NCBI GenBank assembly: GCA_050084985.1 | Contig: JBITNC010000001.1 | Coordinates: 193,378,001-193,442,000 of the forward strand | Reading direction: 5' to 3' | Origin: Nageia nagi | Lineage: Eukaryota > Plantae > Pinophyta | DNA length: 64,000 nt | Part shown: in pieces, positions 1-64,000 of the stretch | Layout: each line of letters opens with the position of its first letter | How positions within the stretch are numbered: the stretch's first letter is position 1 | Position numbers and translations under genes: made by a program | The notes under the pieces: model-generated | Databases searched by the model: none | Told to the model about the DNA's origin: nothing | The model's input: only the letters and a program-made list of their open reading frames with translations

Positions 1-2289
1 GTCATCATTATTAAGTAATAAAAGTGCTGTTACAGTTGGAGTTTAAAGTCAAAGATAGCATGTAACAGATCTAGTTTTTATGCCCAAAAATCTTGAGTAA
101 TAATTGGGATATTTCAGAATTTGCCAATTTTGGTCCACCTTGAGCTATTTTGAATTGACTTGAGCAACATCTTCTAATTTAGCATCGTCTTATGTGCAAT
201 TTGACCTAGGTGGTAACACCTACCTGAATTCAAAATTAGAGTAGTCTATAAAAAGCAAAAGAAAAATCTCATGAAAAACAAGAGGATACATGGAGAAGAT
301 CAATCACTTGACATGCTCTAATGCTAATATCAAGTATAAGATTGAACACGTTCTTCTCAGTATTTTCCTTAAGTTGAATTTGTAGTTATTGAAGTATAAG
401 CTCGCAAGGTGAATATTAGAAACACATAGAATCTTGCAAGACGCATAAATTAAAAGTCACCATGCATTGAAATTCCATGATCTAAAAATGTGGGCTATTT
501 GGATATTGCATTCTTGAACGTGGATGTTCTTTTTCTCACATTCTAGAATATGGGCGTTTTGGGATATGTAGACAAAATAAAGAGCACTGTATTAAAATAT
601 GCACATTTATTATGTCTACAAAATGAAAATAGAGCAATAGCAATATGCAATGTAGCATTTCGCAATTAGGATTATGTCAATTAATAAGAGAAGTTGCAGA
701 GAACACTTATATGGAGGGTGCACCATTAGAGGCTTGTTGGCGGACAACTTGTGATCTTGATGGCAAACCCTTATTGCAACCACATGATGGATGTCGATAA
801 TTTTGGAGATAAATTTGAAAGAGGATAATCATGAAAATGATTTCACATTGGATGATGCTAGAACAGATGCATCGACATTTCGAAATCATTTGGTTCAACT
901 ACAAATGTTGCAGAGGCTTGGGATCAAAACATTTACGATCTATACTTGTGATGCTAGAGTGTTGGGCGTTTTTGGGGTTGGGTATTAGAATGTTGGGCAT
1001 TTTGATGTTGGCTCTTTTTTGACTTGCATTTTGAGCTTTTGATGCTTTAGACATGATGATAGAAGATGATATTGTGCTATGTTGGGATGGAAACCTTTCC
1101 TACCTACCTATGATCACCTGCACACGATCGGGAAGGGGAAAACACCCAACATTTATGTGAGATAGCATAACTTACCTCCTCTTGAAAGGATTGAAACCCC
1201 AAGGTTTGTTCATGTTCCTGTTTAAGTAGCACAATTTTATATATGATCAAATGAATGAACTCACTGGTTTGGATGGAGGTAGAGGCTGTTAACTCACATT
1301 TTTTATAGGGACAAGGTGTTTTTGCGATGTTTGAAAGTTGCTTTGGTTGTGTAAAAAAAGAATGCAAGAAAGATAAAATAAACAAATAAAACAAAGAAAA
1401 AGGCGAGAATAATCTAATACTGGTTAGATCACAAGGCGACTGTCACAACAAAGCATTGCCTAAAATGAGATGTTTTCTAATCGATTAGAAAGTTCTCTTT
1501 CATTCAATCTAGTTCAAGGTGAATGACTATTGTCCAATCAGCTTTGAATCTAAAGCAAGAGGCAAGACCGACTGTCGGTACTTCGCGAATGGGACCGATG
1601 CAATCGAAGAAACTTAGCGTCGAACGTGCTCTTTGGAACCAAGTTTGAATGAAAGCTTCAAATAGCATATAGAAAAAAACAACTTCAGAATACATTTTGT
1701 TTAAAAGTGCGAGATACAAAAGGTAGCAAACTCAAAGTAATTTGAAATGTTTTGAAATATTTGAACAACTATTTTTTCCTATAACTCGAAAGTTTTCAAA
1801 GAAAGAAGTGAAAACATTCAAACTATGAAAGAGAGCCACAAAAGAAAATCCATTCACCACTCCACGTATAACAAAGCCTCTTGAGAAAATAAGTCACCAC
1901 TTTGTACTAGCTTGTAAAAGAGTGACAAAAAAGTTTCCACAATTTTCTTCTTTTACAAAAAATTTGAAATTTTTCTCAAAATTTTCATTCTTGGAAAAGT
2001 TCCAAACTTTCAATCTACATAAAAGTGATCCCATGGGGTCTATTTATAGAATTTCTAGGGTTCCCAAGTGTTGCCCTAATTCTATAAAAAAATATTAAAA
2101 AATTACATATTTTCCTCCTACGATTAAGCTAACTAACTTTTGGTGCTCTACTTGCCAGGTTGACTGATCATGAGAGCAGGGTTAGTCGAGTTTTGGTGCT
2201 CAACTTTCCTAGTTGATTGATTTACAAAATTTTCAAAGATGACAAAACTTACGATGGCGGATTTGTAGTTTGCATATGTGATGCGATGG

Positions 2290-5200
2290 TTTCCTCGAAG
2301 TTGGCACCCATGAAGGTTTATTTGTTTTTGACTTCAGTATTGAGAATTTCCATAATTCCTTCATTCGTCAATAGATACATAGTGATGGTCTTTGAAGTCT
2401 TCTTCATCTCGCTGCACCATACTGCCATATTTGATCTGCTTGCCGGATTTAAGAACATTAATATCTTCAATTTCGAGGTAAGTGGTAATCATCAAATGGA
2501 CCTCATTTATCACCATGGCGTAGTCCTTGTTGCGTCCGTCTTCCTTGATCAGCCTTAGATCAAAGTGCTTCTTTGGTTTCTTCTATCCACTCCTCTTTGA
2601 CCGTTTGAATCCCAGTATTCAAGGAAATCTGCTTTCTGATGTCTTCAACTATCAGGTTAGTAGCTTGTATGTCAACGGTCAACCTTTTCTGTCTGGCCAA
2701 TTCTCTTTTAATCTCCTTGAGCTCTACCTCTTGTGATGTGTTCTCCTCTGTTAGCGCTGCAACATTGGAAACTATTGCATGTTTCGTGCCCAAAGTTCCG
2801 ATTGCCTTACATGGCTCTTCTTGCGTTTCCACTACTAGTGCAAATTCCCCAACAACATTTCTTTTTCTCCCTGCAGCAACAGTGTCGGTGACGATGGAGT
2901 TGTCCTTCATTGAGATGTAAGTGGCTAAACGCTCAAGTTCATTCCCTGAATCTTGATCGGTTTCAAGGTTGGCACGAGATTGAGATGGGTGATATGCTCT
3001 TAAATTTTTCAAGAGTGCTGCCATGTCGAAGTTGTAACCTGGTTCAAGACTAGCAACTGTAGTCACTTGTCTCTTAGGGTTCCCTTGGTGTTCATTCTCT
3101 CTCCTCTTCTTCCTATGGTCTTCATTTTCACCTTCATCCTCCTCATTTCCTCCATTCCCTCCTGATGAGGAAGCTATTCCCTTGGATGCTGAAATCCTTC
3201 TTGGAGCAAGTGGTGGAGGTTTTCTCTGAGGCGAAGGTGTCTTTCTTGATTGTTGAGGTTTAGAAGCCCGTGTAGAGGTGGGTTTTGTTGCTTGCATGGG
3301 TTCTCGCATAGTAGGAGGATTTATGGCTAGTATCTTCTCGATTGATGAATCTAATTCATTTGATTCATTGCCTGAGATATAAGGTATTTCAGGTATCTGG
3401 CTATCTTTTAAGGGCTCTCTCAAGAGGTCTCCTTCATCAATCTCATATTCATCCTCACTGTCATTGGAAGGAGGAGCAGGAGAACTCGGGCAAGAATGAT
3501 ATAATTGTCCATCTTGGGATGGACCTCTGGGAGGGACTTCCACCAGCTTCTTCAAGCGTTTGTAGGGGTGTGAAGTGCTACCAACCTCTTTAGTGCTCTT
3601 TATCTCTTGCGATAATCATTGTATGGTCTGATCAATAGTTTGCCTTGGTTGAACAATGAGTGTTGCATATGGATAAGATTGCCCCTATGTTAACCTCATG
3701 GAAGGTGAAATTGGTGCTGGTTCGTATGGAATCGAGGGATTCTTCTTAAGGATTATCAAAGGATGTATGCTGGCTACTGCATTCTTCTCTTGCATACCTC
3801 TTTTCTTTGTCTTCTTGGTTATTGTCTGCATGAGCTTCTCTTGTGTTGCCAAGTCCCTGTTTATCTTGTTAATTTGCTCTGTATCATTTACATTTCTGTA
3901 CCTTTTGAGCTTCCTTAGGGACTTGTGGGGGTAATTGGTTTGCCAGGTTTTCTTGAAAAATGTGTCGAGTACACCCTCAGGGTCATAGTACTCTATCGCT
4001 TGTTCTACTGTGAAGCCGTAGTATGCTAACTTTGTCTTCATTATTTCGACTTGACGCCAGGACGTGCATTTGTACTCCCCTATGCGGATGGGTAATTTGC
4101 AAGTGATGCCTTTCTTACACCAGACTTTCTTGTGTAGGGACGACAAGTGTCTTCAAAGTTCCATCATGATGAACGGATCACTTGCGTAATGGGGAAGTCT
4201 ATAAGGTGGTTCAATTGACCTGTAGACCCTGATATATGTGGCATCTGTTTCTTCAAGATAAAAATCAACATATCCTCGAAGAGCTTGTACTACCGTCTCT
4301 GATATTCTGGTCATATTGGTGGTCCCCTTTATCTCTTCATATATCTGGCATTCGAATCCATCATTCATCATTTTGAATTTGCCCCACTGGTTTTCCAAAA
4401 GGAATCTAGGGTAACCCCGCCATACTGGCATCTCTGCGTCAAATAGGTACTTGGTATCTGCAATGGCGTATCTTTTGTTCTTGCCATGTAAGAGTAGGAA
4501 CAAGTAAGAGCTCATGTAAAATCTTTTTGTTTCTACAAGTTTGGACATTTGTTGGGCCATGCAATCGCTAATCACCTTACTCCATCTGATGCCTTTGCCT
4601 CTGCTAATCTGATATATGAAACCCACAAACTCCTTTCTAAATCGTTGGTCATTCTCTTGCCCTATAATTCTACATAGCATGCTGATAATGGTAGAGATTG
4701 TAGGATAAAAATCTCTCCTCCCTGGTTGGCTTAAGGTCTTTGCCTTGTAATCTTTGCACTCGTCAACCAACCAATCTCTATTAAGTTCCTCGGCTTTGTC
4801 AGGTTGTTAAAGAATTTGACGAAGTCTATCATACTGAATATGATTCCCTCATTTCTCCAAGTGAAAGCGCTCTCTATTCCTTCCATAGTGAAGTCTAATA
4901 TTTTTGTGGCTTCAGTGTCAAGGAGGACTCTTTCCTTCTTGTTGTAGTATTTGGCTACCTCGAGGCACAATTCTAGAAATGGAGCGGTAAATGGGATCAT
5001 AGAGGCCTCAACGATTTTGGACTGAGCAAGTGTGTCGAGCAACCTTTCATATGGGATCTTGGATCTTTGTCAATGACTTGACGGGTCAGTGTGTGCCCAA
5101 TTTGTGTCTTTGATCTGTCCAAGATTGTTTACTATCACAGTTGTAGGGAAGGCAGCCTTCCCTCTTTTCTCCAAGGTGATCTTGTTAGTCTTCATGAGCC

Positions 5201-5300
5201 TCTCCATCTGGAGCTCCTTGTTTTTGTTAGCAATACTCATCGTTTATGCCTTGTGGAACACAACAGGGTGTTAGGAGTTATATTGGGTATCTTTAGAACG
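2290..5300 (-). pseudogene. Decayed accessory ORF of family X, a distant homologue of the family A LTR ORF
   Basis: ORF fragments 4731-5042, 4153-4770, 3685-4146 and 2560-3555 are collinear with the family A protein: PFTAPFLELCLEVAK vs PFAVPFPDLCSEVAK, IRWSKVISD...KRFYMSSYL vs IRWAGVISD...KRFYMNSYL, GGNGGNEEDEGENED vs GGNGGDEKDEGETEE. Frameshifted; both ends approximate. Confidence 0.8.
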
Positions 5301-6299
5301 ATTTTGGAGTGAAAAAGAGAGTCAAAGTTTTGGCCTATTTTTGGATTTTTGAGAGGCTAAGTGTGGATTTTCGAGAATTTTGAAGTTCATCGGAAGTGGG
5401 AAACAAATGGCAAATAAATTTAGAAGGCTTGTGAACAAGTCTTAGGGAAAAATATCGACTTTTCAATGTTCGAATTAACTCGCTATTTTTTTAGCCCATG
5501 TATTCATTTTTTGACAGGTTTTGGCAGCTTCGAAGTTAGGAAAGATGGGGATGCCAAGTGGGTTTTCAAGCTTCATTTGGGGGAAGTGAATAATAGAAGT
5601 TGCTCTCATATATGAGGTCTATGACTTTGGTATTCACTTCGAAGTTTGGATCTTTCAAAATTTGAGAGTTCTTAAGCCTTGAAAAAGCATTTTTTGTGTT
5701 TTTTTTCACGTTTTTTTGGAAAAGCTTGAAAATGGCCAAAAGATAGGGGGGGTCCGAAATTTGGAAAAATTTTAAAATGTGGATTTGACCTAATGGATGG
5801 ATAGAGGATGAGATTCTAAGGTTTTGAAAAAATTTGAAAAGGTTTATGTTGTGCCTACACAACACCCCCCCAAAATTTTTTGCATTTTGAGGACCCTCAG
5901 GAAACAAAAAAGGGTAGAGGATTGCATGGAAATTTGTCAAGAGGATGCATACCTTTCAGGCTAGTGTTAGGAACATGTTCAATCTGCATTTTCGTGGTAG
6001 TAAGAGCCAAAATCATGCACCTTTCCTCCTGTTGCATGTTTTCCATTGAGTGCTCTTGCACCCCCCTCAAGCCATGCGACCATCCAGCCTTGTCTTTGTC
6101 ATTTGCATCATCAAGTTTAAAAAATATCCTGAGGGCCTCCCATGTTGTACAAACCCCATTTGCATCTCATGTATTGTTTTGTGTCGAAAAATGCAATGGA
6201 AACACCCATTTTTGGCTGGTCACATGTTTTTGAGGGAGTGCTTTTGCACCCACTAGGAAAGGTGCAATTGGGCTGGACATCATCTCACACTTAGCATTT

Positions 6300-6790
6300 T
6301 TTAGTACATTTTGTTGTCGCATGCATTTCAAGGAGTCCTTTTGCACCCCTTCAAAAGGGTGCGACCAAGGTGGCAACTCATACTTAACATTTTTTTGTCA
6401 TTTTCGCATGCTTTGGAGTAAGTCCTTCTGGCACTCACCCAAAACCATGCGACAAGGAGATTCTATACTTAGTCAAATTTTGGAGCCTCAAAGGCTGTCA
6501 CATGCATTTCATGGAGTCCTTTTGGCACTCACCCAAAACCATGCGACCGATAGATTCTATACTTAGTCAAATTTTGGATCTTCAAAGGCTATCGCATGCA
6601 TTTCATTTAGTCAAATTTTGGATCCTCAAAGGCTATCGCATGCATTTCATGGAGTCCTTTTTGCACTCACCCAAAACCATGCAACCGACAGATTCTATAC
6701 TTAGTCAAATTTTGGATCCTCAAAGGCTGTTGCAAGGATCTAGATGAGTCCTTTTGCACTCGTCCAAAAACATGCGACTAGAAGGGAGAA
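6300..6790 (+). repeat. Degenerate tandem repeats (~90-bp unit) rich in ATGCGAC/GTCGCA motifs in the 5' part of family A
   Basis: Recurring GGAGTCCTTTTGCACTCACCCAAAACCATGCGAC...GATTCTATACTTAGTCAAATTTTGGA units. Equivalent arrays lie at ~21110-21500 and ~43760-44100. Confidence 0.8.
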
Positions 6791-7290
6791 AGGAAAATTG
6801 ACTAAGTGTTAAGCCTCATTGACAAGTGGAAGCCCATGCATTGGACCTCTTCCTATGCCTATCCCATGGTGACACATGTCCCACCTGGAAGGCTATAAAA
6901 GGGAAGTCAGCCCCCTTCATTTCAGTTTGCAAATTTGACTAGGAGCAAAGCATGGGAGAACTGAAGATAATGCACCCCTTCTTGGACGTGTGACCAAGGA
7001 CTACTTGAACTTTTTTCAACGTTTTCAGGTCCCAAGCCTTGGGAAGCATGCCAGGACTCAGGTGTAAGGATTTAAGCATGTGCTTTAGGAACCCATCCAA
7101 AAGGGTGCGACAAGGGGCTTAGGCTTCAAACTCAGTGTGAAATTTGGCCAAGTCACCCCCTTTTCGTAGTCGCATCATTTTCACCCTGTCCTTTTTGCAC
7201 ACTCCAAGAAACATGCAACCTTGTTATGGACCTCCTATTTGACCCTTAGGCCAACCATTAAGAAGGTGACACCTGGTAGTTACACTAACC

Positions 7291-7298
7291 TATAAATA
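7291..7298 (+). promoter_or_regulatory. Putative TATA box upstream of the LTR-encoded ORF
   Basis: CTATAAATA about 380 bp before the ATG at 7674. Conserved in copy 2 (20599-20607, -), copy 3 (44606-44613) and family X (13343-13350, -). Confidence 0.5.
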
Positions 7299-7673
7299 TC
7301 CCATCCCTTGAGCATTTTAAACACATAATTCCACAATCACCCCTCTTCTTAGTCGCACCATTTCTCTTGCATACCTAGGCACTCACTCTAAAACGTGCGA
7401 CCAAGGAGGAAAGAAGGATTTACGGATATTGCACATTTAGTTAGCTTTTCATGTCAACCACCGAACCCATTCGGACACTTTCAAGGCAATGCTTGAGGCA
7501 CTCACTCAAAACCATGCGACCTGATCTGGAGTGAGGAATTGTGTCTAAAAAATTGACTAAGTACCCTTGGTCCCAGTCGCATACTTTTCAAGCTGTGCTT
7601 TTGCACTCATCCAAAACTATGTGCCTAGATTGGTTAGACGTCTGGAGTTGAGAAGGGAAGGGTGATTTTCTCC

Positions 7674-10600
7674 ATGGCTTCGAGAATCAAAGTACCCCTA
7701 TTGAAAGCCAGAAAGGCCCAAAGCCAGTTGTTCGAGAGGCATGTGACTCAAAGCCAAATGACTAGGCTTTTGAAGGAAAGTCGGATAGAGTTTTAGCAGA
7801 AGGACAAATCAGAGCTCCCTGAAGCTAAATTCAAGGGGAAACACATCTTCGTTGGTGACACTGATTGGGGGAACTTGGACCCTATTCTAACCTTGGCCTC
7901 CTCGACCTGCATCAGTAAAGAAGACCTGTCAGAGGAACTTATCCACACATGCGGTTTGTTCAATGCCGCTATGATGCCATTTGTAGTACCTTTTCCTGAC
8001 TTGTGTAGTGAAGTGGCCAAGAAGTGTGACTTTAGCAAGAGGATTTTGCAGGACATAGAACGCAATGTGATCATGGACTTTTCCCTTGCCGGAATTGAAG
8101 CAACCTTTGGCTGGAAAAGATATGGGGATGTTTATACATTGGTTCATTCTGAAGAGTTCCATGACTCCACATCCTGACTTGGAGACTATACTCGACCTTG
8201 GCTACTTGAAGAGTTTCAAAACCTTATGATCAGTGCACAGAGAGATGAATTCCTGTCAGTTGTGGCAAAGTTGATCACCCTCTTGTCAAGGGTAACTAGT
8301 CAAGAAAATGATGCTAAGTACTAGAGAGAGTTCATAGATTTTATTGCTGCTATCAATTCAGGGAGACCTATCCGATGGGTTGGGGTAATCAATGATGCCC
8401 TGCGCTATCAATTGTCCTTTTTTGGATCCTCGAAGAGATTCTGTATGAACTTTTATTTGGTGTACCTCTTGCTACATGGCAAAGCCAGATCCAAGGAGCT
8501 GGCTAATGAAAGATACTTGGGTAGAAAAACATCCTTGTGTGGAGGGCATACCAAAAAAGGAGGTGCCAGAACAAGTTCCTATACGTCTATGAGAGGACCG
8601 ATTTTTGGGAGTATGATATCTACAAAGATATCAAAGGAGAATCCGTAGTGAAGAGGATTTTTGATGCAGCTACTGAGGCCATCAACATATATGCAGACTT
8701 CTTTCAGCAGGACACTGATTTTACATATATTAGAGTCTTTGGTTTAGAAGAACAACCCCTGCTCTTGCCTAGATTCGCCATTGATAGGTTGATTCTCAAG
8801 GAGAATGCTAGGCAGCTCTTGTTCCTGAAGAAGAGGGTTTGGAACAAGAAGAATGCCACAATAAATTTGGCTATTACTATATCTGGATATGTGTGCTAGA
8901 CATATGGGTGGAGGCAACGCATATGCGAGAGGAGCTACAATAGTACGGCTTCTTCAGAGAGGCTGCTGCTAAAAATTATGATCCTAAGGGGGTAATTATG
9001 TATTTTTATAATACAACTTTCATAGGCCCATCTCATTTCCACACAAGCCTTTGGGAGATGAGGAGAGGTATAGAAATGTACATGACAGAGGAGAAATTGC
9101 ACGCATAAAGGCTCTTTTGAGCAAGAAGGCGGCTTCCTTTCACGGAGAAAAACATTCTCAAAAGCCTCGAACTACCAAGCTCTGATCTAAAGAGGCCCCC
9201 TTGAGGATCAAGTCTCCTGCTCACACCATGTCCTCACTAAAGAAGACACCCTTGCTTCTTGCAAGGAAAAGACAACAGGCCTCGAGGGAGCCCATCCTGT
9301 GTCCTAGCAAGCGTAGTGTAGTAGAGGTTGATCTTAGAGATGTTGGATATCATGCTCTTGTCCCTGATGTGCTGGATGATGTGGTGAATACAACATGTGG
9401 TAGTGGTTCGTCCACCAAGACAATTCCTTCCAGATCCATCCATTCTCTTGGTCCAAGGGAGAAAGTTCCCCCTTTGCAACCAAGTTCTAGCTCTAGTTCT
9501 CAGAGGTCATCTTCTTCTTTTGATGAAGAAACTGAAGATCCTGACTGTATGATGGAAGATTTTGCAGAAAAATCGGAGAGCTGTAGCGAGAAAGAAGAAG
9601 AAGAAGATGAAGATGATGTTGACAATGCTACCAATATGCTTGAGCCAGAGGACGTAGTTGTAGATGCTTCCGCACTTGATGAAACCGAGATTGAAACCAT
9701 CCTGGATGATGAGATAGTGTATGTTGGAACCTATGATGATGACGTCCAGATAAGTGGTAAGAAATGCGCTAGAGAGGTGGCTGCATCTAAGTCCTCCTGC
9801 TGAACCTAGGAAGAAGTCTCCTTCGCACAAACCCTCTACCAAGAAGAGTCATGAGAGATCTTCCCAACTCTGAAGCAAACGAAGGAGGTGAAGAAGACGA
9901 AGGAGAGATTGAGAAGCAAAAAAAGAAGAGACGGTAGGAAGGGCATCAAGGCAAGGAAATGGCCTTAGTGTAGACCACTCTAGTGAAGGAAGTTAAGAAG
10001 TTAATAAAGGAAGATTGTTGGTTCAAAGGTTTCCCCTGCAACCAGCAACCAAACATCCAGATCTTGACCTGGATGCTTTCTTTAGAACCCTCAGCATGAG
10101 TACGGCTCATGATGAAGATATAGCCTAAAATCTGCATTCAGAAGATGAGGAGGAAGAATTTTCAGATGGAGAGAAGATTCAGAGAGTGGACACTTTTGTC
10201 TCCACCTCTTGAAAGGAGATCTCCATCAGCCATTGCTACTCGAAAGAGAAGCACCCTCAGAGAGCAGAGGACTGTGTCATTGAGACTTTCAAGATGCCAG
10301 TGAAACTAGGGTTGATAGCCAGGGAACACATTATTACTCAGAATGCAGCAGTCATGGAATAGGAAGGCTATGAAGCCAAAAAGGAGGTGAAGAGATTGAA
10401 AAAGGAACTCACGGCTAGCAAAAAGATTATAAATGAGTTCCAGAAAATTAGCACTATCCCTTTGCACCTACAGAAGCAGACTTCCTTCCATGAAGGATGG
10501 GAACTAATGAAGGAGCAGCTTAAGAATGAAGTGATGGAGGCCATCGAGAGATTGTCTTCACAGATTTACAAGCTCCTTACTGAAGGTGTTGAGGTCAGGG

Positions 10601-11168
10601 ATCTCAAAACTCATATTTTAGCACATCATGGCACGTTGGATAGCTACCTTCCCAACATTTCCCATTTGCAGCATATTTTCGCTGATAACCCAACAAAGTT
10701 GGTCTATTGTCATGAGTTCATCTATCATTATGATTGGTTGAACCATGCACTTGAGAAGTGCAACGCTGTCTTGAAAATCATGGCCCCCTTGTGAAAGGAT
10801 GTTGAGGAACAAATGAGTGAATATCTTTATTAGCTCAAGTTCCAAGGAAAGATAACAATGTCAGGAAGAAGGAAGCGGTATTGGCAGAGGCCCAGAACCT
10901 AATCCAGGAGCATCTTGAAGTTGACGATCTCAACTTGCTGAAAGCAGGGTATCCCATTATTCACGAGAGAGGGATGGTCATCTGGAGATACTAGATGCAA
11001 GCTATGATCAAGAAGATTGAGGGATACTTCCGGCAGAATGGAAGCACTGTTGGCATGATCTCTAGGAACGTGCGTAAGACCTTGGCGTTTTTGGGGGAGA
11101 TTGTTGAGTCCCACAGTCTCGCCAGCGAAGAGTGGAACTCCGTCTATGCCGAATCAGATCTGGCCTAG
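7674..11168 (+). pseudogene. Decayed ~1150-aa accessory ORF inside family A copy 1 (helical N-terminal domain, acidic/Ser-rich linker, coiled-coil-like C-terminus)
   Basis: ATG at 7674 (MASRIKVP...), fragments 7875-8177, 8537-8899, 9201-9803 and 10387-10794, ending ...EEWNSVYAESDLA-TAG at 11168. Stops and frameshifts differ between copies, implying one ancestral ORF. No RT, RNase H, integrase or protease motifs. Confidence 0.85.
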
Positions 11169-11579
11169 ATCTGATTCACCCGCATACTTCATTTGCGGTA
11201 TTTTTTTCTGTGTTCAATGCATATGGTTATGTCAGACTTTATTTTGATTTGACTGGTTTAGGGATGAGGTTTTGTTCCCGCCAGATCAAATCTATCAGAC
11301 TCATTTATGACTAACCGATGCAAGGATGAGGTTTTGCTCCTGCTGGTTTAGACGTCAGACCTTTTTCAGATTATTTATTGCATATCTGATTTTTTTTTGT
11401 TTGTTGCATAGATTAGAGGTAGAGTAGATGCATTTCGGTGGTGGCATTTATATTTTGTCAGTTTTAAATGCCATTTACATAGTTTTGTGTGAAGATATAT
11501 GATTTTGTATTGGTATGTGTGTTGCGTGTGTGCACACCATATCAGATTTGATGCCTTTAAGGCATCACTTCTAGTGGCC

Positions 11580-11587
11580 TATTTATA
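11580..11587 (+). promoter_or_regulatory. Putative LTR promoter TATA-like box (TATTTATA) about 1 kb before the 3' end once the nested insertion is removed
   Basis: GGCCTATTTATACCCC recurs at 16316-16323 (-), 49041-49048 and ~50985, with a variant at ~56230. It is positionally equivalent to the canonical CTATAAATA of family X (2041-2049, -). Confidence 0.45.
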
Positions 11588-11658
11588 CCCCACTTGGGCC
11601 ATTTAGAAAAGGGATTTTGGCATACAGAGCTTGCATGAGGAATCTATGCATATGATCT

Positions 11659-12322
11659 TGTGATGTTCCTTTTATTTTTATTTCTTTATTTCTAGCAAAC
11701 CCTCAATATAAAAATGCAGAAATAAATTGCAGCAATAAAATAACTCAGAAATTGCTCATAAAATAACACTAGTATGAGGAGAAATCAGCCAATATCATAT
11801 ATATTAAATATTTCCAAACCAATACAAAGCTGGAATGGACAAATGGAATCCTCACGAAACTAAAAATGCAGATACAAACTTTCCAAACTGAGTGAATCCC
11901 TCCACAAAAGAAATGCCACGAACCACTCACAGATGCCTCTTTTTGTATTTTTGATATTTTAGGGCAATAACACCTTCAATGATATTGCCAAGTCCCCAAC
12001 CATGCACCTCCAATGCACTATGGGAATGAGCAAGACCTGCAATCTCAACTCATGGAAACTCTAGGGTTTCAATATTCAATTCTCATATCACATAACATGC
12101 TCCAAATGAGATGCTCACTTCCTTTTATAGAATGAGGTTCTAATTTGGAGTTGACATCTCCTAACCCTAAAATCACTTAAAGTACCTTATTACAAAAAAA
12201 AAAAGTATAAAACATAAATAAACACAACTTAAGTTATGTCTCCTAGTCACATGAACCCCTTTTCCACTTTTATAATTAAGTGTAGGAGACATTTACAAAA
12301 TATTTATTTTTGGAACATTACA
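11659..12322. mobile_element. Solo LTR (664 bp) nested in family A copy 1
   Basis: TGTGATGTTCC...GGAACATTACA inverted termini and a perfect GATCT TSD. Absent from copies 2 and 3 at the same site. Confidence 0.92.
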
Positions 12323-13469
12323 GATCTTTGTACTATTTTTTGCATTAGACTTTTACATGTAATGAAAGCATCATACACTGGAGTTCTTGCATCCTGAGAT
12401 TGAAGCTATTGAGTTTATTTGTACAATCTTTTGAGCCTTTGCATGTCGTAAGATTCACATTCCATTGCATAGAAAATTGTTGCATAAGGGGTTCTATGCA
12501 TATTTTGCTGTTGAAAACCATTATGAATGTGTTTGTTTAGAGGAATAAAATCATAAAGTTATATTGTCAGGAACATCATTTGTGGGATTATGTATATTTG
12601 AATGGTTCTCTCTATGAACTGTAGGTTGATTATTTTGTGAAAAAGTCTAATCCTTATTTGCATAGTTTGCATGCAAGCAGATATATTCTGATGCTTATAG
12701 CTTGTCTTTATATCATTCGGTTAGGTTCCTACACTTATGGCTTCACTCTATCTTCACCCTTTCCATTGAGTCTTCCATAAAGATCCTATAGCTTCTTGCT
12801 CTTGTTTGCAAGTGATTTGAGTGTATTTGCTATTTGTTGCTCGGGTTGATAGTGAGTGTATTGACCTTAATGAATTTGAAGATGACCTGTCAAGACACTG
12901 TATCCCTGGTGACATCCTCATAGGTCTTTTCCTTTCCTCGCATTCATTTGCACTTATCCTTGTGTCTGTCCCTACATTTGTGATCTTTCTTCACTTTTGT
13001 TCACACTTGCAATCTTTTCTCATTAAGGAAAGGAATCCCGATGGGAGTTTCCCTTGTATACAATTAACAACATGCATCTATGACTTCTGAGCCATCAAGA
13101 CCATATTCCATGTGAACGCTTGAGGTAACCAATCATTTCAGGCGGGAATAAGTAACGCTGTTTCCTCCAAGTCTTGTGCATGTTTTGGGCGAGGAAAGAA
13201 AAACATACCAACAGTTTGGGGCTATTTTGGATCTTGTGAACAAATTTCAAGTTTTTGAGCAAGTTTGTGAGGATTTTGCTCAAAAATGGATGCATGGAGG
13301 CTCAAGGAGAGTGTTATGGGGCAAATGGAAGGCTTAGGGGGGTATTTATAGGGTTTTTGTGCCTTTTGCATGCTCCTTAGTAGGTTTTTGACCTAAAAAG
13401 TGCTCTATGGGCTCATTTTGCACATTTCTTAAGGTTTTGGAGACTTCAAACACTCCATAGGCTTGAAAA

Positions 13470-14760
13470 TCAGTGCCTAACTTTTGGAGGCATATTCTTT
13501 GGCAAAAATTAAAAAGTTCAAAGTCTAAACATCCTTATTTTCTCCTTCTCTACCCAATCAAGTGCAAAAAATCGAATTTTGGTGGGTTTTGGGGCTTTCT
13601 CCTTTCATCTAGGCACCGTTTTTCATTTTTTTGAAGTTTCCAATGGATTGCAAACCTGCGCCTGACTTTTTTTGGTATTTCTAGTGCTCAAATTCAAAAA
13701 TTTGCGGATCTACACATGCATAGAATGCCCTTTTCCATGCAACCATGTGAAAAAATTTGAATTTTTGCAAAATTTTTAATTCCTCTTCATGCTAGTCGCT
13801 GATTTTCATCTCATTGGATTTAGAAAAATTAGCAAACCAGCGCCTAGTATTAGGGGGCACTTCCGTTGCTTAAAATCGAAAAATTGCAAGTTTAAATGTG
13901 CTTATTTTCATGTTTTCCATGTAATTGACCCTTCAAAGTTGGATTTTGAGGCAAATTTTTGCAAGTTCTTGTTCCTAGGCGCTATATTTCACTCCATTGG
14001 ATTTCCAATGGCATGAAAAACTGCGCCTGCCTTTTAGGTGCCCTAAAATTGCTCAAAATCCAATTTTTGCAAGTTTAAATGTGTTCAAAATGGGGTTTTT
14101 CACCTAATGGACCCCTTGGAATCAATTTTTGGTGCATTTTTCACTTATCCCTCCAAGTTAGGTGCTAGAAATCACTCCTATGGATTTGGAAACATTAGCA
14201 AACCTGCGCCTAGCCTTTAGAGGGTCAAAACTTGCTCAATTTCAAAATTTTCAAGACCTAAATGTGCTATAAATCACATTTTACACCCAATGGACCCCTC
14301 AAACTTGAGTTTTGACCAAAACTTATCAAATTTCGTGATTCTAGGTGCTAGATTTCATCCCATTGGATTTCTATAGCTTTGGAAACCTGCGCCTAGCCTT
14401 TAGAGTGATCAAAATAAAAAATTTTGAGACCTAAATGTGTTTGCAATCATGTTTTCCTTGGTCCCAAGCACTTAAACTTGATTTTTGGTCAAAAAACATT
14501 CCATCTTGTCATTCTAGGCGCCATTTTTCATGCCAATGGATTTAAAAACATTCACCTAGCATTCTAGGGGTCTTCACTTGCTCAAAATAAAAAATTTTGA
14601 GCCCTAATGTGCCTTAGAACCTTCATTTCCACTCATTTATGCATTTATATTTGATTTTTGATGCATTTCCATTTTTTCTCCGCTTTCTAGGTACCAAAAT
14701 GCATCTCTATGGATTTCCCATAGGCTTGAAAAATTGCGCCTAGTCTTTGAGTGCCTTAGA
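13470..14760. repeat. Degenerate ~180-bp tandem repeat with TGCGCCTAG/CTAGGCGC motifs in the 5' region of family X
   Basis: The AAACCTGCGCCTAG-like motif recurs at ~13655, 13840, 14022, 14205, 14388 and 14735, usually with nearby CCATTGGATTT and AAATGTG blocks. Confidence 0.75.
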
Positions 14761-15342
14761 CTTGGGACTGATCTTCAACTTCTTTTTTGGTACCTTGTTG
14801 TCCTTACCATCAGGGAGCTTTTTGCTTTTGAGTGCCTTATAGACGCATTTGGCTTGTAGATAAAGACTTCATTATCTGGTTGCAACAATATCTTTTCTTC
14901 TGCTGTTGCACTTTGCTTCTTTGGGATATTTATGCATACTTCTAGCTTGCCCTTTCCCTCTTTTATATTATTGTAACTTGACTCTTTAGTGTTCGAAGGT
15001 TTTAACTCTATGTTGACCTTACCCAAATCTTGTCTCTTACTCACCTGAGGAGAGTTCAGAGATTGCAAACCAGAGTTGCTATGTTTCCTACCACACAGTT
15101 CTATGATTTTAAAACTTTCAGGTGCCTTGATTTTCTCTAAATCGATAAAAATCGATGTATTGCCTAGAGGGTTTGCACTAGCTTGCTTGGAAACCCAACT
15201 CTCCTTCAAATTACTCTTCTTAACAGTATCTTCCATCTTTTCCTCTGGAAAATTCACACCTGCTATACTCTAACCTTTTGCCCTCCTAGCTCTTGTTCGA
15301 GTTGCTATACTAGGAACTTTGTTGTCCTGCACAGACAGGTTC

Positions 15343-18300
15343 TATTGGTATGTTTTTCTTTCCTCACCCAAAACATGCACAAGACTTGGAGGAAACAACG
15401 TTACTTGTTTCCGCCTGAAAGGATTAGTTACCCCAAGTGGTCACATGGAATATGGTTTTGATGGCTCAACAATTAGAGATGCATGTTGTTAATCGTATAC
15501 AAGGGAAATACACACCGGAGATCCTTTTCTTAATAAGGAAAGATTGCAAATGTGAACAGAAGCAAGGAAAGATCACAAATGCAGGGACAAACACAAGGAT
15601 AAATGCAAGGGAATGCGAGGAAAGGAAAAGACCTATGAGGACATCACCAGAGATACAATGTCGTGGCAAGTCATCTTCAGATTTATTAAGGTCGATGCAC
15701 TCACTATCAAGCTGGTTAGCAAATAGCAAATATGCTCAAATCACTACCAGGCGAGAGAAGGAAGCTGTAAGGTCTTTATGGAAGACTCAATGGAAAGGGT
15801 AAAGATGGAGTGAGAGCGTAAGTGCAGTAACCTAACTGAATGATATAAAGATAAGCTGTAGGCCTCAAAATATATCCATTTGTGTGCAAACTATGCAAAG
15901 AAGGATCAAACTCTTTCACAAAATAATCAATATGCAGTTCATAGAAAGAACCATTCAGATATGCATAATCTCACAAATGATGTTCCTCACAGTATAACTT
16001 TATGATTTTATTCATCTAAACAAAACACATTCATAATGATTTTCAATAACAGAACATGCATAGAATCCCTTATGCAGCAATCTTCTATGCAATGGAATGT
16101 GAATCTCATGACATGCAAAGGCTGAAAATGATTGTACAAATAAACTCGATAGCCTCAATCTCAAAATGCAAGAACTCCAATATATGATGCTTTCATTACG
16201 TGCAAAAGTCCAATGCAAAATAGTACAAAGATCATATGCATAAACTCTTCATGTCAAAATTCCTCATGCAAAAATCTTGTATGTCAAAATCCTTTTCTAA
16301 ATGGCCCGAGTGGGGTATAAATAGGCTACTAGAAGTGATGCCCTAAAGGCATCAAATTTGATATGGTGTGCACACATGCAACACACATATCGATACGAAA
16401 TCAAATATCTTCACACAAAACTATGTAAATGGCATCTAAAGCTGACAACATATAAATGCCACTGCCAAAATGCATCTATTCTACCTCTAATCTATGCAAC
16501 AGATAATCATATATGCAATAAATAGTCTGAAAATGTTTGACATCCAAACCGGTGGGAGCAAAACCTTATCCTTGCACCGGTCAAAGTCATAAATGAGTCT
16601 AACAGATTTGATTTGGCGGGAGCAAAACCTCATCCCTACACCAGTCAAATCAAAATAAAGTAAAGTCTGACATACCCAACATAACCATATGCATTTAACA
16701 GAAAAAAAAGATACCATAGATGAAGTTTGCGGGTGAATTAGATCTAGGCCAGATCTAATTCGGCACAGACGGAGTTCCACTTCTCGTTGGTGAGACCATA
16801 GGACTCAACAGTCTCCCCCAGGAATACCAAGGCCTTTCGCATGCCCTTGGAGATCATGCCAACAATGCTGCCATTTTGTCAGAAGTATCCCTCAATCTTC
16901 TTGATCGTAGCTTGCATCTGATATCTCTAGATGACCATCCGCCTCTCGTGAATAATAGGATGCCCTGGCTTTAGTAAGTTGAGATCATCAATCTCAAGAT
17001 GCTCCTGGATTAAATTCTGAGCCTATGCCAACATCGCCTCCTTCCTAACATTATTATCTTCCCCCTGGAACTTGAGCTAATAAAGATATTCACTCATTTG
17101 TTCCTCTAATCTCCTTTCGCAAGGGGATTCTGATCTTTAGGACCATGTTGCACTGTTCAAGTGCTTGGTTCAACCAATCATGATGATAGGTGAACTCATA
17201 GCAGTAGACCAACTTCTCAGGGTTATCGGCATGAATGTACTGTAGATGGGAGACGTTGGGAAGATAACTATTCAACGTACCAAGGTGAGTTTAAATCTGC
17301 ATTTTGAGATTCCTCATCTCAACACCTTCGGCAAGGAGTTTGTAAATCTGTGAAAACAATCTTTCGACGGCCTCCATCACTTCGTTCTTAAGCTGCTCCT
17401 TCATCAATTCCTATCCTTCATTGAAGGAAGTCTGCTTCTGCAAGTGCAAAGGAGTGGTGCTAATTTTCTGGAACTCCTTTATAATCTTTCTGCTGGCCGT
17501 GAGTTCCTTCTTCATTTTCTTTACCTCCTTTTTGGCTTCAGAGCCTTCCTGTTCCATGACTGCAGCGTTTTGGGTGACTATGTTTCCTTGCTATCAACCC
17601 TAGCTTAACTGGCATCTTGAATGTCTCAATGATGCAGTCCTCCACCCATTGAAGATGCTTCTCTTTTGAGTAGCAATGACTAATGGAGATCTCCTTTCGA
17701 AAGGTGGAGACAAAAGTGTCCACCCTTCAAATCTTCTCCCCATTTAAGAGTTCTTCCTCATCCTCAGAACACAGGTCCTGATCTATATCTTCATCATGAG
17801 CTGTACTCATGCTGAAGGCTGTAAGGCAGGCATTCAGCTCAAGATCTGGATGTTCGGTTGCTGGCTGAGAGGGAAACCTTTGAACCAACAATCTTCCTTT
17901 GTCAATTTTCTTGACCTCTTTCGCTAGAGTGGTCTGCACTATGGCCATTTCCTTGCGTTGATGCTCTTCTTGCTTCCTTTTCTTCTTTTTCTCCTTAGTC
18001 TCTCCATCTTCTTCATCTCCTTCGTTACCGCCTATAAATAAGCCCTTGCTCTAGAGTTGGGGAGATTTCTCATGACTCCTCTTGGTAGAGGGTTTGTGCG
18101 AAAAAGGAGACTTCTTCCTATGTTCGGCAGGAGAGGACTTGGATGTAGCCACCTTCTAGCGCACTTCTTAAAAATCTGGACGTCTTCATCATAGGTGCCA
18201 ACGTCCACTATCTCATCTTCTAGGATGGTTTCGACTTCAGTCTCATCAGGTGCTGAAGCACCAATGGCTACATCCTCTTGCTTAGACATATTGGCAGCAT

Positions 18301-21300
18301 TGCCATCATCATCATCTTCTTGTTCTTCCTCGCTACGGCTCTACGATTCTTCTGAAAAATCCTCCACCGTACGGTCAGGATCTTCAGTCTCTTCAACGGA
18401 AGAAGAAGAGGAACACTCAGAACTAGAGCTAAAACTTGGTTGCAAAGGGGGAACTTTCTCCCTTGGAGCAGGAGAATGGGCGGATCTAGATGGAATCGCC
18501 TTAGTAGACAGAACACTGCCACATGCTGTATTCACCACATCGTCTAGCACATCTGGGGGAAGAGTATGATATCCAGCATCTCTAAGATCAACCTCTACTA
18601 CATTGCATTTGCTAGGACCTAAGATGGGCTCCCTTGGGGCCTCATTCTTTTTCCTACAGGAAGCAAAGGTGTCTTCTTTGGTGAGGATGTGGTGTGGAGT
18701 AGGAGACTTGATCTTCAAGGGGACCTCTTTAGATCAGGGCTTGGTAGTCCGAAGCTTTTGAGTAGGTTTTTCTCCTTGAAGTGGAGCCTTCTTCTTGCTC
18801 AAAAGAGCCTTTATGCGTGCAATTTCTCCTCTGTCATGTACATTTCTATACCTCTCCTCATCTCCCAAAGGCTTGTGTGGAAACACGATGGGCTTATGAA
18901 AAGCTGTATTATAAAACACACAATTATCCCTTTAGGATCATAATTCTTAGCAGTAGCATCTTTGAAGAAGTTGTACTGCTGTAGCTCCTCTCGCATATGC
19001 GTTGCCTCCACCCATATGTCTAGCACACATATCCAGATATAGTAATAGGCAAATTTATTGTGGCATTCTTCTTCTTCCAAACCCTCTTCTTCAAGAACAA
19101 GAGTTGCCTGGCATTCTCCTTGAGAATCAACCTGTCACTGGCGAATTTGGGCAAGAGCAGGGGTTGTTCTTTTGAACCAAAGACTAATATATGTAAAATT
19201 GGCGTCCTACAGAAAGAAGTCTGCATGTATGCTGATGGCTTGAGTAGCTGCATCAGAAATCCTCTTCACTACGGATTCTCCTTTGATATCTTTATAGATA
19301 TCATATTGCCAAAAATCGGTCCTCTCATAGACGTATTGGAACTTGTTCTGGCTTTTTTGGTATGCCCTCCACACAGGAACATTTTTCTACTCCAAGTATC
19401 TTTCATTAGCTAGCTCCTTGGATTTGGCTTTGCCATGTAGCAATAGGTACACCAGATAAGAGTTCATATAGAATCTCTTTGAGGATCCGAAAAAGGACAA
19501 TTGATAGTTCAGGGCATCATTGATTACCCCAGCCCATCGGATAGGTCTCCCGGAACTGATAGCAGCAATAAAATCTTTGAACTCTCTCTGGTACTTAGCA
19601 TCATTTTCTTGATTGGTTACCCTTGACAAGAGGGTGATCAACTTTGCCACAACTGGCAGTAATTCATCTCTTTGTGCACTGATCAACCTCTGCCCTTGAA
19701 GGTTTTGAAACTCTTTAAGTAACCAAGGTCGAATATAGTCTCTAGGCCGGGATGTGGAGTCATGGAACTCTTCAGAATGAAACAGTGTATAATCATCCCC
19801 ATATCTTTTCCAGCCAAAGGCTGCTTCAATTCCGGCAGGGGAAATGACCGTGATCACATTGCCTTCTGTGTCCTGTAGAATCCTCTTGCTAAAGTCACAC
19901 TTCTTGGCCACTTCACTGCATAGGTCAGGAAAAGGTATTGCAAATGGTATCATGGTGGCATTGAACAAACCGCATGTGTGGATAAGCTGCTCTGATAAGT
20001 CTTCTTTGCTGATGGAGGATGTGGAGGCCTGTCACCAACGAAGATGTGTTTCCCCTTGAATTTGGCTTCAGGGAGCTTTGATTTTTCCTTCTGCTGAAAC
20101 TCTACCAGACTTTCCTTCAAAAGTCTAGTCATCTGGCTTTTGGTTACACGCCTCTCATACAACTGGCTTTGAACCTTTTTAGCTTTCAATGGGGGTGCTT
20201 TGATGCTCAAAGCCATGGAGAATCCCATTCAACTCCCCTCTCAACTCCAGATGTCTGACCAATCTAGGTGTACAATTTTGGATGCATGCAAAAGCATAGC
20301 TTGAAAAGTGTGCGATTGGGCCTAGGGTTAGTTAGCCAATTTTTTTTTTTGAACACAATTCTTCGCTCCAGATTTGTGCGCATGGTTTTTGATGAGTGCC
20401 TTTAGCACTACCTTGAAAGTATGTGACTAGGTCCCAAGGGTGAACTGAAATGCCTTAGTCAAATGCAACGATTCGAAACCATCCTCTTCCCTTGGTCGCA
20501 CGTTTTAGAGTGAGTGCATAATCATGCATGAGAAATGGTGCGACTAGGAAATGGAGTGATTCTGAAATGGTGTGTTTGAAATGCTCAAGGGGGTGGGATA
20601 TTTATAGGTTTGTGTAATTGCCATTTGTCACTTTCTTATTGGTTCGTCTAAGGGTCAAATAGAAGGCCCACAACAAGGTCGCATGTTTCTTGAGGAGTGC
20701 AAAAGGATAGGATGAAAATGATGCGACTAGGAAAGGGGGTGACTAAGTCAAATTCCAAACTTAGTTCGAAGCCTTAGTCCCTGGTCGCACCCTTTTGGAT
20801 GGGTATCCAAAGCACTCATCTTAATGCTTACGCTTGATTGGGCATGCTTCCCAAGGCCTGGGATCTAAAAAACTTTGAAAAAAGTGCAAGTGGTCCTTGG
20901 TCGCATGTTCAAGAAGGAGTGCCTTTTCTTCTTATCTCCCATGCTTTACCCTAGAAGAACTTGCAAACTGAAATAAGGGGGCTAAATTTCCCTTTATAGC
21001 CCTTCGGATGGGACACGTTTCAATATAGGATAGGCGTAGATGGAGGTCCAATGCACGAGCTTCCACTTGTCAACGAAGTTCAACACTTAGCTAATTTTCT
21101 TCTTACCATTCTAGTTGCATGGTTTTGGATGAGTGCAAAAGGACTCATCAAAATCCTTGCAACAGCCTTTGATGCTCGAAAAAATGACCAAGTGTCCTTC
21201 ACCTTGGTTGCACCCTTTTGAAGGGGTGCAAAAGGACTCTTCACAATGCATGCGATAGCCTTTGGGCATCTCCTTGGTCGCACCGATTCCAATGAGTGCA

Positions 21301-21960
21301 AAAGGACTCACTCCAAAACGTGCAACGGCCAAAAATATGCTAAGTATGAAGTTGCTTGTTGCACCCTTTTGAAGGAGTGCAAAAAGGACTAATCTCAAAT
21401 CATGCGACAAGAAGAAAAATGCTTAGTATAAGTTGCTTGTCACACCCTTTTGGAGAGGTGCAAAAGGACTCCAGAAAATACATGCGACAATTGAATGCAA
21501 AGAAAAAAAATGTATGTATGAGATGATGTTCAACCTGGTCCCAGCTTCCCTAGAGGGTGCAAAAGCACTCCCTCAAAAACATGTGACAAGCTGAAAATGA
21601 GAGTTTTCCTTTGCATTTTCGACAAAAAACAACATATGGGATGTAGATGGGGTTCCTATAACATGGAGGTCTTCAGGATGCCTTCAAATCTAAACATGCA
21701 AACGATAAAAACGGAGAAGGCTGACTAGTCGCATGGTTTGAGAGGGGTGCTAAAGCACTCATTGAAAAACATGCGACATGCTGAAAAATGCATGATTTTG
21801 GTTTCAACTTACCATGAAAATGCAATCTAAACATATTCCCAAGACTAGATTGAAAGATGTGCATCTTCTTTGACAAACTTTTCATGCAATTCCTCTTTTG
21901 TTTCCTTGAGGGTCCTCAAAATGCAAATTTTTTTTGGAGGTGTGTTGTGTAGGCACAACA
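15343..21960 (-). mobile_element. Giant solo-LTR-like element, family A copy 2 (6618 bp)
   Basis: Reverse-complement termini at 21960 (...AGGCACAACA) and 15343 (TATTGGTATGTTTTTC). Perfect TSD GGTTC at 15338-15342 and 21961-21965. Confidence 0.93.
16744..20216 (-). pseudogene. Decayed accessory ORF inside family A copy 2
   Basis: ATG at 20216 (MALSIKAPPLKAKK), fragments 19387-19968, 19020-19253, 18341-18718 and 17090-17275, stop at 16744. Confidence 0.85.
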
Positions 21961-23410
21961 GGTTCGCTAAGTGGGAAGTGGCTTTGCCGTGTGTCAATTC
22001 CTTCACACTTCTAATAGAGATGAACGTTGAAGTAGCATCAGCCTCTTTAGTATCTAGGTTAACCTTCTTTTCCTTACTTTCCTTCCCTTGCTTGACACTA
22101 CTTTTGGAAACCAATTGGGCTAGGTTGGACCTTTTGGTTTCTTTAAGATTTGGTTTTGAAATTTTCTTGGGCACCAGTAGATCAATTTTACTACTTTCCC
22201 CAACCTCTCTAACTCTTTTCTGTTAACCCTTAACTTTGACCACCTTGGCTAAAGGAATATTGTCATCATCTTCATTACTATTCATATTAGAAGACTGTGT
22301 TCCACATGCAATGTCTGAATGACTAGGAGCTTGACCATCACTATTGCCTTTATTTTTCTCAAACACTTGCCCCTCTGCCCTAACCTTAAACTTGGGAATT
22401 TGCCTATCCAATGCCTCGAGGTAAACAAGAAAAATTACAGACTCATGGAGAGGCATCGCAACAATATTTCATCTAAATCTTTCAATAGAATATTCTATAG
22501 AGTTGCAAATGAAGAACGGAAAGTTCAATCTGTCTGAATATGGGAGCTTGAAATGATTAAGAAAATTGAAATGGTAGGCATAAACAACCCTGAATCTGCC
22601 TTCAATAGTTACATACATCATCAACGCCTTTACTAGTCCCTTCCACAGATTTGGTAGACATTCTCGACTCACACCTGACTGCATTTTTGTCAACTTAAAA
22701 TGCCTTTTGAAACTATTCGCAAACTTATCTCTGGCCTCCAATTTTCTTCTTTGGCCTCTCTCTTGACTTCTAAACCCTCATTTGGAATGTGAATGGCTTT
22801 AGCAATTGTCTCTGGGGAGATAATGAATTGAATATTGTTGTATCTGCAGGTTCCTTCATTCCAAGACTCAGCCACAACAAAAGATAACTGCCTATCAAAC
22901 CCTTTGCATGCTAGGATAAAATCTCTAAGACCACCCTCTACTAGCATCTTCCAAATCTTAGAATCCTTTTGAATTTTTGCATGGTCACTCGGCTCTGTTC
23001 TAATAACTTCATCACCTATCTCCTAAGCTCCAGAGCACCTACTGCTAAGGCTAAGAGTCGGATCGCTAAAAAGGATTGGGGAGCCTTTTTGCTGATTGAA
23101 TGAACCCAAGCACCATGGTAGGACATCATGACACTCCTTACATCCACTTTCGCAACTTGGAATCATGCAATCGAGAGGAGGTGCCACAGGACATTAGCCA
23201 CATGTCCCTTCGAAATCTGTTGGGAAGAGCACTACATATAATCACATGATGGCTTCGACTAATCTCACATGAGGTAATTCAGGCACAAACAAAGATGACA
23301 TATGAATCATCACTTAGACTTGAAAGAGCCCAAAAGAATAAAAGATTCACACTGGTCACCTTGCAACAGATATCACCTCAACATCAATCATAATTAGATT
23401 TTGGGTTGGA

Positions 23411-24870
23411 TTAATTATTGGGGAGATTGGTAGAATTACTTCTTTGACTAATATTATTGATATTACTTTTAATGTTATCCAAAACATTGTGAAACTTATC
23501 TTTGATGCAGACTTTGATATTTTCACTAGCTCTAACAGCAGCCAATCTAAAGACCTTGCTTGCTACATTTTGTTTGCCTTCGAACAGTCTTAAATTTTGT
23601 TCTCTCCAGATTTCCCACAGAGTATGAGAGAATAAGAAATTCAAAACAATACTTTTCTCATTATCCTTTGTAATTGCAGACCATTGGAGGATTAGATGAT
23701 GAACTGTATCTCGAAAGGGACTGAAAAAAATCAACCCAATCTGTCATCTTATTCCAAACTTTTTCATAATAGGAGCAATGAACAAATAGGTGATTAATGG
23801 ATTCTTCGTCCTTGTAGCATAACCAACATCTATTTGATAGATGAAAACCTTTTTTTGTAAGTTGTATTAAGCTTATTATGGATCACTAGCCATATGAAAA
23901 AAACAATCTTTGGAATCAACCGCTTCAGCCAAACCTTAGTCCACAAGGTTTTATCAAAATCATCCTTATCATTGTTTAACCATCGCATTGCATCCTTCAC
24001 TCTAAATTCGCCACTTCTTGAAATATTCCATTTCACACCATCTTTAACCTGGTTTAGCTCTCCTTGATAAGATTCTATTTCCTTGAGTAGATTCTTGATC
24101 AGGATATCATGCTTGTTCCCTAATGGGTTGGCCCACCAACCGCCTAAACCCTTGTTAAAATAGTCCTTTACCCATTCCCCTTGACTCTTTATGTATTCTT
24201 GTGCTTTCTTTTTTAATTGTTTATATGAAATCATTGGCTTTTCTCTGATCCAAGCATCTTCCGAGAAGTAAACAGACTCTCCATTTCCAACACTCCATCT
24301 TGTGTTTTTAAAGATTAAAAATCTAACATCCACAAGACCATTCCAAAATGGTGAACCATAAGGTGGATTTACTACTCGGAGTATATGGTTATCTTGCAGA
24401 TATTAAGCTATGCATACCCTAATCCATTCTCTTTCCTCATTAATAGCCATTCTCCAAACTAATTTGCTCCTGAGAGCTTGATTAAGCATTTTCATCCTTC
24501 TCAACCCTAGTTCTCCTTTCATCTTTTCTCTATACACTTTGTCTCATTTAACCAGAGAAAATTTTCTTTGGTCAGTGGTACTGTTCCATAGGAATTTCCT
24601 GCATTTGGCATCTATCTTCTTTGCAATAGTAACTGACATTTTAAAAACACAAGCACTTTACATAGGGATACTTCTGATTGTGTTCTTGATCAATAATAGC
24701 CTAGTTGCATAAGTTAGTAGTTTGCCTTTCCAGCCAACAAGTTTCTTATCTTGTCAAGAACACCATCCCAAAACTTTGCTCTTAGTCTTCCAATAAACAG
24801 AGGCATTCCCAAGTATTTTGTAGGTAGTTCTCCAATTTTACATCCAACTATTTTGGCAGGTCTTTTTTGT
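23411..24870 (-). mobile_element. L1-clade LINE ORF2 C-terminal part (post-RT region and zf-RVT), decayed and 5'-truncated
   Basis: The minus-strand translation gives KIGELPTKYLGMPL, GWKGKLLTYATRLLLIK, LGLRRMKMLNQAL, GSPFWNGL, WSVGNGESVYF-EDAW, LIPKIVFFIWLVIHNKLNT and LWEIWREQNLRLFEG, which are typical plant L1 ORF2 motifs. Confidence 0.9.
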
Positions 24871-24991
24871 TTTTTTGAAAAAGGCATAAACTTTTAAATC
24901 TAAAGGATCTGAAACTACTACCAAGCTAAGAGAAAGTGAGTGACAAAAAAAGGTGCACCTATCATACAAATTCCAATCAATCATAATCGGA

Positions 24992-26329
24992 TGTGATGAT
25001 CCCAAATTGTTGGATCATGCTCAAACGTGCCCTAGGAGAGGGACGTTTGCATTGAAGCACCAAAACTATTCGAACATGCTCAAAATTGCACAAATACTCC
25101 AACAAGTAGCTTTGAATGCAAGATACCCAACATTGCAACAAAGAAGCAAAGAAAAATTTTATACTAAGAAAATATCACTCCAAAGCCAACATCCAAGCAC
25201 AAGGAGACAAATAGCAAAATGTAGACAAGAAATGTAATTGTATTGATAGAACGAAAGAATAGCGCTACTACAATAATATAATTTTGACCTAAGGAGCTTG
25301 CACCAAGACTACCTCCAATAGGGTTATTTTGGATGTCTTCAAGGCCTCATTAATCGCAGCAGCAACAAGGCCAAGTTCAGGACCTCCCTACTTTCTTTTG
25401 TGATGGAACCGAGAATGTTCCTCTCTCGAACGACTAGAGTAAGCTTGAGGCTAGCCTTCTATCACCTCAAGACCTCAAATGCAGGTTGCCCTAGAGTGGC
25501 GAAGATAGAGTTTTCACACTCAATCCGATAAAAGGGGTTTATAATCATCAATCAATATATCTTAGAATGTCCAGAGGTCCTTTTATAGGCGATGTAGTCT
25601 ATATTCTAATATTGCATTGAAATGATCTAATAGCGGAGAGATGTGATCTGTGTGCTCATGTTGATAATGTCCAAGATGAAGAGCTTCGAGATAAGTGAGA
25701 TCACATTCAAGGGCCTAAAAATGCAATGTCCAAGTGGGGGTGATGTCGGTGTGCCTTAGGATCAGCGCCATGTGTCCAAATACCCAAGTAGGGTGACATG
25801 GGTCCTTGGAATGCCCAATCCTCCAATGTGGAGGTGAATCTAGCCATAAATGCCCAACGTCCAAGCATGGGAGCCATCCAATGCCTCGGGATGCTAAATT
25901 CCTCTTTTGAAGTGCTATATCCAAGCTTGGGTGTCGTTTAGATGCCTCGAAGTCGATGTAAACGCCTAGAGGGATGCTCTATCTCGAAGAGGGAAGCACT
26001 AATTACTAGAGGTCCATCTAATGCCAATATTACATTTGTTAAGGCTATAAATATGCAATGGCTCATTTAGGGAGACTAATATTACATTTACATATATAAT
26101 TGCCTTGGTATCATTAATACATAATTATTGGCATTTTAGGCATTCAACTATACATAATGATTAAATAAAAAAGGGCCATTGTTCCATTATTAGAGCATTT
26201 AACTAAGTCTCTAAGTGGAACTCACAATAATTGGCCAAAAACTACTAAAATAGACAATGACACCTAAGCTAATGTTCCCATTTATTAGAGGTGAAATGAG
26301 GAAAACACCATAAAAATGGGGACATTACA
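24992..26329 (-). mobile_element. 3' LTR of a Gypsy element (divergent member of the TGTGA/ATCACA group)
   Basis: The minus strand reads TGTAATGTCCCC...GGATCATCACA and is immediately preceded by a polypurine tract (PPT), TTTGGGAGGGGCAGATT, at 26330-26346. Confidence 0.8.
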
Positions 26330-26780
26330 AATCTGCCCCTCCCAAATTGCTTGTCCTCAAGCAATTCGGAAAATCCATAAATGTAGCCAAGTCCTCTTGA
26401 TCCTCTTCTTCTTAATTATGGCTGATCCAAGAATAAAAAAACTCTAGCTTCCTCTTTGATCCAAGCATATTACCAGTGGTGTACAAATCATGGTCTTGTG
26501 TAGCCACCAAACATTGACCCTATCCGGTTTCAATACCCTTGATGATGATTCTTTGTCCTTTGAGAAAGAAGCTCACCTCTTGTTGTTGGAAATTTGTCTA
26601 AATGTCATCTAAAGGATACATCCACTATACTCCAAGCATTACTTGTTGCAAGCCATCTTGAGGGAAGACATAAAATTTGTCCTCAAGGATATAGTTTCGC
26701 ATTGTGATGCTTAGCCTTACTGTTCTATCGCACAATGTGTATTGCCCATTAGCATTGGTGACATAAAATGCATCCACCAT
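26330..26780 (-). pseudogene. Gypsy aspartic protease C-terminal fragment running directly into the PPT (no RT, RNase H or integrase)
   Basis: FYVTNANGQYTLCDRTVRLSITMRNYILEDKFYVFP...VMLGV*W is a retroviral-type protease tail, ~300 bp from the PPT. Confidence 0.7.
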
Positions 26781-27164
26781 TTGCATCCATTGTATATCAT
26801 TCATATAGCTAGAGGGCACTTGTATCTCATTATTGTGTTGTGCGTTTCGTACTTGTGTGTGTGTTGGATCTTGTTGTTTGTATGTACTTGTATTCATTAG
26901 TCGGTGGCACATTAATGTAATAGGGTTTGGATTAAGCATGTATGAGCCAGACATTGGCAATTTGGTATTGTATTCATTGATGTATGCTTGCATATGCTAG
27001 ACATTGGCATTTTGGGTATCTGAATATTTAATGTTAATGCCCTAACCCTAACGTTGCATGCTTGAGAGTTTGTTGTCTTGTATGCGATGCCCTAGACTTG
27101 ATGTTAGGGCTTGATGATCCTGTATAGCTAGTGAAAAAGGAAATTTGATTTTTGGATCATCACA
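26781..27164 (+). mobile_element. 3' fragment of a TGTGA/ATCACA-family LTR in + orientation
   Basis: Ends TTTTTGGATCATCACA at 27164 and is similar to the reverse complement of 27500-27890. Confidence 0.75.
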
Positions 27165-27497
27165 AGTCATCACCCTAGTCATGTCGTGAATAGCTGAATG
27201 GAGCTCATCAAACTTTTCTTTGGGAGTCGATCCTCGAATTGGAGTAGAGCTCCTCCTCCTGGAAGCCCTCTTCCTATCACCCTGCTCCTCCTGCTCCTCT
27301 CCCTCATTATTGGAATTTCTCTCCTCCTGTGTTCCATTCATCAATGGCCGTCTCTCATCTTGGATGGCTCTCTCTGCTGTCTCCTTAGATCTTCCGCTCT
27401 TCCTAGCGAACGCCATCTCTCTCTTGCTGGATCTGGTATAGTAGCGGTGGATTCTGGGTCTCATGCACAGGCTGGCCAGATTCAGGCTTTGATACCA
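27165..27497 (-). mobile_element. tRNA-iMet PBS (27485-27497) and start of a gag-like ORF
   Basis: Minus-strand TGGTATCAAAGCC lies 2 nt from the LTR end and is followed by the open frame HRYYTRSSKREMAFARK... Confidence 0.75.
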
Positions 27498-27499
27498 CT

Positions 27500-28737
27500 T
27501 GTGATGATCCAAAAATTAATCTCAACCACAATCTAGCAATTCTGGACCATTAAGCCCCAACGTCAGGTCTAGGGCATCACATACAAGTCAATAAATCCCC
27601 AAGCATGCAACGTTAGGGTTAGCACATCAAGATTACACATTAAAATACCCAAAATGCCAACGTCTAGCATATGCAAGCATACATCAATGAATACAATCTC
27701 AAAATGCCAACGTTTGGGTCATACGTATATAATCCAAACCCTAATATTAAAGTGCCATTGAATGATAAATACAAGTACATACAATCAATGAGATCCAATG
27801 CATGCACAAGTATGAGACAATACAACACAATAATGAGATCTGAATCCCTTTGGTTGTATATAAAAGATATACAATGGATGCAATACAATACCAAGCCCAA
27901 TGGGCAATCGTTGGTCTCCAAGGAGCCAACTAGGGCACAACAATCCGATATCTCCAATGCTGGACAACTATGGAACCATGAGATAGATTCACCCCCTCAA
28001 ACCTCGAATCCTCTCCACTGAAGGAGCCCTCCTCGAACTTTGGCTGACTTACTAAACGATAGAAGTAAACCCTCGAAATGCCACCAGATGGGCAAAGGTG
28101 CTCCTCCAATGCCGTAGATAATCAGGATCCCAACGCTTGACTACCCTCTAGATGCTCCGCCTAGGAATGGAATGCTTAGCACCACTAGGACTTTGTGTCT
28201 GAAGGATTGTAGTAGAAGTAATGATCAATAATGGTTGCCCAGTAATGAAGCTTCAATGTCTATTTATACTTTACTTGTGTCTAGATCTCACCTAAGAGTC
28301 ATCCTAGGCCCATCTAATCCAACGTTGGGTATTTGAGGGAGCCCAATCACTTAAAGTGCCAATGTGGGGGTCATGATCACTCATAATGCCAATGTGGGGG
28401 TCATGATCACTAATAATGCCAACGTGGGGTCCCTAGCACTTAAACTGCCAATGTGAAGGTATTGGTCCCTCCCCAGTGTGGCGCTAGCATGCTGGTGGCC
28501 GTACATCATCCTAATATATAAATGTACCTTGGGATTCCCACAATCTGGGATCTCCAATGCAATACATGCCTAATCTACTACTTATGAGGGAGACGTCTCA
28601 CTTGGGGATCACAGTGGGGTCCATTTGACCCATTAAGTCTCCTATCCTAAGTTACACAATGCAAGTGCACTTACATCAAATAAGTATAGTACAAAATGAC
28701 CAACCGGTCCCACTAAAAGTACAAGGGGGATGTGACA
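27500..28737 (-). mobile_element. 5' LTR (1238 bp), TGTGA/ATCACA family
   Basis: The plus strand reads TGTGATGATCC...GGGGGATGTGACA. Adjacent PBS; similar to 40478-41689. Confidence 0.85.
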
Positions 28738-29472
28738 GATGCAAACATGGACAAGAATACAAGGTAAAATGGAGATTGAATTGCCCAATGGCTATATATA
28801 AGATATGAATGTAGCAACAATACAATACCAAGCCCAATAGGGCTAACGTTGGCCTCAAAGAGCCAACTAGGGCACAATGTGTATCCTCAAATTGGATGGA
28901 TGGATGGAACAATCTTGCTCCCTTAGAACTCGAATCCTCTCCGCTGAAGGAGCCCTCCTCTGATCTTGGAAACCACTGAAGGTAGAAGCGCAACCTCGGA
29001 ATGCCACCAGATGGGCAAGGGTGCTACACCAATGCCGTAGACTAACAGGATCCCTCAGCCTGCTAATCCTCCTAGATGCTGCACCTAGGGATTTTCTTAG
29101 CGTTGCACTAAGACTCTTGTCTATAGGACGGTATCAAAGATAATAATAATATTTTGTATATCCAACTATGAGGCTCCAACTTCTTATATAACACTTTAAT
29201 GGATTTAGATCTCACCTAGTAGTCATTAACTAGCTCCTCTAATCCGTCGTTAGCCTCATGGGGGCCAAGAATGTCCAACGTGGGGGCCTAAGGGTCAGGC
29301 ATGCCCAACATGGGTATCTGGGAGCCATAAATGCCAACTTGGGGATCTGGAGTGCCATGCATGCCTAACGTGTGTCTAGGTGTCATGCATGGGGGCTAGG
29401 TGTCATCATGGGCCAATATGGGGGTCTAGGAGTCTCCCCAAGGCTGGCGCATGTATACAAGTGCTCATCCAT

Positions 29473-30295
29473 TGATCCATAAACTATAAGATTAAAATTT
29501 CAATTTAACCTTAGGATCAATTCACACTTAAAACAATTAAGTGCTTGTAAAGGAAAATTAGGAACCAATTTTGTAAACACAGAGAAGAGAAAAGCATTCA
29601 CCATAGAAAGAGACAAGCAAAATTATCCTGGTTCACCCGGTGTGGGCTATGTCCAGCTCAAAAGCTCTCTACTATCAGGGTGGAATCACTTTACAAGGCC
29701 TCCACGATCCTTCAAAACCTCCTCTCACATTCACAACACACTCACAACTCTGAAAATCACAACAAGAACTGAAAACAACTTTCCTGAAATCCTCTCTCTC
29801 CCCTTCTCCAATTTGCTCCCCTTTTTATACAATTTTGGGGGCTAAAATTGGAGAGTATTACAACTAGGAAATTTAATACAAAACCTAATTTCAGATACCC
29901 ATTATCCTCCTTGATCTTCATGTCAAATTTGGCCTCAAATGGTTGTAACAATTTCCCCAAAATGAACTCTAAAATCAAAATAATACGCTCACTGGATTGT
30001 TTCAGGCTTACAGAATTAAATCAGCCTAATAATAGGACCTTAGGCGAGATAAAATCACTAAAACCTTTGAAAACACTAAAAATACATCAAAAAAACTAAA
30101 ATTGGGCGGGTGCATTGTGGTGACGACACGTGGCAGGCTTAGAGGAAGTCAACCTCCTGTTGACTAGCGGTTGGCGGTCTTCGTGGGCAGTTTGGCTGGC
30201 GTGGGCGGCTTGGTGGCAAGCGGACGGTTAAGGCTGGCGGTCTCACATTCACCTGCCTCATCCTCCACGTAGGCGGGTCCCGCCAGAACATTTGA

Positions 30296-30343
<48 letters not shown>

Positions 30344-30519
30344 TTTAATCCTTTTTAATTTTTCTCAAAATACACAATCGGAATTAATATCATATCTTCC
30401 ACATACGGACTCGGATTCACGATCCGAAAGAAGCGTTGGAAAGCTGAAGACAAGGCGATCACAATGAACACACTGAAATGGAGATTACTGAATGTCGAAG
30501 GGATCCAAATTTTGGATCA
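29473..30519. mobile_element. Solo LTR (1047 bp) of an unrelated family
   Basis: TGATCCA...TGGATCA inverted termini and a perfect TCCAT TSD. Contains a GC-rich patch and a (TA)n tract. Confidence 0.88.
30298..30334. repeat. (TA)n microsatellite followed by poly-T
   Basis: Direct reading of the sequence. Confidence 0.95.
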
Positions 30520-32076
30520 TCCATCCAAGTGCTAAATAGACCTTGAGATTCCCACAATCATGATCGGGATCTCCAAGTACATTAAAAACCTAATCTATGC
30601 TTGGGACGGAGACGTCCCACTTGGGGCTCACAATGGAGTCCAATGACCTATTAAGTCTGCTATCTTAAGTATTAACTTAAAACACAATTAAGTAATAAAA
30701 TATAATACAAAGGGGAATTCATAGAATTCCATAATTAATTACGAAGATACAAGGGGGACATCACAAGGAAAGCTTGCTCTTTGCTCATTCCGGAAGATGC
30801 CATGGGAATGCCCTAATGCCAACAACTTGACAAGATCCCTATGTCTGGATTATGGCTTCAAAATTTCCAAATTGTGGCTTCAGTATGCCGATGTCAGCCC
30901 TTTAGTGATGAAGAATTGGTACCAAGGCTTCCTTAAACCCTGTGACCCCCTCAAACTCGAAATTGGACTCTCCAACAGCCCAACAAAGTGTCCTCAAAGC
31001 CCAAACTTCCTCTAGGATGCTCAACGAATTCTCTGGGAATGTCCAAACCATCCTCAAGCTTCTCCTGTTGCTCAATGTCTGGCTTCCTATTCCTAAGTTT
31101 GAATTTTGGATCTCAAGTTTGGTGTGCGCCTCGCCTTGTCCAACGTTTTGCTTTATAGGCCTCAGGAATAATTTGAATTTTTCTTTTTATCTTTGCTTTA
31201 TCCTTTCCCTCCAAAATTCAAATTTTGAGCATAATAGAATATGAAATCCAAAAATAACACCTTATCACTCCTGTTTTTAATTTGCTTGCCAAATTAAAAT
31301 AAATAAAATTCCTTATAACTCCTAAAATAATCTTATTTTGCTAAAATAAAATTAAAATATTTTTTTGTATTTTTTTTCTCAGGTATTTATCTCTCTTTTT
31401 TTATATAATTTTCCTAAAATCCAAATAAAATGTTTGTCTTTTTCTCCTACTTAAAAATAATTAATAAAAGTCTGAAAATTACTTACACCTGGATTTTAAT
31501 TCCTTCCATGGTGGATGAATTAATCCTTACACCAAATCTCTCAAGCCTGTGAGTTATGGGCCCAAAACAAACTCTGATAAAATCTTTTCTGAGCTCAAGT
31601 TTCACACACAATGCCGGAATTGATGCAGACAGCTTCAACCTTCAGTAATTAAGCCAAAATCTCAGATGTCTAGCCTCAAATGGAAGAATTTTTGTAGACT
31701 CGCAGCAAAAAAAGGGAAAAATGGATAAAGCAAAGATGATTGTAATATTCTTTAGGTTTTCAAATGCTCCTAGTAGTGATTTATTAGATCTCTAATATGG
31801 ATATATGCACATAACCTATATGGATGGCTTGATGTAATGTTTATGTTTTTGCTGGGACAAAGAAAAACGAGTTGGGAAATTTCTCTTGTATAAGTTTTAT
31901 AACTGAAGCGATAGTAATTACTAATTTATGCTGTTTTTGTTAATAATGAGCTCAAGCTATTGATGGGTTTACTTAAATAGTTTGTTCTTTCAAAATGTGG
32001 GCACTTTTGCTTTCTTATGATGATGAAAGCATGTATCTGATCTAATTTACTTCTTTGACTAACGTTTTAATTTCAG

Positions 32077-32127
32077 GATGAGAGACATGTCATTCAAGCT
32101 CTTGATTTATTATATAGAAGGGTTGAG
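32077..32127 (+). CDS. PAC: PALE CRESS-like chloroplast protein, internal exon (51 nt, phase 0/0): DERHVIQALDLLYRRVE
   Basis: Acceptor tttcag and donor gtagtt. The peptide matches Arabidopsis PAC DEKDAIRSLDLLYRRVE as recalled, and joins in frame to the next exon. Confidence 0.88.
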
Positions 32128-33220
32128 GTAGTTATCGATCTGAATACCATCATAGTTGAAATGTTTTTTTTTCCATTTGCAATACATGCAACATTTGCTG
32201 TTGCGCATCTTCTCTTTGGTGGAAATAACAGGAGTATAGTTCTATGTTTTTCTCTCAATTGAGCAATATGCAATTTTTAACAAGTTGAGTGTTTGCAGCA
32301 AATCGTCTCCAAACCAACCCCAACAAATGACGGAAGCATCCAAATATACATCAAACCTAAAACCAAAATTACATGCAAAACCCTCTTTGACCCCAGCGGG
32401 CAATGGAGTAGTCATGCAAATACTCTTTTTAAACTATGATTTAAAACTCCAAGCCTTAAATCAGTAGCCACTGAAAAATCTTATTCTTAGCCATCATTCA
32501 TACATTCTGCAGCTATGGGTTTATGTTGCAAAAAGAAAACACTTACATGGAGAGATTTAAATCCACATCTTCCAGCCATGAAAAGACAATTAAACCATCA
32601 ATAAACACCCCAACATGAAATAGAACTACCTAAAACAAACATGGAAAACTTAACATCTACAACCAACATACCAGGGGATTCCATTGTACTGAACAAATTT
32701 CCTTGTTTACATTCTAGGCCTCCTTTAGCTCCAATGGGAATGATGAAGCCACAGAAAACTACTCCTACAGATGCATTCTTTTGTCCCTAACTCACTAAAT
32801 CAATAAACCTCAATTCCCTCTCATGCTTATGCTTTTAGATATCTCGTTTTCATGCATCCATAATCACTTTTATATCCCTGTGCCCATGTTTCCATCATTA
32901 TACCTTTCTGCATGTGATACTCCAGTTTACATACTTTATGATATACATTGTAACACATAAATGTCACATAATGCTAAACTAATATCAAACCCTCGTCACA
33001 CGCTTTAACACACTACGAATGGTATGACTCAGCCCAACAGCTTCCTTGAAACAATCATGTGTGTAGTCATTGAGTTAATCTGCTTGTACTGTTATCTACT
33101 TTCTTTCTTGTGTGTGCCTTTAGAAGTGATAACCTTTGTATTCTCTACTCCTGTTGCTTTTCCATTCATCTCTCTCTCTCTCTCTCTCTGAAAATTTGTC
33201 ACCTAAGATCTCTTGTGACT

Positions 33221-33540
33221 ATACATGGTATTGTTATATTATGCTTCATTGTGGAATCTTCCTTGAGCCAAAATGTTGACTCAGTGTCTGTCTCACTGTT
33301 TACTGAATCACATGGATAACTAGCCCCTACAATTATAAGGGGCAATAGAGAATGGTGTCCAGTATCAGGTTCTGCTCTATACATGGTATTGTTATATAAT
33401 GCTTGATTGTGGAATCTTCCTTGAGTCAACGTGTTGACTCTGGTGACTGTGTCACTGTCCGCTGAATCATGTGTATATCTAGGCACTGCAATCATAAGGT
33501 ATAACAAAGAATGGTGTCCAAAATAAGCTTCTGCACTATC
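33221..33540. repeat. Two-copy tandem duplication (~158-bp unit)
   Basis: ATACATGGTATTGTTATA...GTGGAATCTTCCTTGAG at 33221 and 33379; GAATGGTGTCCA at ~33350 and ~33509. Confidence 0.8.
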
Positions 33541-34937
33541 ACTCTACAACATATATGTTGAGGCTATTATTTATTACTGTACTGTGGGATGAGCTTATGT
33601 CTACACAACCACAGTGCTCACCTTCAAACTGCAGGCACATTTATTCCATGTTCCGAGTCATTTGTGTGTGGAACTCTTGTATCATTCTTTCTATACCTTT
33701 CTTTACCTTTATCCTTCCTGATCTTTTTGTCTGCTCTTCATCTACTGTGTGCAGGTACGAACTCACCTTCTCCTCGATTGGGAATTTTCATCAGTTAGCC
33801 ATTAATTCTCCTTATCATCATTTGGTGTTCGTATATGCTGATAGAAAACTTCAACCACCATTCAATCTTTGATGTGTGACGAAGGCGATCAGATCAGATT
33901 ACTGAACAACCTTCTAGAGCCAAGTGTTGCTGAGTGATCAGTTCAGAACATTTACATGCTTCAATCCTCACAATTGCTATTATTCTCCATCCTTCTTAGC
34001 TCCAGGAAGTTCCGCCATCACTTACTTAGGTGCACATTTATGTTAATTGTTTTCATGAATATCTCTTAGCACAAACTCCATGCCTGCATCTTGTTCCTCA
34101 TATGTAGCATGCTGCTTCACCTCCTTTGTTGTGGATAGTCGCATACTTCCATGCATGCCCTAGCGTAACCTTCTGTGGGAGCTTCAGACAATTCAAAACC
34201 AAAATACTGAAGTGTAGGAATAAAAAAAAAATATGCAACATTAAAGTTATCAAACATTCAAACCACATTTAACATTCAAGATATCTTGTACATGCAACAC
34301 ACTTCTCTTTGAAGTTATGCCAGTGTCAAAGTAGCAGCATCAACTTACAATAAGTTTGTTGCATGCTTTATCATTTTAGCCCTTCTCATAGCAACAATAT
34401 TAGCTTTGAGCACAAAATGTATACATCCCTAATACATGTACTACGTGGACATGTTCCTACACACTCAATATACAATCTCCAATTCACCAAATGACTCCTC
34501 CATCATTGAAGTACATGTCTCTCACTCTTCCACATCAGTGAGCTTTGATTGTCACTGTAAACGATTGTAGGTTCATCTTATACAAACTTTAATTCTTGCA
34601 ATGTTCTTGTTAGTGAAATGGTTTCTTATTCTGTAGAGAAACACTTTATATATTCTGCTTTTGTTGTATAAAAAGTTGGAGTGTGTTGCTTTTTGCTGCA
34701 CCAAGAGAGTTCCTGAACCAAATGAGAAGACGCACACTAGTGGATTTTTTGTCACAGTATATACAATATAAAGAACAATATATTAAAATTATATACACTT
34801 TAGTATGCACATGGAATGAAAATAGATTAATGGAAGTATGCAAGATTAGACATAGCCAACTAGGATATTGCATAAATTGGGATAGAGGTTGAAATGCTGG
34901 TCTAGTAGAGTGGCTTGGGGTGGTTGAACTTGGAAGG

Positions 34938-36156
34938 TGTGACGTCCCCTTTGTCCTCTAGTCATTAATTGTATGATCCGGAAGGATCTATTTGTAATAT
35001 ACTTTTCTTATGTATTGCTCTTTATGTTGTAACTTAGGATAGGAGACTTAATGGGTCAATGGACCCCACTGTGAGCCTCAAGTGGGATGTCTTCCTCCTA
35101 AGGATAGATTAGGAGTATTTATCATGCTTGGAGATCCCGATAATGATTGTGGGAATCCCAAGATATATGTGGGTGTTAGATAATCACTTGTATAGATGCG
35201 CTAGGCTTAGGGAGGACCCCACACCCCCATGTTGGCCCAATTATGCTCCTAGACCCCACGTTTGCCCTCTTTCACCTGATGGGCATGCGTGGCACCCCAT
35301 GACCCATCTGTTGGCATTTAACACTCCCTGGGACCCCACATTGGCTTGTCTTGCCATTAGACACCCATGTTGGGCATTTTGGGCCCCTAGAAAGCCAACG
35401 TTGGAATAGGAGCTGGATGGTGATTCGACCCTGACAGGATAATGTATAAATAGACACAATGGCTCATTATTGGACACACTTGATCATTATTACATCTATT
35501 CTTCTTCTTCGTCTGGTGGACAAGACATTAGCGGAGCGCTAATCGTATTCCTTAGGTGGAGCATCTAAGAGGGTAGCTAGGCATTGGGATCTTGACTATC
35601 TACAACATTGGTGGAGCACCATTGCTCATTCGATGGTATTCGAGGATTTATTCCTACCGTTCATGCGGTTGGCCAGAGATCGAGTGCTCCTTCAGTGGAG
35701 AAGAATTGATATATGAGGGAATAGGTCTATTCTATGGTTCCGTGGTGGATTGCAGATTGTCTTCATTGTGTTCAATTTGGCTCTTGAGAAGCCCATGATT
35801 GCCTTGGAGGGTTTGTATGATTTTGTACTACTTCATGTTGACATTATATAAGTCGAGGGTTCCTGGATCTCACATTGTGTTGTATTGACTTGTCTTATAC
35901 ATGCATTGGGGTATTTGTGGATATTCATGCTTGTGCTTATCATGCAATAGTATTGTAATATTTGATTGATTGAATAGTGCATGCTTAAGCTAGACGTTGG
36001 CATCCTGGCATTGCTATTGTGTAATACTAATGTTCTTACCCTAACATTGCACTCTTGAGGTTTTGGTTGTGTATTGTGGATGCCCTAGGCCCAACGTCAA
36101 GGTTTGGGGGTTGCAATTGCGTGTTTTTGAGTGGAGGTCCATTTTGGATCATCATA
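34938..36156 (+). mobile_element. Solo LTR (1219 bp), TGTGA/ATCACA family
   Basis: TGTGACGTCCCC...GGATCATCATA with a perfect GAAGG TSD. Confidence 0.92.
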
Positions 36157-36169
36157 GAAGGAAAGATAC

Positions 36170-36990
36170 CATGGTTGCACCTCAACAAAAAGATACATTT
36201 TTAACTTTCTGAAATCATGCGATGACCCATCTTTTAGAAATGGTGCGACCACTTCCAGACTTAGAAATTTTTACCTTGGTTGCACCAAAAAGAAAAGATA
36301 CATTTCTAACTTTGCAAAATGATGTGACCAACTATCTTTAGAAATTGTGCAACCACCACCAGACTTGGAATTTTTTTCCTTGGTTGCACCAAAAAGAAAA
36401 GATACATTTCTAACTTTCCAAAGCGGTGCGACCACCTATCTTTTTGAAATAGTGCTACCACCTCTAGACTTTGAAATTTTTACCTTAGTCGCACCAAAAA
36501 GAAAAGATACATTTCTAACTTTTCAAAACGATGCGACCACCTATCTTTTTGAAATGGTGCGACCACCTCCAATCTTGGAAATTTTTACCTTGGTTGCACC
36601 AAAAAGAAAAGATACATTTCTAACTTTTCAAAACGGTGCAACCACCTATCTTTTTGAAATGGTGTGACCACCTCTAGACTTGGAAATTTTTACTCTGGTC
36701 GCACCAAAAAGAAAAGATACATTTCTAACTTTTCAAAATGGTACGACCACCTATCTTTTTGAAATGGTGTGGCCACCTCCAGACTTAGAAATTTTTACCC
36801 TTGTCGCACCAAAAAGAAAAGATACATTTTTATCTATTTGAAATGGTGCGACCACCTATCTTTTTGAAATGGTGCGACCACCTATCTTTTTGAAATGGTT
36901 CGACTACCTATCTTTTTAAAATGGTGTGAGCACCTATCTTTTTGAAATGGTGTGATCACCTATATTTGAAATGGTGCAACCACCTCCAAA
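36170..36990. repeat. Tandem array of ~7 x 105-bp units followed by ~27-bp subunits
   Basis: The GCACC(A)AAAAGAAAAGATACATTT anchor occurs at 36177, 36282, 36386, 36491, 36596, 36701 and 36806. GAAATGGTGCGACCACCTATCTTTTT then repeats. Confidence 0.95.
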
Positions 36991-37399
36991 CATGAGATTT
37001 TTCAAGTGAAAATGACCCTGACTATATTTTGTTGCTTGTTTTTTTAGAAGTATCATCTTTTCTTGCCCTTTTCATCTGGTTGCATTTGTTGCAAATTTTT
37101 ACCTTGGTTGCACCAAAAAGAAAAGATATGTTTCTAACTTTTCAAAACAGTGTGGACACATCCAGACTTAGAATTTTTTTGGTGTGGAAAGACAATGTTC
37201 CAGAAAACGTTGCATGAAGCACCTAGATGAGGTGATGGTCATGATTTTGAAACTGAGCTAAAACAATTTAAGTATGCAGAATATCCACTCTGCCATAGTC
37301 AAACTTTGGATCTTAGGCACCCTCTCTAAAACATGTGCAGATACATTTGGACCTTCTTAAGGATTGAAAATTTCCAACTTTGCTCCCAATGGTCTTCTT

Positions 37400-37459
37400 T
37401 GGCTGAAAGTGGGCCCTCAAAATTGTGAAAATTTTTGGGTGTGTTCTGTGGGCACAATA
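37400..37459 (-). mobile_element. 5' terminus related to the giant-LTR family A
   Basis: The minus strand reads TATTGTGCCCACAGAACACACCCAAAAATTTTCACAATTTTGAGGGCCC, compared with TATTGTGCCTACACAACACCCCCCCAAAATTTTTCACATTTTGAGGATCC in copy 3. Confidence 0.75.
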
Positions 37460-38117
37460 GGCTCTGGGCCGTATTTGCAAACTATGCATTTCACAATCAC
37501 CATTACATTTATAAGCTCTTAATATTCACATCATCACTACACTTCAACATCAGCTATGATGTCATCATAAAGCATCAGCATCATCACTGCAAGGTAACAT
37601 TGGGATTTGAACCTTGGTGGGTGTAAACTGGTCAGCCAAGGTCCCATTGGCAAGGATAATCCTCTTATTTTAATTAAATAACATATTTTGTTAACTTAGA
37701 TGCAGTTCATAATAATATTAATTGGAAATTTGCTATAATTTACTTTGATTTGTTTTCTATGTTTTGAAATGCCAATTTCTTCCCAACTAATTGGTAGTAT
37801 ATACATGATATGATTTTTTTTCCTACGGGTAGCTGATAAATTTCTGGTCAAGATTTTTGTAATTATGCTAATGATCAATTGCTCCTATGTGCTAGATACT
37901 ATTTATCTGTTTATTTTCTGTTTCATACAATTTGGGGATCATTTTATTTCATTCCTAGTATTTGGGATAAATTTTCCACTTTGTTCCTTCGCTATCATTT
38001 ATTGTGGTTTATGGTAAGTCACTTATTTTGTCATTGTTCTTTGTTTTATCATTGTTGAAATTGGTCATCTTGTCTGTTTTCATAATTCTCTATGTTTCTG
38101 ATTGCTCTACTTTGCAG

Positions 38118-38297
38118 ACAGAAATGTTGAAAAGGAATTCTAGTCCAGCAATGCACTTATTGAACGAGCTCTTGAATTTAGATGATGGTATCGATAATGA
38201 CGAATGGTTACGACAATGTAGAACATGTATGTTGAGTATCTTTCCTCGAGAAGGTGCTTTAACCATAATTGCTCCTCAAGGCATGGACCTCTTTGAG
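38118..38297 (+). CDS. PAC: PALE CRESS-like chloroplast protein, internal exon (180 nt, phase 0/0): TEMLKRNSSPAMHLLNELLNLDDGIDNDEWLRQCRTCMLSIFPREGALTIIAPQGMDLFE
   Basis: Acceptor ttgcag, donor gtattt, no stops. Matches recalled PAC TEILKRQASPAMKLLNDLLNMHDGFEDDAWLKDCRKRMAETFPREDPFSILMPPGFDID. Confidence 0.9.
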
Positions 38298-39799
38298 GTA
38301 TTTACTTTCTCAATGATTTCTTACTGTTGTTGGGATGTTTGTTATTGTGTCGAAGATTGTAGATGTGTTTAGATTGCATTTGCTCACTCAAAAGGTGTAT
38401 TGATGTATTTTTTGCCCTTTAAGTTAGATATTTGTTTTAAAACCATAAATTTCTTTCAAACATCAGTCCTATGAAAAGATTAAAACTAATTGTTTGGCAT
38501 TACTGAAATACATTCTTACTCGATTGTTTCACATGGAGAAATTCCTTTTGTCACAATTGTAGTTTAAATAATTTTCTAGAATCTCCAATGATGCTTTTTT
38601 CTTTTTCAAGTTGCAAGAAAACAGCTGTCATTTATGCTTCATTTTTGTGATTAGTTTGATATTGTTATATGTCTTTTTGCCAACAATATGACATACGATC
38701 TCCTCTCATCATTTCTATACTTGTTCAAACAATAATGTTAAGCTAAAGATAGTACTTCCAAGGTTGTCTGCAAAGTCATCATAAATTTTCTGGTTTCTGG
38801 ACACTTAATCAGATAAGCTTAGTCAGATAAGCGCATTGAATAAATGGGATGGGGCCATGTCAATATTTTCACAACAAAAATACTGCAACGATGTATACTC
38901 ATTAGAAGTGATATTAAGGGCTTTCTATCTTTTTGTAGAATTGGTGTTTGTATAGAGGATATGATTAAGTACAACATGAGAAGAGCATCAGAATACCATC
39001 GTGAGAGAGTGTGATGTTACTCTTGCAATATTGGACAATGAGATGCTTGGGCAAATTTATGATGTTTCAGATCCAACTTGTCTTTGACTAATTGCAAAGA
39101 ACAATTAACAGCTTGACAACACATTGTTGTGATACAAAATGATAATAAATGGTCAATTGGACCATATGCAGTATATGTTCGCTCACAATGCTAATAGAAT
39201 AAGTACACTAAATTTTTAAAGATCTAACAAATGTCAAAACTGATGATGATTAACGATTTTCTTATGGTCTTTCAAACTCTCAAATTTAATGAAAACACTA
39301 TAATATATAGGATTTATTTGTATAGTTAAAATATAATACGGTTGACATAACAAAAGGGATGCCTTTATGTAACAGTCTTAACTGTATAACAAACGTTACA
39401 AGAGTAAAAACTTAAACACATCCTATATATTTATTAGAATAGAAAGTGCAGGTGTGGCGACTATGACAATTACTTGATACCCACCTGTGATGATCAAACG
39501 AGATATAACACCAAGTTTATCTCTCAACTTGATAAACTTGTCTGTTTCATAAGAATTCTGTAGTTTGTTTTTGTACAGTCTTACACCTAACTCAAATCTT
39601 CAGTCGCCTGGTTATCATGTCTATGGTCCTGGACCTAAGTGTTACAATTAATCCAGTCTTAGCCATGTTAGACCAAGCTCGAAATTTCCAAAAAATGATC
39701 AAGTCTGGAAACAAGAAATTGATTCTAGGTGAAATTAGGGAATCTAGGTCAAGTTCGAACTAGAGTAGGGTGAAGGGTAACCTCCAGCAAGCTTGGCGC

Positions 39800-40470
39800 A
39801 CATCTTCAGAAGACAAGAGTTTGTCTTTCTATGGCATCCGCCTAGACCCAGGAGACGCCTAGATCGAGATGAAGCATAAAGGAAGCAAACCAAGGCATTC
39901 TAAGGCCCAACGCATGCCTACAAAAGACAAGTTTTTGTTTTTTTCGGGTGTGCGCCTGATTGGGAAGAGGAGTAAATCGAAGTGTTAAGGCAAATAGGCC
40001 AATCTCGCTCTTCTAGAGACTGAATGCATGGTTAAAAAAAGACAAGATTTTATTTTTTTGTGGCATGCACCTAGATCAAGAGGCCGCCCGTGACAAGGTT
40101 GAGATCGAACAAGCAAAACTGGAGCACCCCGAGGGTGAGTGCACCTCTCAAAAAACAAGAGTTTGTCATTCTATGGTGTGCATCTAGGACAAGAGGCCGC
40201 CCAGATCAAGCTCGAGGCAAAATTTGAATAAGGCATGAACTTTCGAGATTAGCATCCGACACGCTCCAAAAAGACAATATTTCGACTTTCTGTGGCATGC
40301 ACTTGGCCAAGGAAGAGGCCGTGTCGAGGAAAATGGTGAAATTTGGCCAAGTCCCATTCATAAAGGTTCGAAAACAAGTGGAATTGGACAAGAGGAAGCC
40401 AACACATGGTTTAAAAAGATAGATTTTTGACTTTTTGGGGATGCGCTCAAGCTGGGACGACTGGTAGGAT
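39800..40470. repeat. Degenerate ~115-bp tandem repeat
   Basis: An AAAGACAAGAGTTTGTC...TGGCATGCACCTAG-like motif occurs at ~39810, 39925, 40040, 40152 and 40270. Confidence 0.7.
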
Positions 40471-40477
40471 GGGTGCA

Positions 40478-41689
40478 TGTGATGATCCAAAATGCAATTT
40501 GCATACAAAATAGGCAAATTCAACCTCAATCACCTTGATGTCAGGCCTAGGGCATCCACAACAAGCATTCAAACCCTCAAGATGGCAACGTTAGGGTTAG
40601 GGCATCAATATTCCACATGCACAACATTAATATACCCACTTTTGGCTAGAACATGCAATAGTCAATCAACAATACACCACAATGCCAACATCTGATAAAG
40701 ACAAGCATATACAACATTGATGATCCAACACATGCACAAGATGACTAAACATAACAATAGTATGAGATCCAGTTACCCTTGGTAGTATACAAATGATATG
40801 GAATGATGCAATACAATACCAAGCCTAGGAGGGCTGATGTTGGCCTCTTAGGAGCCAATTAGGGCACAACACAAATATCCTCTAATTGGAACAATATTGG
40901 CACCATGGGACAATATGCTCCCTCAGAACTCAAATACTCTCCATCGAAGGAGCCCTCCTTTGATCTTGAATAACCTACTGAATGGTAGAAGCAATACCTC
41001 GGAATAATACCAGGTGGGCAAGGGTGTTGCGCCAATGCCGTAGATAGACAGGATCCCTCAATGTGAATACCCTCTAGACACTGTGCCTAGGAAGGTTGCT
41101 TAGCATTGCTAAGAGTTGTTTTCCTCTATACGATATGAAAGTATAATGATAAAAGTATATCTAGTAATGAGGCTCCAATGTCTATTTATACATTTGCTCT
41201 ATTCGGATCTCACCTAGGAGTCATCACCTGGCTCCTCTAATCCAACGTTGGCCTCTTGGGGGCTCGGAATGCCCAATGTCGGTGTCTAAAGGTAAGACAT
41301 GCCAATGTGTGTGCCCTAGGTATGCCACGCATGCCCACGTGGTCAAGGAGTCAAGCGTTGGGATCCTGGTGTCAAATTGGGCCAACGTGGGGGTGTGGGG
41401 GCCTCTCCAAGGCTGGCACAAGTAAATAATGATTCGTCCCTCATCTAAGTGTAGTAATAGATCTTGGGATTCCCACAATCATTATCGGGATCTCCAATTA
41501 TATTAATAACTCCTAATCTAAGCTTAGGAGGAAGACGTCCCACTTGGGGCTCACAGTGGGGTCCATTGACCCATTGAGTCTCCTATCCTAAGTTATAAAC
41601 ATGAAAGTATAATACATAAATAAAGTATATTACAAAATGAACCGTTCGGACCCCACAATTAATTACAATTAAACAAGGGGGACATCACA
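40478..41689 (-). mobile_element. 3' LTR (1212 bp), TGTGA/ATCACA family
   Basis: The plus strand reads TGTGATGATCC...GGGGGACATCACA. The minus-strand PPT TTTGAGAGGGGAGGCTT lies at 41690-41706. Confidence 0.88.
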
Positions 41690-43300
41690 AAGCCTCCCCT
41701 CTCAAATTGCTTGCCCTCAAGCAATGGTGGAAGACTGTAGCATATTGTCTTCCAAGAATCCTTTAGTGCTGGCAGCTGTGGCTCATGATGATGGAATGCA
41801 ACTTCAATATTCTCCATTCAGGATAACCATATAGGATATATTGTTGACGTGCCACATCCATGCATTAATGTAATTTGCAAACACTCTGGTTTGTTGTATT
41901 TGTCACTCCTCATCAATTGCTCTAAGGTTGTCTTCCATAAGCATGTGAGTGTATGTATATCAGAACGAAGGTGTACCCACAAGATCCTTAAGGAAATCAT
42001 GGGTAAGTATTAACAGGTAGAGCCTTTGCTTCATGTGTGAGGCCAAAATGCCTTAGAACTCAATGTGGAATCCCATACTCTCTCCCCGACCAGTGTGAAG
42101 CAAGAAACCGTCTCATCCTCTAACGTGAGATACCCATATGCCATCTGGGTCATCATCATGAAGGTAGACTTCTCTAGGTCCATTGTGTCACCACCTAGCT
42201 CAATAATGCTCTATGAGAGAAACGCAACCTCCCTCATGCTCAACGTTGGGTAGCCATCTCTACTACCCTTCAATGTGGAATGTTTGGCCTCCCTAAGACT
42301 CAACGTGAGATATCCTAACTCTCAACAATTGGACGTGGCATGCCTAGCTCTCCGGGTGCCTAATGTGGGATGTCCAATCTCCCTGAGGCTCAACATCAGG
42401 TGGTAATCCTCCCAAATGCCCAACATGGGGTGTCTAGTCTCACCTAAGCTCCACGTCTGATGATAGACTCCCCTAATGTCCCACGTGGGGGTGAGGCTCC
42501 CTTCTAAGGCCTAACGTGGGATTTTTGATTCCCTTAGGACTCAACGTGGCCCCTCTTGGCTCCCTAGGCTATAACATGGGGCATAAAAGCTCCCTAATGC
42601 CCTCCATCTCCTACTAAAACTCATCTTCTCCCAACTTGGCCCCATCCTCTGTTTCCTCCTTTTGTCACCACTCAATCACTTTTGGCCTCTTATTGTCTAC
42701 CTGTGGACAATCATTTCTAATCCCTTGCAAGGTGTGAGTCTTTCCATCGATTTCGAAACTCATTGTGAGTTTTTGATAGTTGGTGTGGATATCACCCAAG
42801 TCAAACAGCCACTATAATCCTAAGATGATGTGAGGATGTCCCTTCAAAGGATAGATGTAGAAGTCCTCCCTCACTGTACAAATCTTCAATCTAACACCAA
42901 ACCTCTCAATGATGTGGTCTACCAACGTGAGCTTCTTGTTGGTGTTGGAAACCCTAAATCCTTCAAATCCCTTGGTCTTTAGGTTCTTCCTCTCTGCAAA
43001 GCCTGCATCGATGAAGTTGTGGGATGCTCCTAGATCAATCAATACCATCACATCTTGTCCTTTGGCCTACCCTACCAACTTTAGGGTAAGGTACTTGTTC
43101 ACCCCATGTAGTGAAGCTATCATACTACCCAACGTTCCTTTTGCCTGAGGTTCTCCTTGCTCTAGGGTGTCAACTCCAATCTCCAAATCTGAGTCATTTG
43201 ACTCATCTTCTGAAAACACCTCTATGTAGTGCACTTGTCCTTTCCCTTGACAATGGTGCCCTGGCTCTCAAGTCTTCTTGCTGTAGAAGCACTTGCCTTC
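41690..43300 (-). mobile_element. Internal region of a non-autonomous Gypsy element: gag zinc knuckle, aspartic protease, ~30-bp repeats and PPT
   Basis: EGKCFYSKKT*EPGHHCQGKGQVH (decayed CCHC-type knuckle) near 43230-43300 and VLIDLGASHNFID...IILGL*WL at 42812-43051. No RT or integrase before the PPT. Confidence 0.85.
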
Positions 43301-46300
43301 TATTGTGCCTACACAACACCCCCCCAAAATTTTTCACATTTTGAGGATCCTCAGGAAAGCAAAAGAGGAATTGCAGGAAAATTTGTCCAAGAAGATGCAC
43401 ATCTTTTGGTCTAGTCTTAGGAACGTGTTTAAACTGCATATTCATGGTAGTTGAAGTTGAAATCTTGCATTTTTCAGTATGTCGCATGTTTTTCCATGAG
43501 TGCTTTTGCACCTCTCTCAAGCCATGCGACCAGTCAGCTTTCCTCATGTTTGTCACTTGCATCATCATGTTCGAAAGCATCTTGAGGGCCTCCATGTTGT
43601 AGGAACCCTATTTGCATCTCATATGACGTTTTTTATGTCAAAAAAGCAAAGGAAACACCCATTTTCAGCTTGTCGCATGTTTTTGAGGGAGTGCTTTTGC
43701 ACCCTCTAGGAAAGGCGCGACTAGGCGGAACATCATCTCACACTTAGCATTTTTTCAGTGCATTTTGTTGTCGCATGCATTTCATAGAGTCCTTTTTGCA
43801 CCCCTTTAAAAGGGTGCGACCAAGGTGGCAAATCATACTTAGCATTTTTTTCTCACTGTCGCATGCTTTGAGATGAGTCCTTTTAGCACTCACCAAAAAC
43901 CATACGACCAAAGAGATTCTATACTTAGTTAAATTTTGGAGTCTCAAAGGCTATCGCGTGCATTTCATGGAGTTTTTTTAGCACTCACCAAAAACCATGC
44001 GACCAATGTGAGGGACACTTAGTCAAATTTTGGAGCCTCAAAGGCTGTTGCAAGGATCTAGATGAGTTCTTTTGCACTCATCCAAAACCATGCGACTAGA
44101 GGGAAGAGAGGAAAATTGACTAAGTATTGAGCCTCGTTGACAAGTGGGAGCCCATGCATTGGACCTCTTTCTACGCCTATCCCATGGTGACATGTGTCCC
44201 ACTTGGAGGGCTATAAAAGGGAAGTCAGCCCCCTTCATTTCAGTTTGCAAATTTGACAAGGAGCAAAGCATGGGAGAATAGGAGAAAAAACACCCCTTTC
44301 TGGGCATGCGACCAAAGACTACCATTTTTTTTTGAAGTTTTTCAGGTCCTAGGCCTTGGGAAGCATGCCAGGACTCAAGCGCAAAGATTTAAGCATGTGC
44401 TTTAGGCACCCATCCAAAAGGGTGTGACTAGGGGCTAAGGCTTCAAAATCAGTGTGAAATTTGGCCAAGTCACCCCCCTTTCCCAGCGCATCATTTTCAC
44501 CCCGTCCTTTTGCACACTCCAAGAAACATGCGACCTTGTTGTGGGCCTTCTATTTGACCCTTAGATGGATCAACAAGGAAGTGACACCTGACAACTACAC
44601 AAACTTATAAATATCACCCCCTTTTTTGAGTATTTCAAACATCATTCTAGAATCACCCCTCTTCTTACTCGCATCATTTCTCTTGCTTGCTTGGGCACTC
44701 ATTTCAAAACATGCGACCAAGGAAACAAGACCATTGAGAAACATTGCATATTCATTTTTGAACCCAGTCGCACCATTTCTCTTGCATGCCTAGGCACTCA
44801 CTCTGAAATGTGCGACCAAGGAAGAAAGGAGGATTTAGGGACATTGCACATTCAGTTAGCCTTTTTGGGCCAAGGCATTTCATATCAACCCCTGAACCCA
44901 ATCGCATACTTTCAAGGCAGTACTTGAGGCACTCTTTCAAAACCATGCGACTAGATTTGGAATGAATAATTGTGTTCGAAAATTGACTAAGTGACCCTAG
45001 GCCCAGTTGCATACTTTTCAAGCTATGCTTTTGCACTCTAGAACTGTGTGCCTAGATTGGTTAGACATCTGGAGTTGAGAAGAGCTTAAGTAGAATTCTC
45101 CATGGCTTCAAACATCAAAGCTCCTTCGTTGAAATCTAGAAAAATTCAAAGCTAGTTGTTCGAAAGGCATGTAACCAAAAGCTAGATGAATAGGCTTTTG
45201 AAGGAAATCCTGATAGACTTTCATTAGAACGAAAAAATAGAGTTCCTTGAAGCCAAATTCAAGGGGAAACACATTTTCGTTGGTGATATAGATTGGGGAA
45301 ACTTGGACCCTATGCTGACCCTAGCCTCCACGTCCTCCATTAGCAAAGAGGACTTTTCTGAGGAGCTCATCCACACATGCGGATTGTTCAATGCTGCCAT
45401 GATGCCATTTGCAGTACCTTTCCCAAACCTATGCAATGAAGTGGCCAGGAAATGTGATTATGGCATAAGGGTTCTGCAGGATACAAAAGGCAACGTGATC
45501 ATGGACTTTTCCTTTGCCGGAATTGAAGCAGGCTTTGGTTGGAAGAGGTATGGGGACGATTATACACTGACCCATTCCGAAGAATTTCATGATTCCATGG
45601 CCCGATCTGGAGACTATATTCGACCTTGGTTACTTGAAGAATTTCAAAACCTTCAAGGTCAGAGGCTGATCAGTGCACGGAGAGATGAATTCCTGCCAGT
45701 TGTGGCAAAATTGATCACCCTTTTGTCTAGAGTGACGGGTCAGGAAAATGATGTTAAGCATCGAAGAGAGTTCACAGGTTTTATTATTGTTATCAGTTCG
45801 GGAAGACCTATTCGATGGGTTGGGGTAATCAGTGATGCCCTGCGCTATCAGTTGTCCTTTTTCGGATCCTTAAAGAGATTCTATGTGAACTCTTATTTGG
45901 TGTACCTAATGCTACATGGCAAAGTTAGATCCAAGGAGCTGGCTGATGAAAGATACTTGGGGTAGAAATACACCCGTGTGTGGAGAGCATACCAGAAATG
46001 GTGGTGCTAGAACAAGTTCCAATACGTCTAGGAGAGGACCGATTTATGGGAATATGATATCTACAAGGATATCAAAGGAGAATCTGTAGTGAAGAGGATT
46101 TCTGATGCAGCTACTCAGGCCATCAACGTACATGCAGACTTCTTTATGTAGGATGCCGATTTTACATATATCAGAGTCTTTGGTTCAGAAGAACAACCCC
46201 TGCTCTTGCCCAGATTCGCCAGTGACAGGTTGATTCTCATGGAGTATGCCAGGCAGCTCTTGTTCCTGAAGGAGAGGGTTTGGAAGAAGAAGAATGCCAC

Positions 46301-49300
46301 AATAAATTTGCCTATTACTATATTTGGATATGTGTGCCAAACATGGGTGGAGGCAACGCATATGCAAGAGGAGTTACAACAGTACAACTTCTTTAGAGAG
46401 GCTGCTGCTAAGAATTATTATCCTAAGGGGATAATTGCATGTTTTTATGATACAACTTTTCATAGGTCCATCGCGTTTCCACACAAGCCTTTGGGAGATG
46501 AGGAGAGGTATAGAAATGTACATGACATAGGAGAAATTGCACGCATAAAGGCTCTCTTGAGCAAGAAGAAGGCTCCCCTTCAGGGAGAAAAACCTCCTCA
46601 AAAACCTCGAACTACCAAGCCCCGACCTAAAGAGGCCCCGTTGAAGATCAAGTCTCTTGCTCACACCATGTCCTCACCAAAGAAGACACCCTTGCTTCCT
46701 GTAGGAAAAAGACAAGAGGTCCCAAGGGAGCTCATCTCGAGTCCCAGCAAACATAGTGTAGTAGAAATTGATCTTAGAGATGTTGGATATCATACTCTTC
46801 CCCCAGATGTGCTAGACGATGTGGTGAATATAGCATGTGGTAGTATTTCATCCACTAAGGCGATTCCTTCCAGATCCGCCCATTCTCCTGGTCTAAGGGA
46901 GAAAGTTCCCCTTTTGCAACCAAGTTCTAGCTCTAGTTCTCAGCGTTCCTCTTCTTCTGATGAAGAGAACTGAAGATCTTGACCGTACGGTGGAGGATTC
47001 TACAGAAGAATCGGAGAGTCGTAGCAAGGAAGAAGAAGATGATGTTGATGATGGCAATGCTACCAATATGCCTGAGCAAAAGGACATAGCTATAGGTGCT
47101 TCAGCACCTGATGAAACTGAGATTGAAACCATCTCGGATGATGAGATAGTGGATGTTGGTACCTATGATGATGACATCCAGATAATTGAAAAGAAATGCG
47201 CTAGAGAAGTGGTTGCATCCAAGTCCTCTCCTGTCGAACATAGGAAGAAGTCCCCTTCTTTGCATAAGTCCTCTACCAAGAGGAGTCATGAGAGATCTCC
47301 CCAGCTCCGGAACAAAGGCTTATCTATAGGCGGTAATGGAGGAGATGAAAAAGACGAAGGAGAGACTGAGGAACAGAAGAAGAAGAGATGGCAGGAGGAA
47401 CATCAAGGCAAGGAAATGGTTGTAGTGTAGACCACTCTAGCGAAAGAGGTCAAGAAAATTGACAAAGGAAGATTGCTGGTTCAAAGGTTTCTCCCTTAGC
47501 CAACGATCGAACATCCAGATCTTGACTTGGATGCCTGCCTTAGAGCCCTTAGCATGAGTATGGCTCATGATGAAGATATAGACTAGGACCTGCATTCTGA
47601 TAATGAGGAAGAAATTTTAGATGGGGAAAAGATTCAGACGGTGGACACTTTAGTTTCCACCTCTCAAAAGGAGATCTCCATCAGCCATTGCTACTCCAAG
47701 GAGAAGCACCCCCAAAGAGCAGAGGATTGTATCGTTAAGACATTCAAGATGCCAGTTAAGCTAGGGTTAACAACCAAAAAACATAGTCACCCAAAATGTT
47801 GCAGTCATAGAGCAAGAAGGCTACGAAGCCAAAAGGGAAGTGAAGAAGTTGAAGAAGGAAGATCATAAAAGAGTTCCAGAAAATTAGTACCACTCCTTTA
47901 CACTTAGAGAAGCAGACTTCCTTCCATGAGGGATGGGAATTGATGAAGGAGCAGCTTAAGAATGAAGTGATGGAGGCCTTCGAAAGATTGTCTTCGTAGG
48001 TTTACAAACTCCTTGCCGAGGGTGTTGAGAACAAGGATCTCAAAACGCAGATTTCAACACACCCTAGTACGTTGGATAGTTACCTTCCCAACGTTTCCCA
48101 TATGTATCATATTTTCGTTGATAACCTAGAAAGTTGGTCTACAGTCATGAGTTCACCTATCACCATGATTGGTTGATCCATGCACTTGAGAAGTGCAACG
48201 CTATCTTGAAATTCAGAATCCCCTTGCAACGCTATCTTGAAAGTCAGAATCCCTTGCAAAAGGAGGTTGAGGAACAAATGAGTGAATATCTTTATCAACT
48301 CAAGTTCCAAGGGGAAGATAACAATGTCAGGAAGAAGGAAGAGGTATTGGCAGAGGCCTAGAACCTAATCCAGGAGCATCTTGAAGTTGATGATCTCAAC
48401 TTGCTGAAGGCAGGGCATCCCATTATTCACGAGAGGCGGATGGTCATCTGGAGACACCAGATGCAAGCTATGTCTAAGAAGATTGAAGGATACTTCTGGC
48501 AAGATGGTAGCACTATTGGTATGATCTCCAGGGGCGGGTGAAAGACTTTGGCATTCTTAGGGGAGACTGTTGAGTCCTATGGCCTCACCAACGATGAGTG
48601 GAACTCTATCCACACCGCCTATATCTAATTCACCTGCAGACTTCATCTGCGATATCTTTTTTCTGTGTTCCATGCATATGGTTATGTTGGTTATGTCAAA
48701 CTTTACTTTATTTTGATTTGACTGGTGTAGGGATGAGGTTTTGCTCTCGCCAGATCAAATCTGTTAGACTCATTTACGACTTTGACCGGTGCAGGGATGA
48801 CGTTTTGCTCCCGCCGGCTTAGATGTCGAACCTTTTCAGACTATTTATTGCGTATCTGATTTTCTGTTGCATAGATTAGATGTGTAGAGTAGATGCATTT
48901 TGGTGGTGGCATTTATATTTTGTCAGTTTTAAATGCCACTTACATAGTTTTGTGTGAAGATATCTGATTTTGTATCGGTATGTTGCGTGTGTGCACACCA
49001 TATCAGATTTGATGCCTTTAGGGCATCACTTCTAGCGGCCTATTTATACTCCACTCGGACCATTTAAAAGGGTATTTTGACATATGGGATTTTTGCACGA
49101 GGAATTTTGACATGAAGAGTTTATGTATATGATCTTTGTACTATTTTGCATTGGACTTTTGCACGTAATGAAAGCATTATATATTGCGATTCTTGCATTT
49201 TGAAATTGAGGCTATTGAGTTTATTTTTACAATCATTTTCAGCCTTTGCATGTCATAAGATTCACATTCCATTGCATAGAAGACTGTTGCATAAGGGGTT

Positions 49301-50020
49301 CTATGCATGTTTTGTTATTGAAAATCATCATGAGTGTGTTTGTTTAGAGGAATAAAATCATAAAGTTATACTGTGAGGAACATCGTTTGTGGGATTATGC
49401 ATATCTGAATGGTTCTTTCTATGAATTGCATATTGATTATTTTGTGAAAGAGTTTGATCCTTCTTTGAATAGTTTGCATGCAAGTGGATATATTCTGAGG
49501 CCTATAGGTTGTCTCTATATCATTCAGTTAGGTTATTGCACTTACGCCCTCACTCCATCTTTACCCTTTGCATGGAGTCTTCCATAAAGACCCTACAGCT
49601 TCCTGCTCTCGTCTGGTAGTGATTTGAGCATATTTGCTATTTGCTGCCCGGCTTGATAGTGAGTGTATCGACCTTAATGAATCTGAAGATGACCTACCAA
49701 GACACTATATCCCTGATGATGTTCTCATAAATCTTTTCCTTTCTTTGCATTCCCTTGCATTTATCCTTGTGTTTGTCTCTGCATTTGTGATCTTTTTTCA
49801 CTTTCGTTCACATTTGCAATCTTTCCTCATTAAGGAAAGGATCTCATGCGTGTATTTCCCTTGTATAAGGTTAACAACATGCATATTTGATTGCTGAGCC
49901 ATCAAGACCATATTCCATGTGAGCGTTTGGGGTAACCAGTCCTTTTAGGCAGAAACAAGTAACGCTGTTTCCTCCAAGTCTTGTGCATGTTTTGGGTGAG
50001 GAAAGAAAAACATACCAACA
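43301..50020 (+). mobile_element. Giant LTR-like element, family A copy 3 (6720 bp), possibly a 5' LTR
   Basis: Same termini (TATTGTGCCTACACAACACC...CATACCAACA). Flanks ccttc/taaga do not match. Followed by a PBS-like sequence and gag. Confidence 0.9.
45102..48625 (+). pseudogene. Decayed accessory ORF inside family A copy 3 (longest open segments)
   Basis: ATG at 45102; fragments 45303-45965 (220 aa), 46206-46973 (255 aa), 46960-47430 and 48134-48361. Confidence 0.85.
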
Positions 50021-50033
50021 TAAGAGACCATTC

Positions 50034-50050
50034 TAGCACTAGAAGGAGGG
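50034..50050 (+). promoter_or_regulatory. tRNA-Asn-type primer-binding site
   Basis: TAGCACTAGAAGGAGGG differs by two G>A changes from TGGCGCTAGAAGGAGGG, the complement of the recalled plant tRNA-Asn 3' end. It lies 13 nt after the copy 3 end. Confidence 0.7.
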
Positions 50051-50464
50051 CCTTGTCGGATCCCTTTCCTCTTCTTTTTACCCTTTTTATCCTTTCATCC
50101 TTTTATTTTGTTTTATTTCTCTTTTTTCAAGCTGGAACCATTCCCGTCAAATCCCGACTTGTTCAGTTCAAGCCTATTCGACTCCCATTTTCAGGTCTAT
50201 ACCTGTTCCAAGAGGGCCGCTAAAATTGTTGCTTTAGTTGGTCAGGGCTCATCACAGGCGAACGATACAGGCTTGGCCGATTTAGCCTCCGAGAATACAA
50301 TATTACCTTAGTCGGAAGGGTCTAATTCTACATTTTATGGACCATTTCCCCATACAGTACCGCATTTTGATACTACTTTTCAGCCTATCCCTGAGAGTTC
50401 TCTTGTTCCCGGTTCCAGTCCTTTACCTGTTGTCCAGATCCCCATAGCTCAACCTCCATTGCAG

Positions 50465-50975
50465 ATGCAATGGCGACGAGGGACACCTATCAATGTTCCA
50501 GGTACACAACATGCTACGCCGAAGAATGCTTATCAGAATATTATCAAGTTCAAGGCGGATGGCATTAGGACGGTTGAAGAACACAAACCTGTATAAGGAG
50601 GCTCTGGACTGGCTGAACTTAACTCATGAAGATGTGGCTTGCAGGCTTTTCTCACTCTCATTAGATGATCAAGCCCTCGATTGGTACATGAGCTTACCCC
50701 ATGGTTCTATAACTTCGTGGGATTAGTTGCAGACAACCTTTTTCAGTCAATTCAAGATGCCTGCAAACCCGCATGAGTTACACAATCACTTTGCTTCTAT
50801 GAAGCAACAACCTGGAGAACCTGTTCGCACATTCAATGCTAGATTTCAGAAAGCTTACTCCAGACTAGTGCCCCCAGGTAATGTTAATCAAGATATAGCT
50901 TTGTAGTTATACTTTGGGGCCCTTAACCCTTTCATCTTGGTTTTTGCCCGAAAGGAGGGAAACATCACTGCTTTA
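50465..50975 (+). pseudogene. Retrotransposon gag fragment (non-chromovirus Tat/Athila-like Gypsy)
   Basis: HEDVACRLFSLSLDDQALDWYMSLPHGSITSWD*LQTTFFSQF...MKQQPGEPVRTFNARFQKAY has the Retrotrans_gag signature. Truncated at a junction with LTR sequence. Confidence 0.85.
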
Positions 50976-52084
50976 GTAGTGGCCTATTTATACCCCATCA
51001 AGGCTATTTAGAAGGGGATTTTTTTATTTGGATGCACGTAATAGAATCTTTGCATATTGATGATTATTACATTTTGGGATGCCTGTAACAAGCTTTTGCA
51101 TATGTAAAGAATTTTGAGACTATTGCACCCTCTATAATTGAGGATTTCTACATTTTGAATGCGTGTAACAAGATTTTTACATATGTTTGGGTTGTTGCTT
51201 ACATAAGGTTTTGTATTTGTAAAAACTGAGGACTTTTGCTTATGTAAAGTTGAAGAATACAACATGTGTCATTTCTGCATATTACTGCCTATCTGTAAAG
51301 GTTTTGAATATATGTGAATTTGCATCCGAAAGATTTCAGCATTCCATTGCATAGAGGTTCGTTGCATAAGGGGTTTTATGCATATTATGTTATTGAATAT
51401 CATCATGACTGGATTTCTTTTGGGAATAAGGTTATAAAGTAAATACTGTGGAGATTGTCATTTGTGGGATCATGTACGTCTAAATAGTTTTCATTTTGAA
51501 GTTGCATATTGAATATTTGTTGAAGTCGATTAAGCTATTCATTGCATGGTTTGCATGCAACTAAATGTATTCTGGGGCGTATAGCTTGTCTCTATGTCAT
51601 TCGGTTAGGCATGTGTATTCACGCCCTCACTTCATTTACCCTTGTTCCACCGAGTCTTCCACCAAGACCCTACAGCTTCCTGCTCTCGTCTAGTAGCGAT
51701 TTGAGCACATATTGATATTTGCTACCCAGCTTGATAGTGAATACATTTCCCTTAATGAATCTGGAGATGACCTACCGAGACATTGCATCACTGGTGATAT
51801 CTTCATAAGTTCATCATTCTTTATATTCCTATGCATTTATCCTTGCATTTGTGATCTTTCTTTACTTTTGTTCACATTTGAAGTCTTTCCTCATTGTGGA
51901 AAACAAACTCCGGTGGTGTATTTCCCTTGTATACTGTTAACAACATGCATCTCTGACTATTGTGCCCTAGACCATATTCCATGTGAGCGCTTGGGGTAAC
52001 CAATCCTTTTAGGCGGAAACAAGTAACGTTATTTCATCCAAGTCTTGTGCATTGTTTGGGCGAGGAAAGAAAAACATACCAACA
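50976..52084 (+). mobile_element. 3' ~1.1-kb fragment of the giant LTR, subfamily B
   Basis: Starts at TAGTGGCCTATTTATACCCC and ends CATACCAACA. Closer to 56220-57320 than to copies 1-3. Confidence 0.85.
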
Positions 52085-55000
52085 CACTCATCCAAATCCA
52101 TGTGCCCCAGTGTGAAGTGATGAATTGACCTTCCCAAGTGGAAATTGTGACCCTAAAATTGACTAAGTGACCCAAGGACTCAGTCACATGTTTTTTAGGT
52201 AGTGAAAAAGAATACATCCAAATTCGTGCACCCTGGGATCAAGGACCAAAATTTTTTTTTAAGTGTGAAAAGCCAGGAGTTGAGTAGTCAAGAAGACAAG
52301 TGGCAGACATGCATCATGCCATGCACGAACCCTCCATGCATCTCTAATAAAAGAGGGCAGCCATAGTCCATTTTTGCAGGACGTTCTGCAGCCTAGACCT
52401 GCACATCTAGCCAATTTTTCTGTACCCTTGAGGCTCATTCAGCTTGATACTTAGTCATTTTAGGGTATTCCCAGCCAGTTTTCAGTCCTTTTCTACAAGT
52501 TCTTGCATTGTTTTTTCATAATTCTAAGATGATTCCTAAAGTGAGGCCTCCCCATCCAAGGCCAAGAAAGTCTAGGGGCAGCGTTTTGAAAGGCATGTCA
52601 ACAGAGACTAGAGGGAAAGGCTCTTGAGGGAGAGTTGAATAGATATTTAGGAAAGAGAGAAACCAGAGCTCCCTGAATCCAGATTCAAGGGGAGATACAT
52701 CTTCGTTGGAGCCACAAACTGGGGAAATGTTGACCCCATCCAGACTATAGCCTCCACTACCTCCATCAGCAAAGAGGATTTATCAAATGAACTCATCCAC
52801 TCTTGTGTATTGTTCAACGCTATCGTGATGCTTTTTGTAGTTCCATTTCCTGACTTGTGCTACGAGGTAGCCAAGCGATGCAAATTTGAGAAGAGAGTTC
52901 TCTTGGACATCGAAGGAAATGTAATTATGGACTTCTCTCTGGAAGGGATTGAAGCAGCTTTTGTTTGGAAAAGATATGGAGATGACTACACACTAGCCAA
53001 TTCAGAGGAGTTCTGTGATTCTACTTATCGGCTTGGAGATTATATCAGAAGATGGTTGTATGAAGATTACCAAGGAATCCAAGTCCAGAGATTGATTAGC
53101 ACTCGTAGGGAGGAATTCTTGCCTACAGTGGCTAAGTTGATCACTTTGTTTTCCAAGGGCACAGGTAAGGAGAATGACTCCAAGTATAGGAAGGAGTTCA
53201 CCGGGTTTATTGTAGTAATTAGCTCAGGGACAGCTATCAGATGGAGCAAGGTAATCAGTGATGCCTTGTGCCACCAGCAGACTTACTTTGGCTCTTCTAG
53301 AAGATTTTACATGAACTCCTATCTTGTGTACCTATTGTTGCATGGCAAACTTAGATCGTGAGAACTTGCGGATGAAAGGAATTTGGGTTAGAAAGGCATT
53401 CCAATGTGGCGGATTTACCCAAAGCGATGGTACCACAATAAGTTTCATCATTTGTATGAGAGGACCAATCAGTGGGAGTATTCTATCTACAAAGACATCA
53501 AAGGAGAATCGGTGGTAAAAAGAATTTCTAATGCTGCTATTTAGGCCATCAACGTACACGCAGATTTCTATTTGCGATATGCTAATCATACTTATATCAA
53601 AGTCTACAGCTCCGAAGAGCAACCCCTACTTCTGCCCAGATATGCTAGTAACAAACTCATTCTCATGGAATTTGCTAGACAATTATTGTTTTTGAAGGAA
53701 CAAGTATGGAGAAAGAAGGATGCAACCATTTAACTTTCCCATCTCAATTGCAAGTTATGTTTGCCAAACGTGGGTTGTGGCCAACAGTATGAAGAAGGAG
53801 CTACAACAATACATCTTCTTCAAGATGATAGCTAGGAATTATGATCCCAGAGGTGTTATTGCTCATTTCTACAACATCGCATTCTAGAAATCTGTCGCTT
53901 ATTAACATAAATCTTTAGGGAATGTGAAGTACTGAAATGTGCAAGATGAGGAGGGGATAGCAAGGATATATGCTTTCTTGAGGAGAAATAAGGCTCCCCT
54001 TTAGGTAGAAAAGACACCTCAAAGACCTAGAACTGTGAAGGCAAGATCCAAAGAGGTCCCATTAAGGATCAAAACATCTCCTCCTTTTGCAAGTGTTATG
54101 CCTCCACAAAGCAAGACATCCTTGCTTCCCATCGAGAAAAGACAAGGAGCTTCCAGGGAGCACACCTCAAGACTTAGCCAATGCAGTGTGGTGATGGCTG
54201 ACCTAAGAGATGCTGGCTATCACACTGACCCCTTAAGCATCTTGGAGGAAGCATGTGCCAATGATTCACCCACTGAAGAAATCCCTTCTAGATCCACTCG
54301 TCTTCCTGGATGTGGAGAGAAAGTTCCTCCTTTGCAACCAAGTTCCAGTTCTTCCAAACATTCCACTTCTTCTTTTGATGAAGAAAATGATGAAGAACCC
54401 TAACATACAGTAGAAGGCTCCAAGGAAGAGATAGAGAGTCAAAGAAATGATGAGGAGAGCCGCTGTGAAGAGGAAGAAGGAGAAGAAGATGATGATGCAG
54501 TTGATGAACAATACCTCGAACAAGGCAACGTAGCTGTAGGTGCTTTTGCACCTGATGAGACGGAGATTGAGACTCTCTTAGATGACAATGAGATTGTAGA
54601 CGTTGGTACCTATGATGATGAGCGTCAGAGTGGAGTGCGCCAAAGAGGTGGGTGCTTGCAAGCCCTCTCCTGAGGAACATAGAAAGTGGTCACCCTCGTC
54701 TTCCCAAAAGCCCTTTGTGAAGAGGACCAACCATGAAAGATCCCCTCAGCCATGAAAGAAAGGCATATCAATCAGTGGCAATGGTGGAGATGAAGAAGAC
54801 GAAGGTGAGATTGAAGAATAGAAGAAGAAGAGAAAGCAGGACGAACACTAGGGTAAGGAGATTGCCCTTGTCCAGATCACTCCAACCAAGGAAGTCAAGA
54901 AGGTTAGTAGAGGCTGATTGTTGGTGCAAAGACTCCTCCCTAGCCAACAACCGAACATCTGAATCTTGACTTAGATGCCTACCTTAGAGCCTTGAGCATG

Positions 55001-57320
55001 AGTATGACTCATAATGAGGAGGTAGATCAGGACTTGAGATCTGAGGATGAAAAAGAGGAGCTCTCCTATGGTGAGAAGGTTTGAAGAATTGATACATTTG
55101 TTTCCAGACTGTTAGCACCACCCCTGTCGACTTGAAGAAGCAAGCCTCGTTCCATGAAGGATGGGAGCTGATGAAAGACCAACTCAAGAAGGAGACGATG
55201 GAAACTATTGAAAAGTTGTCTTGTCAAATATATAGTCTCCTCAAGGAAGGTGTCGAAATCCAAGAACTCAAGTCCCAAATCACAGCACACGTCGAGAAGT
55301 TGGAAGGACATCTCCTGAATGTCACCCATCTATAGCAGGTTTTTGCTGACAAACCCAAAAAATCGGTCTACTGCCACGAGTTTATCATCACGACTAGTTG
55401 AAGCATGCACTTGAAAAGTGCAATGCCGTTTTAAAAGAAAGGATCCCCTTAAGAAAGGAGGTTGAGGAGCAAATGAGTAGATATGTGTACCAACTTAGAT
55501 TTCAGTGGGAGGATAACAACGTACGAAGGAAGCAGTACTAGCAAAGGCCCAAAACTTAAATCAAGAGCATCTAGATGTCGAAGACCTCAGTTTGTTGAAG
55601 GTAGGGCATCCCATCATCCATGAAAGGCAAATGGTCATCTGGAGATACCAGATGCAGGCTACATCCAAGTAGATTGGGGACTATTTTCCGCAGAAATGCA
55701 GCATTGTTGGCATGGTTTCTAGAGGAGTGCAGAAAACTGTGGTCTTCTTGGAAGAGATTATTGAGTCGTACGGTCTCACTAGCGAGGAGTGGAACTCTGT
55801 TGGTACCGGATCAGATCTGGCCTAGATCTGATCCACTCGTTGATTCTGTTTGTGATAATCTTTCTTTGTTTAATGCATATTGATGGTGGTGGTTATTGTT
55901 ATGTTAAGACTTTATTTGATTTGGCTAGTGTAGGGATGAGGTTTTGCTTCCGCTAGATCAAATCTGTCAGACTTATTAATGGTTCTGACCAGTGCAGGGA
56001 TGAGGTTTTTCTTCCGCCGGTTCAGAATCTAAACATTTATTGCATATCTGATTTTATTTTGCATAGGTTAGTGATAGATTAAATGCATTCCGATTGTGGC
56101 ATTTATATTTTATCAACTTTCAAGTGCCACTTGCATCGTTTTTTGTGATCAGATTTTGTATCGGTATGTGTGTTGCGTGTGTGCACACCATATCAGATTT
56201 GATGCCTTTAGGGCAACACTTCTGGTGGCCTACTTATACCCCATCCGGGCCATCTAGAAGGGGATTTTTGCGTATGTGAGAAATTTTGCAAAAATTGGAG
56301 GATTTTTGCATAATGTTGATTGCATGAGATTTTGCATTTGTAAGTACTGGAGGATTTTTTGCATTTGCAAAATTGAAAACTATACTATATGTGCCATTTC
56401 CGCATATTATTGTCTATCTGTGAAGATTTTGCATATACGTAAATTTGCATATGAAAGATTTCAGCATTCCACTGCACAAGGGGTTCTATGCGTGTTATGA
56501 TTGCGTATTGTTACATCTCTACTATACTTTGAATATCATGTTGAGGATACTGCAGTCAAGTAAGTAATGTTCTTGTTCATGTCATTGAATATCATTATGA
56601 ATTGATTTCTTTCTAGAATAGTGTTATAAAGTAAATACTGTGGAGATTATCATTTGTGGGATCATGCATATTACCCTAGTGGTTTGAGTAGTTTTTCCTC
56701 TTAAAGTGTATTCTTTTGAAAGCCATGAGTTTCAAGAGAAGATTATTGAATATTTGTTGAAGTGGTTTAAGTTGTTCATTGCATGGTTTGCATGTAAGTG
56801 AATGTATTTTGGGGCGTATAGCTTGTCTCTATGTCATTTGGTTAGACTTGTGTATTCACACCATCATTTTCTTTTACCTTCACTCCATTGAGTCTTCCAC
56901 CAAGACCCTACAGCTTCCTACTCTCGTTTGTTAGTAACTTGAGCACATATTGCTATTTGTTGCTCGACTTGATAGTGAATACATTTTTTCTTAATGAATT
57001 CGGAGATGACTTGCCGAGACACTGCATCAGTGGTGATGTCTTCATAAGTTCATTATTCATATTCCTATGCATTTATCTCTGCATGTGTGATCATTCTTTG
57101 CTTTCGTTCACATTTGCAATCTTTCCTCTTTGTGGAAAACGAACTCCGATGGTGTATTTCCCTTGTATACGGTTAACAACATGCATCTTTGACTACTATG
57201 CCCTAGACCATATTCCATGTGAGCGCTTGGGGTAACCAGTCCTTTCAGGCGGAAACAAGTAACGCTATTTCCTCCAAGTCTTGTGCATGTTTTGGGCGAG
57301 GAAAGAAAAACATACCAACA
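52085..57320 (+). mobile_element. Giant LTR-like element, subfamily B, 5' part missing
   Basis: Carries the homologous decayed ORF and the 3' terminus CATACCAACA at 57320. Confidence 0.85.
52529..55825 (+). pseudogene. Decayed accessory ORF, subfamily B
   Basis: Fragments 52810-53361, 54035-54403 and 55132-55335; ends GATCTGGCC-TAG as in family A. It has an internal deletion near 55085 relative to family A. Confidence 0.8.
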
Positions 57321-58799
57321 GAAGGAGTCTAGACCCTATGTGGGTTTACAATGATTTTGTTGGTGGAACATAGATTAATATATTCACCAAGGATGAGAAA
57401 AATGGAAGAAGTGTACAAATGGTTAGATGCTAAATGTGATATGAATCATAAAATGTGTTGTTAGGCATAGGAAAGATAATGGATGAGGTGGATCAAGGTG
57501 AAACAATATGATGATTTACAAGGTCAAACTCTCCTAGGGTTGTGAAGGGAAGAGAGTCCCAACAATTCCAAGTCTTCTTTATCCTGGAGGACCAATGAAA
57601 TGTTGCAAAAAGAAATGAAATAAAATATTTTTCCTGAAGTGTATACAAACCTTTGCTACAAAACTCGCAACGAGTTTGAGTTTGAGTTGGCTCTAATGAG
57701 TCACTCAGGCCTAGACTTGTGAGTTTTGATAACTTAGCCAATTCTTGTCTTGAGACTCATGAGTCCACACTAGTTGCAAGTCTTGCTGAAACTCACGATT
57801 CTTGACAAAAATACTTGCCACTTACAAAATGGGTTTTAACCGAGTTTTTCAAGTCTTGTTGAGTTTTTTTGCCAAGTCCTAAGTTTTCACCTAGTCTTGA
57901 GTTCTTGCTAAGTAAATACATCTTAAGTTTTTCCAATTTTTTTGCCAAGCCCTAATCCAAGCCCCCAGTTGGCCTTTGCGGACTTTGAGTTTCTCTGCTA
58001 TAATATAAATTTAAACTCTTGAAAAGTTTTGATTAGCAAAAACATGCAATAGGTGGTTGAAAGACCACATTGTACCCTTCATTGGGTAGTTATCATGGGT
58101 CGACCTTGTGATCACGGACATTGGATTTGCCATTATGCAGTCCTGTCCTTAATTTCAAATATTTAAATATCAAGGATTCAAATGTTTAAATCATAATGGA
58201 AAGAATGGGCCACAAATCAAACCTCTTCTTTGTTGCAAGTCCTTATTCAAGGCAATTTGAAAATTTGAAAAGCAAAGCAAGTGTTATATAAAGCTAAGTC
58301 ATTTGGTTTTTCGCGTATCATTATGCATAGTGTACACTTTAAAGTTTTCAGATTTTTGACTACATGATTACATGCTTGTCTACTGTTGTCCATGTTCTTT
58401 TGTTGTTACTTCAACTACTCTTTATATTTCAATGCTATTGGAAACTTGCTGGGAACATGCCAAGCACTAGAGGGGTAACAAGATCCCTTGGTGGTGGTTA
58501 AGGCTTCTACTGTTCCCCTCTTCAAAAAAAGGAACATTTGCCCTCCCATTTTGTCTTAAAGGTGTCTTGTAGGTTGCAACAACTTTGAGAAGTTACAAGG
58601 ACGAACATAATCAAGTTGTAGAACAATAGAACTAGGTTGCAGTCGGGCAAGTAATCTGCATGGGCTTGGATCCTGTTGTCATGGACTCCTAGATTTGTAA
58701 TTGTATACCTATGCTAGTGCCCAAATAAGTACCTCTTGTTGTTTTTTTCCTATATTATGCATGGTTATTGCATTTCTTACTGTATAATTACTGTTTGTA

Positions 58800-59958
58800 T
58801 GTGACGTACCCCTTGTTTAGTTAGTGGGTCTGAAAGATTCTTCTTTGTAATATACTTTATTTATGTATTTGCACATTCATAATTGTAACTTAGGATAGGA
58901 GACTTAATGGGTCAATGGACCCCATTGTGAGCCCCAAGTGGGATGGCTCCCTCCTAAGGATAGATTAGGCATTTATTATGTACTTGGAGATCCCAATAAT
59001 AATTGTGGGAATCCCAAGGTCTATAGCTACAATTAGGTGATGGATGGATCATTATTTACTCACACCAGTCTTGGACAGGCCCACACACTCCCACATTGGC
59101 CTAGTTGGACACCAGGACTCTCACGCATGACTTCTTGATCCAAGTGGGCATGCGTGGCACACTTAGACTCAACGTTGGCACTTAATGCACTTTGGCCCCC
59201 TACGTTGGCATGCCTAACCCCTACGCACCTACGTTAGGTATTTCGGGCCCCCAGGAGGCTAACGTTGGATTAGAGGAGCTAGGTGATGACTCCTAGATGA
59301 GATCCGGATAGAGCTAATGTATAAATAGACATCGGAGCCTCATTACTGGATATATATTGATTATTATTACTTCTACACAATCTAAAGGTCAACAAGTCTT
59401 AGCGGTGCTAAGCAACCTTTCCTAGGCGCAACATCTAGAGCGCATTCAACTTGAGGGATCTTGTCTGTCTATAGCACTGGTGTAGCACCTTTACCCATCC
59501 AGTGGTATTCCGAGGTATTGCTTCTACCTTTGGTGGTTATCTAGGATCTGAGGAGGGCCGCTTCGGTGGGGAGGATTCTTATTCTGAGGAGGCATACTAT
59601 CCCATGGTTCCAGATATTGTGTTGTGCCCTAGTTGGCTCTTGAGAGGCCAACGTCAGCCCTTATGGGCATGATATTTTATTCATTGAGCATTATATATAT
59701 TGCCAAGGGCATTGGATCTCATCATTTGTATTGTCTATATCATACTTGTGCATGCGTTGGATTACTATTGCTGTGTATACTTATATTGGCTAGACATTGG
59801 CATTATTGTGTAGTTAATGCTTGTATTTGATGCCCTGGCTCCAACATTGGCTTTGTAGTGTTGTTTATGCAATTTGTGGATGCCCTAGACCAAACGCTAG
59901 GGTTGGATTATTATAATGTGCTAATTTGTGCTTGAGATTGCATTTTTGGATCATCACA
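58800..59958 (+). mobile_element. Solo LTR (1159 bp), TGTGA/ATCACA family
   Basis: TGTGACGTACCCC...GGATCATCACA with TSD TTGTA/TCGTA (one mismatch). Confidence 0.9.
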
Positions 59959-60190
59959 TCGTAGCTATGCTTAGTGCTTGTCCCAATATATTTATTGTTT
60001 TCCCATACATTTATCATCACAATTATTATTGATTGTTTGAAAATGGTTATGCCTTAAATCGACTTTCTTTGTTAGGGTATTGTTTCTATCTATTATACAT
60101 AAAAAAATATTCTTCATTTTGGTGTCATTGCCTTCGAGAATTTGTAGTGTCAATTTGTGTGATTGTGTTAATTACAATCTACACATTGTG

Positions 60191-61106
60191 TGTGATGATC
60201 CAAAATTCAAATTAGGAGCAAATAAGCAAATTCCAACCAACAAACCCTGACGTCAAGCCTAGGGCATCAAACACAAGCACATAAACCCTCAAGATGGTAA
60301 CGTTAGGGTTAGGGCATCCAAACCAAGCTATCACAATGCAAATAAGCCAACGTCTAGCAAGTACATGCAATAAACAATAAACAATACTCCACAATGCCAA
60401 CGTCTGGCCAATGCACAACAGTAGTAATCCAATGCATGCACAAGAATGATGTAGACTGTACAAAATATGAGATCCAATGCCCTTGGTGATATATAGAATG
60501 TACAAGGCTCAACAAATACAATATCGGGCCCAGAAGGGCTAACGTTGGCCTCCAAGGAGCCAACTAGGGCATAACAATATATCTTCTCACCACTGGAACA
60601 ATCCTCGAACCATGGGACAATATGCTTCCTCAGAATAAGATTCCCCTCCACTAAAGGAGTCCTCGTTAAAACTTGGGTAATCACTGAAGGTAGGAGCAAT
60701 ACCTCAGAATACCACCGGGTGAGCAAACGTGTTGCACTAATGCCGTAGATAGATAGGACCCCTAAGCTTGAATGCCGTCTAGATGCTACGCCTAGGAAGG
60801 TTGCTTAACACCGCTAAGACTTGTTGTCCTTTGGACGATATGAAAGAAATAATAATTTTGTATATCCAGTAATGAGACTCCAAGGGTTAATATAGCCTTC
60901 CTTTGTTTTGAGTACACCTCAATGTCATCACCCAATCCCCTCATGGACCAACGTTCGCATCTAGGGATCAATCTAGGCTCAATGTGGGTATTTGGGCCTT
61001 CCCTATGCTCCATGTGGACCCAGGAATGCATGCGTGGGCCTACAAAGCATGTGTGGGCACGTAGGGGGGCAACGTGGGTCTTAAGGCCCAATGTGGGGGT
61101 CTAGAA
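60191..61106 (-). mobile_element. LTR of the same family in - orientation, interrupted at 61107
   Basis: TGTGATGATCC at 60191; similar to the reverse complement of the 58800-59958 LTR. Confidence 0.85.
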
Positions 61107-61604
61107 TGTTAGAATTTGTAATGAAATATTGTGAATATCTAAACTCCTTGTAAATTCAATTAATCACTTAAGGGTATGTAGATATCTTAAGAGATTAATA
61201 GAATTATTTAATATGTAGACTTTGACTTTACCAAAGTGGTTAGTTGGTAGGTTAAAGTTAGGTGATACATTTATTGTAACCCTAACCTTACCCTTGGGTT
61301 AAAGGGAGGTTAGGGAGGTGCTCTCAAGCTATAAATAGAGGGCCTCTCCTCTTGTAACATAACTAAGTTCTTGGAGTAAGATTACTCTACTAGTTGTGTA
61401 GGAGAGGAAGAGTATAGTTGTAAGAGAGGCGTACTTGAGAATTTAGATACTAGTTGTGGATGTACTCCCAAGGAGGGAGGAACCACATTACACTTGTGTT
61501 ATCTTGAGTGATTGTGTTATCTTGTGTATGATTGAGTTTCCTAGTCTTAGGTCCTAGAGGATTTGTTTAGATATAGTTCAAATCCTTCAATCGGTATCAG
61601 AGCC
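61107..61604 (+). mobile_element. 5' LTR (61107-61589, 483 bp) plus tRNA-iMet PBS (61592-61604)
   Basis: TGTTAGAAT...CCTTCA, CTATAAATAG at ~61329, then an AT spacer and CGGTATCAGAGCC. Confidence 0.85.
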
Positions 61605-61730
61605 TTGTTGTGGAAGCTCTTCTTCTAGGTGTAGAAACTCTCCTTGTTGTGGAATCTCTTCTTCTTGGTGAAGAAGCTCTTCTTGGTGTGGATGCTCTTC
61701 TCTTGGTGTGGAAGCTACATCTTGGTGATC
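61605..61730 (+). repeat. Short tandem repeats (~18-24 bp, TTGTGGAAGCTCTTCTTC-like) after the PBS
   Basis: Direct reading; several degenerate units. Confidence 0.8.
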
Positions 61731-62650
61731 CTTCTTCATTTCTCATCTTACACTCCATTGGTGAGGTAAATTCCAAGAGAAGGTATAAATTTCCTCCTCA
61801 TTTGATCATTTTTTTTGGATTATTGCATTAGATACTAACATATTTTGTGAGATATTGGAGCTTATTTCTTGCAAAATACGATTAAAATGACAATGCAAGT
61901 ATTTTTTTTTTTCTATACTAACCTCTTATGTTAGTAGCATTTTTTTTACAAAAATGCTCAATACATGCTATATTTTTTTTTAAGAGGATACTATGAAATG
62001 CCAATATTTTTACTAATATTTTTTTATGTTAGTAGTATTTTTTTATTACTATTTGCTTAAAAATAGTAAATTGTGAAATTTCTCATATATATACTACCAT
62101 TTTTTATGTTAGTAGTATTTTTTTGGTGAGTCATGAACATTTACAAAAAAAAAAAAATGAGAGGAGGATAATTGTTTTTTGGTCTACTACAAATTTTATG
62201 AGGGCACAATAATATTTATATACATTTTTTTTTGTATATACAAAAACAAAGATATTTAAAAAAAATCAAATAAGTTTTTTTTTAAATTATCAATTTATAA
62301 ATAAATTAAACCATATAACAATTTATTAAATTTGGGGGGGGTCGAATAAAACGAATACAGGCTGCGCGTGAACTGTTTGACGAAATGTTGCGCAAATTGT
62401 TTGACAAAATGCGCCTCGCAAGCCAACTCCTGCTGAGCTTGGTTGGATTGAGATCTTCAAAAAAAAAAAAAAAAAGTCAATTCCCTCCTTCAGGAAACGT
62501 GCAGAACTTGATGATTCTGTTCCTGATGCAGAGGTTAGAACAACAAAGTTTGCTAAGAGAAACATTTGTGTTTATTGTTTGGCCATTGTTTAATAATAAA
62601 AACAGGGGGCAAGACAAATAATATTAAATTAAATTAAAGATTTCAAATCA

Positions 62651-62851
62651 CTTGGAAATGGCGGGCTTGCTCGCCTGTTAGCATGTTTGATGGACTCCCT
62701 TTCAAGTTTAGACTTTCCAACCTGGGGATATGGATTGCGTTATCAGTATGGATTGTTTAGACAAGTTATACTTGATGGGTTTCAGCATGAACAACTAGAT
62801 TATTGGTTGAATTTTGGTAATCCTTGGGAGATTGAGCGCATTCATATTACT
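62651..62851 (+). pseudogene. Alpha-glucan (starch/glycogen) phosphorylase fragment, 67 codons
   Basis: [67 protein letters not shown] carries conserved GT35 motifs. No splice sites at its edges; runs in frame into a PPR-like piece. Confidence 0.9.
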
Positions 62852-62884
62852 CCTCCTCCCTGCTCATTGCTCAGATTTAATGGC

Positions 62885-63295
62885 ACGCAATGCACGCAGA
62901 ATATGCACCAAAACGGATACGTTGACAGGATCCGCAAATTGTTTGACAAGATGCATGCTTCAGACAAAGATTCATGCACTGTAATGATCGCTGGATCTGC
63001 TTCATCGACCCTCCTCTTTCGGCCAAGGATTTGGGGGTAATACGAAGCTTGGACCTGCTTTCCGCCCGAAAATGCCCAAAAGATCTGAACGAGTAAAATC
63101 GGTTGACCTTCATCCACTTCCACGTCCATGGCAGACGCGCAGGGAAGGCACGTGAGTTGTTTGCCAAGATGCACGCTGCAGACATCGTTTCATGGCCTGC
63201 AATGCTCGCAGGATATGCACCAACCAGCTATGTTCAAACGATCCGCGATTTTTTTAAGATGCATGATGCAGACCACGTTTTATGGACTGCAATGC
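62885..63295 (+). pseudogene. PLS-type pentatricopeptide-repeat gene fragments (another at ~62355-62415)
   Basis: [29 protein letters not shown]; KARELFAKMHAADIVSWPAMLAGYA; AARELFDEM. Confidence 0.75.
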
Positions 63296-63759
63296 ACTTT
63301 TTGCTCCCGGCTGGGTGGTCAAACACCGACTGGCCGCCCCACGCGGCCTCCGCCCACCACTCTTCACGTGCCCTCACCTACTCTCCTCGTCGACTTTGGC
63401 TCCAGCCACCCCTGCCCAGCCTCTCCACTTCCACGTGGCTTCCTTTGGCCCTTCCAATTTTTTTTGTCAACTTTAGTTGTTGGGTATTTAATTTTTTTTT
63501 ACCCACTCCCAATTTGATTTGATTTTTTGCCTTAGTCCCACTTAAATCTTTAAAGTTTTTTTTTCCCTAAGTCTTTTTTAAGTAACCACAGGCTATATTT
63601 ACTTAAACTAGATACTTCCCAGACCCTTTTTTAGGGATAATCCCTTAAGTGACAAATAGGGAGGCACCATACTTAACCACCATTTTTTAGCATCCAAGTT
63701 GTTAGCACTTTAAGTAAAACCGGGGGGGATTTTTATAATTTTTTACTTATATCTTTATG

Positions 63760-63853
63760 GATCTTGCATGCTAAATAGATCTTGCATTTTACTTAAATCT
63801 TTATAGATCTTGCATGCTAAATAGATCTTGCATGTTACTTAAATCTTTATGGA
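63760..63853. repeat. Two-copy 46-bp tandem duplication
   Basis: GATCTTGCATGCTAAATAGATCTTGCAT(T/G)TTACTTAAATCTTTAT occurs twice. Confidence 0.85.
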
Positions 63854-64000
63854 TTAATGCTAAGTAGGACTTAGCCTTTGTAAAAATCATTATTTTTGAA
63901 CTTGAGCAAAAATATGAAAAATGTAAAAGTCCTTTAGGGGTTAGTACAAAACCCATTGGACTCTTAAGGTTTCAAGTTCGTGTGGATGGAGTATTTTCAC

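Follow-up and report, generated by a model that had tools for sequence, protein, structure and literature searches.

Here we ask whether a plant retrotransposon lineage keeps a selected gene inside its own long terminal repeat (LTR), a question raised by 64,000 nt of Nageia nagi DNA (referred to throughout as the window). The original prediction was that a deeply diverged family, X, shares the architecture of family A and subfamily B, and that this gene-in-LTR design is old, maintained by selection, and not a one-off capture. We delimited the X copy, compared its protein and repeats with those of A and B, and then weighed what the protein does and where its gene lies.

Architecture of the X copy

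On the minus strand, X shows the predicted order: repeats, TATA box, a broken open reading frame (ORF) of ~1,030 codons, TATAAATA, 969 bp (predicted as ~960 bp), and CCAACA. The features of this region are as follows.

14765..14775, no strand: 5' truncation junction of X, abutting an unrelated low-copy ORF, Y
13560..14765, minus strand: repeat array of ~183-bp units, each with an inverted motif pair (TAGGCGC..GCGCCTA) ~40 bp apart
13343..13350, minus strand: first TATA box, TATAAATA, 735 bp 5' of the ATG after removal of A1
5847..13213, plus strand: A1, a TG..CA unit of family A (~7.4 kb) nested in the X leader, with target site duplication (TSD) GTTTA/GTTTG
2150..5240, minus strand: broken accessory ORF, ATG at 5240, 3' end approximate (~2150)
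2105..2119, minus strand: PPT-like purine tract followed by TGT, favoring a short LTR
2067..2079, minus strand: 13-nt promoter motif common to X, A2, A3, and B2, and to A1 by a relaxed pattern
2041..2048, minus strand: second TATA box, TATAAATA, the putative LTR promoter
1080..2040, minus strand: putative R-U5 region after the second TATA box, spaced as in A2/A3
1080..1215, minus strand: 3' terminus of X, with CCAACA at 1085-1080 and the last ~100 nt homologous to A/B ends

This layout was borne out, but the span first assigned to X (1080..14770) was not. Positions 5847-13213 belong to the nested A1, which carries its own insertion at ~11644-12322 and for which empty-site joints were found in three of four read sets; with A1 taken out, X itself measures 6,314 bp. 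Moreover, 14765 is a truncation junction, not an element end: neither a TG/CA end nor a matching TSD was found there, and another X copy (L001, whose ORF is open over 758 codons) extends at least 434 bp past the corresponding point. Of the termini of the enclosing unit, the 3' CA end is present, with read depth dropping outside it, and the 5' end is lost at 14765 in the window and beyond the start of L001. A single 8.3-kb unit reaching 23368 and comprising both X and ORF Y was rejected, given that Y is low-copy and L001 continues differently; a GATAT match around 1073 and 23368 was not taken as a TSD, being probably due to chance.

The X ORF is damaged by stops, frameshifts, and a ~280-nt deletion near 2567, such that, with A1 as reference, ~280 nt of C-terminal coding sequence is absent from the window copy. 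Its product comprises an N-terminal folded domain, an acidic/proline-rich linker, and a helical C-terminal region. We interpret the window X as a truncated and decayed member of a high-copy family of plant retrotransposons to which A and B are related.

X is an ancient relative of families A and B under protein-level selection

As predicted, the X protein is homologous to and collinear with those of A and B (35% identity over 422 amino acids [aa], E = 2e-75; N-terminal piece, 30% over 153 aa; C-terminal region, 30% over 97 aa, E = 5e-10). The expectation of little DNA similarity held in self-BLAST, where the only piece of at least 60 nt was a purine-rich one of ~80 nt (74%), and in the repeats, where X and A showed no similarity at the DNA level (z = 0.1 and -0.1). 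It did not hold for two short noncoding stretches, the second promoter and the last ~100 nt, the latter scoring z = 4.7, 7.4, and 11.2 against A3, A1, and B2, respectively. Exact matches to the 13-nt motif number four in the window, each just 5' of a second TATA box, and the distance from that box to the element end is 969 bp in X versus 981/980 bp in A2/A3.

The presence of three lineages within 64 kb was upheld by a 37-row tree, in which the X clade and the A+B clade each received SH-aLRT support of 99; the tree was built by a quick method from 34 of 149 rows plus three window pieces, many of them half-length. The protein family matched 522 clusters at 50% identity. Named relatives were exclusively Taxus chinensis proteins (3 of 30 looked up), and a further homologue search returned three matches; one profile comparison has a member common to both sides and is not independent. 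A metagenome scan confirmed 1 of at least 587 candidates, so that more copies may exist. In viral contigs, none of 57 protein candidates was confirmed and no relative was found by end motif. All seven motif matches in prokaryote genomes were attributed to chance, the alignment being confined to the motif.

The X ORF evolved under purifying selection. Compared with another X copy, dN/dS was 0.14 (0.09-0.21); values ranged from 0.14 to 0.32 within X and from 0.06 to 0.09 between A and B. Neutral simulations gave minima of 0.34-0.54 and never fell below 0.34. Synonymous sites between X and A are at or near saturation. Together with the breadth of the family, these data sustain the original view of an old, selected design for the protein; they concern the protein and not its position, and for X the location of the gene within an LTR is a further, conditional step. 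That the design was not a one-off capture does not follow, because the common layout is explained if the LTR boundary moved once, long ago, in an ancestor of X, A, and B.

Predicted fold and repeat motifs

The predicted N-terminal fold ranked the VANC21-DNA structure (9lnk_A) first among 48,161 chains in two comparisons: Z = 7.2, rmsd 4.6, 236 residues aligned, next chain at Z = 2.6; and Z = 7.4, rmsd 4.3, 230 of 288 aligned, next chain at Z = 3.4. These matches are limited by Z <8, rmsd >4, and 7-8% identity. Atlas matches to DUF1985 and PMD at 0.81-0.85 serve as leads only. Pfam searches gave no match to PMD (PF10536) or DUF1985 (PF09331) above cutoff, and neither was among the 25 of 38 Pfam families listed for the 149 members (the remainder being single weak matches). 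Foldseek against PDB and viral models, and sequence searches of PDB, returned nothing at E ≤0.001, results that exclude no fold. For the N-terminal 459 residues, the fold comparisons returned no transposase or integrase. A VANC/PMD-like fold is predicted for the N-terminal domain.

The upstream repeats of X and A hold different inverted motif pairs: three A upstream regions contained no X motif, and neither X nor L001 contained an A motif. Since the first motif anchored the units, only the second is an independent check. Family-specific motifs within an element's tandem repeats are as expected of a VANC-type system.

The protein may instead serve as an LTR transcriptional activator or in nuclear import or integration targeting, with the layout otherwise as proposed; we regard this as a substantial but lesser possibility. 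The fold match is moderate, functions of extra ORFs in retrotransposons are still unknown in the literature, and old copies bear no methylation footprint by CpG depletion (observed/expected ratios of 0.33-0.69 in X and A, mostly like the 0.38 of the window). Against such roles, the sole solved structure with a close fold belongs to a DNA-binding anti-silencing protein, and the family-specific motif arrays parallel the VANC system.

Position of the gene relative to the LTR

Besides A1, families A and B contribute the following features.

15343..21960, minus strand: A2, a 6,618-bp TG..CA unit with a perfect TSD (GGTTC) and no terminal direct repeat
43301..50020, plus strand: A3, a 6,720-bp unit without TSD, putatively the 5' LTR of a truncated element
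50034..50050, plus strand: primer-binding-site-like tract 13 nt past the A3 end, covered and bridged in reads
50541..50957, plus strand: retrotransposon gag fragment 3' of A3 (PF03732, E = 1.2e-14)
50965..52084, plus strand: B1, a 3' fragment spanning the second promoter to CCAACA
52085..57320, plus strand: B2, a 5'-truncated subfamily B unit with ORF and end as in the family

For family A, a gene within an end repeat of ~6.6 kb is well supported because two 6.6-kb TG..CA units, A1 and A2, are flanked by 5-bp TSDs with no repeat between their ends, and because the third, A3, precedes the primer-site-like tract and gag. We take this tract to match tRNA-Asn. Of 32 listed contig pieces, one spans its junction with A3 under a 31-letter rule and a second crosses with 18 letters; this junction recurs in other contigs at ~87-90% identity; other A/B ends run into unrelated flanks (8 to 16 contigs per run, agreement 0.41-0.46). 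The tract lies 13 nt from the A end versus the 0-5 bp searched in REXdb, and of the three complete A units present in the window, two have a solo-like form. Sequence 3' of the tract has a depth <1% of that of the A end, a gap far larger than published genome-wide solo:intact ratios of 2.8-5.5. In the window and L001 we found neither a full-length element with two long LTRs nor a linked pol for X, A, or B.

For X, the same position is suggested by the promoter motif and 3' end it has in common with A, the promoter and U5 end being homologous. The purine tract at 2119-2105 keeps a conventional arrangement alive, in which repeats, promoter, and ORF would be 3'-internal and a PPT at 2119-2110 would border a short LTR of ~1,030 bp; the giant LTR would then have arisen in A/B by an upstream PPT shift. 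The tract and TGT are rightly placed, with a ~5% probability by chance in the 150-nt gap (background, 0.36 per kb), and Tat/Retand elements usually have repeats and extra ORFs in the stretch between pol and the 3' LTR, with forward 3' extra ORFs in 26% of 27 TatII elements. However, U3 would then be just ~60 bp, and A1, A2, A3, and B2 have no tract at this place although the adjoining promoter motif is common. Depth ratios of the last kilobase of X to its ORF were 0.48, 1.16, 1.15, and 1.82 in four read sets: one set has the end 1.8 times deeper, but three are at or below 1.16, with no step down at 2048. The end is thus not clearly deeper, in what is a blunt test because the same ratio for A is 2.0-4.4. 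No copy of the last 1.1 kb of X was found in the 2.2 kb 5' of the L001 ORF (z = 0.9); against the upstream region of the window X itself, the last kilobase gave z = 3.4 with a weak score of 41. Taken together, we consider a short LTR in X unlikely.

It is less likely still that the TG..CA units are self-standing mobile units using a borrowed integrase, with the primer site and gag after A3 coming from a host element into which such units preferentially insert: the low depth of shared internal sequence, the unusual 13-nt spacer, and the solo-like units would fit, but the termini, 5-bp TSD, and TATA-R-U5-like layout are all LTR-type, the primer-site junction is found again in other contigs, and no transposase or integrase fold was detected in the N-terminal region.

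Discussion

On balance, and with moderate confidence, we favor the reading that X likely carries a selected accessory gene in the U3 of a giant LTR, whose protein, predicted to have a VANC/PMD-like fold, would bind the family's own repeats and counter silencing. The A-type unit would be the LTR of a Tat-like Ty3/gypsy element, its U3 containing repeats, promoter 1, and gene, and promoter 2 would initiate the genomic RNA. The gene would then be present once, at the RNA 3' end, and reverse transcription would copy it into both LTRs. Very long LTRs would recombine readily, so that most copies would be solo units retaining promoter, gene, and end signals together. A dimeric protein, as the helical C terminus is predicted to allow, may bind the inverted motif pairs, by analogy with VANC proteins, which bind repeat motifs of their own transposons.

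Retroviral genes are known in U3, as for MMTV sag, and HIV nef overlaps U3; those LTRs are ~0.6-1.3 kb. There, too, coding sequence is copied into both LTRs, whereas in the present case U3 would contain the whole of a ~3.4-kb gene, along with an upstream promoter of its own and a repeat array. In the literature searched, in which few subscription journals were covered, we found no published plant LTR with an ORF laid out in this way.

Among plant elements, we compared the Tat clade of Ty3/gypsy: TatII, TatIII, Ogre, and Retand (PMC6317226, PMC4408406, PMC7264820, PMC11963269). Similarities include the 5-bp TSD, an extra ORF of the domain plus coiled-coil type with its own promoter, family-specific tandem repeats, and very long LTRs (up to ~5 kb reported). 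In that set, TatII has tRNA-Asn primer sites in 15% and forward extra ORFs 5' in 23% and 3' in 26%; Athila likewise uses tRNA-Asn (12%). The 5-bp TSD and forward extra ORF fit TatII. In contrast, as far as these sources describe, Tat extra ORFs are internal and mostly antisense, whereas the ORF studied here is in sense orientation and, in A, falls within a TSD-flanked unit of 6.6 kb, which exceeds the REXdb LTR maximum of 6,000 bp. As a provisional assignment, Tat-like gypsy is the best reading of the lineage.

The protein resembles VANC of VANDAL DNA transposons (PMC5735166; 9lnk) in its predicted N-terminal fold (Z = 7.4) and in having short motifs that are amplified in tandem repeats and vary from one related family to another. 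It differs in belonging to a retrotransposon, in its 7-8% identity, in lacking a Pfam DUF1985 match, and in having motifs in inverted pairs. The Atlas lead to PMD clusters recalls PMD-A of gypsy elements and host MAIN/MAIL PMD-C; in these sources (PMC5418596; bioRxiv 2024.09.27.615353), the retrotransposon-encoded PMD helical domain is reported to be structurally akin to DUF1985. Here, however, there is no PF10536 match, and PMD-A is described there from angiosperms with no intra-LTR position. Newly seen in this study are VANC21-DNA as the best fold match and the distinct inverted motif pairs in X and A repeats.

More tentatively, a long-lived gymnosperm retrotransposon lineage may have moved a VANC-like anti-silencing protein gene and its motif array into a 6.6-7+ kb LTR, a scenario about which we remain doubtful. 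Each solo LTR would be self-contained, keeping both itself and its family unsilenced in trans, protein and motifs would co-diverge between X and A, and the arrangement may have been missed owing to LTRs longer than standard finders allow. What extra ORFs do in plant LTR retrotransposons has yet to be settled (PMC7264820, PMC11963269), and this locus offers a direct test of it, with two diverged proteins, two motif pairs, and a fold predicted to be like that of an established anti-silencing factor. Were the gene located in the LTR, the formation of solo LTRs, which is normally scored as removal, would leave it intact at thousands of places, including near host genes, and LTRs >6 kb would distort solo:intact counts as well as the annotation of giant conifer genomes.

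Structure and extent of family X

The window comes from a plant with a large genome; it is rich in repeats and has short host exon-like pieces near 32 to 38 kb. By self-comparison and sequence inspection, we placed family X, which with families A and B forms a set of related, probably retrotransposon, families bearing an accessory ORF, among these features:

1080-14770, minus strand: family X, interrupted by A1
5847-13213, plus strand: A1, family A copy
15343-21960, minus strand: A2, family A copy
43301-50020, plus strand: A3, family A copy
52085-57320, plus strand: B2, family B copy
14775-15342 and 21966-23368, minus strand: ORF Y, unrelated, broken, split by A2
26781-30770, 34938-36154, 40478-41690, and 58800-60883: LTR-like family of ~1.2 to 1.4 kb, many copies
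42700-43300: gypsy gag-protease fragment, adjoined by one such copy; insertion target of A3
36167-37152: tandem array of 105 bp and 26 bp
32076-32126, 38118-38297, and 62640-62860: host exon-like pieces and a fragment that, by its translation, resembles glycogen/starch phosphorylase

The A copy within X has a target duplication (GTTTA/GTTTG), and contigs in three of four runs joined the empty site, linking 5820-5835 to 13214 or 13223. X was high copy from ~1080 to ~14850 in all four runs, with depth in single figures in the adjacent outside bins. Its order matches the original observation: repeats, TATAAATA (promoter 1), ORF, a second TATAAATA (promoter 2, the inferred LTR promoter), 969 bp (~960 bp originally), and CCAACA. 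On the 5' side, neither a TG/CA end nor a target site duplication (TSD) was found. L001, a second X copy from outside the window and the one confirmed among at least 587 metagenome scan candidates, was 80.7% identical to the window copy across 3,313 nt. Because L001 extends at least 434 bp beyond window position 14765, where the window changes to an unrelated low-copy ORF, the window copy is a 6,314-bp, 5'-truncated piece.

The X repeats are ~183-bp units carrying an inverted motif pair; their period of 182 to 192 bp (window 13560-14765; L001 456-1928) is close to the nucleosome repeat length. Branch-point- and acceptor-like sequence, seen by eye immediately ahead of the X start codon (L001 2785-2816; window 5241-5275), hints at an intron within the 5' leader. 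ORF Y begins ~340 bp after a TG start at 23368, is thinly covered by reads over its 3' part, and has no Pfam match; it is possibly another ORF-bearing LTR family.

The accessory protein is old and under selection

The X and A3 proteins share 35% identity across 422 aa, with additional matches at both ends, bearing out the homology originally seen. In L001 the ORF is open for 758 codons. Pairwise dN/dS between these real X copies was 0.14 (0.09 to 0.21) in the core and 0.19 and 0.32 in the flanking parts. Neutral simulations (four mutation spectra, 300 runs each) gave medians of 0.53 to 0.86 and minima of 0.34 to 0.54, so the X core and A-versus-B values (0.06 to 0.09) lie well below neutral. 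Values among A copies were 0.23 to 0.42, the highest (A1-A2) being not clearly under neutral. Synonymous divergence between X and A has reached or is close to saturation, and X and A+B formed separate supported clades in a quick tree. The protein profile matched 522 clusters at E ≤ 0.001. The named relatives, 3 of 30 looked up, were all from Taxus chinensis, which points to a conifer-like host; no Pfam match exceeded the cut-off.

The N-terminal region of L001 gave confident AlphaFold models (pLDDT 85.9 and 91.8). In both runs, DNA-bound VANC21 was the sole match with Z ≥ 5 among 48,161 solved chains (Z 7.2 and 7.4; rmsd 4.6 and 4.3; 236 and 230 residues); Foldseek with the predicted fold returned nothing significant. 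Atlas leads from two homologs were DUF1985 and PMD (scores below 0.9), and one preprint reports structural likeness between PMD and VANC's DUF1985 domain (bioRxiv 2024.09.27.615353). VANC proteins bind short, family-differing motifs multiplied in tandem repeats (PMC5735166). Similarly, X and A each carry their own inverted motif pair in repeats; the pairs differ, and neither the X motif in A nor the A motif in X was present. Across 13 units, X motif columns had a mean majority of 0.96 versus 0.70 elsewhere, though this measure has some circularity, the first motif having served to anchor the units. Old copies showed no clear relief from CpG decay. Motif binding and anti-silencing by the protein are tentative predictions. 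A motif pairs recur at ~90 to 100 bp or multiples, and the array at 36167-37152, which contains 9 of the 47 A-type motifs in the window, is perhaps a satellite that arose from A-like upstream repeats.

A probable gene within the LTR

For family A, the case for a gene within the LTR is good. A1 and A2 start with TGTTG, end with CCAACA or a one-base variant, span 6.6 to 6.7 kb once a secondary insertion is discounted, and have 5-bp TSDs; no repeat was found between their own two ends. A3 has the same termini; a primer-site-like tract, which we take to match tRNA-Asn, lies 13 nt further along, and a gag fragment (PF03732) comes next. Read depth was 2,100 to 5,800 in the final complete bin ahead of the A end and fell to 3 to 35 directly after it, and A ends in reads mostly continue into unrelated flanks. 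Among the 32 listed pieces at the A3-end/primer-site junction (1,719 more lie outside the listing), one bridges it under a 31-letter rule and another crosses with 18 letters. The 13-nt spacer (50021-50033) is longer than the usual 0 to 5; the primer types that REXdb gives account for only 59% of TatII elements (PMC6317226). In A units, a short inverted repeat, TGTTGTG..CACAACA, takes up the first 18 nt (5847-5864, 21943-21960, and 43301-43318). A1 alone of the three copies holds a ~680-bp high-copy insertion (11644-12322). The A3 left flank, CCTTC (43296-43300), is the reverse complement of the B2 right flank, GAAGG (57321-57325), possibly by chance.

X, too, is probably a giant LTR. The argument is one of homology: a 13-nt motif has only four occurrences in the window, one directly upstream of each second TATA (in X, A2, A3, and B2), and the terminal ~100 nt of X align with A/B ends. 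Against it stands a purine tract with TGT, present at 2119-2105 in X alone, which looks as a polypurine tract (PPT) and the start of a short LTR would; such tracts have a background of 0.36 per kb. The depth ratio of the last kb to the ORF of X was 0.48 to 1.82 (three runs ≤1.16), depth being no copy number. The feature is real and the original observation mostly right; its interpretation, an old gene-in-LTR design kept by selection rather than a one-off capture, is partly supported.

Relation to Tat-clade elements

Earlier work describes extra ORFs, internal repeats, and LTRs to ~5 kb in Tat-clade elements (PMC7264820, PMC6317226, PMC4408406, PMC11963269, PMC5418596) and restricts TatII/III to gymnosperms (PMC13477047); genome-wide solo:intact ratios for comparison came from 10.64898/2026.07.23.736688 and PMC9364684. 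REXdb used an LTR length limit of 6,000 bp and records, for TatII, forward extra ORFs that are about as frequent at one end as at the other (PMC6317226), which could be this layout, unrecognised. Our literature search, incomplete in coverage, found no description of a gene inside a plant LTR, and a term search of PMC11539532 returned nothing.

We infer a Tat-like gypsy element in which the repeats, promoter 1, and the gene would all lie in U3 and genomic RNA would start at promoter 2. Its simplest origin would be a single upstream PPT shift that brought into U3 the usual 3' region of Tat elements, with its repeats and extra ORF; this shift may predate or postdate the divergence of X from A/B. 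Such long LTRs would promote recombination, leaving solo units.

Follow-up and report, generated by a model that had tools for sequence, protein, structure and literature searches.

Genes encoded within LTRs are known from retroviruses, in which the coding sequences of MMTV sag and HIV nef lie in U3 and are copied into both LTRs. Among plant elements, long LTRs are accompanied by additional ORFs in Ogre, with LTRs of 1.9–6.5 kb and one or two extra ORFs (PMC6431247), and in Retrosat2, with LTRs of over 3.2 kb, an ORF0 and many solo LTRs (PMC3485330). TatII and TatIII are Ty3/gypsy elements of gymnosperms (OTA superclade). For TatII, supplement file 3 of PMC6317226 records 5/4-bp duplications, with a tRNA-Asn PBS in 15% of its elements and extra ORFs in sense orientation in 23% (5′) and 26% (3′). 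The extra ORFs of TatIII carry a PMD (PMC6317226, PMC4408406), and those of Tat often encode a PMD together with a coiled coil (PMC4408406); in the cited passages on Tat/Ogre extra ORFs, their function is described as unknown (PMC4408406, PMC7264820, PMC6317226). The PMD is reported to be structurally similar to the DUF1985 domain of VANC (10.1101/2024.09.27.615353; PMC13547354), a protein that has been described as dicot-specific (PMC13547354). The targets of VANC are short family-specific motifs massed in non-coding tandem repeats, and those of VANC21 share one orientation (PMC5735166). Among the titles and abstract openings searched, drawn from outside the subscription journals, we found neither a plant ORF located inside an LTR nor retrotransposon anti-silencing by such an arrangement.

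Results

The window, that is, the whole 64,000-nucleotide stretch of DNA analysed, contains three units of one family (family A), located at 5847–13213 (copy 1, plus strand), 15343–21960 (copy 2, minus strand) and 43301–50020 (copy 3, plus strand), which are 78–91% alike depending on the section compared. Their left ends read TGTTG or TATTG and their right ends CAACA or CAATA; ends of the TG..CA type hold overall, with TA in place of TG/CA at two of the six ends. Copies 1 and 2 are solo-LTR-like. Copy 2 is bounded by the duplication GGTTC, which matches at 5/5 positions (chance about 0.001), and copy 1 by GTTTA/GTTTG, which match at 4/5 (chance of at least 4/5 about 0.018). Comparing the first 2.5 kb of each copy with its last 2.5 kb revealed no direct repeat (best E 0.14). 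A preliminary description of this DNA had claimed the three units, 5-bp target duplications at copies 1 and 2 and the absence of an internal direct repeat; the coordinates and ends of all three are confirmed, the duplication is perfect at copy 2 and one position short at copy 1, and the absence of a repeat is borne out.

Several relatives, overlooked in the preliminary description, lie nearby. Copy 1 is inserted into an element of a sister family (family C), whose downstream part (1111–5846, minus strand) contains a homologous broken gene and a TATA box 939 bp from its TGATCA end, and whose upstream part (13214–14760, minus strand) consists of repeats with five AGGCGC..GCGCCT pairs and a TATA box; the far end of this element was not found in the window, and we therefore do not class its gene as LTR-internal. 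Subfamily B is represented by copy 4 (52085–57320, plus strand), in which the left end is absent and the broken gene is 67–72% alike to family A at the DNA level, and by the last 1.1 kb of another unit (50981–52084, plus strand), which is joined to gag. The left end of a further sister unit, D (36155–37459, minus strand), has a different 105-bp repeat and seven GTCGCA..TGCGAC pairs at 44 bp. Outside the window, a metagenome scan with a 23-mer from the right end returned 13 loci, one of which (L010) is a true relative, the other 12 being otherwise unlike the window; no relatives were found among viral and prokaryote contigs.

Each of the three units contains a gene, situated at 7674–11168 in copy 1 (plus strand), 16744–20216 in copy 2 (minus strand) and 45102–48622 in copy 3 (plus strand; about 1,160 codons). 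The copies share a start ATG (7674, 20216 and 45102), and a stop is common to copies 1, 2 and 4 (11166, 16746 and 55823) and L010. The gene was once under purifying selection and is now broken in every copy. The open frame of about 3.5 kb described previously is absent throughout: the longest open piece in any copy is 273 aa, and copies 1, 2 and 3 have accumulated 12, 14 and 9 indels (9, 8 and 5 of them not multiples of three) together with in-frame stops, which number 13, 10 and 9 on the codon grids used. One stop-codon column is common to all four window copies, whereas the frame continues across it in L010 and in 32 of 113 relatives. The dN/dS check suggested in the preliminary description did detect purifying selection, with values of 0.05–0.44 in 30 of 40 pair-by-region comparisons (dS is saturated in the other 10) versus 0.76–1.14 in six shifted-frame controls. 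Changes private to single copies are spread evenly over the codon positions of the N-terminal domain (42/32/40), as expected from decay after insertion.

The gene product consists of a folded N-terminal domain, a basic and then acidic low-complexity linker and a conserved C-terminal part. It has 132 relatives at E ≤ 0.001, among which the only named ones are distant hypothetical proteins of Taxus chinensis. A model of the N-terminal domain (pLDDT 82, pTM 0.79) was compared with 48,161 chains in two structure searches, and VANC21 (9lnk_A), an anti-silencing protein that binds DNA, was the only chain with Z ≥ 5 in both. This match has a Z of 6.9 (rmsd 4.6, 236 residues aligned; next row 3.0) in one search and 5.5 (rmsd 4.9, 220 aligned; next 3.7) in the other, values that fall below the safe level of Z 8 and, at 6–7% identity, may according to the tool's own warning reflect a common arrangement. 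The aligned part of the domain corresponds to 45270–46100 in copy 3 (plus strand). Foldseek returned nothing at E ≤ 0.001, Pfam searches with 114 members at E ≤ 0.05 gave no match to PMD (PF10536), DUF1985 or DUF287, and a PDB sequence search and a protein atlas yielded no usable family for the protein. Neither a transposase nor an integrase of the RNase H fold was found for the N-terminal domain by Pfam and fold searches, or for the C-terminal part by Pfam; the known DDE transposase that the preliminary description had named as an outcome against its model finds no match in these searches. A viral RdRP atlas match (score 0.90, 131/256 features, recognition 1485) was below the tool's own thresholds and was discarded. 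Judging from the predicted fold, the N-terminal domain is probably kin to VANC and PMD.

The 5′ 1.8 kb of each unit contains inverted pairs of the form GTCGCA..TGCGAC, which number 8, 9 and 8 in copies 1, 2 and 3 (shuffle mean 0.03–0.06, maximum 1); no such pair occurs elsewhere in the unit. In copy 3 the eight pairs, which are candidate binding sites, occupy 43481–44951 with the arms 44–45 bp apart. The single motif TGCGAC occurs 12, 11 and 14 times in the three 5′ parts and is absent from the genes and 3′ parts (shuffle mean about 0.25). A spacing of 44–45 bp is found in 21 of 27 near-exact pairs, and the arms are about 89% kept while the spacers are 35–53% alike. Two sister families have the layout in common and the motif in variant form; family C has AGGCGC pairs and lacks GTCGCA, and its protein is 30–35% identical to that of family A. 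The short unit of L010 (unit G) carries motif pairs, spaced at 40–42, and no gene. Retention of CpG was higher in the motifs (39/51, against 27/60 in the 5′ part and 186/321 in the rest), a comparison that we set aside for its uneven classes.

The encoded protein may have bound the inverted pairs in its own LTR, a suggestion we put at slightly short of even. It is also conceivable, if somewhat unlikely, that in a gene-bearing giant LTR the pairs are hairpins or cruciforms, serving RNA packaging or template switching or surviving as relics of inverted duplications, and that the protein had a different function, for instance in activating transcription or handling RNA. When folded as RNA, 7 of 10 pairs beat all 200 shuffles and those of unit G form near-perfect hairpins (the pairs were chosen for complementary arms), and the self-complementarity of family A spacers is 0.32–0.68, so a structural role is possible; moreover, the VANC21 match is middling, and the acidic stretch of the linker (net −15 in 50 residues) would suit an activator. 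Hairpins do not, however, account readily for arms and spacing that are kept despite divergence of the spacers, or for an arm sequence that shifts by family along with the protein, and the sole structural neighbour of that protein is a sequence-specific DNA binder.

Inspection of the right side of copy 3 shows a 17-mer PBS-like site (50034–50050, plus strand) 13 bp after the unit, which may resemble a tRNA-Asn PBS, followed by a decayed gag (50222–50985, plus strand; Pfam Retrotrans_gag E 5.2e-14) that is cut off at about 50980. Unit, site and gag have the right order, strand and distance for a 5′ LTR and its interior. The usual distance from LTR end to PBS is 2–5 bp, and that seen here is longer; the PBS-like motif was not found in any paper in our literature search. 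One contig from run X4 departs from the window 5 bases past the unit end and enters a PBS-like stretch, which indicates that there is another version of the junction that differs from the one in the window. Summed contig depth, which is not a copy number, drops at the right end in all four runs (from 3308 to 77 in run X1). No RNA data set was among the sequencing runs listed, which says nothing about expression, and rows from air metagenomes were left out. Copy 3 lacks a target duplication, in keeping with a 5′ LTR, and is bordered on the left by the protease region of a different gypsy element. The earlier statement that gag and pol are lacking therefore applies inside the units and fails just beyond copy 3, which, with a PBS-like motif and gag adjoining its right end, is likely a 5′ LTR and not the solo unit it was taken for. 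Neither a 3′ LTR, a polypurine tract nor pol of its element was seen in the window, and a weak search for a longer relative of the gag piece found none; the segment at 50981–52084 was rejected as the 3′ LTR, as it is 88.7% alike to copy 4 versus 81.4% to copy 3.

We conclude that the unit is probably the LTR of an LTR retrotransposon. It is improbable that it is instead a non-autonomous element without LTRs that an integrase acting in trans moves as a whole, and that it lies beside gag at copy 3 by chance. Such an element would fit the absence of a sister LTR and of pol, the 13-bp spacer, the rearranged surroundings of copy 3 and the lack of a PBS after five of six family A/B right ends (copies 1, 2 and 4, the end at 52084, and L010), but it leaves the correct placement of the PBS-like site and gag and the second junction of the X4 contig to coincidence. 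In the established scheme of LTR replication, reverse transcription needs repeats and primer sites, and a unit possessing neither internally has no evident route to solo reverse transcription.

Two promoter-like boxes flank the gene at consistent places, in agreement with the fixed layout proposed at the outset. The first, which reads TATAAAA at 44212–44218 in copy 3 (plus strand) and 6894–6900 in copy 1 and lies at about 20990 in copy 2, is likely the promoter of the gene. The second, TATA-like box (CTATTTATAC at 49037–49049, plus strand) is 981 bp from the right end of copy 3; this distance is 981–982 bp except in copy 1, where about 0.7 kb extra near 11650–12320 offsets it to 1635 bp. The sequence of the second box is TATTTATA in families A, B and G and the canonical TATAAATA at the same place in family C, for which reason we rejected an antisense TATA. 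Across A, C and G it is located 922–982 bp from the unit end and is preceded by the same TAGGGCA(A/T)CA stretch. From this position and conservation, the second box is likely the promoter of the genomic RNA. If it does start that RNA, the gene is part of U3 and passes into both LTRs by copying, a placement that we consider fairly likely. The previously proposed LTR with a U3 gene has thus gained a PBS-like site and gag for its first part, and its second part depends on where transcription of the genomic RNA would begin.

The gene could alternatively lie in R/U5, as an absorbed 5′ extra ORF akin to Ogre ORF1 or Retrosat2 ORF0, with the first TATA box starting the genomic RNA; the first box is indeed canonical where the second is TATTTATA, and 5′ sense extra ORFs are listed for 23% of TatII (PMC6317226, supplement file 3). 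The similar distance of the second box from the end in A, C and G, its canonical form in family C and the shared stretch before it make this arrangement quite improbable, and its strong-stop DNA would have to be almost 6 kb long. DNA transposons of the integrase type also have TG..CA ends. A Ginger-like or VANDAL-like DNA transposon with the gene as its transposase or helper, a thought prompted also by the origin of VANC in VANDAL DNA transposons (PMC5735166), is highly improbable, given that the inverted match of the TGTTG..CAACA ends stops after 5 bp, that Pfam and fold searches gave no transposase or integrase family and that gag adjoins copy 3.

Discussion

We tentatively favour a giant LTR of a Tat-like Ty3/gypsy retrotransposon that carries a gene of predicted VANC/PMD fold and candidate target sites. 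In such an element, transcription of the gene would begin from the first TATA box and that of the genomic RNA from the second, roughly 1 kb before the unit end, placing the gene in U3 and hence in both LTRs. The protein would bind the inverted pairs in the same LTR and allow the promoters of the element to escape silencing, an anti-silencing role that is possible but less likely than not. Recombination between LTRs would leave gene, promoter and target sites as one solo cassette, as in copies 1 and 2, and copy 3 would be a 5′ LTR whose interior was deleted later. A broader and rather doubtful proposition is that conifer-type Tat LTRs carry VANC-like sequence-specific anti-silencing, in which protein and sites co-diverge by family and every solo LTR, as a self-contained cassette, can go on providing the protein in trans, also for short relatives that retain the sites and no gene.

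Neither the predicted VANC-like fold nor the motif pairs figured in the preliminary description, which assigned no function. Together they place a protein and its candidate DNA target in one unit, with different motifs in several families. If the proposal is true, sequence-specific anti-silencing extends from dicot DNA transposons to gymnosperm LTR retrotransposons and has implications for the filling of giant genomes by these elements. When the LTR contains the gene, the gene would survive solo-LTR formation, the usual deletion route of the host, and elements with two 6.7-kb LTRs may escape LTR finders with lower length limits or be mislabelled by them.

The 5-bp duplication and sense ORF are like those of gymnosperm TatII, a lineage recognised by RT phylogeny and by an aRH domain between protease and RT; no pol of this element was seen in the window, and we call it Tat-like on that account. 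Unlike in TatII and TatIII, the gene here forms part of the repeat. The PMD-bearing extra ORFs of Tat/Ogre lie between the LTRs, whereas this gene is inside a duplication-bounded unit. Ogre and Retrosat2 likewise combine a long LTR with an extra ORF, but published descriptions put theirs either internally or ahead of gag-pol, and here the gene makes up 3.5 of 6.7 kb. Unlike MMTV sag and HIV nef, the present gene is that of a plant element; it is several times their length and is accompanied in the repeat by a TATA box of its own. VANC is encoded by Mutator-like VANDAL elements, is by description dicot-specific and contains a DUF1985 domain, and VANC21 motifs share one orientation; the units described here have LTR-type ends, adjacent gag and no transposase found, their host is conifer-like, going by distant relatives in Taxus, their protein has no DUF1985 match and their motifs form inverted pairs of set spacing. 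The two systems are nonetheless alike in conserved domains linked by variable regions and in a short family-specific motif that is dense in the element's own non-coding repeats, and VANC21 is the nearest structural neighbour of the predicted fold.

Three old units of a high-copy repeat

Self-comparison of the window recovered the three full-length units of the preliminary description, here termed family A, at 5847-13213 (copy 1, forward strand), 15343-21960 (copy 2, reverse) and 43301-50020 (copy 3, forward). Their left ends read TGTTG or TATTG and their right ends CAACA or CAATA. Copy 2 is flanked by the target duplication GGTTC and copy 1 by GTTTA/GTTTG; no duplication was found at the flanks of copy 3. 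The copies are old, given a sectional identity of only 78-91% and differences private to a single copy of 6.5-7.3% in each. A stretch of ∼0.7 kb in copy 1 (11650-12320) has no match elsewhere in the window. Comparing the two terminal 2.5-kb stretches of each copy at high sensitivity upheld the absence of an internal direct repeat (best E 0.14). In four public sequencing runs, 3,129 to 12,680 contigs per run were placed on 43000-53000, with a sharp drop in depth at 50014 in all four; neither measure gives copy number, and the counts establish the unit as a high-copy repeat.

The gene was selected before it decayed

An intact ORF of ∼3.5 kb had been ascribed to each unit, which proved incorrect: the longest open frame inside the units is 273 codons, and indels and in-frame stops break the gene in every copy. 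The start ATG is nevertheless common to copies 1-3, and the final stop, ∼1,160 codons downstream, is common to copies 1 and 2, to copy 4 (a subfamily B unit lacking its left end, 52085-57320, forward) and to a true relative in the metagenome locus L010. Indels that are not a multiple of three number 9 of 12 in copy 1, 8 of 14 in copy 2 and 5 of 9 in copy 3. The 55 in-frame stops listed over five copies fall into 43 columns, 9 of them common to at least two copies. In one column a stop is shared by every copy in the window, from both subfamilies (45963, 19389, 8522 and 53389); this stop adjoins a 1-bp gap in copy 1, and the column is read across in L010 and in 32 of 113 relatives. Repeated decay is the likely cause, read-through a less likely one.

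The check for purifying selection came out in favor of a gene, with dN/dS of 0.05-0.44 in those comparisons, 30 of 40, for which dS was measurable, against 0.76-1.14 in six shifted-frame controls. Differences fixed between subfamilies are biased to third codon positions (for example 1/4/21), whereas private differences in the N-terminal domain are not (42/32/40). Thus, the gene is genuine yet dead in these copies, having been under selection while the family was active and having decayed after insertion.

Relatives and predicted fold of the N-terminal domain

A search with the first 623 residues against 1.84 billion representatives returned 132 matches at E ≤ 0.001, mostly fragments. Relatives with a named organism were present in 2 of the 20 clusters looked up, both of them distant hypothetical proteins of Taxus chinensis (25-30% identity), which makes a host of conifer type likely. 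No relative was found in viral and prokaryote contigs, and no Pfam family is common to the 114 aligned members. L010 also holds, at 12639-13574 (reverse), a distant relative of the C-terminal part (∼20% identity, E 1e-14).

Folding of the N-terminal 466 residues, with stops entered as X and together with 113 relatives, gave a model with a pLDDT of 82 and a pTM of 0.79. Foldseek returned no match for this model or for one of the domain alone. Against 48,161 chains, VIA-align placed a sole chain at Z ≥ 5, that of VANC21 with DNA (9lnk_A; Z 6.9, rmsd 4.6, 236 aligned, 7% identity; next row Z 3.0), which is below the safe level of the tool. With the domain-alone model, VANC21 was once more the top chain (Z 5.5, 220 of 281 residues; next 3.7), likewise below that level, and the two models are not independent, most of their input being common to both. 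The predicted likeness spans most of the domain and stands well clear of other chains, yet remains below the safe level. It agrees with prior knowledge, since earlier reports describe PMD and the DUF1985 of VANC as structurally alike (bioRxiv 10.1101/2024.09.27.615353; PMC13547354) and Tat extra ORFs as encoding PMD, either alone or together with a coiled coil (PMC4408406).

Inverted motif pairs and the slot between the two boxes

With both strands counted, the 5′ 1.8 kb contains 12, 11 and 14 instances of the hexamer TGCGAC in copies 1, 2 and 3, respectively, and the genes and 3′ parts of these copies contain none (shuffles, ∼0.25). Copies 1, 2 and 3 hold 8, 9 and 8 inverted GTCGCA..TGCGAC pairs, where shuffles average 0.03-0.06, and none lies in the remaining 4.9-5.5 kb. 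Of 27 near-exact pairs, 21 have a spacing of 44-45 bp. For 24 modules selected on their left arm and center, 16 of 144 right-arm bases are mismatched when the best of three offsets is taken, and the spacers are 35-53% alike. An orphan left end of a sister unit (36155-37459, reverse) carries 7 such pairs at 44 bp although its 105-bp repeat is a different one; its 105-bp and 26-bp tandem repeats both bear the family A motif.

The element hosting copy 1 (family C; 1111-5846 and 13214-14760, reverse) has a homologous gene (30-35% identity) in the same order of repeats, TATA box, gene and second TATA, the latter 939 bp from a TGATCA end. It has five AGGCGC..GCGCCT pairs and no GTCGCA; its far end was not found in the window. 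Immediately upstream of its repeats lies a decayed extra-ORF-like gene, without a Pfam family, that is split by copy 2 (14775-15342 and 21961-23050, reverse). A 2.6-kb unit inserted into a copy of the larger family in L010 (7028-9612, reverse) has similar end motifs and both boxes, the second 922 bp from the end, but no trace of the gene: only ∼400 bp separate the boxes, and a 96-codon frame without a Pfam hit is alone in the slot. It carries GGCGCA pairs at 40-42 bp and near-perfect 50-bp palindromes. As read from sequence, these layouts indicate that the content of the slot varies and that the motif differs by family.

We tentatively favor a cassette model. Genomic RNA would start at the second, TATA-like box, ∼1 kb from the right end, making all sequence to its left U3, which would be carried over to both LTRs. 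The accessory gene would be driven from the first box. Its product, probably dimeric in view of their symmetry, would bind the pairs that surround the promoter of the gene, and by analogy with VANC would keep the LTR from silencing. Solo-LTR formation would then leave the entire cassette of gene, boxes and pairs behind. A bolder and less probable version is that the anti-silencing protein in the LTR and its targets also diverge together. Such a unit may have arisen as plus-strand priming shifted upstream and U3 took in an extra ORF from the 3′ part of the interior, along with the repeats belonging to it. It is also possible, though less likely, that the pairs act as hairpins, 7 of 10 folding better than all shuffles, or that the protein has another function.

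Copy 3 adjoins a gag gene

The LTR-retrotransposon reading, which the cassette model extends, was supported in part. Copy 3 had been described as solo, a view contradicted by what follows its right end on the same strand: 13 bp, a PBS-like 17-mer, which we take to resemble a tRNA-Asn primer-binding site, and a decayed gag (Pfam Retrotrans_gag, E 5.2e-14). One contig of a single run departs from the window 5 bases past the unit end and enters a PBS-like stretch after a spacer that is 2 bases shorter; this single contig may represent another allele of the locus. The gag ends abruptly at ∼50980, fused to the terminal 1.1 kb of a unit from subfamily B (88.7% identity to copy 4, 81.4% to copy 3), and copy 4, present as its right 5.2 kb, comes next. 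On the left, copy 3 borders protease-region sequence from a different gypsy element. This arrangement fits a full element that inserted in the protease region and later lost its interior; no 3′ LTR, polypurine tract or pol of that element was seen within the window. An LTR-less element is improbable with gag and a PBS-like site adjoining copy 3, and placing the gene in R/U5 is more improbable still. A DNA transposon is very hard to credit.

The gag-protease stretch that received copy 3 adjoins a ∼1.2-kb LTR (40478-41689) of another gypsy family, whose other LTRs lie at 27497-29450, 34938-36154, 58800-59812 and 60191-60883 (68-76% alike). The window also holds a LINE-like remnant with a zf-RVT domain (23500-24900, reverse; Pfam E 5e-06) and, at ∼61595, an LTR-like end followed by a primer-site motif, presumably of tRNA-Met type, and short tandem repeats.

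Comparison with known systems

The family would fit gymnosperm TatII elements in duplication length and sense extra ORFs and, if the PBS-like site is of tRNA-Asn type, in PBS type; its own pol, on which membership turns, was not seen in the window. Long LTRs and extra ORFs are already known: Ogre LTRs measure 1.9-6.5 kb (PMC6431247) and those of Retrosat2 >3.2 kb (PMC3485330), and the sources consulted position extra ORFs between the LTRs (PMC7264820; PMC6317226), whereas here the gene lies within the repeat unit. In the literature covered, mainly titles and the starts of abstracts, we found neither a plant LTR described as enclosing a gene of this kind nor a description of the motif pairs; subscription papers and repeat databases may hold a precedent. 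VANC targets are short motifs that differ between families and cluster in non-coding tandem repeats (PMC5735166), and the motifs here are likewise short, family-specific and in 5′ repeats. Those of VANC21 have a single orientation, whereas these form inverted pairs that can also fold as hairpins. Under the cassette model the protein would be VANC-like in action, without being classed as a VANC.

Follow-up and report, generated by a model that had tools for sequence, protein, structure and literature searches.

A 6.7-kb repeat of Nageia nagi as the likely, unusually long LTR of a Ty3/gypsy retrotransposon

Protein genes located in U3, and present in both LTRs, are known from retroviruses (for example, MMTV sag and the overlap of HIV nef), and these retroviral ORFs comprise a few hundred codons. 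Compared with them, the ORF described here is longer (~1,175 codons), has a TATA-like site of its own, and is present whole in solo LTRs. VANC proteins bind motifs arrayed in tandem repeats, cause demethylation, and counter silencing.

Among plant LTR retrotransposons, TatII and Athila of the OTA superclade resemble the present unit in their 5-bp TSDs, large LTRs, tandem arrays, and extra ORFs, and TatII is a gymnosperm lineage in which 26% of the elements carry a sense 3' extra ORF, as described in the accessible part of the REXdb paper (PMC6317226). The same part gives LTRs that reach ~5 kb and a tRNA-Asn PBS for 15% of TatII, 12% of Athila, and 4% of Retand elements (PMC6317226). In the Athila elements of Brassicaceae the spacer between LTR and PBS is AT-rich and 3-6 bp long in the excerpt at hand (bioRxiv 10.64898/2026.03.20.713144), whereas that of the unit measures 11-13 nt. 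Ogre elements come close to the unit with LTRs of 1.9-6.5 kb (PMC6431247, in part); however, they belong to angiosperms and have a tRNA-Arg PBS in 89% of cases (PMC6317226, in part). Their extra ORFs carry the plant mobile domain and lie in the internal region, whereas the ORF of the unit is inside the LTR and has no PF10536 match. Extra ORFs are described from the internal region also in the accessible sections of two further papers (PMC7264820; PMC4408406). The literature searched, which was covered in part and with Repbase outside it, contained no case of a plant LTR retrotransposon that carries a gene within its LTR, so Repbase may list the family under a name. Likewise, the accessible portions of four papers (PMC10886601; PMC13468544; PMC11539532; PMC11358816) hold nothing on a 6.7-kb family.

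The DNA analysed here, referred to as the window, is a stretch of 64,000 nucleotides (64 kb) from Nageia nagi. A self-comparison of the window located three full copies of a 6.6-6.7-kb unit and two pieces of a subfamily B. The full copies and their more distant relatives are as follows.

43301-50020, plus strand: copy 3, subfamily A, 6,720 bp, interpreted as a 5' LTR, with TA(TG)TTGTG...CCAACA termini
5847-13213, plus strand: copy 1, solo LTR, 6,669 bp plus an insertion of ~700 bp at 11625-12322, TSD 4/5
15343-21960, minus strand: copy 2, solo LTR, 6,618 bp, with a perfect 5-bp TSD
1080-14770, minus strand: distant relative D, interrupted by copy 1
36160-37459, minus strand: fragment E, the 5' 1.3 kb of another relative, with a 105-bp array that contains the motif

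We consider it very likely that the unit is an unusually long LTR of a Ty3/gypsy retrotransposon, since it directly precedes a PBS and gag here and in other organisms; the host element is probably of the plant Tat/Athila type. Copies 1, 2, and 3 and fragment E share one start base and have TGTTGTG-type ends, and this start fits the LTR end consensus TGTTRNR as given in the available text (PMC3601003). The termini form short inverted repeats, TGTTG...CAACA in copy 1, from which copies 2 and 3 each differ by a single transition. We read copies 1 and 2 as solo LTRs with 5-bp TSDs, GTTTA/GTTTG (4/5) in the former and GAACC/GAACC in the latter. Copy 3 has no TSD, as the initial annotation had observed, and its flanks are CCTTC on the left and TAAGA on the right. 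Relative D has its parts in the same order as the unit, including a repeat array with a different motif and a related 3' end; its ORF, which begins at 5240, is homologous to that of the unit at 30-35% identity, a canonical TATA lies at 2048, and its 5' end is only approximate (~14,770).

Copy 3 terminates with CATACCAACA at 50011-50020 of the window and is followed by these features.

50021-50033, plus strand: LTR-PBS spacer TAAGAGACCATTC, 13 nt, against 11-12 nt in most other copies
50034-50050, plus strand: PBS TAGCACTAGAAGGAGGG, matching the expected tRNA complement at 15/17 positions
50448-50976, plus strand: broken gag, with PF03732 at ~50643-50912, truncated at the jump
50956-50977, plus strand: gag-to-LTR deletion junction with patchy microhomology (AGGGAAACA; TAG)
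50977-52084, plus strand: B1, the 3' 1.1 kb of a subfamily-B LTR
52085-57320, plus strand: B2, a subfamily-B LTR without its 5' ~1.5 kb; it shares the ORF of the copies

The initial annotation had placed a PBS 13 nt past the LTR end and a gag ~430 bp farther on. The PBS sequence does stand at 50034-50050, and the gag frame opens at 50448, which is 428 nt past the LTR end. The PBS is presumably of the tRNA-Asn type; a literature search gave no tRNA assignment for it. On neither strand of the 64-kb window does any other site match the expected 17-mer when as many as 3 mismatches are allowed, and an iid model gives a probability of ~2e-6 for a site of this quality in the 40 nt next to a single end. 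The gag frame was translated with X in place of two stops for the Pfam comparison, and PF03732 (Retrotrans_gag) matched it with E 2.4e-14 and 53.8 bits (cut-off 24.1) over residues 66-155 (~50643-50912). PF19259 (Ty3_capsid) stayed below its cut-off, and the dArc1 capsid gave a weak match (E 0.009). Searches of sequence collections with the gag found no relatives. A further gag-like part was seen upstream by eye, apparently in another frame, from which a frameshift near 50590 would follow. No Rfam family reached its gathering score, no stable RNA fold was found across the junction (z 1.16), and a tRNA search of 40 viral loci for a match to the PBS returned one tRNA, unrelated.

The recurrence of this junction was followed in public read contigs of six coded runs (X1, X2, X3, X4, X12, and X21), compared with the window as a stand-in for a genome-wide table of ends. 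At least six pieces, among the 58 listed (32 + 26), bridge position 50020 with 31 or more letters on each side. Two of them come from X2, two from X3, and one each from X4 and X12, and these runs stand for organisms B, C, D, and F and for three studies; a further 9 of the 58 listed pieces bridge the position with a shorter overlap. In X3, 14-15 contigs depart from the window sequence at 50025 and continue into the PBS, and one 673-nt contig (depth 8.57) joins the LTR end to a gag match at 50623 with nearly the same spacing. Other contigs enter unrelated sequence at 50020 (8 in X1, 75 in X2, 76 in X3, 16 in X4, and 73 in X12, agreement 0.36-0.44); hence the contigs of these five runs diverge at a true end. 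Across 49800-51100, divided into 30 bins, X1 covers 29 and X4 all 30, and the X21 contigs have no coverage at the junction. The spacer is 1-2 letters shorter in most contigs than in copy 3, with 11-13 nt overall; the spacer of copy 3 had been flagged as long, and the length is indeed 13 nt, but it belongs to a trait of the family. At the PBS positions mismatched in copy 3, the contigs mostly carry the expected complement, at one site in three runs and at the other in X2 and X3 and not in X12. Among the contigs listed, none enters the spacer from a different upstream sequence.

The recurrence of the junction in diverged copies of four organisms implies that the link between LTR end and PBS is a trait of the family. 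This bears out what the initial annotation had asked of other copies, as LTR end, spacer, and PBS come together again in contigs of four organisms from three studies. Its wider claim, that the unit is linked to a Gypsy interior, also gains from the recurrent end-PBS link, from the one contig that extends to gag, and from the PF03732 match. The wider collections contributed little: the LTR-end pattern had 0 matches in viral contigs and 13 in GTDB, all in bacterial genomes and taken as chance, while the spacer-PBS pattern had 1 match in metagenome contigs, in unrelated DNA of bacterial type and likewise due to chance. Matches in air, indoor, and sediment metagenomes were small shares and were excluded from the evidence. 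The summed contig depth, which is not equal to copy number, is 39,000-103,000 at the LTR end and decreases to 71-249 at the PBS. Within the window, the PBS is present at one of the six 3' ends of the unit. The depth fall and this low PBS count speak against so long an LTR and are difficult to reconcile with the low solo-LTR ratios of conifers, around one solo LTR per 4-7.5 complete elements in the accessible part of the source (PMC5751070). A purine tract was seen before 0 of 4 5' ends of the unit in the window, all of which may be solo or 5' LTRs. No pol and no LTR pair around an interior were seen, and the interior of copy 3 is deleted.

Downstream of gag, LTR similarity starts again at 50956-50977. 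The jump into an LTR 3' end reported by the initial annotation is thus real, and its position is this interval instead of 50990. Over the last ~590 nt, identity is 89.7% between copies 3 and 2, 83.7% between copy 3 and B1, and 88.6% between B1 and B2, in agreement with the earlier assignment of the downstream fragment to subfamily B. The end of B1 continues into the middle of B2. As B1 is closer to B2 than to copy 3 and runs into B2, it is not the sister LTR of copy 3. B1 was considered as the 3' LTR of copy 3 and was ruled out by these identities and by the flanks (CCTTC vs CACTC). The read contigs have a normal LTR context upstream of 50977, which makes the gag-LTR jump peculiar to this locus. 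We infer that a deletion with patchy microhomology joined the element of copy 3 to a separate subfamily-B insertion.

The internal organisation of the unit, with the positions of copy 3, is as follows.

43301-45101, plus strand: non-coding 5' part, with ~94-bp repeats and 14 TGCGAC
44211, plus strand: TATA-like CTATAAAAG, ~890 nt upstream of the ORF
45102-48628, plus strand: LTR ORF, ~1,175 codons, with stops and frameshifts in copy 3
49039-49048, plus strand: TATA-like element, 981 nt from the 3' end, in the putative U3/R neighbourhood

The ORF is common to all copies and consists of a folded N-terminal part of ~470 aa, a low-complexity middle, and a conserved C-terminal part. For three ORF segments compared between subfamilies A and B, omega amounts to 0.056, 0.117, and 0.149, against 0.84-2.2 in the other frames; among the A copies it is 0.29-0.44. 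Differences by codon position number 91/71/201 in the ORF, and the non-coding end is even, with no codon pattern. By these measures, the comparison of copies indicates that the ORF evolves under purifying selection. A search with the ORF against 1.84 billion representatives yielded 132 relatives at E<=1e-3, of which the 10 that were looked up bear uninformative names. No Pfam family reached its cut-off for the ORF pieces of the window or for the 44 of 132 relatives scanned, and this includes PMD (PF10536), DUF1985, DUF287, and Athila ORF-1. A word search with the ORF gave no match, and neither did PDB sequence searches, from which VANC21 was absent. Foldseek with the ORF model found nothing at E<=0.001 in PDB and BFVD, and there was no profile similarity to another ORF at 22693-23022 (probability 2%). 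Atlas RdRP rows for the ORF were weak and under thresholds, a later Atlas search returned none, and this candidate was dropped.

A single-sequence fold of the ORF was not usable (pLDDT 36.6); the model of residues 1-469 predicted from 113 sequences reached a pLDDT of 80.5. When this model was compared with 48,161 chains by VIA-align, only the VANC21-DNA complex 9lnk_A exceeded Z 5, with Z 6.0, rmsd 4.6, 209 aligned residues, and 6% identity, where a Z below 8 may reflect only a common arrangement; the next chain had Z 3.5. Of the known systems considered in this respect, VANC21 of VANDAL21 and the PMD proteins MAIN/MAIL1, VANC21 is the best fold match to the ORF model. VANC21 and the ORF product are alike as element-encoded accessory proteins beside arrays of short motifs; however, VANC21 comes from a Mutator-like DNA transposon and the unit is read as part of an LTR retrotransposon, and the two share 6% identity and no Pfam link. 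The ORF is predicted to encode a DNA-binding accessory protein.

The 5' part of the unit contains the motif TGCGAC, which is a post hoc choice and belongs in part to tandem repeats. In the first 1.8 kb it occurs 12 times in copy 1, 11 times in copy 2, and 14 times in copy 3, in both orientations and with varied flanks. It is absent (0) from the ORFs and 3' parts of copies 1-3 and occurs once in the 28 kb outside the units. Relative D has 0 TGCGAC and 8 AGGCGC, and the remaining 446-bp 5' part of B2 has no exact TGCGAC. The CpGs of the motif are kept between copies at 69-90%, compared with 18-36% for other CpGs of the 5' part and 38-52% for those of the ORF, a comparison open to ascertainment bias. 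Near the other end of the unit, 6/6 copies have a TATA-like element that precedes the 3' end by 937-1,101 nt, and the one at 49039-49048 is the positional homologue of the canonical CTATAAATAG in D.

Several other explanations of the unit have to be weighed against a long LTR. It is quite unlikely that the unit is mobile on its own, whether as a non-autonomous or as a DNA-type element ending in TG..CA; the copies joined to a PBS would then be a minority chimera or the ancestral form. The PBS at 1/6 of the 3' ends, the more than 100-fold fall in depth at the end, the lack of a PPT or 3' LTR in the window, and the unit's own gene and promoter-like site would suit such an element; nevertheless, no transposase-like match of the ORF was found by Pfam, PDB, or fold, the 5-bp TSDs and the ends suit an integrase, and the link to the PBS is seen again, in variant sequences, in four organisms. 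Moreover, summed contig depth is not copy number, and the long LTRs of angiosperms favour solo formation according to the excerpt used (PMC5751070). The TATA-like site 937-1,101 nt from the end could also mark a true LTR of ordinary size (1.0-1.4 kb), with the upstream 5.3 kb as a 3' internal region that holds an extra ORF; in that case the unit would represent an element cut short, or copy 3 would serve tandem elements as their common LTR. Such an arrangement has parallels in the LTRs of ~1.0-1.1 kb of those gypsy families of pines that have a second domain of RNase-H type (PMC3762812, in part) and in the sense 3' extra ORF of 26% of TatII elements (PMC6317226, in part), and the 5' end of D is only approximate. 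We regard it as very unlikely for the present element, given that copies 1, 2, and 3 and E begin at one base with TGTTGTG-type ends, that the TSDs of copies 1 and 2 flank the full unit, and that in copy 3 all 6.7 kb stand before the PBS with foreign DNA upstream; it probably describes the ancestor. Scarcely credible is an insertion of copy 3 at 10 nt from the end of an ordinary LTR, whose element would own TAAGAGACCA-PBS-gag. The spacer does contain a CA and 3 nt before the PBS, as in a normal LTR end, and Athila spacers of 3-6 bp are described in the accessible text (bioRxiv 10.64898/2026.03.20.713144). This caveat, which the initial annotation had raised, fails at this locus because the left flank of copy 3 is CCTTC in a gag-protease-like frame and not TAAGA in an LTR. 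In addition, the junction recurs in diverged copies of four organisms, and no other upstream sequence precedes the spacer among the contigs listed, so that the insertion can survive only as a very old origin of the spacer.

The role of the ORF is a separate matter from that of the LTR. The likeliest single role of the modelled protein, at rather less than an even chance, is that of a VANC/PMD-like factor which would recognise the motif array of the LTR that encodes it and act against silencing. A role of another kind, for which the prospects are close to even, would leave the LTR reading intact: the protein may be a particle or nucleic-acid chaperone or a transcription activator like those of retroviral U3 genes, and the array a hypervariable repeat region of Tat/Ogre type. 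Z 6.0 is within the range that VIA-align quotes for chance best matches, these lineages have extra ORFs of varied kinds and unknown function in the accessible sections (PMC6317226; PMC7264820), and tandem arrays are common in large non-chromoviruses (PMC6317226, in part). However, the sole chain above Z 5 out of 48,161 is a DNA-bound plant transposon accessory protein, and the motifs, which are found in either orientation and with flanks that vary, retain their CpG and differ by subfamily.

With the unit read as a long LTR, transcription would start ~1 kb from its 3' end, and ~5.7 kb, including the array and the ORF, would consequently be U3. The U3 may have been enlarged when plus-strand priming shifted upstream of a former 3' extra ORF and a repeat-rich leader. 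Minus-strand synthesis would be primed by the tRNA, and the integrase would cut the 11-13-nt spacer back to CA. LTR-LTR recombination would then produce solo LTRs such as copies 1 and 2, which keep the entire gene and promoter, and at copy 3 a microhomology-type deletion would have taken the rest of the element and fused gag to an unrelated subfamily-B LTR. More tentatively, the LTR might be a self-contained anti-silencing cassette, with a VANC-like DNA-binding protein, a promoter, and an array of target motifs within 6.7 kb. Equally tentative are the corollaries that protein and motif co-evolve between subfamilies and that each solo LTR stays a full cassette which can affect other copies in trans.

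There is nothing unusual in an LTR that precedes a PBS and gag; what is unusual is that an abundant 6.7-kb repeat carrying a selected gene of ~1,175 codons should be such an LTR. A length of 6.7 kb is at or above that of the longest plant LTRs found in print, those of Ogre at 6.5 kb in the accessible text (PMC6431247). Pipelines with a length cap, such as the 2 kb given in the available part of one study (PMC4408406), would miss the family and miscount solo LTRs. Such miscounts matter for the view that LTR elements are seldom removed from very large plant genomes. For one widespread family of extra ORFs, the ORF of the unit suggests a function that can be put to the test. Should its protein prove VANC-like, the sequence-specific anti-silencing described for Mutator-like DNA transposons would have a counterpart in retrotransposons, and solo LTRs would be donors instead of the inert scars for which they are usually taken.

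The last 590 nt of the LTR units, which are non-coding, differ by only ~17% between subfamily A, to which copies 1-3 of the ~6.7-kb unit belong, and subfamily B (49431-50020 vs 56740-57320), whereas the synonymous sites of the ORF carried inside each unit are near saturation in the same A/B comparison (pS 0.63-0.74). The low divergence of the 3' end would reflect either strong constraint or an exchange of 3' ends between the subfamilies. The two subfamily-B pieces downstream of copy 3, B1 and B2, meet at 52084/52085, where an internal repeat position of B2 directly abuts the end of B1; this junction is either a B LTR nested in another B LTR or a tandem junction. Fragment E, the 5' part of a related LTR, contains tandem arrays of 105-bp and 26-bp units (36167-36985), both of which are built on the core of the LTR-array motif, and these arrays are a satellite growing out of the LTR array.

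Copy 1 carries a ~700-bp insertion (11625-12322), apparently an oppositely oriented LTR fragment from a different family. Copy 2 splits a broken minus-strand ORF (14775-15342 and 21961-23100) that by eye looks like the extra ORF of another retrotransposon; it gave no Pfam match, and a profile comparison with the LTR ORF showed no similarity. The host site of copy 3 is a broken reading frame that, by eye, resembles the gag zinc knuckle and protease of a different gypsy element (42000-43300, minus strand); the frame had no Pfam match, and its other half was not found within the 64-kb window. The CCTTC to the left of copy 3 (43296-43300) is the reverse complement of the GAAGG to the right of B2 (57321-57325), a complementarity that is probably due to chance and less probably the product of a rearrangement.

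Other elements in the window are as follows:
26781-30766, 34938-36154, 40478-41689 and 58800-60883, both orientations: several copies of a second LTR family, unrelated to the 6.7-kb unit
23414-24900, minus strand: remains of a LINE reverse transcriptase, with a zf-RVT match at E 5e-6
62633-62836: small piece of a carbohydrate phosphorylase-like sequence, with a PF00343 match at E 8.5e-28

The phosphorylase fragment sits amid PPR-like fragments and is either a host exon or a captured gene piece. One end of the second LTR family is followed by a PBS at 27497 (minus), which we take to be of the tRNA-Met type.

The PBS that follows copy 3 (50034-50051) is, with 2 mismatches, the reverse complement of an 18-nt read that a table of PMC8747174 lists as miR3711, matched to spruce pab-miR3711; the read as tabulated ends in CCA. 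MIR3711 has been described as conifer-specific with unknown targets (PMC6683148), and its precursor was not found in birch (PMC10220576). What is catalogued as the 'miRNA' miR3711 may represent either a fragment from the 3' end of a tRNA or an RNA derived from the PBS.
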